Assembly: GCA_964187785.1 (NCBI GenBank)
Contig: OZ076409.1
Coordinates: forward strand, 76,572,001 to 76,636,000
Origin: Amphiscolops sp. MND2022
Lineage: Eukaryota
Reading direction: 5' to 3'
Length of the DNA stretch: 64,000 bases
Shown here: positions 1 through 64,000 of the stretch, one piece after another
Position numbering within the stretch: the first letter of the stretch is position 1
Layout of the letters: each line of letters starts with the position of its first letter
Notes under the pieces: generated by a model
The model's input: only the letters and a program-made list of their open reading frames with translations
What the model was told of the DNA's origin: nothing
Databases searched by the model: none
Program-made: the position numbers and the translations under genes

Positions 1-668
1 GTGTTTCAATTAAATTGGTTTCAGTGGGTGCTCAGAGATCGTTTAACCCCATGGCAGGCTCAAGTTGTTGAACCATTGTGTCGTATGGTTGTTTCCAAAA
101 GTGCTTGGTTCAACACTCTTTTAAGATTGGGTGGCATTTTCGCATAGAAAGAAGTTTCGATGTATTTGGGGCATCGTCTCCATATGCCCCTTGGGCGATT
201 TTCTGGTACTGTTCCAAGAAGTCTTGAAATGTTTAATGGGAAGGGTGCAAATGGAGTTGCTCTCGCTTGCATCTCGCTGTTGCTACAGATTGGGGGCGAA
301 TATTTCTGCGGCGAAAAGTGGCGATGAGCGAAGGCTGGCAAGGTTTGTGTTAGTGATATTCCGATATGTCTGCACGAAATCAGCTCTGAGGAGGGAGTGA
401 TAATAGTGTATTCGCTTTTCTTCGCAGTTGTTTGGGTACACTTTGAGGCCTGTCTTGAAGATGTCTTCAAAATGTTCGAATTTGTCGTTGCGTCCGTCGA
501 ACGTAGGCATTGTTGTCAACAATGCTATGGTAGTCTTGGGAGTCCTAGACTTTGCTGGGTCACGCTTTCGAGGAATTCTAGTTGACGATGTCGGGGTCTT
601 TTTGGTTGGGTGTGGCAGGCTTGATGATGTTGTTTGCATTTCGGGTTGACCTGTAACCCCTGTCACCA
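1..668 (-). pseudogene. gag: Partial gag of an older Ty3/Gypsy element related to A; continues off the left edge
   Basis: Frameshifted peptides MPTFDGRNDKFEHFED..HYYHSLLR and FYAKMPPNLKRVLNQALLE parallel element A gag (MPTFDGKTEKFELFED, MPAHLKRALNQARLE). PBS TGGTGACAGGGG at 668-657. Confidence 0.85.
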
Positions 669-953
669 TGTAATGGCTCTCGAGTCACTTCGTTTGATTC
701 AACATTTCCAGACGTTGAAGCTATATTCTGGGTGACAATGTTGTTTGTTCCCAAGCGTAAGTTCCCAGTAGTCCTTCCAAAAGGGAGTATATATTTGATG
801 AGAGATTTTCTATCATCTCAAGACTTTCCTTCTGACCATCTCTGCCTCCTTTATTTTTTTCCGACGGTCTTTCCACTCTCAGAGATTTCAGAAAAACCCA
901 TATCAGAAATACTGGGCGCTTTTTTCGTCCTATGACTCGCAGTCAAGGGCTTC
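669..953 (-). repeat. Probable 5' LTR (3' part) of the older Gypsy, interrupted by element A; may resume at 14568 to ~14752
   Basis: Reads ...TTACA on minus immediately before the PBS. Element A TSD GCTTC lies at 949-953. Distal end (TGTGAC on minus at 14752) is a guess. Confidence 0.5.
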
Positions 954-3199
954 TGTTGGAACTTTCATCTCTAGCGAGATCAACTTCTTCTAATTCGTCG
1001 GCGGAGTTTCCGCTGTTTTCGACTCTATCAGTCAAACAACCTCGTTCTGAACTCACATTAGACAAGTTATCCACTTTGGATGCTAAGCTCTCAATCAACT
1101 TTAAAATCTCGCGCTGGTTCAACTCAGTATCTCTAAGGCGCTTGGAAATTTTAATTTCGATCTTATTGGAAATATCTTCAAAATTCCTATCTGACAGTGA
1201 GGTGTTTTCATCGTTAGTCGAATTCCCTACATCTTTGTCTATTTGACTAGTCGATTGGTCACTCCTGAGTTTTCGTTTCTGAGACCCTTCCGGCATAGTT
1301 TGGAAAATGCTGGTTAACAAGATTTAATTGAATCAGGTGAGAATGGTGTTAGGTAAGATCAGGTGGTCAACTGATTGATTGATTAGTAAATCAAATACGG
1401 TTAATATCAAACTCGTGAAAAGTGCAAAATGAAATCCAAGATCAAAGTTGGACACAATTTCAAAGAGCGAATAACAAACGTTTTCAAAATTGGAAAAATA
1501 AAATCTGTGTTTTCCTAATCCCACTTTAGGTATATATACTTTTCGCTAGACACGCGCTGAAAACCCCGCGCGTGAATTCACACCTCGTTCAACTCGGCGT
1601 GTTTTCCAAGACAAGAAAATCCAAATAAGGTAGGCTTCCTCGGGACTCGGCATTCGGCTTCATCCCACTTTTAAGTGAAAGCGGGAATCACTTCCTGCCG
1701 CTTCCCAATTCCGCGTCCCGTTCTTCTTCATCTCCCGCCTTTTCAAGACGCCGAGCCGAAGTTGGCACTGAAAATTCATGAACCTAGCTACTGAAGCGGG
1801 AAAAGGAACTGATTTTACATCGAGGAATAAATGAAATTCCAACAACGAATTCTTAAAAATGTACTAAAATATTAAGTAGCAGCTCTGATTATCACTAAAT
1901 CAGACAATTTACGTAGCTAACCAATGTTTCTTGTACACATCAAACAATAAAAGTCTGGTCGAACGCCAGGTAAACAACTTGACTTTGGGTCGCCTGGCCG
2001 TGAGACTAGGTGGTTGACTCAACTTGTCAAACGAAAACGATGCATGGCGGGGGTATTACTATGGATTGGATATTAACTGCATAGGATTACAAATTAGTAC
2101 TTCCTAGAAATGAACGGTATTAACTGGGATGGTTAATGATTTCGCACCAATAGGGGAAATACTGGTCGATCTCCCGGACTGTTCGTTCAAGTGAGGAGGC
2201 ACAGACAATTGTCCGTGGAGTTGACTCAAATAGTATCACAAATTACATTGCAATTAATACTAAATAATGTAAATAAATTCCAACTGCAACTGATGGATAA
2301 ATGCTGATTACAAATTAAACACTCCTCCTGGTTGCTCGAGATAATTTTAAATTTCCGTAGTAATCGCCCCGGTCAACGACTGGGCGTGCGGAGTTGAAAA
2401 TAATGTTTGGGGGGTTTTTAATAGCACAATTGGGTTGATTTTCACCGTACTACCTTTGGTTGGTATAATTAAACAGGCTAATGTTATGTAAATTCACAGC
2501 GCGTTTTATCCCGTTTGGATATACTGAATTCTGTGCCCTGGCGTTTGACTCAAATGAAAATGTTTCAGTCTTCCGCCTGGGGAGTAGACTCAATTCATCA
2601 CTATAAACTCCGTTTGTTAGCGTCAATTTCAAATTATCAAATAGTTGCTTCGCCTTTCACATGTATCTCTAGTCATAACTCAACCTCTTTTAAGTAAGGA
2701 TAGTGTTGAAAATAGCACAGGGTATTATTTACTTCACACTATTTTATTAGCTGTTCGGTTGAGCGACTGGGCGGTCGTCCCAGCTCTCGGTCGACTGAAC
2801 GGTTGACCAAGATGATTACTCAGTTAGTGCTGTTTGAGCTCAATGCTGATTGGCTGTTGCTCGGCAAATAATAAAATTCACTGCAGTTGCTGGGACGGTG
2901 TCCTAGTCGACGCGGTAGCTGAATTGAATTCAATCAACGCGCTGGCTGTTTTGCCGTAAACAAATCGCTGCCCATGTAGCACTTGCTAATATTCAAGTAT
3001 TTACATATTTATGTGTTTTAGGTACTGCACAATGGTATTATTGACAGTTGTATGTTTACATAGTTATCTCTTAATATTAAATGTTGTTTATTTTAGGTTC
3101 ATGATGATGTCTCTTTCTCTTCTTTATTGATTTCTTCATTTCCTCCTTTTGGCGTTCCTCTTGTATCTAGATTCTCGCAGCTCTGCTGGGGATGCGACA
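954..3199 (-). repeat. Element A 3' LTR (2246 bp)
   Basis: Near-identical to 12325-14562; preceded on minus by the PPT. Confidence 0.95.
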
Positions 3200-3709
3200 G
3201 TCCCCGGTTTTCTTGAGGGACGTCCACGATAGGAGAAAGTGGAGAAATTGGCGGGTTAAAACAGATTGTACTAATGAATTGTATGACATCCACGATGAAT
3301 CTGTCGACCAGTCGCTGCCCAAAAAATAACCTATCGACCTGTGGTCGTTGGATACTGGGCTAATTGTGCCAACGTTGGGGCTGTAGAGCCGGTTCACTAT
3401 ATCTTCATACTCCCTGGGTGGGCTCATGAATATGTCATCCGGTATTACCGGGTTGTGTAGGGTGAATCGGCGAATAGCTGGATTGTCTTCTTGCGCGGTA
3501 TGTAACAATGAGGCGTTTGCCGTATCATGATGTAACACGATGTGTCCATCTTCCCTCTTGATGATTTCATATAGGTTTTCTATTTGGAACGATTGTTCTG
3601 CAATATTGCTTCTTGGCGTTGATTGCGCTTGGGGCATTTGTAGGTAGTTGTCCTGGTCGCGATCAATTATAAAGCAGTCTTGAGATAAGTCAAGCTGTGT
3701 TGACGGCAT
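3167..3709 (-). CDS. Accessory sense ORF (180 aa, unknown function) overlapping the PPT and U3 start
   Basis: ATG-initiated open frame inside element A; no recognised motif. Confidence 0.45.
   Translation of the reverse strand: MPSTQLDLSQDCFIIDRDQDNYLQMPQAQSTPRSNIAEQSFQIENLYEIIKREDGHIVLHHDTANASLLHTAQEDNPAIRRFTLHNPVIPDDIFMSPPREYEDIVNRLYSPNVGTISPVSNDHRSIGYFLGSDWSTDSSWMSYNSLVQSVLTRQFLHFLLSWTSLKKTGDCRIPSRAARI
3200..3214 (-). other. Polypurine tract of element A (AAGAAAACCGGGGAC)
   Basis: Purine-rich tract abutting the 3' LTR TG on minus. Confidence 0.75.
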
Positions 3710-3986
3710 TCTTTTAATCTCAATGAAATAAGGGATGGTAACGATTGCGTGTAATTAGGCGACTGCTTGAGGAATAGTTAAGCGTTGAAGTGAGAATTGC
3801 TAATCCTTTAATCTTGTTCACGCCGCTTGCGTGATTGGGAAAGTGTTCAGCTGGCAGACTTACTGACTTTCATTACGTCATAATAGTAATACTTCATATT
3901 AATATTTTCGTTGGTTTTACGCCACGTCTTCGATTTTTATTTCTTCGGAAGGTACTGTTTCAGATTGTTTTGTCAAGTTATTGCAG

Positions 3987-5516
3987 ATTCGACTGATGAG
4001 GATGCTGTCCGTTTTGCTCAGTCGCAGCAGATTGGAATTTTGGAGACTGAAGGTGAGTCTCTGGGAGGGAAACGAGTCGATACCGGAGATGCGAGTGTGG
4101 AAACTGGGGCGAGTCAAATTGTTGATGTCCCTGGGGCAACGGAACAGAGTTAGAACTGTTAGTAGAGCAGTTGGTGAGATATGTGCTGTTGTTGAGTCGC
4201 CTCCTGACGATCGGTTGGTCGTTGTGGAAGAGAGAAGAGAAGTTCAGTTGGAGGGTGAATTGGGAGATGTGGTCCCTGTTGGTTCAAATGTCACGTCAGA
4301 GGCTGAGGCCCATGTGTCCCGTAAAGTTGCCGGTTTCGGTGAGATTGATACAGACGACAGTTCTGGTGACGAGAGTGATCAGAATTCCGGTGATGCTCCT
4401 TCTAAAGACAATTCTGCTCGTGGTGACGACGATGCTGGGTCTGTCCATTCTTCTGGCAGTAATGTTCGCCATGAACTGGAAAATCTCTGTTTCCTTAGGG
4501 CTCTCAGAGGATCCGAGTGATGAGGATTTAACCCCTTCTTCTGCTGCTGGCAATGTCGGTTCACGTCGCAGTAAACGTCTGCTCTCAACTATTCCGAGTG
4601 GCTCAACAAAGCGGGTGCGCACTGATGTGTTGAGCCCCGGTCATGATGACAGCCTTGGACTGGGTTTCTCTGGCGTCCTTGGTGGAGACGATGAAGGTAG
4701 GTAGTTCGTATCTTGGTTTCATTGTTGTGGTCCAGAACTTGGTAGTTACTGCGTGTTGTTTTCAGCGCAGACTCCTTTAACTCAGGAGGGAGACGTGTTC
4801 ACTGGTATGGGTGATTTGCCCGGCGGGTCGTCTGATGTTTCCCCAATTCAACTGGCTGGTATGGCTCCCAGTAGTTCACAGTCGCGGCATGAGCGCACGC
4901 AACATAGTCGTCCTGCTGAAGGATTGGAGAATTCTGTTCTTCATAATGAATGGGCTAAAGGTAAAGTTGTGCCTTATTGAATTGCATTGTTGTCGTCGTT
5001 TGCCCAGGAGCTTCATGTGCAGTAGGGTTTTCTGTGGCTAGTTACTTTCACTGTTCTATGCTGTTTAGCTGGCCTGAAGGAAGTGCCTACCGGGGCAGTG
5101 TGTCTGTCATCAAGTCAGATTCTGGCTTATGGTCAAGCGGCTGTGCGTCTGGAACGATCTCAGTCACGATTGGAAGCAAGATCTCTGTCACGTCGTAAGT
5201 GAAGTTTTCTTTTCGTTTGTGGTCGGTTGGATTATGTGTTTTCTCTGTCACTCCTCCTACTAGTAAATTGCCTGCTGCCAGAGACGTCGAATCTGGGTCT
5301 GGTGTTGTGTCTTCTGCCCACCAGGGGGCTTCTGCTGCTGCCCCAGTTTCGAGTGGTGCCGGTCATCCTGCGAAGGCTGTTGCGTCTGTTAGCGGATCCA
5401 GTGATGTGGCTCAAAGGTTGAAGGAGAAAAAAGGGAATCAGCAAGGCGCATCTCGTTCGCGTAGTTCAAGCAAGGCGAGTTCTGGAAGGTCGGGCAAAGG
5501 CGAGTCCCGTGAGTAA
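3987..5516 (+). CDS. Putative spliced antisense accessory gene of element A (acidic, Ser/Gly-rich, basic C-terminus); 5' end unresolved
   Basis: Three GT-AG introns (4697-4765, 4961-5007, 5195-5263) each remove a stop and join consecutive ORF pieces in frame. Confidence 0.65.
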
Positions 5517-5553
5517 TGGTCTAGTGTCCGATGATGAACTTCATTTGCTGTAG

Positions 5554-5835
5554 TTACTTGCAAACTTTAGTATAGTCTTTGTCGTTGTTGTGTATGAATT
5601 GTAAACTTTGTATTTGATTTCTATTATACGACTTGATGTATTGTGATTTGTATTCTTGATCCCACTGGGTTTGTTGATATTGATGGTAAATTTCAGCCGG
5701 GTAAAATTGCAGTTGAATTCCCGAAAAAAGGTAGCAGCTCCTTTGGGGGTGTTGGCTGTTCTGTGTATTAAAAAACGAGCAAAAACAAACTGGGGCGTCA
5801 TCAATATACTCTTTGCTCCTTTGTATCGTTTTCAT
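5554..5835 (-). CDS. Small sense ORF downstream of pol (93 aa, unknown)
   Basis: ATG-initiated ORF just after the integrase end, converging on the antisense gene stop. Confidence 0.3.
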   Translation of the reverse strand: MKTIQRSKEYIDDAPVCFCSFFNTQNSQHPQRSCYLFSGIQLQFYPAEIYHQYQQTQWDQEYKSQYIKSYNRNQIQSLQFIHNNDKDYTKVCK

Positions 5836-5889
5836 TTTGAGTTTGTAGTTGAGTTAGTAAGGAAGTTAGTCTTAGGCAGTTCATCGAGT

Positions 5890-8800
5890 AAGTAGTAGGT
5901 GTACCGTTTCGCGAATTTGTGTTAAGAGTTTATTCACCTGTATCAGCGGCCACAGAGTCGTAGTAAGCAATTTGAAGGAGGGTTGCTACGAAGGTTGTAC
6001 TTTCCTTTCCGGAGGGAGCTAGGTTCTGGGTTAGGGTCGGGCATCGGGTTAGATTTCCTGTTGATCAAGCTGGTTTTCTGAAAGAGCGTCTGCGTCGACA
6101 TCCTGGGCATACATTTTGCGGGTTGTCTTCGCTGTCTGTCGATATGATTGCAAGTTCGTTACTCGCATTGTGTTCAGGTGTCATTACAAAGTGTTCAAAC
6201 CCGGACTGCCATGCTAGTGCGTATAGGTCGTCGTGTAGGATTTCGACCTCATTGTCTGGTTGGAAATCTTTAGTTTGGACCTGAATGTCCGGCAGACGGT
6301 CTTTGGTAGGGCATGGTTTCAGGCGTATCCTGTGTAGGATTTGTGTTTTGTTTGTTGGTAATTTGCAAATAAGGTAGTTATTGTTGGGAAGAGTTTTGAC
6401 TATTATGAATGGTCCTGTCCATACGAACTCTTGAAAAGGTAATTTTGATCCCTGGTTGTTTGCCTGGGGGTGTAGGGCATAGCAGTAATCGTTTGGTGCT
6501 AATGGGTGAGCTGCTGCTTACTTGTCATAGTACTGTTTGTACCGTATGTATGAGCGGAGGAGGTGTTTGCTCACTGATTCGTGTATCATTCGGGTCTTTT
6601 GGACGACTTCTTCGCCTATGTCTGTTGTTGGATTTGGTTGTTGGTTCTGTTTAAGGCCAAATTTGAGGTCGAGAACATTGTATGGTATTCTACCATGAAA
6701 CACCCGACTGGGTTCACATCCAATTGCCGAATGATACGTTGTGTTATAGTTAGGCGTGGCTGTTGGTACGAACTGGTGCCACATTGTTCGCCTTTCTCTC
6801 GTTGAGATTTTCAGAGCTTCTTTAAGGGATGCGTGGCAACGTTCCAGGATGCCTACCGTTTGGGCGTGCTTTGTTGTAGCGTGACGTAGTTGATTGCCCA
6901 GTACGCGTCTTGTGTCTGCTACTACTTCTGACATGAATTGTGTTCCTTTGTCGGTTATTATTGTTGTAGGTAGGTAGGCGTGTCGTGTCATAATGTCTAC
7001 CAGTACTCTTGCGATTGTCTTTGCGTCTATCTTGGTGACGCAGTATGTGAACAGGTAGCGTGAGAGTATGTCCATGGCTGTGACTATCGGTGTGAATCCG
7101 TTCGATGGTTCATCGAACGGGACGATGTCCATTTGTAGGGCGTCTTCTGGTCCCAATGCCAGTTTGGAGGTGTCAATCATTGGTGGGGTGAGGAGACGGT
7201 TGTCCGTCCGCTTTGTTTCCATGCATTTCATGCATTGATTGATGTGTTTGGCTATTTTTGCTGCAAGACCTGGGTATAGTATTTTTCTCTGCACTGCTGT
7301 ATCACTTTGGTTATCCCAGGATGTTTGTCGTGCGATCCGTGGTGGGCTTCTATAAAAGAGTCGACTAATTGTTCTGGTAGTAAGACCTGCAGGTATTTGA
7401 CTGCTCCGGTCTCTCCGAAATACTGCCGGTATAGCAGTCCGTCTTTGAGTATGATCCGGTATTCTTGGGCGGTGTATTGGAGTGCCCTGTGGTTTGTAGC
7501 CATTAGGTGTTCATCATATGGTTCTTCGAGTAGGCGTAGTTTATAATTTCGGAGGACGTTGTCTTGGTCCTGTTGATGTCTCATGTCACGCGGGAGGGGT
7601 CTTTCGTTCTCCTTGGTGTTTTGTGTACGTCTGGTTATTTCCGTTTGAAATACGACAGTAGTTTCTTCAGGGTGGGTTGTGTTGTTGTTTATTTCTTCTC
7701 CTGGCGTTTGTGGAGTGTCGTTCTCCAGTATCTTTTTGCAGGCTCTTTGTTTCCTCTCCCAAATTTGCTCCTCTGTTTCGATGTCGTCTTTGGGGAGGAA
7801 GTAGAATTGTTCTTCTTCGACTAAGTTGGAAGACTGAATTTGCACTTCTATTGGTGTAGTTTGAATGTCGTCCCTTATTAGTAGTTGGTTTTTCTCTTTT
7901 GGATCTAGGTCAAGTCGTGAGAAGAAGTCTGCGGTAGTGCTCATCCTTCCTAGAACATGGGCGATTGTAAAACTAAACTGTAGGACGAAATCGCAGGCGT
8001 TCCACAAAGCTGGCGGTATTTTTTTGCTTTGGCAAAAAACGTGTAACAGATTTGTTGTCTGTTAGGACAATGACTGGTTTGGTCGATCCCCAACACAATA
8101 TGTGGCTGTATTCCAAGAAGGCAAAATATATAGCCAGGAATTCTTTGGCATATATCGACATTTTGATTTGTGACGGCGAGAAGATTTTTGACCGAGGTTA
8201 GTTTTTCATCAGCGTTTTCTTCGATCATGAGGGCGTAGCCGGCATTCTTGAAGTTTGCGTCGGTCATGAGGACATTTTGCTTGTTGGGTAAAGGTTGTTT
8301 CAGCCATAGTCCACAAGCTTTGTTCAGGGCCTTGTTAATGTTTTCGAATGTCTGCATGATCTCGTTTGTGATCTTGATTGGCTTATCTGCCTTGACTAAC
8401 TCGTGGAGGGGTGCGATTTTTTCGGAGAGGCGAAGTATGTAGTTCTGGTAATAGTTAACGAAACCAATGTACCTTTGTAGGCCCTTTTTGGTTTTTGGGA
8501 ACGACAGTTTTTGCAGGTAGTTTTTGATCTTGTGAGGCTGTGGGGCAATGCCTTCGGGTGAGACTGTTCATCCAAGGAATTCGACTTCCTTGGCACAGAA
8601 CTGGCATTTAGCCATTGTCAGACGCAGACCTGCTTCCCTAATGCACTGGAAGACCTCACGCAGGTTGTTCTTCAGCTCCTCGGCAGTATGGGTAGCTATC
8701 CCGATGTCGTCAACGTACTGGGCACACTTGTCAGCTTTTATGACACGATCGAGGTATTCCCGCATAAAGCTCGAGAAGGAAGAGAGGGATCTGCTGAGCC

Positions 8801-11264
8801 CTTGTGTGAGTCGCAGGTAGGCGAATTTCCGACTGGCGATGTTGAACGCCAGGAGTTCCACTGATTTCTGGTCCGCCATTTGCAGGACGTGGTAGGCTTG
8901 AGAGCAGTCAAGCTTGCAGAACATTTTCTTTCCGGCTAAGTGCTGCGCAGCGTCGGAGAGGGTGCTTACTGGATGGTTGTTGTTTATATAGTCGTCGGAG
9001 ATAAGATTGTTGATCTTTCTCAGGTCAACGAGGAGGCGAAGACGTCCGTTAGGTTTTCTTTGGGCAAAAATTGGGCTTGCGTACTTGCTGAAGGGGAGTG
9101 TTGTAATGATGCCGTAAAAGTGCATCAGTCCTAGCTCAACTGTCAAATCCTCCTTCAAATTAACTGGGCATGGTAAACTTTGTGTGTACGCAGGTTGTTC
9201 TGATTTGGGGGTGAGTTCTATTTTGAATTCATTGTTGATTCCAATGTCGAGGCGGTGCATTGCAAAGATGTCGTTGTATTCGCCGAGGATCTCTTCTATG
9301 TCTTTCTTATCTTCGTCGCTGAGTTGAGAATCAGTCCATTTGAAGTTGGCTAAGAAGGCGGCTCTATCTTCGGGGCTGTTGTGTGGGTTGAGTTTCTGGA
9401 TGTTTTCCAGTTCTTCTATCTCTCTGAGGATTCTGCTTTGAATAGGAGTGTGTGTCGATAGGTCTGCCGGATTATCTGGCGTGGGGAACCAGAAGTTTTG
9501 AGTTGTTTGGGGTTTTTCAGACGATTTCAGAAGTTCATTGACGTATTCGAGAGCCTGTTCTGTATTGTCTTCTGCTAAGACCTTGAGGGCTGCCGAATTG
9601 AGTGGATGGAGGTTTTTAGCTTCCTGGGGTGACAGTATGGTGAATTTTGCTACGTTCGTGTTCTTTTTGAGGGTGAAAGGGCTCGGTGAAGTGTTGGTAA
9701 CCCGTATTTCGATTTTGGAGTTTGCGACTGTTGATAGGAAGCTCGCTACTACTAATTGGTGGTCTCCTGAGTATTGTTCGGTGGGATGGATGATTCCTGT
9801 GGTGTTTGTTATTGTACGTAGGTTAATTCCGTCTTCGATTGTTATGCATTGGTCAGGCATGATGGTAAGTTGGTTTTTGATGGTTACCTTGTGATGTCTT
9901 GAAACTGTTTCGTTGTCATCTGCAGCGATTGCGTAAGTCAGGTGTGGAAATTGTAAGAGGGCCGGGCTTACATCGAGGTTGGCGCTGTTGTTTTTGAGAA
10001 ATGTTAGCCCCAGTATAGGTCCCGTCATCGTTGTGGCTACAATGAACGTCTCTTTACACGTCCAGTCTCCTAGTTCGAATTGGAGTTGGACGGTTTTCGT
10101 CGGTGTCTCTATGTCGCCACTTGCGACCTGTAACTTGAAAGTGGGTGGGTCCATTTCTTCGAGTATGTTGTCTGGGCTGACTGATTTGATCTTCTGGTAT
10201 TCATTTTCTGGTAGGCAGTTGACGAGTGCTCCCGAATCAACTAGTGCGTCTACTGATAGATTGGTAAAATCCATTGGGGCGAAAAGCATCTTGCGCTTCT
10301 TTTTTAGGTTGATGGCTGAGAAAATTGGTATGCATTTCTCGCTCGTATCTGGATATGTGATAACGATTTCGTTCAGTTGTTTATTGGTGTGGATCCAATC
10401 TTCGTCTTGTTCTGGGTTGTATAGCTCTCTGGTTGGGGTTTGAGTGCCGATAGGTGAGCTGTCTATCGCTGGATTAGTTATTGCCTTTTGGTTGAATTCG
10501 CAGGTGAGTGTTCGTTTGACACGGTGGGTTCGGGGTTTTGTTGTTGGCATGGCTGCCTTTGTGGGATCCTCGGCTTCTTTGTTGTTGACTAGGGATTCGT
10601 GGGTGGAGTCTTTATATTCAGGACTCTGTGGACTAGAGTGGGACGACGTCATAGCTGCCCGTATTTTGTTGGAGGTGGCTGGGAGTTTCTTGGGTGACTC
10701 ATAGTCAACCGGTGGTGATTGGTTATTGTGTTTGAGTATCGACTTAAGGGAAGTCGTTGGTGGCGTTACGATCACTGTGATTTCTGTGTCGTGTTCTTCT
10801 ACAGCCTGTGGTTCGGGAGTATGACTTGGTTCGTCGTTCCTTTTTGTGGTTGTTGAAATGTCCATGTTGGTTCTAGCTATGAATTCGTGAAATGGTACGT
10901 TGATGGATTGTCTGAAAACAAGGTTTTCGGTGTCGTATAGAGTTTCGTTGTAGTACGGTTCACATTGAAAGTCTGGGTCAAAAATGTAAGTTTCGGGTGT
11001 GGAGCTGGGGAGTAGTGGTCTACGGGTGGAGTTGTAGTGTGTAGGGTTTTGAGTGTACCAGTCGGGTTGGGGGAGTTTGTCAAGGGTGTTCTTGTTGAAT
11101 TTAATGAGACGTCGGATGAGCCATCGTCGCTGCCAGTCGATCGATGGTTCTCTAGAGCATTCCATAAACAATTCTTTATCAAAGTCCTTCGGGGATTCAG
11201 AGATGGTGTAGTATCTGAAATCGTTGTAGTCCCCGAAGCGAAGACGTGGCTTTAATAGTTTTTT
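5890..11264 (-). pseudogene. pol: Element A pol (PR-RT-RNase H-IN) with several frameshifts
   Basis: VDSGA protease, YVDD RT, MTDANF/TDNKS RNase H, HH..HPG and CMKC zinc module, MDIV/ITDKGTQF/ER integrase core. Confidence 0.95.
11258..11264 (-). other. -1 ribosomal frameshift slippery heptamer A AAA AAC at the gag/pol junction
   Basis: Gag frame CCA AAA AAC TAT TAA stops two codons later; the -1 frame is the open pol frame. Confidence 0.75.
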
Positions 11265-12311
11265 GGCTGGGTAGGTTGCTGTATCGCGGCTGGTGGTTGT
11301 TGGTTTACTTGGGGTTGTTGCAGAACTTCGGGTGTGGTTGATTGTCGTAGAGGTATGCTGTTCGAGCCTGTTGGTTAGGTGCCTTCCACCATGTGGGGCG
11401 GTTTGCCCAGTTCGCACCCCAGTAGCAATCCCTGGTTTCGTGGCTTAGTTTACCACAAGTTTCGCAGAGAATGGTGTTGTTTGTGTTGGGGGTTTTTTGG
11501 CTTTGTTTATCTCTGTTCGTCTTCCTACAGTTGCGGAGGAGGTGGCCCTGATGTCCGCAACCGAAACATGTACTCGCGGTTTTTGAGGGTCTTTCCTGGT
11601 TGGGGTTGTTAGTTGGTTCTACGTTGTGTAAGCCTGTGAATGACGCGGATTCTGGGTTTGCCAATCCATTGAGCTCCATCTCTTGCTCCAGATGTTGCAC
11701 CATTGTCTCATATGATGCTGTTTCAAGGCGAGCTTGGTTCAATGCCCTTTTAAGGTGGGCGGGCATTTTTGCGTAGAACGAGGTCTCTATAAATCTAGGT
11801 GCGTCTTTCGTGTATGTTTCTTGCGCCAGTTTCTGGTAGGTTTCCCAGAAATCTTGAAAAGTTTGGTTTGCCGGGTCGAATGTGAGGTTCTCCCACTTGC
11901 ACCTGGCTGTGGCTACTGATTGTGTTTCGACGTATCTTCTTCTGAAACCGGCTATGATGTCGTTTATGTTTTTTTGGTTTTTTGGTCATATTCCGAAACG
12001 TTTGCAAGGCGTCTCCTTGCAGTAGTGAGTGAAAATAATGTGTTTTCTCTTGCTCTGTTATTTGTGGGTGGACCTTCAAGCTAGTTTGAAACAAGTCTTC
12101 AAATAGCTCAAATTTTTCTGTCTTACCGTCGAACGTTGGCATCGTTGTTGCCAGGGCTTTTGGTAAGCGAGGAAGATTTGGTGCTCGTTTGTGCGTTGCG
12201 TAGAGAGATTCCAGTAATTTGTCAATAATCTCGTCTGAGTGCCTCTGGTTTGGAAGTGGCAGGCTCGAAGATCGGGGATGGGCGTTGTTGCTGGTCGTTG
12301 GTTCGTTAATG

Positions 12312-12324
12312 ACTCCTGTCACCA
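12312..12324 (-). other. Primer binding site of element A, TGGTGACAGGAGT (tRNA-Leu-like)
   Basis: TGG directly after the LTR CA; resembles the complement of the eukaryotic tRNA-Leu 3' end. Confidence 0.7.
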
Positions 12325-14562
12325 TGTTGGAACTTTCATCTCTAGCGAGATCAACTTCTTCTAATTCGTCGGCGGAGTTTCCGCTGTTTTCGACTCTATC
12401 AGTCAAACAACCTCGTTCTGAACTCACATTAGACAAGTTATCCACTTTGGATGATAAGCTCTCAATCAACTTCAGAATCTCGCGCTGGTTCAACTCAGTA
12501 TCTCTAAGGCGCTTGGAAATTTTATTTTCGATCTTATTGGAAATATCTTCAAACTCCCTATTTGACAGTAAGGTGTTTTCATCATTAGTCGAATTCTCTA
12601 TATCTTCGTCTATTTGACTAGTCGATTGGTCACTCCTGAGTTTCCGTTTCTGAGACCTTTCTGGCATTGGAAAATGCTGGTTAACAAGATTTAATTGAAT
12701 CAGGTGAGAATGGTGTTAGGTAAGATCAGTTGGTCAACTGATTGATTAATTAGTTAATCAAATACGGTTAATATCTAACTCGTGAAAAGTGCAAAATGAA
12801 ATCCAAGATTAAAGTTGCACAATTTCAAAGAGCGAATAACAAACGTTTTCAAAATTGGAAAAATAAAATCTGTGTTTTCCTAATCCCACTTCAGGTGTAT
12901 ATACTTTTCGCTAGACACGCGGGGAACACCCCGCGCGTGAATTCACACCTCGTTCAACTCGGCGTGTAATCCAAGACGAGAAAATCCAAATAAGGTAGGC
13001 TTCCTCGGGACTCGGCATTCGGCTTCATCCCACTTTCAAGTGAAAGCGGGAATCACTTCCTGCCGCTTCCCAATTTTGCGTCCCTTTCTTCTTCATCTCG
13101 CGCCTTTTCAAGACGCCGAGCCGAAGTTGGCACTAAAAATTCATGAACCTAGCTACTGAAGAGGGAAAAAGAACTAATTTTACATCGAGGAATAAATGAA
13201 ATTCCAACAACGAATTATAAAAATGTACTAAAATATAAATTAGCAGCTCTGATTATCACTAAATCAGACAATTTACGTAGCTAACCAATGTTTCTTGTAC
13301 ACATCAAACAATAAAAGTCTGGTCGAACGCCAGGTAAACAACTTGACTTTGGGTCGCCTGGCCGTGAGACTAGGTGGTTGACTCAACTTGTCAAACGAAA
13401 ACGATGCATGGGGGGTATTACTATGGATTGGATAAATACTGCATAGGATTACAAATTAGTACTTCCTAGAAATGAACGGTATTAACTGGGCTGGTTAATG
13501 ATTTCGCACCAATATGGGAATTACTGGTCGATCTCCCGGACTGTTCGCTCAAGTGAGGAGGCACAGACAATTGTCCGGGGAGTTCAAATAGTATCACAAA
13601 TTACATTGCAATCAATACTAAATAATGTAAATAAATTCCAACTGCAACTGATGGATGAATGCTGATTACAAATTAAACAATCCTACTGGTTGCTCGAGAT
13701 AACTTTAAATTTCCGTAGTAATCGCCCCGGTCAAAGACTGGGCGTGCGGAGTTGAAAATAATGTTTGAGGGGTTTTTAATAGCACAACAATTGGGTTAAT
13801 TTTCACCGTACTACCTTTGGTTGGTATAATTAAACGGGCCAATGTTATGTAAATTCACAGCGCGTTTTATCCCGTTTGGATATACTGAATTCTGTGCCCT
13901 GGCGTTTGACTCAAATGAAAATGTTTCAGTCTTCCGCCTGGGGAGTAGACTCAATTCATCACTATAAATTCCGTTTGTTAGCGTCAATTTCAAATTATCA
14001 AATAGTTGCTTCGCCTTTTACATGTATCTCTAGTCATAACTCAACCTCTTTTAAGTAAGGATAGTGTTGAAAATAGCACAGGGTATTATTTACTTCACAC
14101 TATTTTATTAGCTGTTCGGTTGAGCGACTGGGCGGTCGTCCCAGTTCTCGGTCGACTGAACGGTTGATCAAGATGATTACTCAGTTAGTGCTGTTTGAGC
14201 TCAACGCTGATTGGCTGTTGCTCGGCAAATAATAAAATTCACTGCAGTTGCTGGGACGGTGTCCTAGTCGACGCGGTAGCTGAATTGAATTCAATCAACG
14301 CGCTGGCTGTTTTGCCGTAAACAAATCGCTGCCCATGTAGCACTTGCTAATATTCAAGTATTTACATATTTATGTGTTTTAGGTACTGCACAATGGTATT
14401 ATTGACAGTTGTATGTTTACATAGTTATCTCTTAATATTAAAGGTTGTTTTTATTTTAGGTTCATGATGATGTTTCTTTCTCTTCTTTGTTGATTTCTTC
14501 ATTTCTTCCTTTTGGCGTTCCTCTTGTATCTAGATTCTCGCAGCTCTGCTGGGGCTGCGACA
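12325..14562 (-). repeat. Element A 5' LTR (2238 bp)
   Basis: Direct repeat of 954-3199; followed on minus by the PBS. Confidence 0.95.
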
Positions 14563-15782
14563 GCTTCTCTATTGATTCAACCTAAAATCTTTAACTAACT
14601 CAAAACACTGGATTTTCCGAGTACTAATAGCGTCAAATCACATGAAGGGAAAAATCCTGATCCCAGGCTGTAGTCTGGGACGTTCAACTGATTATATATT
14701 ATTTCTATGAAAAACTGTATTCCGCGGAAAAAACTCTTCAGGCCCAGTCACAGCAAAAACCTAAATAAGAGATTGAATTCAGTGTTTTTGTGAAGAACAA
14801 CTGTTGTGAATAATTTGTAACATTGAACAGAAATATGCCATATTTTGAGTCTACATCAAAAAATGTCAAGTACCTGTTGAAAGAAAATCTTGAGAAAATT
14901 ACGTTAACAGTTAGAGCCATTCAGTCACACTTCGACAATTCAAATATTAATGCCATAGTCACTTCAGCTATCACAATTGGTGTTGCGAGCAAAAGGATTA
15001 GACGGTTCAGCTGCTCGCATTTCTGACAAGAAGCTGAAAAGCCACCAACAATCGATTAGGAACAATAGATGGAACAGTGCGAACAAACAACATGTGGGCG
15101 AATCATTCCCATTTTGTATCAGAAATCACGAGAAAAGTGAAGGAACTAGTACCCCAATTACCAGCATTGTTGAAGAACGTGAACAACAACAACAACAACG
15201 AAAAAAAATAGTGGGTATGTTATATTTTGTCGTTGAAGAAATAGGACGGAAAGTTCCGATGTAAAAGTCGCCACGTATTATTATATCCTCAATCTAGCTG
15301 TTTGAACAACTGGAGAGTTCTAAATCATGTTTGAAGGCCGCAGAAATGGATACCAAGACCGGCAAACCTTTCTATTCCGGAACAGAAACAGAACCAGTCG
15401 CTGCAGCAATTATGGATAATCCTAATTGGTGTAGTTTGAAAATGCAAGTTTGGTGAGGAAACGCGGGTCCTGGTGTATGACATCTTTACCCGAAACACGT
15501 CGAACAAACGAGGACAAGAAAACTGTGGGCAATAACAGAGAAAGTGAACAAAAAAGAAATGCTGAAATAGTCAACGACGTTCCAATGAGATCAAAAACCC
15601 AGTTTTTTCATACTCTGGTGACATCACATTTCTCGCGACAATCCTAGGAAAGTCGGAACATGCGCGGTATGTCCTCTCGATATGATTTGAGAAAAAAGTT
15701 CAAACGAGGAAAATGTTAAGTTGCTGAAAAGTAAATTGTGCATTCCACTGATCTCTGACTACATCCAGGAGGTGTTCACAAA

Positions 15783-15982
15783 NNNNNNNNNNNNNNNNNN
15801 NNNNNNNNNNNNNNNNNNNNNNNNNNNNNNNNNNNNNNNNNNNNNNNNNNNNNNNNNNNNNNNNNNNNNNNNNNNNNNNNNNNNNNNNNNNNNNNNNNNN
15901 NNNNNNNNNNNNNNNNNNNNNNNNNNNNNNNNNNNNNNNNNNNNNNNNNNNNNNNNNNNNNNNNNNNNNNNNNNNNNNNNNN
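15783..15982. other. Assembly gap (200 N)
   Basis: Run of N. Confidence 1.
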
Positions 15983-16906
15983 CGTTCGGCTGAAAATTTC
16001 TAGATTGAACATGCGTGCAAATTTATCGAAAACGTTTTATACCTTATAGAGCTGGTTTCACATACCTCTCGTGCCCTAAATACAGGAGCCAAGCAAAGCG
16101 ATGTGCCATTTCGTCATTCCTCAATTTTGCTACAATGTTTGCTACAACAAATATGCTTACCTCTTCAACTAAATCCGATCCTCTTCCGCTGTTTGAGACC
16201 TACTTTGCACAATTGAATGTTTGAATAGTCACCACTATACTATTCAAGGATATACAATGCTGTACTCAAAGCCATATGGCTTTCAAATTTTGAACAGAAT
16301 GACTCTAAAACAAAATTTTAGTCAAATGTTACTAAGGCAAGTGGCATGTAACATTCTTAGTTATCTTATCACAATTACAAGCTCAGCTGTCAGTCTTCAT
16401 AACGAAATGCATACGCTTCTCTTGTTGACAGATCGTGGACAGCAAGTTTGAGTTAACTTGGAAAGTGTTCGTGGCCTAGTGTTAATTTCCGGGCATTTTT
16501 ATGAACAATTTTTTGAAGTAAACACCGAGACAAAAAGGCTGGCACAAGCCAATTTTGATCCAGGACTCAAATATTCTAAACAACCAGGTTAATTTGAACC
16601 TGTATGTCTAAAGTGTCGGCTACGAACATTCTGCTGGAACTTTTTTGTGGACATCGGAAGACATCAGTTGCACGAGAATATCCTACGGATGCTGTCGCAG
16701 GCTGCCGCCTCACTGCGAAAGGTTTTAATGGCGCCGACCTTATTATTATGATGAGAAATTTGCCTTTGGACCGAAAAGGCCTTGAGCAGGATCGTCCTTA
16801 GGATGGGATGGTATTGATAACGCTTGGAAACACGCAAGTGAGAAAACCACAAAGAAAGACTCAATGTCCAATTGCGATTTTTGTGAGAAACTGACTTACT
16901 CCTTAC

Positions 16907-19900
16907 ATGGTAACAGGAGTGGACGACCATCCACATCCGATACCAGAACTCCTCACAGGACGAATTCGCTCTCAGCCAAAATTGCAAAGGCAAGAATCAG
17001 TCCATGACACAACAATGGATACAACTCTAACGGTAGCAGAGAACGTCACGCACGTTTTCAACAAACACAGTATCCTATCAATGACTAGCAGATAATCTAT
17101 TGAACCTACAGAAAAAAACCACAGTCAATGACAATCAGATCCGTCACGAAAACGCCGACCACCTTTGATGTCAGAAGTGAGAAAGTCGAGCAGTTCAAAG
17201 ACTTGTTTCATACAATAATCAAAACGCAACCCTCATGACCAAGCAGATGAAAATCAACCATTTTCATTCCCTGCTAGGAGATGGTGCCCTGCAAACCTTC
17301 CGAAATATAAACTCGATAAAGCGTCAAACATTAGCAGACAGATCGGTCGTTTTTTGCAGCAAATATGTTGAACTTGCATCACAGGTTACAGCAAAACACA
17401 GCAGATTTCCTGGAAGAACCTAACCGGAAAGTTTTGGTGACAAGGCCAAAAAAACATGATGAGTAGCCTACTTTATGCGAAGTTCCCAACCAAAACTCAA
17501 ACGATCGGTCAATATGGCCAGGCTGCACAACGGGACGTACGAGGTACGAGGCAATCGTTGCTCATCTTTTAAAAAGAACTAGCACTCAACTCTTTGGAGG
17601 TCTCTGATGACTTCCCGATAGGTACAATCGCCACAAAATTCGGCAAGCCAAAAACTCTGCTGTCTAACGGCATTGATACCAATAAGAATAGAATGTTCAA
17701 TGCCCATTCTGCAATGCTGATGCCCATTTCGCGAAAAATTTTACCCGAAAATGAAAAAAAAAAACGAAAAACGGACGCTAAAAGCGGCAAAAACATCAAC
17801 GTCCAACTTATCTGGAATTTTCAACTTGCTGCAAAACCATTCATACAGCGGAGAAGTGATGACGAGGCACTGGAGCCCATCTCCGACCCAAAAGGCCAAG
17901 ACAAGACGCCGAAATCACAACTGCCTCATAAGATGAGCGAAACCTCTCCAAAGCCGACGAAACCAGAGTGTTGTCATCAGGCCAATTGACCTCTGAGAAG
18001 CCTGCAGGCAAATTGACCTCCGAGAAGCCTGAATCAAAAAACTAATTTCGATTTTGTTTTATTCAGGTGACGATAACCCACACAAGTGTGACGATAACCA
18101 GTCAATTGATGACGAGAATGACTCCTTCATCGAACTCTGGCAGCCAAACCGTGAAATTAATAACGTAAAGGAAATTGGGAATAACCCCAATGAAAACAAC
18201 TCAAAGGCCACATCCGAATTTTTTTGACGAAACCGCATTTTTACATGTCCTCGTGACTGAAGAAGGAGAACCAAAGTATGTACCTCTCTCTACAAACCTT
18301 GAACTCAAATACAAAAGACAGATGCTTCATTGTCCAATGGAATTCGGAGAATTAACCATAAAAGGCCTAATTGACACTGGATCGTTATCCAGTGCAATCC
18401 CAGAAGGAGTTGGGCTACTGTTCCTCCAAAGAAACTAGACTGTCCTGGCCATGCGTCAAGACATTCTCAAAATTCCGCACGTTTGCATGCAACGGAAGAC
18501 ACCGGATCATAAAAACTCAAATGTCATGGAACTAATCCTCAATCAGCAAAACATAACGATACCGAACAATGACCGAACGCTAGTTAAAGTCAAATCCCAA
18601 ATTTAACCTTAAAACACGGTCACCGGTCTATCGAAACCTAGTGCTCTATTGCATGAACAATGCGACTTCAACTTCTGTGCCGCAGTCGTCACCTTGTCGG
18701 ATGGTACAGTGAAGGTTCACATTAACAACGTGACTTAGCAACCCTAAAAACTCAAAAAATGACTGTATTTGGCTAGTTTTTCAGTGAAATCATCGAAACA
18801 AATGGAACCAATTAAACCAATATACCCAGTGTCCACTTGGCCTACGCTGAACGGAAGCGAAAAAGTTACGTTAACAGACTTCATAAGGCAAATAGAAATA
18901 ATGATCTATACGAACAGTATTCGTTTAAACACCCTAAAACCTAGGAATTCTTGAAGAGTCGCGCAATGTACAAGATGCCCGAAACACTCAAAGCGCAAGA
19001 CGAAGAAAAATTCCGACACAAATTCTTTAGGAACCTTGACTGGAAGGACTCGTACATAACATAAGGATGGATGAGAAATTCACTGTCAAATTGGACGACT
19101 CGCCCGCATATAGGCGAAGCTTTCTTTTCCCAGTCATTTTAAAGGGGGATAGAGAAGTGGCATTACATGCACAGACAATGCCCAATGGCGAACCGCGACT
19201 GGTCGATTGGTCGATTCACGGAAAATCAGCAATCTCATCTCAGATGATTATATTTAAAATACAATCATCAGTGAGCACCCTCACGGACGCGGCACAACAC
19301 ATGACCGGCAAGAAACTTCTCTGCAAACTCGATTGATCTCAAGCCTACTATTGTCTCCAGATCAGATCGATCGAAATGCTGGCCTTCAATTTTGCTAGCA
19401 GGACATTCGCCTATAGGAGGCTTGAGCATGCCCTCCTCTGCAGGTCCCTATCCGCATCTTCGAGCTTTATGCATGAATATCTAGACAAGGTTATCAATGC
19501 CGACCAAGGCGCGAAATATGGGGACGACATCGTCACAGCCTCCCATGACGCCAACCACCAAACTAAAAATCTGAAAGCGACATTTGAGTGCATCAGAAAA
19601 GCAAGACTGGAAGTATCAATGCACAAGTGCCACATTGGGACAATTGAAATTGATATCCTGGAAAGAACAATCACCCCAGTGGGCAATACACCCCAAAAAA
19701 GAATAACCATTTTCTTGGGCAATAACGAAATTCTTAAAACACAAAAAACTCCTGCAGAGACACCTCGGTTTCCTAAACTACTACAGAAACTGTTTTACAA
19801 GATTGTCAGAAAAACTAGTTCCATACTTCGAACTCGTCAAGAAAGACGAGAAGGTCCTTGTGAACACCGAGCTAGTAAAACATATGACCGAAATTAATAG

Positions 19901-20470
19901 AGACTCTGATAAATGCAGTCAATTAGCCATAAAGCAATCCCTGCCGAACGAATAATTACTCCTATTGATAGACGCACGTTTTACGGCAGCAAGATATGCG
20001 ATTATCATTGAAGGTGACCCAAATCAGAAATACACTACCGTTGAAAATTCGTATGCCCTTATAGCATACGGGTGAAAGACCTTCACAACATCAAAACTCA
20101 AGACATCCAAATACGTCAAAGAATATTCAGCTGAAAACTGTGCCTATAAAGAATTTGGAGACAAATTCCGGGAACTCCCAAACCGGGGAACTCTAGTATG
20201 CATGTGACTACGGTATTTAATTTAACTTCATAACAGCTCACATCCCAGGAAACAATTACCGCAACCGACTACTTGTCCCGTATGGAAATGAATCCCAAGA
20301 AAAAACTTGTCCTAAAGATACGTGAAGATGACGAAATACGGCCCATTGAGGTAAACGTAAAATAACCAGGCGTATCAATGGAAAAACAAGTTTTCTTCGC
20401 GGAAGGCGACAATAAGACAAAAGCTCAATTTTGGGAACGTTAAAACAAGGCGGTAGTAACCCCACCAACA
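16907..20470 (+). mobile_element. Element B: heavily decayed Gypsy of the element A group (PBS, gag, PR, RT, RNase H remnants)
   Basis: CA|TGGTAACAGGAGTGG PBS at 16908; INHFHSLLGDGALQTFRNI gag; AAAAAAC TAA at 18036; IDTGSLSS protease; TLTDAAQHMTGKKLLCKLD and YGDD RT. Confidence 0.85.
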
Positions 20471-20559
20471 ATGAATGAATAGAGGCTCCTCCTTCTGCAG
20501 CTCCAAGGGTGTCAGGATATGACCGTCTTCGGCCCTGAACAGTCTCGTCATCTCACCGG

Positions 20560-21700
20560 GGACGTTGATTGCGATGCAAAGATTTTCATGTCAACATTTC
20601 CGAACGTTTCGTAAATGAGACTCTGTTTGGCAATGCCTCGATCTTTTTTTGAAAGATAGAGATGTTTGTTTCAATAATTTGATAAGAGAATTTGAATCTA
20701 TTGCGCAAAGGGTCTAGTTGTCCGGTCACAAAAGTCTTGGTCCATTTTATGCCTTTATAATAGGCTTCTTTCATCACCTTGCCAGGTTTAGAAAGAAGCT
20801 TCTAAAGTTTTCTGGGCGGGTTGGGCGCAGTGACGGCAGGGCTGGTCTCTTTCGGAAGGGAGGAGAATGACTTACGGTCCGTGCTACTGTACCCACTTCA
20901 GGAACTCATTGGGCAAATTGCCCAAGAAGGCCCAGCAGTGTGATCTTGGTTAGAAGTTTCTGGCTGTGATTCTCCAACTTCGGCATTGTCAGTCTCTCGG
21001 CAGTACACTAAACTTCCTGGATCCTTATCCGAATTTAAGGCCTTACTGGTGTAACTGCCGGTTGTGTGTCCTTCATGCTCACTCTCGAACTCAGATTCGG
21101 AATTTCCCCAGTGGGGTGTGTCATTGGACCTTCGTACTGGGCACCTGCACCGGGAACGTGCTGGCACTGGAGACCGCGAGGCCTGCTATAGCAGAGACTT
21201 CTCATGTGGTATGATGACAAGACACTTTCGTCCGCAAACGTCCTGAGGACTTGATGGATTTGGCTCTCACTAAAAACAATAGTGGGATGGCCAATTGGCA
21301 GGGAGATGGGTATGTTAACAGTGAAGTACTTTCTTCTTGTCGGTTTTCCACTCGCGTATAGTTGCCTCGGGGCATCCTTCAGTTAACTACGGTACTGCGC
21401 TTGCTCTTCATTACTGTGGCCAGGTACCGCTTGGAATCAGGGTAGATGTTGGAGTCAAATTTGATGGTGCCCGAAACGTTAGAGTCGGTCCCTACTCCGA
21501 CACTGTCATAGCGTTCGTCACTATCACTGACATCTGTGACGAACGTGCTCTTGGGGACACCAGTGGTGAGCTTTGGTCCAGTTTCAACATTAAAGGCAGA
21601 CTCGGTTTGGACCTCTTGCTCCAAAATTGGGTTCTCTTTTGCAACGGAGAGTGGAAGGAGGGGCATCAGCGACCGTTAGGTTCCCAGTTATATCGGGCTG
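20560..21700 (-). pseudogene. Decayed ORF: low-complexity region followed by a possible BED-like zinc finger remnant
   Basis: WTKTFVTGQLDPLRNRFKFSYQII then, after a frameshift, RHCQTESHL; Cys positions are degenerate. Confidence 0.3.
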
Positions 21701-22429
21701 AGTGACCTCGATTATATAGAGCTGTAGGGACCTCGGTTATATCGAGCTGAGGAACATCGGTTACCTCGGGGTGACAGTTTCCGAGGCTTCGCTCTTTGGA
21801 GGGCAATTTGCAACGGCAGGAGCGACGAATGCGGAAAGACTTCCGTCGGACGTTCCACTGGCAGCAGGCATGTTGGAAGGGGGCCTAGCCTCTGGAAATG
21901 GAACAGAAATTTCGACTCGTTGGGCCCCAATGACTTCCTCGTAAATCGGACCAGAACCATATGAAGTGTGGAAAGAAATTGGGAGATCTGTAAAACTAGA
22001 AGAACAAAAGTCTGAATCAACTAACTGTAGAGTATGTACAAAACAGGATTAAGGCGAGCAAATTGTCACTTGATTTTGATTGATTTCAACGGAAGTTAGA
22101 CATAATCATTAATTACATTATGGTTACGTCAGTCACATGAACGAACAATCAAATGGAATGAAAAATGGTATTTAAATTTTAGCGCGAGAAATAATTGTGA
22201 GCCTGAAGGGCTCTGAAAACAGATCAACGGGAGCTGGTGTCATAACTGGGAAATCATACCGACTTGACTTCTGAGCACCATCGGTGGAACCCTTGAGACT
22301 GGCAGAATGGTCGACATCAGAATGAGCAAGTCTATTCGTGAAATTGTCAGATGCTGGCTGTTGATACGCTATATTATACGTGTTTGCCAGAGAACGAGGA
22401 CTTAAAATATCGTGATTGTCACCCGTAAT

Positions 22430-22698
22430 ATCAAAAGTTCATGACATCTTGATTAATTGAGCCTTATAGCTGGCACGCGTAGGATACTAAATTGGAGAAA
22501 CACCGCACACATTCGTAGAGCAATTCGAGCAATTCAGCAAACTGTATTCCACTTTCAGCGACAGCATGCCGTTTAGTACGAGGCCTCCCGATTGTTGCGC
22601 CTCCTTTTAATTGCGTAATTTTCTTTTCATTGCTGTCAATAACCTTCGTTAGACCATGGTGCATTCATAAACTTCCCGAAATTTGCATCCATAGCTGC
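22430..22698 (-). pseudogene. C-terminal part of a Mutator (MULE) transposase relic, split by element C
   Basis: Reading continues across the TSD as GLKYRMAAMDANFGKFM, resembling the segment after the MULE catalytic Glu. Confidence 0.55.
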
Positions 22699-22902
22699 TG
22701 AGAAGTAGACGTCACTAAAAAGATGAACTAATTAGTTCATAGTACCTGCCAGTGCCTACGATGAAGAGCCTTACAGTACGAACATTAGATGAAGTTGTAT
22801 TCTATGATACAGATAGCCAACAGTTCATATGCTAACGATCATTACTTTGTGTTGATTTGTATTACTTTTAATACATTCTTCTTTATCTTCTCCGAGTTAA
22901 CA
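22699..22902 (+). repeat. Element C 5' LTR
   Basis: TG..CA ends; direct repeat of 28389-28596; followed by a tRNA-Ser-like PBS. Confidence 0.95.
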
Positions 22903-22921
22903 TGGCGCAGTCAGCAATCTA

Positions 22922-25900
22922 ATGGACAACTTAGACCCAAATACCTCAGAACGATCCGGGCAACAAGCCGCAAACCAGACAATAATGAATCAGACGACGG
23001 CAGACAGACTGGAGAAGAATAAATACAAAATACCGATTTTATCAGATAGAGAAACGGATCTCACCAAGATAAACCCACGAATGTGGTGGGAGCAGATTTC
23101 GAAATATATACACCTCACATACAACCGAAATCTAGAAGAATTGATGGACCAAGGCGTCGACCAAATGGGTCCGCATACGGTGTACCATATCAAAGGAGAC
23201 GTCATCTGGGCTTTAGGCCCCAAGGCCAAACATGAAATCATGAGAGGACAATGGGGCAAAGAGCTAAAAGACATTGACCTCCCAGAAATGCTGTAGCTAA
23301 TCAAGAAAACATTCATACCAGCAAGGAATGTATTTCACAGCCGGGCACAATTTTTTAATATCCAACAAGATGAAAATGAAACTTTAGACGAGTACTGGAA
23401 GAGATTAGTGGACATTGAGCGAAAATGTGAATTTAACAGCATCACACAGGAAGAAATTATTACATACAAATTTGCAGAAACAATTAATGACATAAAAGCC
23501 TGATACAAATTCATAAAAGGACGGGCTGAAACTTCAAATGGTACTCAAAACCATTGAACAAGACAATTACAACCGCAAATACGGAGACAAAAAAGCAAAC
23601 AAACGACCCCGAAAATTCAAACTGGAAAGTTCATTAAGTGAAGAACAAGTCGCCCACACACAACCAATACGGAAACAAAAAACCGCCGAAACATGGAAGA
23701 AGAAAATGCCAAACCGTAATTGTCGCTTTTGCGGTAAACCAAATTGGTCAATGGAACATATTTGTCCAGCACGGAGAGCACAGTGTAACAACTGCAAGAA
23801 GATGGGTCACTTTGCCAAAGTGTGCAAATCCAAAACCGTCAGCTGGATACAAAAAGAACCGTCAACGGACAGTGACACCGAATCATGGCCTGAAATTGAC
23901 CACATCCAATCCGTCAACGGCATAAATCGGATCGACTTCTACAAAGCGATACTATTGGTCCAAGGACAGCCAATAGAATTCATCATTGACACTGGCTCTC
24001 CGGTAACGATAATACCGCCTATAATTAATACAGCGGAATTATACAAAACCACAAAAAGTTTTGTAGATGTAAATAAAAACCCGATAAAGTTCAAAGGCGA
24101 AACCATGGTAGAAGTAAAAACGGAGAAAAGTAAAATAAAAACTTCCCATATTAATAACCGAGAACAAAAACACTCAACCCTTATTGGGACTGGACTGGGT
24201 GGACAAACTAGAAATCGGGCTACAAGGGAACACGAACACGAACATTATCAGATACATCGAAACGGATGAAAGAAGACAGAAGATCGTAAAAGAATACAAA
24301 GACCTATTCAAAAACAACCATACGATCAAAAAATTGGCAATCGACATCCAACTGAAAAAAGACACAAAGCCGATACAACAAAAAGGACGACCAGTGCCAA
24401 TACATTTTCAAAAACGAGCTGAAGAAACTAATCGAAACTGGACACCTGGAAAAAGCAAACAATACCACAGAAAACTGTTTTGTCTCACCGGCTGTCATAA
24501 CAATAAAGAAAGACAAGTCCGTGAAAAATGCTCTCGATTCAAGAAACCTGAACGAGGCATGTGTCAAAAGAAAAGCGACAATGCCAAATATGGAAGAACT
24601 GATCAGCAAAATATCAGCGGAAATCACCCGAAGCGACGGAGAAATCTGGACGTCAAAGATCGATTTGGATTACGCCTACGGACAAGCAAAATTAACCGCG
24701 GAGGCAGCCAGACATTGTGTATTTTCGATAATCGGCGGTGATTTCACCGGTCATTACCGTTTCAAGAAAGGATTCTACGGATTGTCGGATATTCCCACCG
24801 TGTTTCAGAAACACATCGACAAAGTGCCAGAATTTAAAACACCGGTTTGGCTAGATGACATCATATGTGTAACAAACGGAACGATCGATGATCACGAACG
24901 AGAAATTCGGGAAGTACTCAGAAAGCTACAAAACGCCGGTTACAGGGCAAGTGAGAGGAAAACTGAATTATTCAAACAGGAGTTAACTTGGCTGGGTTAT
25001 CACATTGATCAAAAAGGAGTGAAACCAATAAAAGATAAAACGGAAGCAATAACAAAATTGATGGCTCCAAAGAATGCTAAAGAACTAAAATCTTTCCTCG
25101 GCTCAATACAACACCTAGCGAAGTTCATCAATAACCTGTCCAAGAAGACAGACAGAATGAGGAGGCTGTTGAAGAAAGAGACCCGTTGGGAATGGACACC
25201 CGAAATTGACGAAGACTTCGAGAATTTAAAGAAAGAAATAACTGAACCCCCATGCTCGGCCCACTTCGACCCGAAGAATGAAAATTATGTGACAACAGAC
25301 ACATGCAACACGGGACTCGGAGCGACACTATGGCAGAAGGAAGGAGAAATTTTCAGACCAGTTGCATTTGCCAGCAGATTTCTCACCGATTGTGAAAGAA
25401 AATATGCTATTAACGAGTTAGAGTTGCTAGGGGCATTGAGGGGTTTAGAATACTTCAGGTATTTTGTATATGGAAAAAGGGTAAATTTGATAACTGACCA
25501 TCAAGCGCTACAGCCGTTGTTAAAACGGAACAGGGCACATAAACAATATAGCGCTAGGTTAACACGGTGGTTAGACAGATTAAGCAACTTCGATGTAAAT
25601 GTTCAATATACCGCCGGTAAAAACATCCCATTGACGGACTACTTAAGCCGACCTCCGATCGTAAACACCGATGAAAGCGCAGCGGAGAATAACTTAAACG
25701 GTCAAAACGAAGCGGAATCCGAAGAAGAGTTCGTAATAAACCAAATTTACGGCTTATTCGATTTCATTCAAACGAACGGAAGCATAAAACGATTCACAGA
25801 ACGAACAAAGCCGAGACAAAAAATTGACCAATCACAACACGGCATGCGTAAGCGTGAACAAAATAGACAAACTCATTTGCTCAAAACTTCGATACCACTG

Positions 25901-28233
25901 AACGGTGTTAACCAAATCGCATCAGTGAATTCTTCAAATAGATCAGAAAAGCCATCCAATATGGACAAAATAAACGGAATCGACATGCACTTCATATTCA
26001 AAAAAAGAGGGCACTCACCAGACACTCTCAAACTCTGGACAGAGAGAAAGAGACTACTGAAACCTGAACAAATGAGAATCGTGGGAAAAGGGACAGACAA
26101 TGAAAGACTCCAAGAATACCGACCCTCACAGCAAGTACGAAATAGAATTGTTGAAATAAATATGCAAATATACAACAGATTCTTTAGTTTCTGCGACACG
26201 CTGGGTACGACGCCGCTGAAAGAGTTCCAGCAGAACAACTACGAATCGTGGATAAAACAGTCATCCGACACTGAAAGTCAAACGAGCAATGTCAGACAAG
26301 AAAAATGTCCCACCAACGCCATCAAAAAGTTCCGGAAACACGAAACAATAAACCTAATCCGACTGAAACAAACCGTCAAGACGAACACCCTAGACAATGA
26401 ACACAACGAGCCGACAGAAGAAACCATCAAGAAGGCCGAAAAAGATTTTGCACTCGACTTGCCGATGTTAGTAGAAGAAACGGCGAGAGAGACAAAAATT
26501 CTGAATGCTATCACTGCCGTCGAAAAGAACCAGATTGATGAGATTTTTTACCCTTATTGACAACACAGACATCACATGACAACCCGATTTGGCCTACTTT
26601 TCTATAACGACAAGATCGTTATACCTGAAGCAATGAGAAGCACAATCATCGCCATGCTCCATCAAGGCCATCCATCAGCCACAAAGATGGACCAATCATC
26701 CGCAGCCTTCTGGTGGCCCGGCCTATATCGGGAGATAAAGGAGAAAGCAGAAAACTGTCCCAGCTGCAGGTCGTCAGGTAAAAATCTAACAACGCAATTA
26801 CCGTCATTGAAAAAAAACTATTTAGAAAATTTGTCTGAACCGAACCAAGAAATACAATTGGACTTTGCCGGTCCAATAAAATCAAAGACTCGCGGCGATG
26901 TATATATTTTTGTCGCAGTCAACCGTTTTAGCAAATGGCCCACCGCCAAAATTTGTGAAAATACCGACACACGGACAGTTTTAAAATTTTTAACGGAATA
27001 TTGTTCAGATAACGGAACACCACGGAGCGTACGCACCGATAACGGTAGTTGTTTTAAAAGTAACGAATTCAAAGAATTTTGTAACCAAGAAAATATAAAT
27101 CGCATTAGATGGACACCGAATCTACACACAGGTACCGGCCAAGTAGAAAGAACGATACGGAACAATTAAATCATTAACTAGAGCTAATATGGCAGACGGC
27201 CTAACATTTGAAGAAGGTGTTAAATTGGCGATTAAAACAATCAGACAAACTCCGCATAGTAAACTGAATTTGACGCCATTCCAAATGCATTACGGACGTA
27301 AGCCACGCACGGCAATAACCAATTTATTCAGCCGACCAGAATGTCTTCTCTCTAATTGGAAAAAAAACCAATTACGTTTCAGCGCAACCCACTGAGCTAC
27401 AGATGTTCACAATCAACGACTCAGAGGGAGAAATGGCAGATTATCTGATTCTTAACGATTCGAAGAAAAGAAATAGATCGGTAAGCAAGGAATTTAAACA
27501 GTATCAATTTTTCGAAAAAGAAAACAAACCAAATGCAATGAAAAGCAGATTTAAAACCAACAAAACACTGACGGCCGTGAACGAATCTAAACATACTATA
27601 ACAACGTCAGACGGAAAAATAATCCATAAAAAATTAGCGTCGAAACCGATAAAATTTCAGCTGCCGAAAACGCCGGAGGAAAAGAAGAAACCAACAAGTC
27701 GCTGTGTCAGATGCGGAAAATTTAGCCAAGGAAAGTACTGTGATACCCACAAACGAGTATACGGTACCACTGACGAACCGGGATGCAGCTACACCCTTCC
27801 AACAATGCCAGAGAGAAGATCAACTTACGGCGATGTCATAGAGGCGAACAACGGACAAGACGTATCGACGGAAGAACAGGGACCGCAAGCAAGCAACACC
27901 ACCGTCACAGGGGAAACGCAACGGTACGAAGAAGAAACCGCACTCGAGATACACACGCCGCCACCGTCTACGCCGGTACAGTGTAGCACCAGTTACGGCA
28001 CACAACCAAAACAACCGGAAGGCGAACAGCAGACGCCAATACGTGCCGCTGCAAATACCGAAGTTACTTCGAAGAAAAGGAAAACAAGCCCTAGAAGAGG
28101 TAACTTAAAAATAGTAGACAAAAAGGAACAAAAAAAACATAAAATACAAACAGAATCACCTGACCTTCGTAGATCAAGTAGAATAAAAGGCGCTAAGCGA
28201 ACCGTAAAATTAGGAGGGGTAGAATATTTCTAA
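22922..28233 (+). pseudogene. gag-pol: Element C gag-pol with stops and frameshifts
   Basis: Mag-type CRFC..HICPARRAQCNNCKKMGHFAKVC knuckles; IDTGS protease; WLDD RT; TTD/TDHQ RNase H; HQGHP..CPSC, LDFAGP, RTDNG integrase. Confidence 0.93.
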
Positions 28234-28388
28234 TTGGTTAAGTCGTTTAGAGTTCTCCAGCCAACTACAACGATTTCTGCGACAGCCCTTTCCGAAAATC
28301 AAAAAGGAAAACCCAACAACTGATGTCAAGGTCAAGTGGGAACCCACAGAAGCTCAGCAATGGCTTCCCTGAATTACAAAGGGGGGAA

Positions 28389-28596
28389 TGAGAAGTAGAC
28401 GTCACTAAAAAGATGAACTAATTAGTTCATAGTACCTGCCAGTGCCTACGATGAAGAGCCTTACATTACGAACATTAGATGAAGTTGTATTCTATGATAC
28501 AGATAGCCAACAGTTCATATGCTAACGATCGTTACTTTGTGTTGATTTGTATTACTTTTAATTCATTCTTCTTACTTTATCTTCTCCGAGTTAACA
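28389..28596 (+). repeat. Element C 3' LTR
   Basis: Follows PPT at 28378-28388; TSD follows. Confidence 0.95.
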
Positions 28597-28601
28597 GCTG
28601 C

Positions 28602-29460
28602 CATTCGATATTTCAGACCATTTCTAGAAACTTCAACAGCGGTGTTGGAGCGACGTGGACATTTATACACGATTATTTTTTCCGCGCCCACTGTGGTAAA
28701 CCAATATCTTCCCACATACTGGTACATATTCAATGGAGGACATGCATGGAGACAAATGTTCAAAAGCTTTTTGTTGTTATGGCTAACAAAAGCAGAGCGC
28801 TATATGATCAGGTATTTGCGTATCTTAAGCAACTCAATGCAAACCCTCGACTGGTTATGAGTTTGCTCTGGTTATGAGTTGACGTGGACGCGACATTCAA
28901 AACAAGAACACAATGTGAATGACAAGGAATTGCGAAAACGTGCTAGAAGCAGTTTTGAATGTCGCGTCCACGTGAAACTCGGCAGCAGTTGATAAAAGTT
29001 CAATTGCTTTTTCACCAGCAAAGATAACAGCGTAAAGATCGCCGACCACAACGCAAGTTCCGAAGATTGGATTATCTTTGAGTTCTTCCCTAAACTCAGT
29101 TGCTGATGTAACAATTCTTGACAACTCGACTTTGCAGCATTTAGACATTGTCGGTTCCACGTCAAAGACAGGAACTTGTTCGCCTCCCAGCATGATATTA
29201 GATGTGCTGTCGTAAATCATCGGAAAGTGTTCTCCGGTTGTGGATCCCTGCCGCTTCAATTCGCTTTCAAACTTTCGCACTTGAACATTAGTAGCACTTG
29301 ATTTTGGGTTTGAGTCTTAGTCAATACGTCAAATGTGATTTGCGCTCTGGCCTCCGCATTGGGCATGATAACGGACACAATTGAGATACGGGATAGTCCT
29401 TTATCCTTTTCTTTTTGGTAAATGTATTTGCCTTCCGCGACATTTGTTTGTGTACCTTTT
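28602..29460 (-). pseudogene. Mutator (MULE) DDE transposase relic, N-terminal and core part, internally rearranged
   Basis: FHVDATFKT first catalytic Asp motif; YVGRYW..CPRRSNTAVE Glu motif; FLYWCH-like GKYIYQK..C..C upstream. Confidence 0.8.
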
Positions 29461-29809
29461 TTTGTCCCTTCCTCGATTTTTGTAATTCTTCGTGCAGTAA
29501 AATCTGAAACTCAGCAGTAATTTAGGAAGTTGTGCTAATATAATTCGAACTAATTCCAAACAAATACTAGTTAGACTAATTTCATTCTATCTAATGTCGG
29601 TCATTTTTTGTTCACGCAATCCTAAAATTTTATGTCCGGAGAAGGTCTAATGTTTCGACCATAAGACCAACTGGAAGTTTTGCTCTTGTTCCGATTTGGT
29701 TCTCATTCAGTCCTATTCATTCCGCCATTTTCCGTCGGTCAAAAGCGTCGGACGTCTAACATTTTCAGAAAATTCGGAAGTTTTCATTCGAATTGTTTCC
29801 GTGTACCCA

Positions 29810-29921
29810 TATGAGGATGCTATTGGTAACGCTTTGAAATATGCAAATTCGGTTTTCGATACAGTCTTGGGCCCTTAGGCACTCAGGGCCCCACCGCTAA
29901 ATCCTGAATAACCACTACAAC

Positions 29922-29979
<58 letters not shown>

Positions 29980-30350
29980 ATGATATCTCATGTACGTTCA
30001 ACAGATTGTTCACCAACTCTGAAGTGGGAAAATTTTCCTTGCGCTTCCAAAAAGTCTTCCACCAAAATATATCTTGTTTTTGTTTCTGGTCAAACTAAAG
30101 TGCTGCTCTGTCAAATCAACTGAAGGCCAATTAAGTAGAAAATTCAACCAAGAACCCATAGAGACCGTTTTTTCCGGAGCCAAATTGAAGTTTCTTCAAG
30201 TATATTCACACAAAGATTTTTTGAAGGACGTAAGACACCCGATAGAGATGCCATTTTTGGAAATGACAAGGTTTGATAGTGTTGGAATTGATGAATAGGA
30301 ACATTGCGATGCCATAATTTAGCATTTCAATCGGTTATTTGATTGATAGA
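29810..30350. repeat. Unclassified dispersed repeat, copy 1 (copy 2 at ~49700-50165)
   Basis: Collinear similarity, e.g. CAAATTCGGTTTTCGA.ACAGTCTTGG and AAAAGTCTTCCACCAAAATA. Confidence 0.8.
29923..29979 (+). repeat. (CTG)19 microsatellite
   Basis: Perfect trinucleotide run. Confidence 0.98.
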
Positions 30351-30462
30351 TACGGAGAAAGCTTTAACCAATTCGTACTGCGTATTGAACTGACGAAATG
30401 GAAATATATACATGATTTTACATGCAAAAATGTTCATGCTGACCCTTGTCGTCATATCATAT

Positions 30463-30733
30463 TGTACTGACCTACATTAATAACCAATAGTATTTAGATG
30501 TTTATAGAATGTTCTAGAATGTACATTCATTTATTATTGAATGACTGTAAGTCTCTACTCCCTCAGAGAGAGAAAACTAATAATCAGTATTTGGTTGACT
30601 TCCCTTTTGTTCTACTTCTACCACCTCGAACTAGTTGTAATAAAGTTAGCTAGCTAGCCTGTCTCTTAGCCGCTTTTTAGTAAGTTGTGAATAACACCAC
30701 CACCACACATAACCAACCATAAAAAGCAGCACA
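30463..30733 (+). repeat. Element D 5' LTR (271 bp)
   Basis: Direct repeat of 47760-48029; contains AATAAA. Confidence 0.95.
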
Positions 30734-30970
30734 ATTGGTGCGACTTGTAAAAGTTCTTGCCTTTTTCTCCTGGATGATTTCTTTTCTCTCAACAATAATA
30801 CAAATACCACTCTCCACCTTTGAAATTCTCTGGAATTGCAGTGAAATCTTTCTAGAATTTCTTGAAAATTTAGTCTGTGACTTTCTGAATTTCATCAATA
30901 ATACATTATCGTTAGAAATACAATTTCTCCACTACAACAATCAATTCAAACATAACAAGTTTTCTTCACT

Positions 30971-31300
30971 ACCGGTTTATCACGTTTTCTAACACGTTGA
31001 CACGGTTCTTCTTTCTGCTCTTCTTGCCATACCGGTTTATCACGATTTCTAACACGTCGAAACGGTTTCATTTCAGACTGATTTATCCATTGTGACACAG
31101 TTCTGTTTCTCTTCTTTTTCTAGACTGATTTATCCAAAAGTGACACAGTTCTGTTCTCTATACTGATTTATCAGAGCTAATCCGGAAGCTTGTTGAAACA
31201 GTTCTTTGATGTTTGTCTGGCTTATCAAGGTTTTCTAACATCTTTGACACAGCAACATTTGTCTGGTTTATCAAGGTTTTCTAACACCTTTGACACAGCA
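30971..31300 (+). repeat. Array of seven degenerate stem-loop units in the element D 5' leader
   Basis: Consensus CYG-RYTTATC-N(6-22)-GA-MA-CRG at 30971, 31031, 31077, 31124, 31162, 31217, 31263. Confidence 0.85.
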
Positions 31301-32310
31301 ACTTTCTTCAATCCTGCTATCTTCAACGTCAGGTGGACTCCTGGTGTAATAGTTGACTGAGTGCATGTCCAGCTCCGCTCACCTATAAGCACATACGTCT
31401 CAAGATCAACTTCGTGTTGGCAGAAAACCTGGATTTTCTACTTTTACGTTTCGGATCCATTTTCTACAAAAAAATTCTACAAAATAGTTTTCAAAAACAG
31501 ACTCTGAATACAAAAAAGGCAACCAAGACTATCTACAAAAAGCAACCACGCCCTATTCCATTTCTTTTCCAATTGTCGACAAACAACACAAATAATTTCA
31601 AGAAACATAAACAACACAAGAAAAATAACAACACAATCTACACTTAACTTTATATCTATTACCTTCAACAGCAATGATATGATTTTAACATAATCCTACA
31701 AAACAATGATTTTAACAAAATACCACATACATTTCCCACAACTCTTTTGCCCTAAAACCTAAATAAAGGCATGTAAATAACACAGACACTGTAAAGGTAG
31801 TTTTCTACTTTCAGGCACCCACAATTCCTATCCCCTCCCGTAAGACTTAGACAATCAGATAGCTTCACCAGCTTACTCTGATTCTAAGGCTGACTAAAAA
31901 CCTTAGTTAAGTGTAAACGTCTTTGAGGAGAATCGAGAGGACACCGAACTACGTTCGAATCTTCAAAATTCTCAGGAAGTAAAAGTAAAAGTAAAAGAGA
32001 CAAAGATCAAACTTTGATCTTGATCAGTATTGATCAGACTTTGGAAAGTGGACCTTGATTGTTCAGAGCTCCACTCCCTTAGTCTTAAAACACACAACTC
32101 ACCTAAAGTTAAAACAACCTTAGCTTTTCTGGACGTGTCAGTAACATTGTGTTAGACACTTTAAAGTGATCCAGACTTAAAATCACACTTAGTTTCTGTT
32201 AGCAATCCTTTGAGGTTGAATACAGATTCTATTGCATCCGCTTCTTTCTTCTCTATCCAAAACTATTAACTTCCCAAATAACTTCTAATTCTTATTAAAT
32301 CACAAATTAT

Positions 32311-32649
32311 ATGAACTCTAACGTATACAACCAAAGAGTTCATTCTTTCAAGTTTTACATTCCACCAATTAGCTCACTTCAAAACCCTACATCAGACGAT
32401 TTTGAAAGATTAATTGAACGATATCAACAATATTTTTTCTTTATCATAAATCAACAAAGACATTACCCAAGAGCTCCAACTTAAAGGGATCTATATCAAA
32501 AATTATTTTCAACGTTTCAACCTTCATATTATAACATGTGGGAATTAGTTACCACAGTAGTGCTCATTACAACATACACGTTTTGTGTCTTATTTCTATT
32601 TAGTATTCTCTTTGAAAAAATACTTACAGTGATAAGAGATAAAATCTAA
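32311..32649 (+). pseudogene. Small pre-gag ORF (112 codons, one internal stop) with a C-terminal hydrophobic helix
   Basis: ATG at 32311, internal TAA at 32482, LVTTVVLITTYTFCVLFLFSILF segment, stop 2 nt before the next ATG. Confidence 0.45.
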
Positions 32650-32651
32650 AA

Positions 32652-35600
32652 ATGAACTCCTCAACAACAACCTTTCTACTTTTTCAAACTCCCGTCATTA
32701 AAAATGCAAAAGTTGTAAAATTAGACCTAAACCCATTCCTACAAAACATTATTTCCCATTATGCACAACCACTCCCATTTGGAAATGAACCTCATACAAT
32801 TGAAACAATACCTCTTATCAGAGAACATTTGGACACATACCTCTTCTATATTATATACAAAGTTCTAACTATCACTACAGAATACCCAGCTTTTCAAATC
32901 TCCTTTCCTCAACAAAGACCTAATTCATCTCATATATACAGAAGAACTATAAACCCAATAAACCTTCACGTTCCTATTAAACAAGTTTTTCATGCTTTTT
33001 TAAACAATGTGAAAGACCACAACCTAGCACATGAAACTCCAAAATTTAGTCCAAATGCACTCGACGAACTTGAACGATATATAAATAATTTCGACGTAGA
33101 AATTATTGAAAGATTAGTTAATCCTGAAGACAATCCTCATCATTGGTTACAAACTGATACATTACGAATACAAAATTTCCTCTACCATTATTTCAAAGAC
33201 CTAACATTAAATGACCAAACAATTCCTCAGATCAAAGTAATATCTCTATTCCTCAGAAAATACTTCAGATTCAATTTTCAACTTATAAGGTCACAACAAG
33301 ATCAACCTGCTATCATAGCATTTCCAAATCATTTTACATCTGACGAATGTTTACCATTTATCATTAGTGAACAAATCCTTATTATTAGTGAACAATTAAT
33401 GAACATCCTTATTTCCATAAACCACAACTAATTACAAAACAAACTTTAGATTACATATGTTTTGATCCTCTATTAATTACAGAAAATGATCTATTTGCAG
33501 ACAATAGACCTTATCACTATGAGCAATGTTCTCAAGTTCAACAAAACTTGAATTTTAACACTAAGAACTATTCTGAAGATGATAATACCAATAATGAAAA
33601 TACACTCCAACAACAAAATCAAAATGAAAACTATAATGATGATAATCAGATCATTGAAAACAATGCAAGTGAGTTTACTACTCAAGAATCTACAATTTCA
33701 ACAAATAATGCATCACAAGTCGGAACATCAACATCAACACACATTCCATCCTTTAGAGTTCCAACTAGAGTTGTAAATCAAAGACAAAATACACATAATC
33801 CTCAATCTCACTTAGATACATCTCCAAACTGTAATATAACTTTCAACCTTCCATACACAGACGAAACAACACACGACGAAACTCATGACACATTACATGA
33901 AGATATTCTGACCACATCTCATGCTCAGAAAACTTCTGTTAATGTTGCATATCCAACAAGAACTATTCCTTATTTTACAAGATACATTACTCGACCTAGA
34001 CATGATCCTCCATCAATTCCTTCTTCTTTCCGCTCGGATAGATCAATTTCTTCAAACAATAATTGTAATGATAATCCACAAACTTCCAATCAATATTACG
34101 ATCCATTCAATTATAACTTTTCTCCTCCATCAAATACAAATACTAAAGCAAATATCAACCAAAATCACTCTCAATTTAATACGAATTCAACAACACAAAA
34201 CCCTTTCATACAATTATCACAAACCAGTACTTCACAGAATAATGTATATTCTCAAAATCAAGGAATTTCGTATCCTTCAACTTCTTATTCTCATACCACA
34301 CAACATTCTCAAAGAAGACTTCAAAACCCTCCACTTACACATATACCAACTGATCCTTTGTATCAAATGCATCCAAGTACAAATCCAAATCCTAATCCAA
34401 ATCCAAATCCATTACCACAAAATACAACTCAACATATACCTCCTCAACTCACACAACAAGCAGCTCCTCCACTCCAATACTTACCAATACCACAAGATAC
34501 TTTTATGAACATGTCCGCTTCAATACCAGAACCTATGAAACCTTTTGATGGTTTAGACCATTCTTATACTCCAGAAGAATATCTACAACAAGTCGAAGCT
34601 AGATTAACCTTCGCCATAGGTGAAGAACCTCAGAATAATCCTATAAAGTACAAATCTTTGCATAATAGACGCATGGCTTACATACAAAGTTCTTTAACTG
34701 GAACAGCTCTCGATTGGTATACTAACCTTCATATATCATATAAACAACAATGGAACTCCTTTGTACAATTATTCAAAAAACAATTTTCATCTCAAAAAAC
34801 AGCTTACTACGCCCAAGTAGAAGCTATGTCACTCATGAAAAAAGATAATGAAACAGTACGCCACTTCGACCTTAGAGTACAACAATTAGTTAAAAAGGGA
34901 TGGTGCAATGAAAATGCAGCTACCGTAAACCTCAAAAATATTGAAATCTTTACAAAAGGATTACCCAAAAAACTGAGGATTTTGCCCATAAACGACAAGT
35001 TAAACATGAATCGACATTATTTGAACCTTCAATACCATTTCACAGACTTGTTAGACATGTCGATTCTGAAGACATTGCTGAAGAAAAAATTAGAACTAAC
35101 GACTTAGCTCTAGAAATAAACAAAGTATCGCTTGAAGATGATACAAACAAAAGAGAATTTGAACATGAAGATCATATAATGGTTACTCAATCTGGAGACC
35201 CAAATAACAAAAGCAAACCAGCGTTTAAAAAATATTGTTCTTATTGTCACAAAAATAATCATGGTATTTCAAACTGTTATCAAAAACAACGTGATGATGA
35301 ATACCAAAAATACACAAACCAAAGATCACGAACTCCTCAACAATCTTTTGTACAATATTTTCGCAGTAAACCTAATAACTCACAAGAAACTCGAAATGAC
35401 ATGACAAATACCTTACTCCTCAGATAACGATCGTAACAAATATAATCAAAATTACCATAACGATAGATACAGAAATATTGATAGACATCGTAGCAATAGT
35501 AGAGAATATTCGCAAAACAACTATAGATCAAATTCTCGACAAAGATATTACAGTCGATCTCGAAGTCCATCTAGATCTCGATTTGATAATTATTATCAAA

Positions 35601-35833
35601 GAAGAACTCCATCTATATCTCCATATAGATCTCCAAACAGAAATAACTCAAATTACAGATATAACTCCCGCTCAAGATACAGATCTCGTTCTCAATCACA
35701 AGAAAACTCCTTTAAACGATATAATTATCCATATAGATCTCCATCAAGACCTAGAGATTTTAGATCACGATCTAGAACACCCTCACGAAACAGACAACAA
35801 AACAGAATAAATCAAGTAGACGTTAAATTATAA
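32652..35833 (+). pseudogene. gag: Element D gag with a long N-terminal extension, capsid, one CCHC and an RS-rich tail
   Basis: MKPFDG..PEEYLQQVE..LTGTALDWY..WNSFVQLFKKQF capsid; CSYCHKNNHGISNC; joining 32652-33431 to gag is inferred. Confidence 0.85.
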
Positions 35834-38800
35834 AAGACAATGATAGTACAAAATTTGAAATCCACACTTGCCAAATAACTGAAATCGCTGATACAATTAC
35901 TCCTTATAGTTGGTTTTATCCACTATATGTTCATGCTTCTGAAACAAATGATACCATATTACCTTCAAAATTAGAAATCTTATTCCTCTTAGATACTGGA
36001 GCATCCATATCTGTTTTGAATTTACCAACATTTCATGTAATTTCCACACAATTAAACATCAATGTTCCGACCAATCTTGAAAACAAAACTTATGTACTAG
36101 GGTAACAATCCCTATTAAAAATTAACAAAATAGAAATTAACGACAAAACACTTCAACTTCCTATACCTTCATTTCTTGGAAATCTTCGACCCTCAGATAA
36201 AATTCGAAAAGATTTTCCTCCATTACCATATTCTACAGAAAACCAACAATTCTTAAAAAAGTTTAACTTTGAATACTCAGATTTAACCGATACAGAATAT
36301 GTAAACCTCTGCAATATTTTGATTGATAATCAAAATTGTTACGCCAAACATAAGAACGACGTAGGAAAATTTTCTACTCCCTTTCGAATTAGAATAAAAG
36401 ATAACTGTAAACTTCAAACACAAAGACCTTCTAAAGTACCAATTCATCATAAAGATAGGCTGAATAAACTTTTACTAGAACTCGAAAAATACAAAATAAT
36501 AAAACAATATAGTTCCACCTCAAATGAAAAACACACAATTGGAACAACATTTTAAAACCCTCTATTTGTTATCCCAAAAGGAGACGCAATAAAAGTTGTC
36601 TTAGACGCAAGACATTTAAACTCAAACACCAACCAAGAACTTGAATCTTGGCCCATTGAACGTTTAGCTCCTCAATTAGCTAGAGCAAAAAAATATAAAT
36701 CAACTATTGATCTAATGTATGCCTATGCTCATACACCATTAGATGAAGAAACAATCAAACTTACAGGATTTTCATCCGGTGACAAACTATACGCCTTTAT
36801 CCGTGGATTTTACGGATTAAAGGGACTTCCAAACTATTTCACAAAACAAATGTCAACTTTCGTTAGACCACTTATAGACAAACGTTCTGCGTTAGTGTAT
36901 ATTGATGATTTTTTACTACTCGCAAATGAAAAACAAGAAATGTTTGAACTTATAAAAGAATTACATAAAATAGCATCTCGAGAAAATCTCAAACTTGCAC
37001 CCTAAAAATCATTCTACATGTTACTCAAAGTAAAATTCCTTGGACACGAATTTGGTAATAACACAATCAAACCAATTCCATCCAAAATTGACGCCATTAA
37101 AAAAATTCCATCACCAAAAGAAAAAAAAGATGTTATGCAATTTCTTGGCAGTGTTAACTTCTATTCAAAATTCATTGAAAAACTCCATATAAACCTTAAA
37201 CCATTGTATACATTACTACATGATGATGGTAAATTCCAATGGACACCTGAAAAAATATTTCAAAATGTAAAAAATGCAATGACAGCAGACACTGAATTAA
37301 CCATACCCAATACAACGCATCCATTTTTCAAAACAGTAGACGCTTCGTTAGTTGGTTTAGGCGCAGTCTTATTCCAAATGAACGAAGAATTCTTAACACA
37401 CAAGAACAAAAACTTTCAACTTTAGACAGAGAACTTTTCGCAATAGTTTAGGCATTACAAATATATGAATTTTTGATCATTGGATCTCCTCATCCCATAT
37501 ACATATTCACAGATCACAAACCTCTACTACATTGTTTTGCAAAGAAAAGAAATCCTAGTCCTTGATTTTATAGAGCACAAATGCAATTAACCAAATTCTC
37601 CAAACTGAAAATCATTCAAACCCCTGGAAAAAACTCAACCGTAGAAGATATGCTTTCACGAACTTTTACAAAAGAACAATTACAAGTACATCAATTACGA
37701 CACAAACAATTACCACCTCAAATAGATTTCTCTATCATGAAAGATAATCAACTCAAACCAGTACACTATTTGGTAAAACATGAAGAAATCAAATATAATC
37801 AAAAGAATGATTGTCATCTTATCCTTGCTGACTACGGAGACGACCAATTCTCTATCCGTATAAATAACAAAGGAGAAGATATCCACATCAAACCTTTAGA
37901 TTCTTTCTCTTTTCAATCTATTGTTCCATTTGAATCAAAATATAAAAAACCCACAAAAAACCAAACAAAATCTCTCTTACAACAATCGAAAATTCTTAAC
38001 GATACTGATATTCTCAGTGATGACGATGACCTAACTCAATCAAATAATATCCAACATCAAAACTCAGACATATCAAAAGAACACACACTGGCTATACAAT
38101 ATCCTACCAAATCCTATTACTGTAATCAACAAGTTCCATTTTTTGATCCATCTTTCTTCAAATACAAAAGATATTTTAGTTATTTCTTCCTACCAGAAGA
38201 TACACAAATAACAATTGAAACAAAAAAAACTCAACAAAAACAAGACACTGTTTTACAAAAAGTTTACCAATGGGTACTTAATAATGAAAGACCCTTACAA
38301 ATAGACCCAACAATTGCAGCAAATTCTTTCTTATTAGTATATTACAAAATTTTCAACCAATTGTATGTTAACCATGATACAAAAATTATTCACCTAGATT
38401 ATCCTAATCTTCACGATCCAAACCCGAATCAAAGAGACAAAATATGTTTACCATCTAAACTCTTCCTTGCAGCTTTTAACCAACTTCACGCTCATGGACA
38501 CTCAGGAATAAAAATATCCATCAAAGCTTTTAACCAATTTTACTTCATACCATATTTGAATAAATGGATGTCAATATTCATCCATGATTGTATTGAATGT
38601 CAACAAAATAAACATATTAACCAAAAAATACAAACTGCATCCATACAAACATTTTCAGAAAATGCTTCATATTTCAACTACCGAAAATCAATGGATACAA
38701 AAGGACCCATAAACCCACCAACAAATCAAAACTCATACATTCATGTTATAGTAGACGCTTTTAGTCACTCTGTAGTAACAGTACCTATAAAACAAAATAA

Positions 38801-39970
38801 TGCTCAGAACGCTGTTAACTCCTTACTACATCATTGGATAACAAAATTTGGACCTCCTGTATACCTAGTTACCGACCGTGGATCAGAATACATTAATTCC
38901 GAATTCGCAAACTTTTGTACCACAATGGGAAATAGACATTCACCAAGAACTCCTTATGCACCATAGACTAATGGTTTAGTTGAAAATCAAAACAGAAATT
39001 TTGGAACTCATCTCAGACTTTTCTTACATAACACTCCAGAAAAATGGTCAACTCAAGTTCATATGTATGCTTATGCACATAATTCACAACCACTTTCTGA
39101 AATGAACTTATCTCCATATGAAATAGTATTTCATACTATACCCAGAATTCCAATCAATTTTGAACTCAATCTCCAAAGAGATACCTATGGAAATTGTACT
39201 TCCCAATATTGTCAAGAATTACCACTTCATACACACTATGACAAACAAATCTAAACCCCTTCTTCCATAAAATTTTATCCAAACCGATCCCACAATGGAT
39301 TTTAGCCACTGAAACTGCTATGATACAAATATACCACACAGTATATGAAAACACAAAAAGAAAAATTATTTCTTACGCTTATTTTAACAAAACATACCAC
39401 AATCCGAGACCCTTGGATATTGGTACATTTGTACTAAAAAGAAAATTTCTCCATGTTCATTTTTCCGACAAATTAAAACCTCTCAGAATTGGACCATTCA
39501 AAATTATTAACAAAATTTCCGATATAACATATGAAATTGTTAATCTCACATACACAGAAATCATTTAGTTCCTTACTATCCAAAAGAACCAATTTTATTT
39601 TCTTTCCTACAACAGTATAATCCTCATTTACTCAATGATAATTATTCGAATATAAACGATCCAAAAATTCTTTTGACTCCGATGAAAACCAATTCAGTGA
39701 CGAAGATCAATTTTCTTCCACAAAATTTAATAAAGAAACGGATATACCATCCACAATCAACTTCCAACCGGAATCATTTAGCCAATATTTTTCATTTCCG
39801 TACCCAAAAAAAGAACAAGATTCTAAAAATACCAACTCAGATAACCAAGCAGAAATTCATGATTATGATAATTTTATTAACCCCCGAAGACACCCCTATA
39901 ATAGATACAATTTCCGCCCACAACCAAGAAAAGACTATCGACTTTTCCTTGGTGAAAAGGATATAATTTC
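35834..39970 (+). pseudogene. pol: Element D pol (PR, partly deleted; RT; RNase H; IN)
   Basis: LLDTGASIS, GFYGLKGLPNYF, YIDD, VDAS/TDHKPL, HAHGHSG..CIEC, MDTKGP, VTDRGSEY, GPF motif. Confidence 0.93.
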
Positions 39971-40133
39971 ACTTTCTCAAAATCCTGCTGAAATACAGAA
40001 AGAAAGAAAATTTGAAAGAAAGAAAGAACGTTTGAAACTTAATGTGAAATTGAATGCAAAAAATTTTTTCACAAGTGATAATAAAAGAAAGAAACTCTAA
40101 TTAACATAAAATTAACTAACTTACATTTTGAAG

Positions 40134-41420
40134 CAAACTACCCTAACACAAAAGATTTCAAAATTGATAGACACACTCATTCACCATCATCAACTACAAA
40201 TTATTCATCTTCTAGTTCAACACAATCACTCCAAACATTACCTGAAAAAACAGCATATTTAAACTCAGATACAGAAATACTGGATTCCTCATCCTCAAAC
40301 CCCAGTCCATCCGCTCCATTTACTCCTGATAGAGTACCAGCAACACCCACCAATAAACCTATATCCCAGACTCAAAAACCAGTAATAACAACTCAACCAC
40401 AACCTATTTCACAAAATTTAGTATTTTCAGAAACAAGTTCACCAGTTACTGACTCTAATGATGAAACACTTACAACATCAACTACACAAGATACTTCAAG
40501 TATTTTAAATAGACCTCCTTTCCCACCATTTACTACCACTCGTTCCGTTTATATCCCTGATCCCAACTCAGTTCTGCAATACATAAATTCTTGTCCACAT
40601 AAAATACACACAGCAACTAAAACAAAAAGAAAAACTCCTTTACCTACATTACCACAAGACCTTAACTTACCATCAACAAGTCATACTCCACCCAAACTAC
40701 CACAAGACCTTAACTTACCATCAACAAGTCATACTCCACCCAAACTACCACAAAACCCCAACTTACCATCAACAAGTTGTACTCCAATAACATTCCTACC
40801 ACTACCAGAAACTTCATTAAAGGCATCAGTGAAGAAATTACAACAACACCCAATTCCATCACCATCTGTAAGTTCATTCACATTTTCTCAAACATATCCC
40901 AAACTTGAATTAGAACGTGTACATTCAACCACTACCTCTTCTTTAACAGATTTATATCACAAAGATAAAGATTCTGACTCAACTGTCAGTACTAGAGTAC
41001 CAAGACATAATTACAACCTTAGATCTCAACAACGAAGAAATTCTCAGGAATTACAATCTTCAACTAGTTCAAGTACAAACTCAAGACTAGTTAGACAGCA
41101 CGTTGAACCCAGATTAATTAGACACTTCTTCTCTTTCCTCATCTCAACCCACTATACCATCTTTTTTATCATTACCATTTCAAATCACATCAGGATTTGA
41201 AACAGCTTCTCTTCTTTCTGAAGACCCAATAACTATATCAGATAGCGCAGCTAATTTTTCACAAGTTTATTCACCTAGTTCAATAACATCAAACTCTTCC
41301 ATACAACTACCTGAATAATTTTTAGAAGATTTCTCAAGACCTCCAACACCAAACCCTCACGAATATCCCATCCGTGTTAATTCAAAAATTGTTCGACTTA
41401 ATTGTAGAACAAAATTTTAA
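40134..41420 (+). pseudogene. Ser/Thr/Pro-rich ORF between pol and env
   Basis: Frame open from ~40200 to 41200 without an upstream ATG, then frameshifted; contains a 48-bp tandem repeat. Confidence 0.5.
40651..40787 (+). repeat. 48-bp tandem repeat, ~2.8 copies (PQDLNLPSTSHTPPKL)
   Basis: ACCACAAGACCTTAACTTACCATCAACAAG.. at 40651, 40699 and 40747. Confidence 0.95.
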
Positions 41421-41434
41421 CCAATAATTTAACC

Positions 41435-44010
41435 ATGAATCATATAACTTTTAGCCTATACCTAGTATACATAATACATGTTGTTAAATACATATATATA
41501 TTACACATAGTTCACTCTTTAGTTCACCCTTCAACTGTTCCTAAAGTTGATACAACCAATTCCGAAAATCAAATTTCAGACCAAAACCCCAACAATTTAA
41601 ACTTAATGGTATCCCATTATGATTGTGCAAAACAAAACAACTTAAGCCAATTCAGTTTATTAAATGTTGAACCATGTAAACAAGCACCCTCAGATATACA
41701 ACACACAAAAACCTAAGCAACAGTTTATGTTAGAGCAAAAGCCAAAAGAATAAAAGCCTTTAAATGTGAAGCATATATAAAAACTGAAAAGGTCTGGTGT
41801 TCACAAAAATTCTCATCCAGTAGACGACATGATCGTTTACAATGGGGACAAAACACATTAGAACTTCCAAAAATATTAGACCCCATTGAATGCAAAAACA
41901 TGATAAGATATTTAAACGCGACTGATAGCGAAGAACTAAACAATTACAATATACAAAGCTCTTTCTCATTGTTCGACGATAGTAACTATCAAAACACAAT
42001 TGAACGAATTCAAACACCATTTAGAGTAAAAAAATTAAACACATGGCTTATCGGAACCTTCGTATTCGATGAACATTATCCCGACTGGATAGTTAATGTT
42101 ACACAAAATACATACTCCAGATGTCGAGCCGACCGAGAACATTTAATTACCCGACAAAGTTGGAAACTTAGAATTGTTAACACCGCAATAGATTATGATG
42201 ATAAAAACAATCAATTAATACATGACGGACACATATTACCATGCTATCATTCAGACGGATTTTGTAAACCAACGACAAAAACCCCATATACATTAACATG
42301 GTATGATGAAAAAATTTGCCTCATATTTCAACTTCAAGAATTCATTGGTAGAATGACACGAATTAAAGATAGATATTGGATAGAAATCGATACCTTCATT
42401 GAAACTTCAAACATCACACAAAAACTTCAAACCGAAGGAATACAAGGAACAAGATATCCCACTGTGAAAACACCACAATCAAAAGTAAGTAATCCAAGCC
42501 TTTCTCGACTTGAAATATACCCAATTGCACAAACCTACTGTGGAAAACCTGAACCATTATTCTCAACACAATATGATGACATCTTTGGTACATACTTAGA
42601 TGGTTTTGATATGAACACAGGACAACCAAACCCACACTCAATAATTGATCAAACAATTAGTGGAAACATAAAAAATGATGACTCAAATAAAAGGTATATA
42701 TTCCCTGCATTGAATATATCAAACAATTTCGCCCCTTAGACTATGATGCCCACATTATTACAAAAATTGATTTCACAATAAATCATGTATTTAAATCCAT
42801 GACAGTACAAGAACTAAACACCCTTCATACAATTTGTGAACGGGAAAGAACTCAATTGTTAACAACCTTAGCTATGTCAGTCAAGAATCCTCAATTAGCC
42901 GGTTTTCTTTTAACTGGAAATCGTAGTAACTTTCTCTACGTTGAAGGATCTAGAGCATGGCTGTATGATTGCCCTCATTTTATATCAACACTATACAAGG
43001 CAGATAAATGCTTTGATAGAATTCCCATTTACTACAGAGAAATTATAATGTATGTTGATCCTATAACAAGACAAACTTTTAACTATGCAACACCAATTGA
43101 ATGTGGAAATAACCCACAAAATATAATTGAATTAGACCCAGATTCTAACGACGGAGATTTTTATGTGTTAACACCAGAACCACTCAATTGAGAAGCACCA
43201 CAAATGTTTAAACCTACCCAGTTTAAAACAACAATTATTCCTAATACATTTACCCCCCAAGATGCAGGTATATACTCAAATGCAAAATTAGATCAATTTT
43301 GGAACAGAGTATTATTCGCTAAACACTCAGACACAACTCTTCAATTACTTGGAAAATCATTAAGCTATGATTTCATCACAGTGCATAATGATAAACATTC
43401 CTACTCAGGACATAATCCTTATAATCATTTAAGGATTGGAGTACATGACCACTTGTTAAACTTCTTACCACTTTTCAACCCTGACTGGTTCTGTCAAGCA
43501 ATCATTAATTTCTTTGGATATCCATGTTATGTTTTAACACAATGTGGAATTTACTTTTCAACATTTCTTTTCATTAGAGAAATTTTAACATTTTTACTCA
43601 AATTCTACACAACAATTAGCATAAAATATAATCTCCAAAGCAACATTTCCATTTTGAGTTCAATTGCCCATGGATTTTTTAATATAGTTACATCGGAAAT
43701 GATAACCGATTTGAACAATACAGGAAAACGAAAACGGATATATACTAAACACAAAATCACAACAAGTGAAAATGATAATATCATATTGCCAGAAAAAGAA
43801 TTACCCAAAAAACGAAGATTTTCTGATAATGACTCCCCTTATTTACCTCCTAAATATTCCAGTAAGAATTCAACATTTCAATCACCGCCAAAGACACACC
43901 CAACTAATGTCAACGATATTAACTCTCAGGACTATGACCCAATATTATCAAATGTAATAGCTGTACCGGAAAGTCCTGCTAAAGTCTTTATAAAATTTAA
44001 TCCCTCCTAG
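41435..44010 (+). pseudogene. env: env: class III (chuvirus G / herpes gB-like) fusion glycoprotein with stops and a frameshift
   Basis: Hydrophobic signal; HYDC..FSLLNVEPC; LPCYHSDGFC..W..C; ICERERTQL..NPQLAG; WLYDC..CFDRIPI..YVDPITR..IEC; C-terminal hydrophobic segments. Confidence 0.85.
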
Positions 44011-44450
44011 CTAAAAAGCAAAAACCAAATAAACAAATTAACCTCAGAAAAGTTAAAAAAATTATCAACAAAATTTTCCTCAGTTTAACTTTCATTCAAA
44101 CCCAAATTCTCACTTGGACCAGTCTCTCCTTTCAACTCAACTGAAAATTCATTTGCCCATCACAACTCAACACTCAACCAGAAGACTTCAACTGGATCTT
44201 CAGTCCATCTAAAAGACCGAAATTACAGAAGTTTCTATTCCTGGAATAGATGCCACTGTGATTGTTGATGTTTTCAACCCACAATTGACTCAGTTATTCT
44301 CACACTGTAAGTACAATTTAAACTTCAATTTTAGCAAACAATTTAATGGACAGAAAAGACATAACAAAATTTTTCCTCCTTATTAGAAACAGTATAATCA
44401 AATGTTATAATCATTATTTTAGCTCTACAAAAACACGAAAGTCTAATTAA

Positions 44451-45742
44451 TTGGAATCCTTGCCCGAAATTGATGTAGTTAATTCTAACTCCTCTGAATT
44501 GTTTGCATCCCCTTTGAATATAACTATTCGACAAAATGTTAACGAAGATAATAATTCATCTTCAGATTCCCAAGATCCCATGGAAACTATTCCTATTGAA
44601 CAAGTAGATCATGTTAACGCAAGATCTCAAAATAGAAAGTCTCCAGATATAACTGCAGACAAACCTTTTATGGAATCTGGCGCTTGCCCTCCTTTCATAA
44701 AAGCAGTTAAACAAGATGAAGATAGAGATTGTGAATTAGTTCCTATTCTCTCATCAAAACAATTTACCTTTCAATCTCAGTTAACATCGTTATACATGAT
44801 TCCAACAAAATACAACTTCATCATCAGAGAATTCAAAAATGAGTATCATACTTCAATCGCTTCAAAATTGATTACCCCATATGATTGGTGGTTAAACAAT
44901 AAAGTAAAAATTTTCTCACTCCAATACAACTTCCTCAGACCATCTCCATATGATCTTCGAACCGAAGAAAATGATGCAAATTTTTTGCCATACCAAATCA
45001 AAAAGGCTCATCACATGACTTATCAGAAGTTTCTTCACTACAAAGAGCCCGATAAATATATATTCTTCAACTCCAAATACACGTCGCCATTTACTTTCAA
45101 CTCAGAATACTTGATAGATCATATCAAAACAAAAGGAAAACTTAGAAATTATGATCCGCTTTAACAAAGTTTTTTTTTCCTTCCAAATGATAACCCAAAA
45201 AGACCAATCATTGTACCACAAGAATACCTCATTCTGAACGACGATTCGCTACTACAAGAAGATATACCTCAAAATATATCTGATTCTCTTCCTCCACTTC
45301 AACATATAGCCTCTCAACCTCTGGGAGACTGTGAAAAATCTTACTTTTACGCAATGACCAAAAAGGGATATTCAAATAATGAAATAATTTTCATTATTTC
45401 TCATCTACTTTCACTTCTTACAAATGGAAATACTAAAGAACACAAAAAGACAAAACAAGAATCGCCAAAAAAAACAAAAATGACATTCCTCAACCACAAA
45501 GTTTTCGCCCAACGGACGAATTACAGAAATATACAGAAATTTTGAACATCATAAAACCTTATCATCATCCGAACCGAGATATTCTTATAACAATCGCCGA
45601 AATCGTAAATACTCTTGAACAAGCTCGAAGCATAATACAAAATATCGTATTCGATACGACAAGAATTAGCCAATCAGCTTTGTGTATTCGCACTTCTTTG
45701 GACGAATTCAATTATACTATTGAAAAAATGCACCGATCTTAA
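44451..45742 (+). pseudogene. Post-env accessory ORF(s), unknown function
   Basis: 237-aa open frame plus frameshifted continuations at 45165-45545 and 45542-45742. Confidence 0.5.
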
Positions 45743-47759
45743 CAGGTAATTATGGGATAATAATTTTAAATTGTTAACACTTATCATTTAATCTCTTAAC
45801 AACCTGTCAAAACTAATTGAGTCTACACGCATATGCCTGCTATGCATGATTATATTACCTGTTTCATATTAAAATACTCTTTTGAAATAAAATAATATAA
45901 AATTTTCAACCGCGACATAAAATTTTTAAACAAAATTCCTCAATTGCTCCTCCTTTTAATGGACTGATTTTAACAAATAAGTGCTTATATGAAAGATATT
46001 TAAATACCCTTCAAAAGACTTCCATAATACATCAATTTAATTCTTAAAATTAAAAAGTTATAACATCACAAATTACATAAAAAAAAAATGTCAACTAAGA
46101 AACTCTATTTTAAAAGGAACTTTATTGTAAACAAACTAATCTATTTTAGGTGAATACCGTCACAACTGCTTCATCAGCATTTCTTCCTTCTCTCAAGACG
46201 TCCATCCAAAAAGATTTCCAACGAAATCTTCTACAATTTTCAACAAATTTCTTCATATTCTTCAATATGACGACACTCCATTCTGGTGACATTGATTGCC
46301 CAATAGCTCCTCTTCTTTCCTTCAGCTCGATTGCGATCCCTGATTCTGAAAAAGCATTTAACAACATTAAATACACAGCTCAAGACAGATAAAAAGGCAG
46401 ATCCTCATTTTACAAGAATGATATTGCTCAATATGTTTCAAATATTCCAAATTACACGAATAAACTTTGACAAAAATCTTCAAATTCATAAACATCCTGA
46501 TACATATTCGACCAAACGAGACGCCACTACCCAAACAGAGCATACTACCATCAAGCCCAAACATTTATCACGAAATCTATCTAACAGAATGCGTTCTGAA
46601 ATGGAAAAACAAAACCTAAATTCCTATTGGCTTCAGACAATAACGACGATACTGATGAAGAATTTCAAAAAAACCCTACAGAAACACTTCTAGATGATAA
46701 CTCCCCATACAAAACGTACACTTACGTCTCTTTTTGATATCAACAGATGACATCAACAGCACTCCTCAGATGACAACTTATCTTCCAATCCAAACATCCA
46801 CAACGCTTGCTCGTCACAACTCAGCGCCCGTTCTTCACAACTTCACAGCCGCCCAACAGCTGACCCATCTTCATCCATCTTCCAATCTTCAATCTTCAGC
46901 CATCCAGTTCTCAGCCGAAGAAGATGATAAATAATCAATAATAAAAGAAACTCAAAGAAAAAACATTGTGCATGATAATATTTAAAAAGATTCAAACTCA
47001 TACCGAAAACATTTGCAAAGTATGTATTTCAAATTTCATCCCCACCCATGTTTATTTGCCCTCAAAATCATTTAATTCACACCTTTATCGATGTTTATTT
47101 GCTTTATTTTTAAAGAATACTTAATAATTATCAATTTTTGGTGCTATCCTACCCAAAACTCACATATGTTATTCACAAATCTTTTCAACATTTCAACAAA
47201 ACAAGTTCAAAAAATAAATCAAGCACATTGTTCAAAGCAGATTCGAATAATGACAGACCCAAATTCACAACTTTTCCAACATTTGTTACATAACAAACCC
47301 GCCAAAGTTGACCACAACCTGATATCTTTTCAGACAGTTTTCACACTCGATGAAAAAATCTTATCAACAAAATTTTTTCAATGACTCTTTGACCTTTAAC
47401 TTGTATGATGTTTGCTCACATTTGTTCAATGCGAAGTTCATTCAAAGACTTCAACAGAGGCATAAAATTGAGCAACTACCAGTTCAAAAAACAAGCCGAC
47501 GAAAGCTTAGTGAAAAAGAACACTTTGACGCTTTTTGAACTGTAGTCGCACCTACGAGGTGTCAATCAAAATTTTGACAATTCGAGGTACACCAATGAGT
47601 CGAACTTACACCACTCTTAAAGAGACTTATGCCAATCATCCATCAAATGAAAATTGTTAACTAGCTGAAACGCTAAGAATATTTAAACAAAAAATTTTTT
47701 CTTCATTTTAATTAATGATGCTACTTTAAAATTTTATTTTATTTAAAAACCGGGATGGA

Positions 47760-48029
47760 TGTACTGACCTACATTAATAACCAATAGTATTTAGATGTTT
47801 ATAGAATGTTCTAGAATGTACATTGTTTATTATTGAATGACTGTAAGTCTCTTCTCCCTCAGAGAGAGAAAACTAATAATCAGTATTTGGTTGACTTCCC
47901 TTTTGTTCTACTTCTACCACCTCGAACTAGTTGTAATAAAGTTAGCTAGCTAGCCTGTCTCTTAGCCGCTTTTTAGTAAGTTGTGAATAACACCACCACC
48001 ACACATAACCAACCAGAAAAAGCAGTACA
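47760..48029 (+). repeat. Element D 3' LTR (270 bp)
   Basis: Follows the PPT; TSD ATAT follows. Confidence 0.95.
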
Positions 48030-48426
48030 ATATGACTCATATGATCCACATTTTGTTGCTAAAAACCTGATTGTCTGAAATGTAACAGCAATTGTGTAAA
48101 GTGTTGTAACAGAGAAGATTGCCTTTTTATTCTGTTTTTAGTCGGCACTTTTGGAACAAAAAAGGCCTAACTCTTACAGATTGCTAATTTGTTTCTCCAG
48201 ACCTCTAACTGACAGGTCCACTTTTTGCTACCATACTTTTTGAAGCTTTTGTCGTTTTTATACAACTTAGAAAGTTTGGTTTTGCTTGTTTTTTGCGGCA
48301 TTTGAGATTTTCAAAGCTTCTTGATGTTGCCAAAGTTTTCATTTATGCTTCAAAAGATAGAGGAAAGACTATACAATGTTTCTCTTGTTTGCAAAACAAC
48401 CGAGTTGGCCTCCTTCGATGACCAAT

Positions 48427-49167
48427 TGTAACGTCAGGCAAGGGACGTTGCTGAAGTTTTCGAAAATTTCGATCAAAAATTCGAAAAGTGCGGTATCAAA
48501 CAAGCACATTCAAGATGGCCTATCCGACAGGTACGAAAACCGTAGAGGAAGCAAAATAAAGGCAAAACAACACCAGAAGACCCCACCCCGACCCAGGAAC
48601 GTAAAAGTCAGAGATGTCATCACCCAGAAGGCGAGAAAATCAGGAATTGTGCCATCTGACAGCAAAAAGACAGGGTTTCGGTAGAAAAGTGCCAAATGAG
48701 ACCATTGTGCCCGAAGATGAGGAATGATGCCAGAGGCCAAACTGACGATCAACCCTGAACTGTAATGTAATTGGGGTTTATCCCCGTGCTTTGTTACCGT
48801 TTACGGAGTATTTGGATGATGTTTGATCTACTAGATCTGTATTTTAGAACTTATTCCCCAAATACAATGTATTCCAGTTAGACACCTTTTTGGACGTCGG
48901 AAGTATGTAGGAGGTGGCAGGAATGTATGTTAGGAACCTAGGATTCGTTTTTACAGGCTTGTGGGGCGTGTCCGGACTTTGAGAGTTCCGGCGCGTCGCC
49001 TCGGAGCTGTAACTAGAGGGGCCTCCTGTGACGAAAGAATAGTCCCCTTGGAGACCATTTTAGGAACAAAAACTAATGTCTAAGGATTAGCAAGACAACG
49101 TTCTCCTGTTTAAGCACCCTGGGCATTGTCCCTCTTCCTAGATGTGCGTCGCTAGCCGGTCGTTACA
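48427..49167 (+). mobile_element. Probable solo LTR (741 bp)
   Basis: TGTAACG..CGTTACA termini; same termini and similar size as the element F LTR; flanked by AAT on both sides. Confidence 0.6.
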
Positions 49168-49640
49168 AATCTTCAGGAAATAGATGAAGGGATTGCGACA
49201 AAAGCATTATTGATGTTTTCTTCACAGTCTTTTGTAATGCCTTCGATAAAGTAGACCATGGATTACTTTTCCAAATCTACAATATGGGTATTCGGTGACA
49301 GTTCTTTCAAGCGATCAAACCTTTTGTAATTTCACGTCGACAACAAATCCGTGTTGGGGATTTTCTCTAAAATAATTTCTCGGGACCAGTGGACTGCCAC
49401 AAGGCAGCATTCTAAGATCTCAGGCTTGTCCTCATTTTCAACAATGACTTACCCGACATCTGCAATGAATTATAAATTTTTTTACAGATGATGCCAAATT
49501 CTGTTGCGTTGGATTAGACACAAACGCTATCCAAGATGACCGAAACAACATCTTCAATTGGAATTTACCGAACGAGATGTCTTTCAGCGTAGAAAAATGT
49601 GCATACATTGCATTGCCAAACAATAGCGAAGAACTGTTTT
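49168..49640 (+). pseudogene. Non-LTR (CR1/L2-like) reverse transcriptase fragment
   Basis: AFDKVDHGLL, SGLPQGSIL, NNDLPD and FTDDAK motifs across frameshifts. Confidence 0.8.
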
Positions 49641-49699
49641 TGGGAATGCTCTCATAGAACCTGGTTTAACACTATACCAGTTGCTCAGGGAGAATTTTC

Positions 49700-50165
49700 T
49701 ACGGATGCAATACTCAAATTCGGTTTTCGAAACAGTCTTGGTCTTTAAAGCACTCAGGGCTTCACCACTAAAACCTTAATAACCACTACTGTCACTGCAG
49801 ATGTCTTATGTACGTTCAACTGGCCGTTCACCAACTCAGAAGTGGGAAAGTTTTCCTTGAGGTTCCGAAAAGTCTTCCACCAAAATAAATGTTGCGTTTT
49901 TTGGTCAAACTAAATTGCTGCCCTGTGAAATCAACTGAGGGTCAATTAACAAGTTAGTTCGAAAAAGAACCAGATGAGTCCGCTTTTTTCCAAAATCAAA
50001 TTTACACTTCTTCAGGTAGATTTACTGAAAACTTTGTTGAATTTTTTAAGTCCCCCGATAGAGAAACCATTTTCGAAAATGACAATTTTGATAGTGTTGG
50101 AATTGATGAACAGGAAGATTGTGATGCCACGATTGAGCACATCGATCGATTATTCGGTTGAAAGA
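49700..50165. repeat. Unclassified dispersed repeat, copy 2
   Basis: Collinear with 29810-30350 but lacks the CTG run. Confidence 0.8.
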
Positions 50166-50849
50166 TGATCGTCCGCATTCTTGTTAATGGTAGTACCTGT
50201 ATGGCTTCAGCAAGTATACCATCTCTCAACTTGAAAACTCCCAGAAAAGAATAGTTCAGTGGATTATCCCTAGAAAAGAGTCGTACAAGGAAAAATTGTC
50301 GACCTTATCTCTACCAATGTATATCCAAATCAGCAACCTGCTACTATCAAAAATACTATGTGGACGCTATTACTCCCAAAAGCTTCGAATACCTCTTATT
50401 TTCCGCTTCTTTCTGTTTCAGCTGGATAGACCAAAGAATAAAACTCTGGAAAACGACTTCTACCAAACCGACTGACTCTCAATTTATAAGACTGGATATT
50501 ACTGACCGAACAAACTTCTAGAAAAAAGTAACTTCTCTAGCAGAATTTAAAGAACTTGAACAAATTTTACAAGTGTACATGAGCAGTGACATGCGATTGG
50601 ACGATGAATAACTGCGGAAGCGAAACGGACATCAAGAACATGATAACTGATGGACGTAGTCCCTTGTGTTTATAAACACTAAATTCGTTTTACTACTAGT
50701 AGTAACACTACCTATAGCGGAATTAATGCAAACTGGATATAGCGTCTTTGGAGTGTTTTTCAATGTTATTTCGGCGTTGTGAGACTTTTCGAATGTTTTT
50801 TATTGTCTGCGAAGGGCCCTTCTATTTTTTTTCGATCTTTTGCTACAAA

Positions 50850-51310
50850 ATGGAAATCTGAGTTCCGTGACAGTATCGCGTTTCGATATGGCTGGGAACC
50901 CAGAAACCTACTTTCGAAATCCGCCTGCGATGAAAACTTGGTCGTGACCCATGCAATGCGCTGTGCAAGGGGTGGCTTCACACACGTAAGACACACTGAA
51001 ATACGTGACACGTTCGCGGAACTATTGGACGAAATCTGTTTCGATGTCGAAATGGAGCCGATCTTTCAGCCTCTACATGGAAAACACTTTCAAAGAAATC
51101 AACGAGCACTGAAGATGACGCCCGACTTGACATTAAAGCAAACTGTGGGAATCGGCTTCAAATCATACTTCGACGTTAAACTTTTTAAGCCTTTGCAAAA
51201 ATTTGTCCGAATAACATTGACGACGATTATAACGTCCACGAGAACGCTGGAAATTGGGCTTCAACAGGACTTACTTCGACGTTAAAATTTTCAACCCCTT
51301 TGCAAAAAGT
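50850..51310 (+). pseudogene. C-terminal zinc knuckle / restriction-like endonuclease fragment of a CRE-like non-LTR element
   Basis: RYGW..HAMRCARGGFTHVRHTEIRD..EPIFQPL..ARLDIKA..YFDVK; last motif locally duplicated. Confidence 0.75.
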
Positions 51311-51327
51311 TGTCCGGAAGATATATG

Positions 51328-51725
51328 CCCTGTTTGCCGAATCCCATTTTACCGAATCCCACTTTGCCGAAAGCATGGGACATTTTGCCGAATTTTTTTT
51401 GGCAAAGTGGGCATCGAAATTCGGCAAAGTGGGCAAGACAGTTGTCTACATCTGCAAAAACAGACTATTATGCTATAAAGTGATTCAAAGTATAAAACGT
51501 GTCTCGGATATGTCCCCATTTCCTCGGTGAGGGCGAGCGTGCTTACATCGGAGATGCCCCACATTATATTTTCGCTCTCCAAAAGTCTGTTTTTGCAGAT
51601 GTAGAAAACTGCCTTGCCCACGTTGCCGTGTTTCGATGCCCATTTTGCCGAATTGCGATGCCCACTTTGCCAAAAAAAATTCGGCAAAATGGGAGAGGTA
51701 GGGACACTTTGCCGAATTCGGCAAT
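51328..51725. mobile_element. Foldback/MITE-like element with inverted arms built of TTTGCCGAA subrepeats
   Basis: Arms 51381-51466 and 51584-51691 are imperfect reverse complements. Confidence 0.75.
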
Positions 51726-51729
51726 GTAA

Positions 51730-51820
51730 ATGGTCACTTGGCTTAATGCCATTTGGCTTTAATACAATTGGTCACTTGGCTTGATTTTTTTAAGCTAAGT
51801 GTCTCGGGTATTGGTCACTT
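51730..51820. repeat. GGTCACTTGGCTTAA subrepeat cluster (probable non-autonomous DNA transposon), resuming at 56353-56800
   Basis: Motif at 51732, 51770, 51813 (split by the Copia) and 56723; inverted variants at ~56746 and ~56786. Confidence 0.5.
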
Positions 51821-54800
51821 TGTTAGAGATCGATGAAGGTCAAAGGACCATTAAAGGTCAACCATCTCAGACTATACCAGACTGAACTAATTTAGTATAA
51901 TATTGTTGTTTGTAAACATGTACCTGTTATTTTATCTTCACTTGACTGAATCACGTTATCAACTCACAACACAAAATAAAGTATTGACAATAACCACTCT
52001 TCACCAATCTTCCGACAACCCAGCTACGACCAGAAGGAGCCCAGGCCCTAATATGTTATGGGCCCAGCAATTTGGTGAGTTTGTTTTTTTCAAAAACTTT
52101 TTTCTGCCTACTTTCACTATGCTCGCCTGATCTTATTTTTCGTTCTCCATGGCAACTACTGCGGGACCACTTCAACAGCACCGAAACACCGAGATTGATG
52201 AAACTATTGGAGAAGTTCACAACCCTGCGATTGGACCCCACGGAGAGCATGGTTGACTACCTGACTCAAGAAGAGTATGTGAGTAAGCAGTTGGAGCTCG
52301 CTGGTGAGAAAGTTTCTGAAAACATGTTAACTTCGATAGTTCTTAAAGGTTTGCCTTCCGAATATGACTATTTCAAAACTGTGCACGATTTTTCGAAAGA
52401 TACGGCGTCTTTTGCGGAAGTAAAGAAAGCATTAAAAAAATTTCGAAAGTTCTCGTAACCTACAAACTGCGACAGCTAACAATGAAAAGGTTGCTTTGTT
52501 ATCCAAAGGAACTGTTGCGAAAAGTTCCTCACGTAAACCTGAAAAGTTCACTAGGAAGTGTAGGCGTTGCGGTAAAAGTGGACATAAACAAGCCACTTGT
52601 AGAGCATCCGAGTGCACTTTTTGCAGGCGTTTTGGCCATGAAGAGAATAAATGTTTTAAGAAAAACCTTCTTTTGAACCCTAAGTCAAGTGCTGAGACAG
52701 GAGAGTCAAACCTAGCTGAGGACATAGTTTTCTTTTACAATGGTAGTGAGACTGCACTCACTAGCCAAAAATGCGAGGTGAAGGAGCACACTTTGGTCAT
52801 CGACTCTGGTGCTTCCTCGCATATGTTTTTTGACCGTTCTCTGTTCTTCGACTCGAGCGAAGAAACACAACGCAAAGCAAAAATGCGAATGGGACTTTTT
52901 CGCAAGTTGAGGGTGTTGGAAAAGTTTCTCTTTTACTTTTGGACAAAAAAGGGATCGAACGCTGTGTGACATTTTCCGATTGTCTTTTTCTTCCTGATCA
53001 TTCTCATAACTTGATCAGCGTTAGCAAGTTGAGACAAAACGGGGCTCAAGTGAACTTCGGACAATCTCTGAGCATTTTTGTCAATGAAAGAGCAATTATT
53101 CCTTTTGAAGAGCACGCTAATCTTTACATTTTGAAAGGGAAGACACTTGATTTTTGCTCTTTTTCCGGCAAAAACGAAAAGGCGGTGTTGTGGCATCATC
53201 GCCTTGGTCACAACAATTTCAAAAATGTGAAACGTTTGGCTCATCATGTTTCGGGGATGAGCTTGAAACACAGTGCTTTTGATAAACTCTGTTGTTGTGA
53301 AGTTTGCAAAGTTTCTAAGTCACGACGGCAACCAGTATCGCGAAAAACGGAGAAACGAAAATCTTCGAAACTTGATCTCGTCTCCACTGACATTTTGGTA
53401 CCGATGCCAACTACTTCGGTTGGTGGCAATCGATACGCTATTTCTTTTACGGACAGCTACAGCAGGTACTCAGCGGTATATTTCCTCAAATCGAAAGAGG
53501 AGTGCCTAGATAAATTCAACGTTTTTTGTGCGCAAGTGGAACGCCCAGGGCAATCCGTTCTGATAATGGTAAAGAGTACATTTCCAAGTCTTTTCGAAGT
53601 TTTTGTATATCAAACCGAATCAAACGTGAGCATACTGCCCCTTATTCGCCTCATCAAAAGGGTGTTAGTGAACGCTGCTGGCGAACAACAGTCGAAATGG
53701 CTCGCTGCATGCTAAAAACCGCAAAACTCGGCAATGAATTTTGGGTTCGGGCCTTACACACTGCTTTTTACATTTCAAACCGTTGCCTCACAGTTAGTTT
53801 ACCAAAAGGTAAAACGCCCTTCGAAATGTTCTTTGGTAAAAAACCAGATATTTCCAACTTGAAAATTTTTGTATGTACTGCTTTCAAACACATTGAAACG
53901 CATCAAGACAAACTTTCCGATAAAGCCACCAAAGAAGTTTTTGTTGGTCATTCTGAGGATTCCGAAGCATACATTTTGTACAATCCTTATTCTAAAAGGA
54001 CTTCGGTTTCTTGCAACGTCTCCTTTGATTAGACTTCTTTTGACTTTTTTGCTGCGCACCCAAGTGAAAACATCCGAGCATTTGTAACCGAAAAGCCGTC
54101 ACCGAAACAAGTTTTGACTGAAACACAGAAACACTTTTGCGAAAAGCCTTCAGTTCCTATTTTACCGACTGAAACATTGAATGATTTCGAAACTGAAACA
54201 ACTCCTTCCCCGTTGATGTTGTTTCATCTGAAAACATTGATGCCAATGAAAGTAGTGCTTTTTTGCGTTCTCGAAGTGGGAGAGTTATCGAACCTCCTGC
54301 GTATCTCGACGACTACGTTCTTTTAACGGATGACATGGATGAGAATCTAACTTATCGTGAAGCAATGATGTCATCGCTTAAAAGCGAATGGATCGAAGCA
54401 ACTCAAAAGGAGTACAATGCGCTCATTGAGAACAAGACCTGGTGCTTTCTCCGCTTCCCCCGGGCAGAAAAGCAATTGGAAGCCGGTGGGTTTTCAAAAT
54501 TAGGCGACACGACGACGGAACTATCGAAAAATTCAAGGCTCGTTTCGTAGCGCAAGGGTTTTCGCAAGTTCTTGGGAACGATTACGAAGAAACTTTTGCG
54601 CCTACTGCCAAACTTTGTACCTTGAGGATTTGTTTTGCGCTCGCTGCTTCTTGATCGACTTTTGTTTTTCAGTTAGACGTCCGTTCAGCCTTCCTCAATG
54701 CGAACTTGAGTGATGAAATTTATATAGATCAACCAGAAGGCTTCGCGCAAGCGGGGGCTAATGGTGAAACACTTTATTGCAAGCTTCAAGAACGCCTTTA

Positions 54801-56352
54801 TGGTTTGAAGCAAGCAGGGAGGGAGTGGAACAAAACTTTAACCCAGTGGTTTTTGAAGAACGAATTTGTACAGTCTGCCGAGGATCATTGCCTTTTTCGT
54901 TGCGATGGGACTAATGGTTCCCAACTTTTTGTACAAGTTTGGGTCGACGACATTTTGTACTTTTCAAACAACGACAAAATGCTGCATGATTTCAAGGCGA
55001 AACTCAGCGATGCATTCAGCATCGATGATCGTGGGAAAATGACTTGGTTTTTGGGATGCAATGTTGAACAGTCACGCGGTCGCATTTTTCTTAGTCAGCG
55101 GTCATATATAAAGGACATTTTGCGCAGAAGTCATATGTCTGATTGTAAACCAGTCAGTACTCCAGCTTTTCCCCATACGAAACAGTCTAAATCGGACTGC
55201 CCTATCGAAGGTAGTGAAAAGTCACTTGATATTTGCGAACAGAAACAATATCGTAGCTTAGTTGGAAACTTAATGTATTTGTCCGTTGTTAGTCGCCCCG
55301 ATATTTGCTTTGCTGTCTATAACTGCACAATTCGTGTCAAATCTTGGTAAAGCCCATTGGTGTGCATTGAAACACCTTCTCCGTTTTCTCAAGGGCACCG
55401 AGTCTCTATCTCTTGTGTATAACCGCTCTGAAAATCTCGAACTTTTTGGTTTTTCGGATTCCGATTGGACCACCGACAATGACGATCGCAAGCCAACTTC
55501 GGGTTTTAGCTTCAAACTAAGTCATTTTGGTAGTGATGTCTCTTGGGCGTCCAAAAAGCAAGGGTGTGTGGGACTTAGGTCTTGTGAAGCCGAGTATGTT
55601 TCGTTGGCTTTGGCTGCACAGGAAGCAGTCTATTTGCAAGCCTCGGTCACATTCTTCTGCTTGATGACGGTGGACACGCCTGTTCTGTTGTGTGGTGACA
55701 ATCAAGGGGCACTCGCACTCTCAAAGTCACAAAAGTGCTAAACACATAGAAACCCGACACCACTTCATCCGTCAACTGGTTGACGACAAACGCATTCAAG
55801 TGTCTAATGTCTCCACAAAGAACAACTTGGCTGATATCTTCACCAAGCACCTACCAAAGCCTGCCTTCAATGAGCTCTCATCGCAACTCTTCGTCATTCA
55901 GCCACCTCGATCAACAACTTAACCCTTGCCTCCCTCACAACTCAATTATTTTACATTACTCATTATTGTGTTTATGTTGTCACTGGGACTATCACGACTT
56001 TCAGCTTCTCTTCAATTGATGGATAGAGCCTTCTCAACCGCTGCCATGACACGACAGATGGTCAAGAAGCACAGTGGTTCGCCATCATCAACCAACAACA
56101 GCCCTCGGAGTCTCTCATCGAGCGGGGATTGATGAAGGTCAAAGGACCATTAAAGGTCAACCATCTCAGGCTATACCAGACTTAACTAATTTAGTATATT
56201 ATTGTTGTTTGTAAACATGTACCTGTTATTTTATCTTCACTTGATTGAATCACTTCATCAACTCACAACACAAAATGAAGTATTGACAATAACCACTCTT
56301 CACCAATCTTGTGACAACCCAGCTACGACCAGAAGGAGCCCAGGCCCTAATA
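51821..56352 (+). mobile_element. Element E: Ty1/Copia LTR retrotransposon (4.5 kb), decayed
   Basis: LTRs 51821-52053 and ~56127-56352; TSD CACTT at 51816-51820 and 56353-56357; PBS TGTTATGGGCCCAG (half-tRNAiMet type); PPT GAGCGGGG. Confidence 0.95.
52072..55922 (+). pseudogene. gag-pol: Copia gag-pol (gag 5'-truncated; PR-IN-RT-RNase H order)
   Basis: Two CCHC, VIDSGASSHM, LWHHRLGH, RSDNGKEY, KARFVAQGFSQ, LYGLKQAGREW, VWVDD, FSDSDW, KHIETRHHFIR. Confidence 0.95.
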
Positions 56353-56901
56353 CACTTGGCTTAAAGTCATTTGACTTAAAACCACTCAGTTGAAAACACG
56401 TGGCAGATTTTGTCGGACTTATCATTATAACGTAGTCAGCGTATTATTATAACATGTCATACCAAGTACCCCTCGGATATTTCCCCATTTCTTCTAGTGC
56501 CCTGCGGCCCTTTGGGGCCGCTTATATTCCCATCTTGCTCAGCGAGGTCGAACAGGAGCAAGGACCTAGCGGGAACGGAGATCGCGAAGCGATCGTATTG
56601 GGAGCTGGTCTTTGCGACGGTGAGGGCGAGCGTGCATACAACGTATATGCCCCACATTATGATATTTCTGGGAGTTGACTTATTTATTCCGTGAGTTGGA
56701 ATGGAGTTGGCTTAATTTTGTGGTCACTTGGCTTAAAATTTTCAAGCCAAATGACTCGACGAAAAAATTAAGCGAAACGGTATTTGGCCAAGTGACTGGC
56801 AACCTTCGAGAAAATGGGTTTCGGCAAACTGTCCCATATTCGTCCGGAAAACATTGCCGACGCCTATAACTTCCACGATAACGCGAAGAAGTTGAAGTAT
56901 G

Positions 56902-57638
56902 TGTAACGATAAGCGCCGGCGCTTGAACCGCAACGTAGAGTGGAGGAACTAGAACAGCGAATATAATCTGGGACTTAGATATCCGCGGCCCTAGCTCATT
57001 TTCCCTCCGAAGGAGCCAGTCCCAAGGTGGGGGAACCGTCTTGTAAGAAACTCTCTGGCCTGGTCTGTAACTGCTAAAAGTAACAGGCATCTTGCATAAC
57101 TCAAGACCACTGCTCAACTAGCCTTTAAAAAGGGGGCTGAAAACAAGAGGAGGTTGAGCCATAGTATTGGAGAATCTGATAAAATCGACATATCCAAACA
57201 GGTAAATATAGATGTTCAAGGGCAGCTCTCGAGCATATCAATCTACATCATAGTGAAATACAACAAAATTAACAGTTTGAGTCATTTTGGTAGAAATTGA
57301 CCTTGGCTCCCATCGCTAACGCTCGTCACCACACAGGACACTGCAAGGATACTCAGGCGAACATCTGGAACACGGGTTTCCGGTACTACAGTAGTGTCGA
57401 TCTCTTGGGATGGGCACAATACCGTGTTTTTTAGACAAAAAGTACGTCTTTTTGTGTTTTCTTGCGTTCGCTCTTCGCGGGCGGCGATTTCTAATTTTCT
57501 GGGGTGCTTTTCTGGCAGGTACTTCATCTTGAGCATGTTTGAGTGCCACGTCAGATTTGAACGAATTTTTGGCAAAATTTCTGAACATGTCGAGTTGCAA
57601 AATCGGTGGATATTGCTGTACCAGAGCTTGCCGTTACA
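56902..57638 (-). repeat. Probable 3' LTR of element F (737 bp)
   Basis: TGTAACG..CGTTACA termini; preceded on minus by purine-rich GAAGCCCGGGGAGTGA; partner LTR is outside the window. Confidence 0.7.
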
Positions 57639-58404
57639 TCACTCCCCGGGCTTCTGGCTTGTCGTCCCTGGCAAGCGGCGTCTGGGCTCGTCTAGAAACT
57701 GCGTCACCATGACTGCTGGGAACCATCATCCACACATCAGGGGACAAGGACAAGTCCTTGTTTTTCAGCAACAATTTTGGTCAATTTTCGCGGTTTTTCT
57801 CAAAGAAAATCTTACTGCCTAGTATTTTTTACAAAAATGCAAACGAGGTTTCAGCTCGAGAGCTAAGTTTTTCAGTTGGTTAAAACTCGTTTGGGCAAGC
57901 AGTTTTCGCTAAAAATTCTTTTGCGACCAAGGTCAGCTGAAATCTCTTTTTTTATGCAATTTGAAATTTACAGTTTTCAGTCAATTTCGGGCAACGTAAA
58001 ACTTTTTTTGGGAGGGCGCAGATTTGTCTACTCCTCAGACAGTCGATAGAAGATGCTTGAATAACAAAACACAAGGAAAAACAGCAAAAACTGTAACTAA
58101 AAGGCTAAGACTTTTTCTTGACTATGGCAACTCAAAAACACCGCGAACGGTGCGCAACGAAAATAGCAGTTTTCTCTGGTAACAGTTTCCTTTTTTAACT
58201 TTGTAGGCCAAGCAGCTGGGGCAGGCGCACTCTATTGGCCGTACACCCAGCGCAATACTAACAATACATTAACTAAGTAATAACTATGAACAAAAAATTG
58301 CACCATGTACGGGTAGCACCGGTTAAAGCGATAAGTTTGAAGGCACAGTTTCGGCAGAGTTTAGAGTCTATAGGGAGCGCGAACGCTCCCATAGGCGGCA
58401 GGGT

Positions 58405-61400
58405 TCATTGGGCTGAGCTGCGTCGAGCTCGATTCTTGGTGGCATCATCGGAAGTTCCTGGATTGCTAGCATCTTCCAACGCAACTGACGCTCTACGTTG
58501 AGCAGGAATTACAGTAACTACTGTTTCCGAGTCTGATAGGTCTTCTGGGAGCTCTAAATTGGCGATCGGCTGCACCAGGATAGTGTTGGGGGTCAGTTCA
58601 GCGGCGTGTTCTCCGGTTTGGGGTTGCGATGACTGAGGACTGGCCTGCGACGACGGGGGACTGACAGGCTCTGGGTTCAAGACGCGAGTGGGTAGATCAA
58701 GGGTTATGGGTCGCATGCTGGGTCGTATCCGCGACATGGCCATTGTTGGTGCGAGCATGGTAGGCGCGAACGCCTGTTGTCTGGCGGTCTCGGCTCGACT
58801 CTCCACAGCCAAGGATACTCGCTTGGAAATCCAGCCAGGCTGATTCCAGAGCTCGCAGGCTCGCTTCCTTTTCGGGAAGTTGGCAATCTCTAGTTCCAGG
58901 CAACGTCCCTTCCATTCTGCACGGGCTTCGGAACCTAGGACGGAATTTATCTCATCGTGTAACACGATTGACATATCTCCTGATATTGTCATTTTTGCTT
59001 GAGGCCTCCATACAGATTTTCGGGGAAACGGAGTAATGCGACACCGAAGATTTCGCTGTCGAATTTGGGCGGCTCCTTCAATCCAACCTGGGATTTGTCC
59101 CAGTTCCAGATGTTGGATCTGTCGGTTTAGAGTCTCAGGGGCACGACCAACGGGCTTCGCTCTGGGCCATCCCCGTGGTTCTTTCCAGTAATGGTTTGGG
59201 AAAGTGATGCACCGGAAACTGTAGAGTGGGTCTATGGGTGGACCAGCACTAGTGCTGGCACGGATCACCTTGCGAATGAATTCTTGGGTGCATGGAAATC
59301 GGAAGGGGACTCCATTCAGACTGAGAGGGGCGGAGTACCAATTGATTGGGCCGTACTCCCGCGGCAAAGGACACACTTTCGCGTGCGAGCACGCAGTAGC
59401 CCCATCAAATTCTCCTCCAACTGTTTCTCAGACTTCAGAGTAGTGTACCCATGCGGCATTTCTCCACTCAGTACGGCCTGTACAACGCGTGGGTAAGTCA
59501 GTGAGGGGCGTCCTTGAAGATAGGTGCAGAAGGATACCATATGTACCTGCACTGCTCTCGCGAGGGGTTTAGTTGGGTACCTGCACACACCAATTGCGCC
59601 AAAAATTGGGGCCAAAACCGGAGCCATTGTAGCCACAAAGTCCTCCACTTCTGCTAACGTCAGTTCAGCGAGTTGCTGTGGCATGGGAAATCCGGCCAAC
59701 TCCCAGGGTATCTGGCGCTCCGCATTATGTAGAGGTTGCGACTAATCCACGCCTACGAATAAACCAGAGGCGAATACCAGGGTGGAGTACAACCAATGTT
59801 GGATCGACGCACGCATGCGCTCCAATTGGGCGGAATAGTTTTGCTGGTCCTTGGAATTCGTGAGGTGACCCCAGCGGGTCAGGCTGCGGAGTTGTCCCTG
59901 CGCAAGGACCAGATAGCTGTAGAAGGTGATTAGGTCACCAGATGTCACGATGTCGATTAGGAGAGCCAGAGGTCCAGCCACAAACTTTGTCGGGCCCATC
60001 GTTAGCGCGAGCGCTAACACTTCTCCCACTGTAGCCTCGCCGATGGTTTCCAGTAGTTTGTCGGCCTGCACATTGGTGAGCGAGAACTCGGCGGTGATTA
60101 CATCGATGTTCCAGCCCAGACCGAGACTGGTACAAAAGGCTTCCAGGGGGCAGTCGTGCTCTCGAGCCACTTCCGCCAAGGTTCTATTCACGAATCTGGT
60201 CTGGTACCAGTGGGCGTAGGTAATACTAGCTGCATCCACCTCGTTCTTCAGGTTGGTTGCTTCGTTGACCACGATGTGCCTGATGCCCACGGGCAGCTTG
60301 ACGGGCTCGATTCCGGTAGCAAAGTGAATCTGAGGGATTGTCCGCTCGACCGTGCGCGCAGCAGGCCATGCTTCGATTTACTTCACTAATTCAGCTAGTT
60401 CTGCACGTACGGGGACTTCCTTGTCTTTACGCACCAGCTAGTTATAGCGACGGACAGCTTCTCGTTCACTTACGTTGCGCTCTCGCATGACACGATTGCC
60501 GTCCAGGTCGAAGGCCATTCTTCCCATGCACATTCCATGGTCAAAAAGCACGGCGTCGTCTATGGTCAACTGCGCATTCCCCGAACGCTCTACAGCGATC
60601 AGTACGCGGGATATGGCAGCGAAGAAGGCTGGGTATGACAGTGCGTCAGGGCGCAGATCTCCATGGTCCACCCTAAGGTTTGGTGCGCAGATGGCAAAGT
60701 CAATCCTGCGTGCCTTGCACACTTCTAACAGGATATAAACGAACTGTTGCAAACTCTGCTGCCAGTACATGAATCTTGGCGGGGATACGAAGAGCGCTAG
60801 CGCTCCCAGACGACCCCGAAGGATCCTTGCGGCACGCTCCATCGCATCCGCAACGAACGATGTTCACCAAGGTAGCGACGTTCCCAGGTCGACGGGTGTC
60901 ACCCATGATGGTATCCAGGTCACGCAACAATCCTTCGCACGCAATGTGGTCCAGCAGATTGGCAAAAATCACTCTCGGTGGGGGTGGCTCTTTCAGTGAC
61001 CCTCTCAGGTTCGGGTCGTACATTACCCCGATCATTTCGGCAATCTCGGCGAAACGGGACAAAGGCATCGTCAACACAAGTACGTCAGGCATCAGGTTGT
61101 CGATGGGTAGGTCGTTTCTGCAGGTGGAGTCCACTGCCACACAGTAGCGCGCGCGCTGCAAAGCTGCTTTTAATAGGGGTTTCATGGACACAACGTTACG
61201 GGCATAGCGGGCATTTGCTTCCCACGTTTCGCCATCTCGTAGTGTGTACCGCGCGGGAAATTGCTCGGTAATGTTGTGTTGCAGGGGCGCCATATAGTCG
61301 TTAGGCGTCATGGGCAGTTGCTCTCGACCACGCTGCTCCCAGGCTTGCTCGGACATATCTGCATCACGGGGACGCAGTACTCGTGTAATCTGTGCAGCGA

Positions 61401-62712
61401 TAGTGATTCGGTTCACTTCTTTCTGGTCAGCTTCTGTCGGAGGTGCTCTCCTTCTGATTGCACACATGTTCGAACATAGACGTTCTGCGGCCATCCAAAT
61501 TCGCTTACTGTTGCTGGTTGCTACAGAGCCAGATACATCGTCGGATGGTGGTAGGAAGGCTGGCGGGCTGGCTTCCTCAATCGCTCCTGGCACATCCAAA
61601 GACATCTCGGCGGAACCCGTGCCCGAGGGCACGGAGCTCACTTCAGGGCCGGCCTCCGCGTCGCCATATTGCTCAATCGCCTCTCGCATGGTCAGTTGGG
61701 GCGCACCTCGGTCCAGGTGGCCAACACGATATGGGGGCCTGACTATTACTATACTCTTCATCTGGGGTTGCTGAGGCACATCTGCACGCTTGTCCGGAGG
61801 AGGACGACTGGTTGGACTTTCCGTCCCCGAGCCAGTGGGGGCAGAGGCGGCACTTTCTCCCGTTACTCGCTTCCGTCCAGTTTCTTCACGTGGGCCAGTC
61901 GCGGTACTGCCACTTGGAGCAGCCGTGGTACTACTGCTTGGTCCAGCTATGGTCTCGGTGTCCATGGATGCTGTTTCGGCTAGAGTGGTGGGAGCTTCGC
62001 AGCCCAAGGGCTGAGCGGCGGCTTGCAAGTAGTTAGCTAACCCCGGAATCCTTTGTTCTACTGCCCGAACGAAGTCGGATGAGTTGGGATGGGATAGTTG
62101 GCCACGGCTTGCAGGGCCACTATCTATCACTGCCTGTTCGCCAGTGCTTCGCCCAATGAGATTCAGGTTCGGCACGGGTGGTAACCGGGACCCCGAGGGC
62201 TCCCGATCAGAGACTCGTTGATTGGTTGAAGGAATCTGCTGAGTTCCATATGGTGCTCCAAAAGCAGGCGAGCCAGAGTAAGTTGGCGTCATCGACACTG
62301 AATTCGGTGCTACAATTGGCAGCAACGAGGGAGCACTGGCAGGCATCATTCTCAAGGAGGCCTCTTGTTCAAATTTGGTACCTTGGCTGGCGCCGTATAC
62401 CGCTGTGGATCGTTCGTCTAGAAATTGATGGGTAAGGTCGTAACCATCCCAGGCGCCATTGGCACATGTCAAGGCACGGCAGTAGCCAGCTACCTCAGTT
62501 ACAATTGAGAGTGACACGCCCGGCAGCGTTTGCATGGTGTCAAGCTGAGTAAGTAATGCTGCTACACCAGCGATGGCCACTGGCGGAAGGCCATTTCGTA
62601 ACCTGTCTTCTACAAATTGGGCCTGATTGACCCTCTGCGCTCGCGCAGATTCCTGAGGCCTTGCACTACTAGGCCCTGTTGCACGCACGGAGTTGCTTGG
62701 GCAGTAGGCCAT
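58405..62712 (-). pseudogene. ~1430-codon accessory ORF with a central SGNH-hydrolase-like domain
   Basis: Pieces 62712-60700, 60842-60438, 60290-59742, 59699-59316 and 59376-58405 join via 2 frameshifts and in-frame stops; blocks CVAVDS, RVIFANLLD, GDLRPDALSY. Confidence 0.65.
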
Positions 62713-63001
62713 TATTTCATAGGTCTAAAAAGGATGACTGTTAGGTTTACCCGGTGAGTGTTGGTGGGAGCTTAAGGCTCGTCACCCAGTTACAGTGATA
62801 CAACATCGGCTCCTTAAGGGAACCGTAACGAACTCAAATCTAACTAAATTACCTAGAACAAAAACATTTGAAGGAGTAACATAACAAATTAATATTTTGG
62901 TGGCAAGAGTGTTCAAGACTCTTCCAGGGATATTACAATCAGGCAATGGTAAAGGGGGAAAAGGGGTAGATTTAAATGACGAGGCTATTTCAGCCTTATA
63001 C

Positions 63002-64000
63002 TTATATTGACACATACACGCGGCTGTGTGAAACCACATGAATACCAGTACCCTCGAACATGTTCGCTAAGGCATGGTACAGATTGACCAACGAGAAGGT
63101 AGGTCTCTCGGGGTCCAAAATGGGCACATGGACCCGTGCGGATCCCTTGTCCATTAAGCGCTGTACTAGGTGTGTCATGCAGCGCAAATAGTCGTCGGTC
63201 AGCAGCGGCGCACGCTGGTTTGCTCGTACTATCAGCAGATGAACACTTTGGTTGGGGTTTGGATTAACATCAGGGGGATGGTGAGCATCTCGCCCACCTT
63301 AGGCCGCAAGGAGAATACTTTTTCTATGCCACATTCTCGCAGCACGTATCGCAAGGCGGCTGAGTTAGTTTTCAGGTCAGCGGGGCATGCTAACACAATG
63401 TCGCCTTCTGCTTGCAAAAAGTCAGTTTCGTCGTACGAGACATGTTCGGCTGAATTTGGATATAGGGCTCCCGGGTAAACAATTTCTCGTCCGGGTCCAT
63501 TATCGGAGAGAAGGCACACGCGAGGCGCGCGTCCTTGAATCGCAGCCAGGTCTTGCCATACCGAGCGTGGCATCGCTCGATTGTCGCTGCCGGCTTTGAC
63601 CCATGTATCCAGAGTCACCAGGGCGGCTTTTGGGAACAGAGGGACCTCAAATGTGTGAGTCTACTCATCTAGCAATCGAATTCTGGGATAGGTGGCGAAG
63701 CAGGTAATGATTAGTTCTAACCACCATGCAAACTTTACCTTGCCCCGATACCAATCTACGATGTGGAAGCAAAGTATCTAGTCCGTAGTAGTCAGGGTTC
63801 TAAGACTCACTAAACAGGACAGCAGGTGCAGCGGTTCCACGATAGTCTCCACTCGTGGAGCAGTAACCAGCAACCACCAATGAGGGGCAGGACTGTATAC
63901 TCCACCCGGTTCCACTTGCACTCCGTACTTGTCACACAACAGGTCAGAAGTGATGCACCGGGCCATTTGCACGGGTTCCCTTTCAAAATTGAATGGTCCA
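63002..64000 (-). pseudogene. C-terminus of an ORF ending in tandem macrodomain-like (OARD1/Poa1p-type) units
   Basis: DFLQAEGDIVLACPADLKTNSAALR..PKVGE..LLIVRA..RVHVPIL..LANMFEGTGIHV; similar upstream unit WLLVTAP..LCFHIV..LELIITCF. Confidence 0.6.

Follow-up and report, generated by a model that had tools for sequence, protein, structure and literature searches.

Host element and its surroundings

The window, i.e., the whole 64-kb stretch of DNA that was analysed, is packed with LTR elements of several kinds. One of them, a Ty3/gypsy-type LTR retroelement of 17.6 kb with an env-like gene, present as a decayed copy, carries an array of repeated hairpin-like units in its 5′ leader (Table 1). 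Its assignment as an LTR retroelement is based on two direct LTRs, TG..CA ends, and a target-site duplication. Aligned with each other, the LTRs show 266 identical positions, 4 mismatches, and 1 gap. The last 7 nt of the PBS-like site equal the tRNA-Gly GCC/UCC ends listed in supplement 2 of PMC13524379, a match limited to these 7 nt, and the PBS word of the element is absent from the two supplements of that paper that were searched. The 5′ leader extends for 1.9 kb from the PBS-like site to the first gag ATG.

The domains of gag-pol follow the order PF03732, PF00078, PF17919, and PF17921/PF00665, corresponding to gag and then RT-RNase H-integrase. Compared to relatives, the region shifts frame at least 7 times, contains 5 in-frame stops, and shows a gap of some 240 residues. 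Since the LTRs differ at only 5 of 271 positions, these breaks were read as decay after insertion; the alternative of a non-autonomous lineage that has retained cis signals alone was rejected, as the breaks appear to fit such decay. The Gag family is very large, with 263 relatives among 801 candidates and clusters of 2,803 and 2,407 members. The 120 relatives among the matches listed all come from ENA assemblies, and one Gag subfamily is 69% identical to the Gag of the element. Past the CCHC knuckle, Gag runs into a long RS/RY-rich tract (35405-35833) resembling SR proteins or viral core proteins.

The family matched by the env-like gene, PF24664, is of the class III fusogen type, and the first env-like piece had no match among the sequences of solved structures. 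An S/T/P-rich ORF, in which a 48-nt sequence is repeated three times (40642-40785), lies between the pol and env-like genes (region 40085-46700), and the approximately 3.7 kb downstream of the env-like region hold more unannotated ORF pieces. In its LTR-gag-pol-env order, its RT-RNase H-IN order, and its match to a class III-type fusogen, the element resembles errantiviruses in the wide sense as presented in the available parts of PMC13524379, although the 17.3 kb between its LTRs exceeds the 14-kb limit of that survey.

Three more LTR elements with near-identical LTRs were observed in the window (950-14563, 22699-28573, and 51525-56660), comprising a BEL/Pao-like element (minus strand, DUF1759, LTRs of about 2.2 kb), a gypsy-like element, and a copia-like element (RVT_2). 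An older repeat, 78 to 83% alike between its copies at 29835-30351 and 49706-50166, flanks the array-bearing element and contains a CTG19 microsatellite in the first copy.

Table 1. Positions of the array, its host element, and associated sequence words in the window
Feature	Position	Strand	Remarks
Target-site duplication	30459-30462 and 48030-48033		ATAT, 4 bp; flanks both LTRs
5′ LTR	30463..30733	+	TG..CA, 271 nt
AATAAA (30639), then donor-like GTAAGT (30680) 41 nt on	30639..30685	+	in LTR; putative function
PBS-like site	30736..30747	+	TGG 2 nt past 5′ LTR
Unit 1, type A	30971..31006	+	closing stem ACCG/CGGU, apical stem ACGU/ACGU, loop UUUCUAAC
Unit 2, type A, duplicate of unit 1	31031..31066	+	top apical pair broken
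Unit 3, type B, short	31077..31101	+	stem ACUG/CAGU, C-G after UC
Spacer between units 3 and 4	31103..31123	+	polypyrimidine tract ending UAG; acceptor-like
Unit 4, type B, duplicate of unit 3	31124..31149	+	
Unit 5, type C	31162..31202	+	apical stem AGCU/AGCU, 8-nt loop
Unit 6, type D	31214..31255	+	apical stem AAGGU/AUCUU, one G.U
Unit 7, type D, duplicate of unit 6	31260..31301	+	apical stem AAGGU/ACCUU, bulged UG/CA extension of closing stem
gag-pol	32652..39640	+	retrotransposon Gag domain, CCHC knuckle, RS-rich tract, RT, RNase H, integrase
env-like region, in pieces	41717..44010	+	middle piece matches PF24664 Monjiviricetes_fusion, E 8.7e-11
3′ LTR	47760..48029	+	270 nt

Layout of the array

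Seven units spanning 30971 to 31298 form an array of about 330 nt in the leader. All seven are present as written in the initial annotation, which had placed them just downstream of the PBS; the array in fact begins 235 nt past the start of the PBS-like site (30736). The consensus CYG-RYUUA-UC-(variable)-Y-GA-MA-CRG starts at 30972, 31032, 31078, 31125, 31163, 31217, and 31263, and the spacing between its arms ranges from 23 to 39 nt. A two-unit pattern gave 5 matches in the window against 0 in 100 shuffles. When the window was scanned for the two arm words combined with a complementary closing stem, the seven plus-strand units were recovered along with two loose minus-strand matches elsewhere. 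The suggested covariance-model check was also run, and the model built from the seven units finds those seven alone in the window, the next best match reaching 12 bits (E 1.6). Neither an eighth unit within the 64-kb window nor the hairpin motif in any of the three other LTR elements was detected with this model.

The units fall into four types in the order A A B B C D D. Tandem duplicates are highly alike (88% for units 1 and 2, 93% for units 3 and 4, and 95% for units 6 and 7), likeness between types amounts to 51 to 79%, and 12 of the 46 alignment columns are invariant. The spacers are pyrimidine-rich, as first described (77% pyrimidine versus 54% over the whole leader). Types A and D have the loop UUUCUAAC in common, carried on two different stems. 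The loop of unit 5 contains a self-complementary hexamer, UCCGGA (31181-31186), preceded by two adenines, a single case that can be chance. A hexamer after two adenines recalls the pattern of the HIV-1 dimer-initiation loop.

The helices had been described as covarying in the closing stem and as differing yet still pairing at the apex. The latter is confirmed by the four different apical parts, all of which are paired at the base. For the closing stem, the sequences are as given, but the change from C-G to U-A is a single event, since the seven units represent four types derived from recent tandem duplication. The CUG..CAG stem of units 6 and 7, taken for a further compensation, is instead a lost A-U pair made up by the bulged extension. 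A second double change had been missed and concerns the pair right after UC, which is A-U in units 1, 2, 5, 6, and 7 and C-G in units 3 and 4. As for the internal loop, drawn as RYUUA opposite CA or AA and followed by UC/GA pairs, the core letters are conserved as claimed, but the 5x2 pairing is one of three registers.

Covariation between the arms

Adding three apical pairs to the structure of the initial annotation, 91.9% of 62 cells are paired, and two-sided changes are found in 4 of the 9 pairs. The covariation score was reached by none of 500 column shuffles, and slid partners pair in 22 to 40%. Because the column-shuffle control ignores kinship, duplicates were collapsed to one unit per type. 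In this reduced set, 32 of 36 cells are paired and per-pair shuffling gives a p of 0.0015; the assignment of each type to its own arms ranks first of 24, with a p of about 0.04 that is the floor for four types and refers to a structure derived from these very sequences. Ranked by duplex energy, own arms again come first of 24 among types, and of 5,040 unit assignments they are in the best 4.

The independent compensations number approximately three to four: the closing-stem change, the change after UC in units 3 and 4 (where one pair may instead have been lost symmetrically), an apical stem that was remade between types A and D while the loop stayed the same, and the distinct apical stem of type C. 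Both variable pairs are kept in all seven array units versus 4 of 30 distinct chance look-alikes (34 pattern-hit loci, L020-L053). This comparison indicates that pairing is not forced by the arm words; it does not show that pairing has outlasted an ancestral palindrome. The proposal that the structure is under selection thus draws modest support from the two-sided changes and from the top rank of own arms, but it is tempered by the small number of events and by folding energies that show no excess (see below). Judging from the sequences, selection has probably acted on the RNA structure of the array.

Variation within run X1 (share 0.12) was available from 17 contigs covering units 3 to 7 and leaving units 1 and 2 uncovered. 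One contig over units 3 and 4 differs at 31109 and 31121, both in the spacer, and at 31136, in the loop, with stems and core untouched, a weak result given its depth of 2.3 and a hand-estimated chance of about 0.1.

Predicted folding, register, and strand

The folding energy of the array does not exceed that of shuffles on the plus strand (z +0.47) or the minus strand (z -1.0). Folded as minus-strand DNA, the array gave a z of 0.03, and a role as single-stranded DNA, which finds no support in this value, was discarded. Single units have energies between -2 and -9 kcal/mol, and none goes beyond z -1.6 on the plus strand. In the leader context, the predicted pair probability of the closing stem is at most 0.08 for units 2 to 4 and swings from 0.97 to 0.01 for unit 5 with the span allowed; only unit 1 is steady, at 0.32 to 0.72. 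As nearest-neighbour energies skip non-canonical loops and bound protein, this weak predicted stability neither refutes nor supports the fold. Among 26 tile-strands of the leader, a single 150-nt tile has a low z (32233-32382, z -3.1 with 40 shuffles, -10.8 kcal/mol).

Three registers of the core can be drawn, and a 2x2 loop followed by UUA/UGA is the lowest-energy one in 6 of the 7 units; the sequence cannot decide between registers because the core columns hardly vary. The minus strand folds as well, units 1 (z -2.4) and 7 (z -1.7) being its best folders, so the plus strand is assumed from the orientation of the element only. Hints as to the strand are opposed: units 5 and 6 have G.U pairs, which speak for the plus strand, whereas the A.C of the core would be G.U on the minus strand.

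Searches for relatives and comparison with known RNA elements

Between 30400 and 32700, no Rfam match came near the gathering score, the sole match on the array having an E value of 4.1. Scans of viral, metagenome, and prokaryote contigs with Gag found no relative. Pattern scans outside the window yielded 19 + 2 viral, 32 metagenome, and 17 prokaryote stretches. All 70 scored at most 21.7 bits under the covariance model, compared to 37 to 55 bits for the training units, and were treated as chance on these scores; a full unit was present in none of the first 19. A metagenome minisatellite with a 52-nt period (L025, 1-480) was rejected as a relative since it scores below 19 bits, changes core words between copies, and lies outside any retroelement context. 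It shares both arm words with units 1 and 2 and has an inner CAUGA/UCAUG stem, probably by chance. A literature search covering mostly open-access titles and abstract openings found no description of a repeat-hairpin array in LTR-element leaders. Apparently, this variant of a familiar type of leader element has not been described before; its covariation is suggestive but thin.

Like the retroviral and Ty1/Ty3 Psi and DIS/PAL elements described in the available parts of PMC5035971, PMC4974528, and PMC6844567, the array lies in the 5′ leader past the PBS, comprises several predicted hairpins including one with a self-complementary loop hexamer, and belongs to an element with a CCHC Gag. In those sources, however, such elements are made of unlike hairpins or a pseudoknot, whereas here seven copies of one internal-loop module are found, without an Rfam match. 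A second resemblance, to the MPMV CTE, the RSV DR, and the HIV RRE, lies in recurring internal loops to which proteins bind on unspliced RNA, a role for which the array is a candidate. The CTE has two internal loops. The array differs from these elements in its leader location rather than an env or 3′ location, in its seven copies, and in its lack of an Rfam match, and membership in the CTE/RRE families was rejected for this last reason. Binding by Tap is described for export elements in the available text of PMC5035971.

The gypsy insulator, which comprises 12 sites over 340 bp of the 5′UTR, and the similar leader repeats or elements of gtwin, ZAM, and Idefix are described in the accessible portion of PMC3383448. 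Here too, repeats of about 330 to 340 nt occupy the 5′UTR of an env-carrying Ty3/gypsy element, but the insulators act as DNA, and that portion does not describe covarying hairpin arms for them. In one of its three registers, the unit also resembles a kink-turn, with a 3-nt RYU bulge following a canonical stem and, after it, pairs that place two invariant adenines at 1n and 2b. According to the available text of PMC8191799, the standard k-turn is defined by tandem G:A/A:G pairs. This identity was rejected since neither G occurs in any of the seven units, which all have U:A and A:C or A:A instead; the k-turn-like register is 1 to 4 kcal/mol worse than that of the initial annotation and 2 to 4 kcal/mol worse than the best one. 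The hammerhead catalytic core consists of CUGANGA and GAAA. Hammerhead ribozyme repeats of the retrozyme or Penelope type were discarded, as the units read CUGAUUU, CUGGYUU, or CCGGUUU and no hammerhead match was obtained with Rfam.

A possible docking array for Gag

With pairing variable helices, an invariant mismatched core, seven copies, and flexible pyrimidine linkers, the array has what would be the anatomy of a multivalent protein-binding RNA. Gag would be its likeliest ligand because the array lies in the leader and Gag carries nucleocapsid features. We tentatively favour the reading, drawn from sequence features, that the array consists of selected RNA modules likely bound by the element's own Gag as a switch between packaging and translation. 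In the genomic RNA, each repeat would fold as a hairpin with its fixed internal loop held between two variable helices, and together the repeats would offer a multivalent binding site. Because the plus-strand fold is weak on its own, the hairpins probably form once protein is bound. Loading of Gag would then single out the unspliced RNA for packaging and remove it from the translated pool, while unit 5, through its palindromic loop, may act as a starting point for dimerisation. A title among the references of PMC3383448 names such a switch, involving Gag and the 5′UTR, for Idefix.

Both a packaging signal and an RRE/CTE-like export element had been offered at first; the position after the PBS and before a Gag with a CCHC knuckle, i.e., between the PBS-like site at 30736 and the gag ATG at 32652, fits an element of the packaging type, and an RRE/CTE less. 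According to the sections available, the packaging signal of Ty1 lies at nt 237 to 380 (PMC4974528), matching the position of the array, as does the location of the RSV packaging signal (PMC5035971), and Ty1 dimerisation is driven by 5′UTR palindromes (PMC6844567).

The same hairpins could be read by a host RNA-binding protein that controls how the unspliced RNA is spliced, exported from the nucleus, or localised; in this view, hairpins together with pyrimidine spacers would gate a 3′ splice site inside the array, with a CTE-like effect. This reading, which we consider possible but doubtful, shares all the structural evidence for hairpins and draws on several splice-like words: the putative acceptor site ending at 31123, immediately 5′ of unit 4, ranks first of 387 YAG sites in the element, with pyrimidines at 17 of 18 upstream nt; the donor-like GTAAGT at 30680 lies upstream of the PBS; and the branch-point-like word CUAAY is present in 5 of the 7 units, which hold 5 of its 8 occurrences in LTR plus leader. 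UUUCUA and UCUU words, which bind PTB-type proteins, and the pyrimidine content of the spacers point the same way. However, the acceptor score simply counts pyrimidines, and pyrimidine-rich spacers by themselves yield acceptor-like sites. Known CTEs, moreover, sit near the 3′ end, and the array lacks an Rfam match. Rather unlikely in our view is a neutral relic, in which slippage or template switching of RT multiplied an ancestral imperfect palindrome and arm-to-arm copying produced matched changes without selection. The recent duplication of three of the four types, the low number of independent events, the unremarkable folding energies, and further short tandem repeats elsewhere in this decaying copy would agree with such an origin, but arm-to-arm correction should erase the internal loop, and the mismatched letters are invariant between types that differ by 21 to 49%. 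The basal pairing of four different apical parts also argues against it.

At the DNA level, the array could be a cluster of transcription factor sites, acting as an enhancer or insulator like the Su(Hw) array of the gypsy 5′UTR, with incidental hairpins. TGATAA, which we take to be a GATA word, is present on the minus strand in 5 of the 7 units, as is TGACA in 5 of 7. The place and size of the array (330 nt) are similar to those of the gypsy insulator in the available text of PMC3383448. Nevertheless, a site cluster leaves the matched changes of the two arms and the paired variable middles unexplained, and a fixed dimer site on DNA would not tolerate an arm spacing that varies by 16 nt. In addition, the change in units 3 and 4 spoils the GATA word or its flank and yet keeps the RNA pair by means of the far arm, making this interpretation distinctly unlikely.

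Returning to Gag as the ligand, a bolder and very unlikely version would see in the units an undescribed recurrent RNA module, a bulge with two invariant adenines giving a k-turn-like kink without G:A pairs, that works as a Gag-counting switch. By loading the hairpins, Gag with its RS-rich tract would hide the strong 3′ splice site just before unit 4 and turn a spliced messenger devoid of the PBS into a pool of unspliced, dimerising, and packaged genomes, in thousands of copies. According to the available part of PMC4974528, the packaging signals of LTR retrotransposons, those of Ty1 and Ty3 included, have been defined only poorly. The thousands of natural copies of the family would provide the alignment depth for a real covariation test, failing which the array would be an ordinary leader repeat, and a unit of 25 to 40 nt lends itself well to probing and binding assays.

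Promoter-like words were also observed in the element. Each LTR carries a perfect three-unit GAAnnTTCnnGAA word (30507-30519 and 47804-47816), presumably the heat-shock-element pattern, next to a TATA-like TTTATA (30501), and the leader between 30820 and 30900 is also rich in GAA/TTC words.

Follow-up and report, generated by a model that had tools for sequence, protein, structure and literature searches.

The closest described relatives of the locus reported here are the HSV/gB-type errantiviruses in the survey of Chary & Hayashi (eLife 2026, PMC13524379), which covers 1,512 env-carrying Ty3/gypsy elements. Its text describes gB-type env as homologous to the Chuviridae glycoprotein G and as widespread as the F-type, insects included, and the pairing of a Gypsy backbone with a gB-type env is already published, in many animals. 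The first filter of the survey admitted a POL-ENV gap of up to 1,000 nt within a region of up to 10 kb, and later manual steps inspected 3-5 kb past pol. An earlier note on this DNA had treated gB-like env as something of a rarity in LTR elements, which the reported abundance, equal to that of the F-type, contradicts; its contrast with insects, said to use F-like env, is incomplete, as gB-type env is reported from insects also (PMC13524379).

Chuvirus-derived glycoproteins have also been described in the mosquito BEL/Pao elements called Anakin (Dezordi et al. 2020, PMC7642597), and Jingchuvirales EVEs are known from arthropods (PMC10084718). Extra ORFs in LTR elements are exemplified by CERV of Cer1 (PMC10309623), the ORF3s of bdelloids (PMC5408684), and planarian Burro and plant Ogre (PMC6431247). 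For acoels, a genome with an LTR content of 51% has been reported (10.1101/2022.08.27.505549); the literature searched held no report of env-carrying gypsy retroviruses in acoels, nor of LTRs in the Convolutriloba assembly.

The present locus is probably a broken copy of an endogenous retrovirus-like Ty3/Gypsy element that comprises gag-pol, ORF-X, env and ORF4 as its four coding regions. Its env is predicted to be a class III fusogen, and its intact relatives would likely make Env-coated particles that carry the element RNA from cell to cell.

Organization of the element

The window, that is, the whole stretch of 64,000 bases of DNA that was analysed, contains at positions 30463-48029 a Ty3/Gypsy element of 17,567 bp, with gag-pol and env located between its LTRs. 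The 17.6-kb Gypsy element of the earlier note is thereby borne out. Its features are:

30459-30462, unstranded: 5' target-site duplication (TSD) ATAT, from the sequence
30463-30733, plus strand: 5' LTR, 271 bp, TGT...ACA, a direct repeat
30734-32651, plus strand: leader, 1.9 kb
30736-30747, plus strand: PBS-like TGG motif, 2 nt 3' of the LTR
32652-40100, plus strand: gag-pol, broken, from Pfam and intact relatives
40085-41400 (end approximate), plus strand: ORF-X, Ser/Thr/Pro-rich, in the pol-env interval, broken
41435-44010, plus strand: env pseudogene, class III fusogen family PF24664
44451-45742, plus strand: ORF4, an orphan accessory gene of ~430 codons 3' of env
45743-47759, plus strand: 3' region, 2 kb, with a purine-rich tract at its end
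47760-48029, plus strand: 3' LTR, 270 bp, a direct repeat
48030-48033, unstranded: 3' target-site duplication ATAT, from the sequence

The two LTRs have TG...CA ends and differ by four substitutions and one indel (98% alike), and the flanking ATAT is the 4-bp TSD that had been read earlier together with the few LTR differences. Direct LTRs with such ends, a TSD within the 4-6-bp range, gag followed by PR-RT-RNase H-IN, and an RT closest to Ty3/gypsy are the features of the Metaviridae. The PBS table of PMC13524379 contains no exact counterpart of the PBS-like motif, the closest by eye being Gly (8/12), and the purine-rich tract before the 3' LTR is imperfect. The copy at 30463-48029 is dead and makes none of its products.

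The remaining intervals yielded little. The leader (30734-32651) matches none of 450 fetched proteins; a weak match of its segment 31916-32002 to the C-terminal part of the ORF-X relative P0013 (E 0.004) may be due to low-complexity chance. The coding signal of the 3' region (45743-47759) is weak and confined to near 46150-46740, with no match among the fetched proteins. For the frames 32314-32616, 44219-44389 and 46150-46740 the codon scores are weak (6-9) and none of the 450 fetched proteins is related; they are therefore not claimed as genes.

The empty insertion site would be TC-ATAT-GA, a palindrome (window 30455-30462 and 48030-48037), and TCATATGA recurs slightly downstream, which hints at a target preference. 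A repeat with copies at 29835-30351 and 49706-50166, 78-83% similar, lies on both sides of the element, which may thus have inserted in or beside an older repeat family.

Neighbouring elements in the window

Four LTR-bounded elements cover 42,188 of the 64,000 bases of the window, and no tRNA gene was found in it. Such a density of LTR elements would be compatible with a possible acoel host, given the 51% LTR content of the acoel genome cited above. The element at 954-14563 (minus strand) has LTRs of ~2.3 kb that are 95-98% alike, a Gypsy-like RT and integrase, and a DUF1759 match in its gag region; the env profile does not match it. A compact Gypsy element at 22699-28573 has a 185-bp LTR core (98% alike) and, following the integrase core, a 304-codon frame (27319-28233) with no convincing family match. 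A decayed Copia element (RVT_2, gag_pre-integrase) occupies 51381-56660, its left end overlapped by a small inverted-repeat element at 51381-51691 with arms of 55-72 nt. Long GC-rich frames (52-56%) of 674, 211, 141 and 340 codons at 58405-62724 on the minus strand, three of which were scanned against Pfam with no match, probably belong to another element.

The gag-pol region

Pfam identifies Retrotrans_gag, RT, RNase H, integrase and an SH3-like end in the Gypsy order. The copy has a long gag with a CCHC knuckle and an SR-rich stretch, a protease, and an RT with YIDD; it carries more than 10 breaks, and ~250 codons are deleted between protease and RT. Intact relatives exhibit a single gag-pol ORF of 2,637-2,691 aa (three among the 30 members listed, from two clusters), and for one of these, P0434, the best PDB match is Ty3 Gag-Pol (E 4e-48). 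The frame at 32643-33431, considered as an accessory ORF, was rejected since comparison with the relatives identifies it as the gag N-terminus. The intact relatives P0434, P0438 and P0068 have ~250 extra residues between protease and RT that are absent from the copy. This linker presumably resembles a degenerate dUTPase, a resemblance that found no support in Pfam.

The DNA of the relatives was searched for in viral contigs with P0004, in metagenome contigs with A4 and P0434, and in genome contigs with P0230, with no match. As the relatives are known from proteins alone, it is from these that we infer the presence of intact env, pol, ORF-X and ORF4 within one element elsewhere. Contigs of identical length were shared by too few env, pol and ORF4 records to demonstrate that the genes are linked.

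The envelope gene and its relatives

The env region begins with the ATG at 41435 and terminates with the stop at 44010. Its ~858 codons agree with the glycoprotein ORF of ~860 codons described in the earlier note, which had taken it to be open; it is interrupted by in-frame stops at 41714-41716 and 43189-43191 and by a frameshift between 42691 and 42739. When the two halves were translated separately, with X at the stops, both matched Pfam PF24664 (Monjiviricetes_fusion), the N half with E 5e-6, which falls short of the curated 27-bit cut-off, and the C half with E 6e-17. A profile of env relatives run across the window gave only four pieces above the inclusion threshold, all of them in the env of the copy.

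The ordered Cys motifs noted earlier are all present in the same order (YDC..SL..V..C, C-x4-GFC, CERER, CFDRIPI..VDPITR..IEC), and the 16 Cys common to the relatives P0003, P0004 and P0006 are all retained in the copy. An N-terminal hydrophobic stretch comprises residues 8-26 (KD 1.85). Of the several membrane segments previously proposed, one TM-like segment, near 43540-43600, stands as the sole one past the hydropathy threshold, and the proposed basic tail is modestly so, with 16 K/R versus 10 D/E in the last 99 residues. No furin site (R-x-K/R-R) was found in the env of the copy.

A search with the C-terminal half as query among proteins of 770-2,195 aa gave five matches in 2,085 candidates. 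The env clusters represented by P0003, P0004 and P0006 (901-918 aa) contain 1,758, 603 and 424 sequences, with three, nine and seven full-length members, respectively, among the 15 listed per cluster. The median identities within these clusters are high (96.7, 98.9 and 96.3%), which suggests that the sister families of the dead copy have likely expanded recently. Compared with the env of the copy, the three proteins are 44-53% identical over the N half and 60-69% over the C half, and this env identity (44-69%) runs in step with that of pol (53-67%). Closer sequences are the env of P0217 (79% identical to the copy) and the integrase of P0065 (91%), which together indicate that the copy has a subfamily of its own. 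No full-length env more than 69% identical to the copy occurs among the five matches from 2,085 candidates, a negative result of little weight as the longest member of a cluster is not always its representative. The earlier note had suggested that intact copies may exist; intact env ORFs do occur in sister families, and no full-length env was found at identities above 69%. A search of the whole library with P0004 gave 2,184 proteins at E values up to 0.001, the distant full-length ones being 27-35% identical.

Predicted class III fold

As the env of the copy is broken, the fold was examined on a relative only: the AlphaFold model is that of the intact protein P0004, computed from a 50-row alignment. 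The model has a mean pLDDT of 65, with 80-95 in the core, and a pTM of 0.46; it comprises a 45-residue helix (447-491) and beta-rich domains. A Foldseek search of the PDB gave herpesvirus gB in all 33 rows listed (best E 6e-12), and a search of BFVD placed the G proteins of chu-like, xinmo- and qin-like viruses at the top (E 1e-29, 12-14% identity). With VIA-align, the top four rows are gB, domain IV superposing with a Z of 8.2 and an rmsd of 3.6 over 156 aligned of 175, followed by the PHD-FD of rabies G (Z 6.7, rmsd 7.6, 138 aligned). The global TM-scores of the model are low (0.2-0.36). In the ESM Atlas, the first matches are PF24664 clusters (0.94-0.95) and the next are rhabdovirus G and gB, and a search of PDB sequences with the env profile gave no match. 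The long helix, the beta-rich domains and the matches to gB and rabies G make up the class III domain set on the P0004 model. On the strength of its matches to chu-like G and gB, together with PF24664, the class III (chuvirus G/gB-like) assignment of the earlier note stands; the fold match on which that note had made it depend was obtained on the model of P0004. The env of the lineage is thus predicted to adopt a class III, gB-like membrane-fusion fold.

The env lies within Ty3/gypsy LTRs and has the N-terminal hydrophobic segment, the Cys, the C-terminal TM (by hydropathy) and, by the model of P0004, the gB-like ectodomain of gB-type errantiviruses. The survey in PMC13524379 applies an uninterrupted-ORF rule, which the copy, being broken, fails. 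With intact proteins in the sister families, it is the lineage rather than the copy that qualifies as an HSV/gB-type errantivirus. The element does not belong to the Chuviridae, as no L or N family was found among the ORFs scanned and env sits in a gag-pol LTR element.

The top structural matches to chu-like virus G, and the frequency of such EVEs in arthropods (PMC7642597, PMC10084718), might suggest the recent endogenization of a chuvirus glycoprotein gene, carried in the LTR element as passive cargo or as a piRNA template. This explanation is very improbable and largely refuted. The identity to the viral proteins in the structural alignments is just 12-14%; a quick 29-row tree pairs the copy with P0217 within a long-branch clade with P0003-P0006 (SH-aLRT 100); and long ORFs and all the Cys are retained across families that are 44-69% identical to the copy.

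Accessory genes

ORF-X contains a 371-codon open frame lacking a Met, compared with a longest frame of 221 in 200 simulations, and scores +36.9 in a codon model for which gag, pol and env served as the training set. Over local stretches only, it is 39-48% identical to P0013 and to three proteins that a sister family encodes intact at 283 aa and that are ~98% alike. Pfam gave no match. P0133 spans the ORF-X C-terminus into the env N-terminus, which indicates that ORF-X precedes env in a relative as well. The ORF-X of the copy carries PSAP (40307), YPKL (40895) and a 48-bp tandem repeat, and its 283-aa relatives carry YPPL. The reading of 40085-41200 as a mere extension of Pol was rejected, since the Pol of the relatives ends earlier and the homolog is a separate protein.

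ORF4 has lost its start in the copy and contains one stop and one frameshift. It is 89-92% identical to intact relatives of 425-435 aa; of the 2,043 candidates searched, 350 proved to be related clusters, with identities of 69-92% in the best 120 of these, and 12 of the 15 members listed for the P0230 cluster (705 members) have a length of 425-435 aa. In 74 aligned relatives, singleton substitutions are less conservative than those found in at least four rows (BLOSUM -0.63 vs 0.17, p 2.5e-8), and shared substitutions are depleted in the core, residues 61-270 (p 2e-6); the rows come from called ORFs only and are mutually related, so that these p-values are optimistic. Such a pattern is expected under selection on the protein during replication and points to purifying selection. 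When ORF4 was held out from the training on gag, pol and env, its frame scored +36.6 versus -82 and -20 for the other frames.

No Pfam family matches ORF4 above cut-off (best E 0.011), and none was found in PHROGs, PDB sequences or the Atlas; its AlphaFold model (pLDDT 36) is too poor to inform on the fold. The protein is devoid of a membrane segment and has a basic patch and a helical C-terminus. The leading, still tentative, assignment would be an intracellular regulator of the element RNA, acting in export or transcription like CERV of Cer1. With relatives for both ORF-X and ORF4, the description of the lineage as complex holds.

The relatives of ORF4 raise the possibility of a mosaic origin, in which recombination brought in ORF4 and the 3' region from a different family of greater abundance, so that the lineage as such would not be characterized by the four-gene layout. 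ORF4 has many intact relatives at 89-92% identity, including some at 91%, whereas the nearest full-length env and pol proteins are 52-69% identical, with no full-length env above 69%; the latter comparison is limited by a pol search that was blind to polyproteins longer than 2,330 aa. Against such recombination, neither an internal LTR nor a second TSD was found inside 30463-48029, ORF4 shares its strand and codon signature with gag-pol-env, as the scores of its three frames show, and the P0065 integrase and P0217 env attest to a subfamily proper to the copy. A mosaic is considered improbable.

Late-domain motifs in the envelope tails

Tsg101, Nedd4-like ligases and ALIX are the binding partners of three motif classes, which are known mostly from Gag and further structural proteins (PMC7995964). 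In the tail of the env of the copy, PPKY occurs at 43846, and PPxY is retained throughout the close clade, whose four families (the copy, P0003, P0004 and P0006) otherwise have divergent tails. The tail set consists of 28 sequences, namely 27 long homologs from alignment A2 and the copy, with fragments and near-duplicates excluded. PPxY, P[TS]AP or YPxL occurs in 15 of the 28 tails, compared with a shuffle mean of 1.9 and none of 5,000 shuffles reaching 15, the motif classes having been picked after they were spotted in the same sequences and then tested. When the four close kin are dropped, 12 of 24 tails retain a motif; the ectodomains, though longer, contain one in 3 of 27. A strict motif is absent from 13 of the 28 tails.

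Permuted-motif controls separate the three classes. P[TS]AP occurs in 6 tails versus 0-3 for its permutations, and PPxY in 7 versus 1-2 (4 versus 1-2 without the close kin); YPxL shows no excess, with 5 versus 5 for LPxY. The controls thus back P[TS]AP, PPxY in part, and YPxL not. The distant env homologs P0095, P0107 and P0122 have short tails in which YPxL and P[TS]AP both lie close to the terminus, resembling the double late domains of retroviral Gag.

PPxY and YPxL also act as trafficking signals. The tail motifs could therefore be signals for sorting or turnover (YxxL endocytosis, Nedd4-driven degradation) rather than for budding, in an element that is non-infectious and whose functional class III Env serves intracellular or cell-cell fusion. 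The lack of a YPxL excess and of a furin site in the env of the copy would fit such a role, and transmission by env is described as unproven outside Drosophila (PMC13524379). Two observations make it a rather unlikely explanation: the Tsg101-type P[TS]AP is present in 6 of 24 tails, none of which contains any of 9 out of its 11 permutations, and no strict motif precedes pol in the intact Gag of P0438 or in the gag part of P0065. The preferred reading remains that of particles coated with Env.

Proposed life cycle

In the preferred reading, the Gag-Pol of the intact relatives would form capsids in somatic cells, and Env trimers would be delivered to a membrane. The PPxY, P[TS]AP and YPxL motifs in the Env tail and in ORF-X may serve budding or Env sorting by attracting Nedd4-type ligases, Tsg101 or ALIX; judged from these motifs, budding is likely aided by Env. 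By analogy to Drosophila gypsy, the next step might be the fusion of Env-bearing particles with adjacent cells, probably those of the germline. ORF4 would act, probably within the cell, as a regulator. The lineage may formerly have been infectious, as the earlier note proposed.

A bolder proposal is that these elements represent a complex invertebrate retrovirus lineage, with one giant Gag-Pol, two orphan accessory genes and a class III env, that is abundant in an unsurveyed animal group, possibly the acoel worms, and whose ESCRT budding signals are located not in Gag but in the Env tail and in an accessory protein. Taken as a whole this is unlikely; if true, it would constitute an exit route driven by the envelope, different from that of orthoretroviruses and common to a wide family of gB-like retroelement envelopes.

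Comparison with known systems

Beyond the survey of Chary & Hayashi (PMC13524379) are ORF4, with the apparent purifying selection on it, ORF-X, and the late-domain motifs in the env tails. Its main text makes no mention of accessory genes, late domains, ESCRT, the cytoplasmic tail or budding, no acoel terms were found in its seven supplements, and no report of late-domain motifs in retroelement env tails was found in the literature searched. The first filter of the survey could miss a four-gene layout, and, if the host phylum is missing from it, the range of gB-type elements widens. The tail motifs bear on a question that PMC13524379 leaves open, namely how gB-type elements exit and enter cells, and offer a cheap and direct way to probe particle budding. 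Two conserved accessory genes would mean that retrovirus-like complexity arose in invertebrate Gypsy elements too.

The env differs from the G proteins of chu-like, xinmo- and qin-like viruses (PF24664) and from herpesvirus gB in being encoded by a retroelement, in its long Pro-rich cytoplasmic tail and in its distant sequence, while the family match and the predicted class III fold are common to all. Anakin likewise has a chuvirus-type glycoprotein in an LTR element copied by retrotransposition; it is a BEL/Pao element of insect hosts (PMC7642597), in contrast to the Ty3/Gypsy backbone and the 12-14% identity to viral G seen here. Cer1, bdelloid elements, Burro and Ogre are alike in having extra ORFs between pol and env or 3' of env (PMC6431247, PMC5408684, PMC10309623), from which ORF4 and ORF-X differ in the lack of a Pfam family above cut-off. 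Burro is also a large Gypsy element with an env related to mononegavirus glycoproteins, unlike the present one in that its own env lies in frame between gag and pol (PMC6431247).

The closest likeness is to the HSV/gB-type errantiviruses as described in PMC13524379, which share the LTRs, the Ty3/gypsy pol, the gag-pol-env order, the gB-like class III env with its conserved Cys and dispensable furin site, and multicopy families. In contrast, the element described here is 17.6 kb long despite its deletion and broken in this copy, its relatives have a single gag-pol ORF of ~2,650 aa, accessory ORFs flank env, and the env tails carry late-domain motifs.

Follow-up and report, generated by a model that had tools for sequence, protein, structure and literature searches.

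Bdelloid rotifer Vesta LTR retrotransposons carry a GDSL/SGNH ORF3, for which a membrane role has been proposed (Rodriguez, Kenefick, Arkhipova 2017, PMC5408684). The invariant catalytic residues of this ORF3 are intact, it lacks transmembrane and coiled-coil domains, and in that paper catalytically dead GDSL derivatives are reported for the Penelope-like Athena-L elements only. An SGNH fold is also borne by ORF1p of ZfL2-1 and of other CR1/L2/RTEX elements, and the ZfL2-1 esterase binds liposomes even when its active site is mutated (Schneider et al. 2013, PMC3905857). Two further proteins can be compared, as far as the available text of the sources goes. The gypsy-type element Cer1 of C. elegans encodes CERV, an accessory protein made from a spliced mRNA and needed for genomic RNA export; besides a pseudo-enzyme domain, CERV has two unassigned domains, flexible linkers and a putative signal for nuclear localisation (Sun et al. 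2023, PMC10309623). OSK of insect Oskar (PDB 5A4A) is a non-catalytic, RNA-binding SGNH fold, which follows a small N-terminal domain and a disordered linker (PMC10792757, PMC7250577).

We examined a window of 64,000 nucleotides from Amphiscolops sp. MND2022, in which a giant reading frame starts 289 bp downstream of a Ty3/gypsy pol tail and is followed by a polypurine tract (PPT) and a likely 3' LTR (Table 1). Because of this position between the pol tail and the PPT and likely LTR, we call it ORF3. Its product is predicted to share with Vesta ORF3 an SGNH fold encoded behind pol of a gypsy-like element, in the place of env. In contrast to the Vesta protein, it retains one of the five catalytic residues, and the predicted fold is part of a multidomain protein of 1430 aa. 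The ZfL2-1 protein, as described in the accessible part of PMC3905857, differs in belonging to a non-LTR element, in its gag-like position, active full triad and basic membrane face, and in being much smaller. The first-pass annotation had named non-LTR ORF1p as the SGNH precedent; this is correct, but SGNH/GDSL ORF3s of LTR elements had already been described in bdelloid rotifers. SGNH ORF3s in LTR elements are thus known already, and what sets the present one apart from those of the rotifers is the loss of most catalytic residues together with the extra domains. Our search of the literature since 2018 (main texts, few subscription journals; an earlier description is possible) found no GDSL ORF3 in gypsy retrotransposons and, with the same limited coverage, no LTR retrotransposon with a macrodomain and an additional ORF. 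The main text of PMC13524379 contains no SGNH, esterase or macro, and PMC4695847 proved not to be relevant.

Table 1. Features of the ORF3 locus (positions in the window)
Feature	Position	Strand	Remarks
Ty3/gypsy Gag-Pol C-terminal tail	63002..64000	-	broken in this copy
Candidate splice acceptor	62725..62745	-	CTAAC, pyrimidine tract, AG; 12 nt upstream of ORF3 ATG
ORF3	58405..62712	-	~1430 codons, broken in this copy
Conserved N-terminal domain (~residues 21-110)	62383..62652	-	without signal-peptide-like stretch in this copy
Basic motif RKR ... SP ... PPDKR in disordered linker	61786..61875	-	conserved
SGNH-fold domain with N-terminal extension	60572..61305 (core 61155-60572)	-	model of P0008
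Block I-III catalytic sites in this copy	61128; 61062; 60954		Ser kept; Leu at Gly site; Leu at Asn site
Block V catalytic sites in this copy	60662; 60653		Gly at Asp site; Arg at His site
All-helical domain, ~180 residues	59771..60308	-	confidently modelled
Pro/Gly-rich hydrophobic segment	59580..59645	-	conserved; acidic side before, basic after
Conserved C-terminal region	58896..59579	-	poorly modelled
Polypurine tract	58186..58200	-	13/15 purines
Likely 3' LTR	56902..58184	-	1283 bp, TG...CA, directly after PPT

The first-pass annotation had placed the ORF in the env position of an LTR element, and the identity of the frame upstream of it, the tail of a gypsy pol, agrees with this. Seven of the 10 matches of this frame carry an integrase core and three also RT, and the Ty3/gypsy order PR-RT-RNase H-IN is seen in the relatives P0080, P0083, P0258 and P0267, which are 41-93% identical over the tail. 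RT and IN were judged through these relatives; in this element those domains, like the 5' LTR, fall beyond the window end. Within the 64-kb window there is no second copy of the 1283-bp likely LTR, an unrelated repeat flanking it extends to 56884, and Rfam gave 0 matches across 56000-64000. The linkage of pol and ORF3 was observed in one copy, the present one, and no genomic context of ORF3 relatives was found in metagenome contigs or viral contigs, nor any eukaryotic locus; one 816-bp contig with a relative lies in a bacterial MAG. The candidate splice acceptor suggests that ORF3 may be expressed from a subgenomic mRNA.

In the pol tail we also observed two possible degenerate macro-like domains, which are candidates. 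An Atlas lead of 0.87 pointed to a cluster in which 15% of the members carry Macro, and hhalign against Macro/DarG-type sequences gave P=0.034 over 109 columns, with 2 of 20 control windows reaching similar P over 30 columns.

The present copy of ORF3 is damaged by two frameshifts (near 60858 and near 59380) and three internal stops (60440, 60380 and 59744), and it contains a short out-of-frame stretch (~62124-62090) between two compensating shifts. The single giant ORF claimed earlier was borne out by tblastn, since intact relatives tile 62712-60856, 60860-59319 and 59379-58408 at 72-84% identity, which makes ORF3 one unit. Unbroken relatives have 1426-1521 aa (P0006 1426, P0009 1435 and P0017 1456 aa). 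When 8000 candidates were scored, 16 long relatives were found at E<=5e-68, and 629 cluster representatives match ORF3 at E<=0.001, so the similarity is not due to chance. The protein clusters of the relatives have 173-657 members, with full-length ones in every cluster (7, 5, 2 and 2 of the 15 listed for each), and the family carrying ORF3 is one of abundant, high-copy Ty3/gypsy retrotransposons. A search with alignment A5, weak by the tool's own note, gave no further long distant relatives among 6327 candidates.

A quick tree of ORF3 contains at least seven long-branched lineages. The core is retained across at least seven lineages with identity down to 23%, and therefore the folded parts of ORF3 are, judging from these alignments, under constraint. 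Between the P0006 and P0017 lineages the SGNH region is 50% identical (35% to P0241) and the N-terminal domain 38-40%, and the helical domain keeps 42-45% between lineages. The corresponding values are 12-29% for the linkers and 16-23% for the linker next to the N-terminal domain.

The SGNH-like motifs that the first-pass annotation had quoted are all four present in the minus-strand translation where it placed them, and the fold it proposed agrees with structure modelling. The SGNH region of P0008, an 81%-identical relative, was modelled at pLDDT mostly 80-98, and its structural match spans 61305-60572, taking in the range proposed for the fold (60560-61160). The best matches have Z 11.0-11.2 and rmsd 3.5-3.6 with ~180 residues aligned (PAF-AH 1bwp: Z 11.0, rmsd 3.6, 180 aligned), and by title ~40 of the best 50 matches listed are esterases, lipases, acylhydrolases or O-acetyltransferases. 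From this model, ORF3 is predicted to have a three-layer α/β SGNH fold. The intracellular PAF acetylhydrolase Ib alpha (1bwp, 1wab) and bacterial GDSL lipases (3p94) match best, N-terminal extension included (Z 10.7-11.2), but they are active enzymes and only 8-13% identical to ORF3; several bacterial proteins reach equal Z values, so these matches do not point to a particular donor. The ZfL2-1 esterase is not among the structural matches listed for the P0008 model. Foldseek alone returned nothing at E<=0.001 for the SGNH-region model (best E 0.021), and the SGNH signal is absent from the searches of Pfam, PHROGs, PADLOC, PDB sequences and Atlas features for this part. Designer-PPR matches in the PDB sequence search were rejected as summed repeats.

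We placed the catalytic positions by motif and strand order, rather than by residue-level superposition, using the SGNH block definitions in the available text of PMC10792757. The block I nucleophile Ser is present in 76/81 sequences, preceded by Asp in 78/81. On the contrary, the oxyanion-hole Gly of block II is found in 3/88, the P0241 lineage retaining it, and the oxyanion-hole Asn of block III in 0/88, while block V has the catalytic Asp in 7/93 and the His in 1/94. Arg occupies the His site in 86/94; the Arg that the first-pass annotation had noticed is therefore the state of the family, and its suggestion of a pseudo-enzyme is probable. The block V Asp it had quoted is one position out of register, and thus the catalytic Asp is also missing. 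As aligned, the SGNH domain of ORF3 lacks four of the five catalytic residues and keeps only Ser. Other polar residues are near-invariant, namely a His just past block III (83/88), an Asn three residues ahead of the block III Asp (86/88) and a further Ser (87/95). The His is replaced in two deep lineages, by Asp in P0241/P0245 and by Tyr in P0221. The net charge of the SGNH region is -2.

The hydrophobic helices of the first-pass annotation held in part: most of what it described is a helical domain that looks soluble, together with one borderline hydrophobic segment. The helical domain was modelled at pLDDT 78-98 over P0040 residues 21-190 and 80-95 in the P0008 model. The best structural match had Z 2.8 (rmsd 4.5, 91 aligned), with 18 of 48,161 chains at Z>=2, which implies neither a novel fold nor a difference from known folds; a second structure comparison gave 0/360, and a comparison with viral models had a best E of 0.46. 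The comparison for two copies within the domain scored 0.00 (alignment unused, fold uncertain). The hydrophobic segment reaches a Kyte-Doolittle 19-mer value of >=1.6 in 31/39 sequences covering it and is modelled poorly (pLDDT 44-64). It is a candidate membrane hairpin, or it may lie buried in the core of a domain that the model renders poorly. The basic motif in the linker is present in 13/18 sequences examined, from four lineages, by a pattern defined post hoc from the same sequences, and absent in 5/18, the P0241 lineage included; it is a candidate nuclear localisation and phosphorylation site.

Since the SGNH fold is present without most of its catalytic parts, a docking helper is likelier than an enzyme, and we tentatively favor a non-catalytic intracellular adaptor that would attach the RNA or the particle of the element to a membrane of the host. 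The ORF3 mRNA would be subgenomic and produced by splicing. In a binding pocket that may have been retained, the conserved Ser could act with the Arg found in place of His to hold an anionic group, e.g. a phospholipid head, the Pro-rich hydrophobic segment would insert into one membrane leaflet, and the flexible linkers would carry the modules to Gag or genomic RNA. The leaning towards membranes draws on the ZfL2-1 precedent, in the available text of PMC3905857, and on the hydrophobic segment. Several observations stand against the adaptor. First, its SGNH region is slightly acidic, whereas the ZfL2-1 esterase has a basic binding face. Second, the hydrophobic segment may be mere domain core, and the conserved basic motif suggests a nuclear destination. 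Third, the kept His and Asn leave room for a rewired active site. Finally, the Foldseek result, the hydrophobic N-terminal extension confined to one lineage (see below) and the pol linkage from one copy weigh against it.

It is possible, if rather unlikely, that ORF3 is instead a nuclear RNA-handling scaffold like CERV or OSK: made from a spliced mRNA and imported via the basic motif, its dead SGNH domain would bind unspliced genomic RNA for export or germ-line localisation. The candidate splice acceptor ahead of the ATG and the basic motif with its SP site argue for it, as do the precedents of CERV, a spliced pseudo-GTPase, and of OSK, in the accessible text of PMC10309623 and PMC10792757. 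The likeness to CERV is architectural and does not imply homology, as CERV has 517 aa, shares exons with gag and has a G-protein-like fold, not SGNH (PMC10309623, available text). OSK matches the P0008 model at Z 7.5 (rmsd 5.8, 171 aligned), but it is 45th of the best 50 matches, beneath ordinary esterases. Moreover, it is a host germ-plasm gene with Asp at the nucleophile site (PMC10792757, in the available part), whereas ORF3 keeps Ser. The scaffold also leaves the conserved hydrophobic segment unexplained, and the basic motif is missing from the sequences noted above. A nuclear RNA role and a membrane role fit ORF3 about equally well.

We consider it unlikely that ORF3 is still catalytic, as a hydrolase or acyltransferase whose active site has been rewired, in which Ser would act with the His past block III, Asn and Arg would shape the pocket, and lipids or acylated host defence proteins would be the substrates. 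The near-invariant cluster of Asp, Ser, Asn, His, Arg and further Ser, and the block II Gly of the P0241 lineage, are consistent with such an enzyme, but the His is lost in two deep lineages and the canonical Asn, Asp and His are lost throughout.

The ORF3 product does not look env-like, and it is very unlikely to be an unusual envelope or surface protein for particle exit and entry. Its position, the borderline hydrophobic segment and the hydrophobic stretch by which 9/35 N-termini, all of one lineage, are extended upstream speak for an envelope, and a signal peptide could come from a spliced leader. On the other side, by hydropathy there is no signal-like stretch in this copy or in 26/35 N-termini, an in-frame stop lies four codons upstream of the ATG in this copy, and long regions are disordered and Pro/Ser-rich. 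Four of five full-length sequences (P0006, P0009, P0017 and P0055) have no internal furin-type site; basic tetrapeptides are confined to the extreme C-terminus in P0006 and P0009, are absent from P0017 and P0055, and occur twice in P0241. No C-terminal transmembrane anchor was found, the last 130 residues being hydrophilic. That ORF3 derives from a captured host gene and either travels as neutral cargo or has nothing to do with the element is hardly credible despite the single pol linkage and relatives without genomic context, in view of the large clusters that each list full-length members, the domain-restricted conservation down to 23% identity, and the PPT and likely LTR directly downstream.

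ORF3 goes unseen by Pfam and by position alone would be mislabelled env, and its confidently modelled helical domain is a target for structure determination. A wider proposal, which we regard as doubtful, is that ORF3 represents a new type of accessory gene in Ty3/gypsy elements, a dead esterase of great size and age whose helical domain may have a new fold. It would take over from env by attaching the element to lipid carriers or membranes of the host, so that the element passes from cell to cell or reaches the germ line, while a Pol ending in tandem dead macrodomains would act against host ADP-ribose defence. It is a standing question why SGNH esterases are captured by retrotransposons time and again; their activity has been taken to be important, although the sole biochemical study found membrane binding to be independent of catalysis (PMC3905857, in its available text). 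Since the fold is kept in at least seven deep lineages after the catalytic loss, ORF3 separates binding from catalysis and makes this question testable.

The first-pass annotation had described a giant frame in env position with blocks spaced like those of SGNH hydrolases, and all sequence motifs it quoted were found in the minus-strand translation of this frame (ORF3). Since intact relatives tile ORF3 end to end with 72-84% identity, it is a single gene of ~1430 codons, broken in this copy. The last eight residues are kept between lineages in all seven tails examined, which are otherwise <20% identical between lineages.

Features of ORF3, its host element and the neighbouring elements in the window
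Feature	Position	Strand	Remarks
ORF3, ATG to stop	62712-58405	minus	617 codons without interruption, then two other frames carry on
Short compensated shift	about 62124-62090	minus	this copy
Frameshifts	near 60858 and 59380	minus	this copy
Stop codons	60440, 60380, 59744	minus	this copy
Confidently modelled SGNH-like part	61305-60572	minus	residues 64-307 of relative P0008
Predicted all-helical domain	60308-59771	minus	~180 residues, behind SGNH domain
Last eight residues of ORF3	58408-58431	minus	R-x-R-x-x-S-A-[T]-Q type
Two-codon upstream frame	62710-62720	minus	stop overlaps ORF3 start codon; directly behind candidate splice acceptor
Gag-Pol tail	63002-64000	minus	ends at 63002, 289 bp ahead of ORF3
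Polypurine tract	58200-58186	minus	behind ORF3
Likely 3' LTR	58184-56902	minus	1283-bp TG...CA segment; far end 18 bp from unrelated repeat
Gypsy element, 13.6 kb	954-14563	minus	LTRs ~2250 bp, 96% alike, ending in AG, not CA
195-codon frame inside LTRs of 13.6-kb element	3167-3754		overlaps LTR edge
Compact gypsy element	22699-28596	plus	LTRs ~205 bp; 5-bp target duplication at ends
Gypsy-type element, 17.5 kb	30463-48031	plus	LTRs 273 bp, 98% alike
Env-like frames with Cys of 17.5-kb element	41717-44010		behind pol; more unassigned frames reach 46693
Decayed copia element	51828-56352	plus	226-bp LTRs
Palindromic MITE-like repeat	about 51200-56884		contains the copia element

The frame entering at the window end has 10 matches among 573 candidates and corresponds to the C-terminal tail of long polyproteins; seven of these matches contain an integrase core, and three of the seven RT as well. 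The domain order in these relatives is protease, RT, RNase H and integrase, and complete Gag-Pol relatives comprise 2966 and 2974 aa. With the pol tail upstream and the polypurine tract and likely 3' LTR downstream, the gene is an ORF3, and the entire element would be ~16 kb long. Ahead of the ATG, and ending 12 nt from it, lie CTAAC, which resembles a branch point, then a pyrimidine tract and AG, as expected if ORF3 is expressed from a spliced subgenomic mRNA.

In the Gag-Pol relatives P0080 and P0083, the polyprotein continues ~900 residues beyond the integrase core: first comes a disordered region, then a Cys cluster (CxxC..CxC) and, at the extreme end, two possible degenerate macro-like domains. 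The pol tail in the window may hold such domains as well, but they are a lead only: their motifs follow the order of those in DarG-type domains, and the alignment spans 109 columns with a score that controls can also reach. Two other relatives, P0258 and P0267, contain ~300 conserved residues without a Pfam match between protease and RT, where bdelloid Vesta and Juno elements carry a dUTPase; by this resemblance, the region may be a dUTPase-like domain that has degenerated. The window consists of stacked LTR retrotransposons, and the priming sites of the neighbouring elements look more like those of animals than of plants. The first env-like frame of the 17.5-kb element gave no match in Pfam and PDB sequence searches.

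When 8000 candidates were scored with the middle piece of ORF3, 16 long relatives were obtained, each an ENA protein that carries neither a name nor a Pfam domain. Four ORF3 clusters contain 581, 657, 173 and 491 members, with 7, 5, 2 and 2 full-length proteins (1426-1521 aa) among the 15 listed per cluster. A profile search of 1.84 billion representatives gave 629 matches at E<=0.001; 48 of the best 150 shared <55% identity with whichever of five references was closest, and the farthest relatives showed 23-30% identity. At least seven long-branched lineages appear in a rapidly built tree of 16 selected rows, whose deep order is unreliable. One relative (P0197, L001:3-815) is filed under a Bacteroidota MAG as a hypothetical protein; its contig (816 bp, 3.9-fold coverage) is probably host DNA binned by mistake.

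The structure was modelled on P0008, a natural relative with 81% identity to the window copy, using 147 sequences (mean pLDDT 68.8, pTM 0.55). The confident part resembles SGNH/GDSL hydrolases, with PAF acetylhydrolase (Z 11.0-11.2, rmsd 3.5-3.6, ~180 aligned residues) and bacterial GDSL lipases tied. About 40 of the 50 structural matches listed are, by title, esterases, lipases, acylhydrolases or O-acetyltransferases, and the remaining ~10 are presumably SGNH folds as well. Foldseek also ranked the SGNH family first, yet with no match at E<=0.001. Catalytic positions were placed by motif and strand order, not superposition, in 129 aligned hits, with each column counted only where a residue is present and blocks defined as in PMC10792757. 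The Ser of block I is kept in 76 of 81 sequences, while the Gly of block II (3/88), the Asn of block III (0/88) and the Asp of block V (7/93) are mostly lost; the block V His site holds Arg in 86 of 94 and His in one, and its few Cys and His would fit decay of Arg codons. The ORF3 protein thus has a predicted SGNH hydrolase fold but lies outside the canonical enzymes. The polar residues around the site form a near-invariant cluster, including a His after block III (83/88, missing in two deep lineages), which implies that the pocket still serves some role, be it binding or non-canonical catalysis.

The helical domain, which is unassigned, reached pLDDT 78-98 when modelled on its own. Behind it comes a hydrophobic segment rich in proline and glycine, with acidic residues ahead of it and basic ones after it; this segment scores >=1.6 (Kyte-Doolittle) in 31 of 39 sequences and is poorly placed in the models. 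In the disordered linker, 13 of 18 sequences, belonging to four lineages, share a basic motif that surrounds an SP site; the pattern was defined post hoc, and its shuffle control (0-1 in 500) therefore overstates the case.

We tentatively read the ORF3 product as a non-catalytic intracellular adaptor docking at a membrane, on the basis of the observed position, family, conservation and residue pattern and of the two predicted folds. The chief outside support is the esterase of the non-LTR element ZfL2-1, which binds liposomes without its catalytic residues (PMC3905857). That binding depends on a basic surface, however, and the net charge of -2 in the ORF3 SGNH region counts against a similar mode. 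A nuclear scaffold for RNA export or RNA localisation is a doubtful reading but nearly as likely: the Oskar domain OSK is also a dead SGNH fold and binds RNA, and CERV of Cer1 shares the build of a pseudo-enzyme with unassigned domains and linkers (PMC10309623). A rewired enzyme is unlikely, with the canonical residues mostly lost. Vesta ORF3s, as described in PMC5408684, are SGNH/GDSL proteins that lack TM domains and whose catalytic residues are intact; the present ORF3 at best works alike and, by its catalytic residues, is not a member.

An odd env would be very improbable: no C-terminal anchor was found, four of the five full-length sequences lack a furin-type site in their interior, and there is no signal-like stretch in 26 of 35 N-termini, the window copy included, the other nine having a hydrophobic upstream extension confined to one lineage. 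Least credible is neutral cargo, as the P0006 and P0017 lineages are 50% identical over the SGNH region, 42-55% over the next two blocks and 38-40% over the small N-terminal domain, against 16-29% in linkers and tail; this modular conservation is, at the sequence level, the pattern given by selection on a protein.

The finding itself is real, and the literature covered, which is incomplete, yielded no earlier description of a dead SGNH fold inside a 1430-aa multidomain ORF3. As a membrane adaptor, the protein would be expressed by splicing, its SGNH pocket would bind an anion or lipid, the hydrophobic segment would form a monotopic hairpin, and the protein may thereby tether RNA or the particle.
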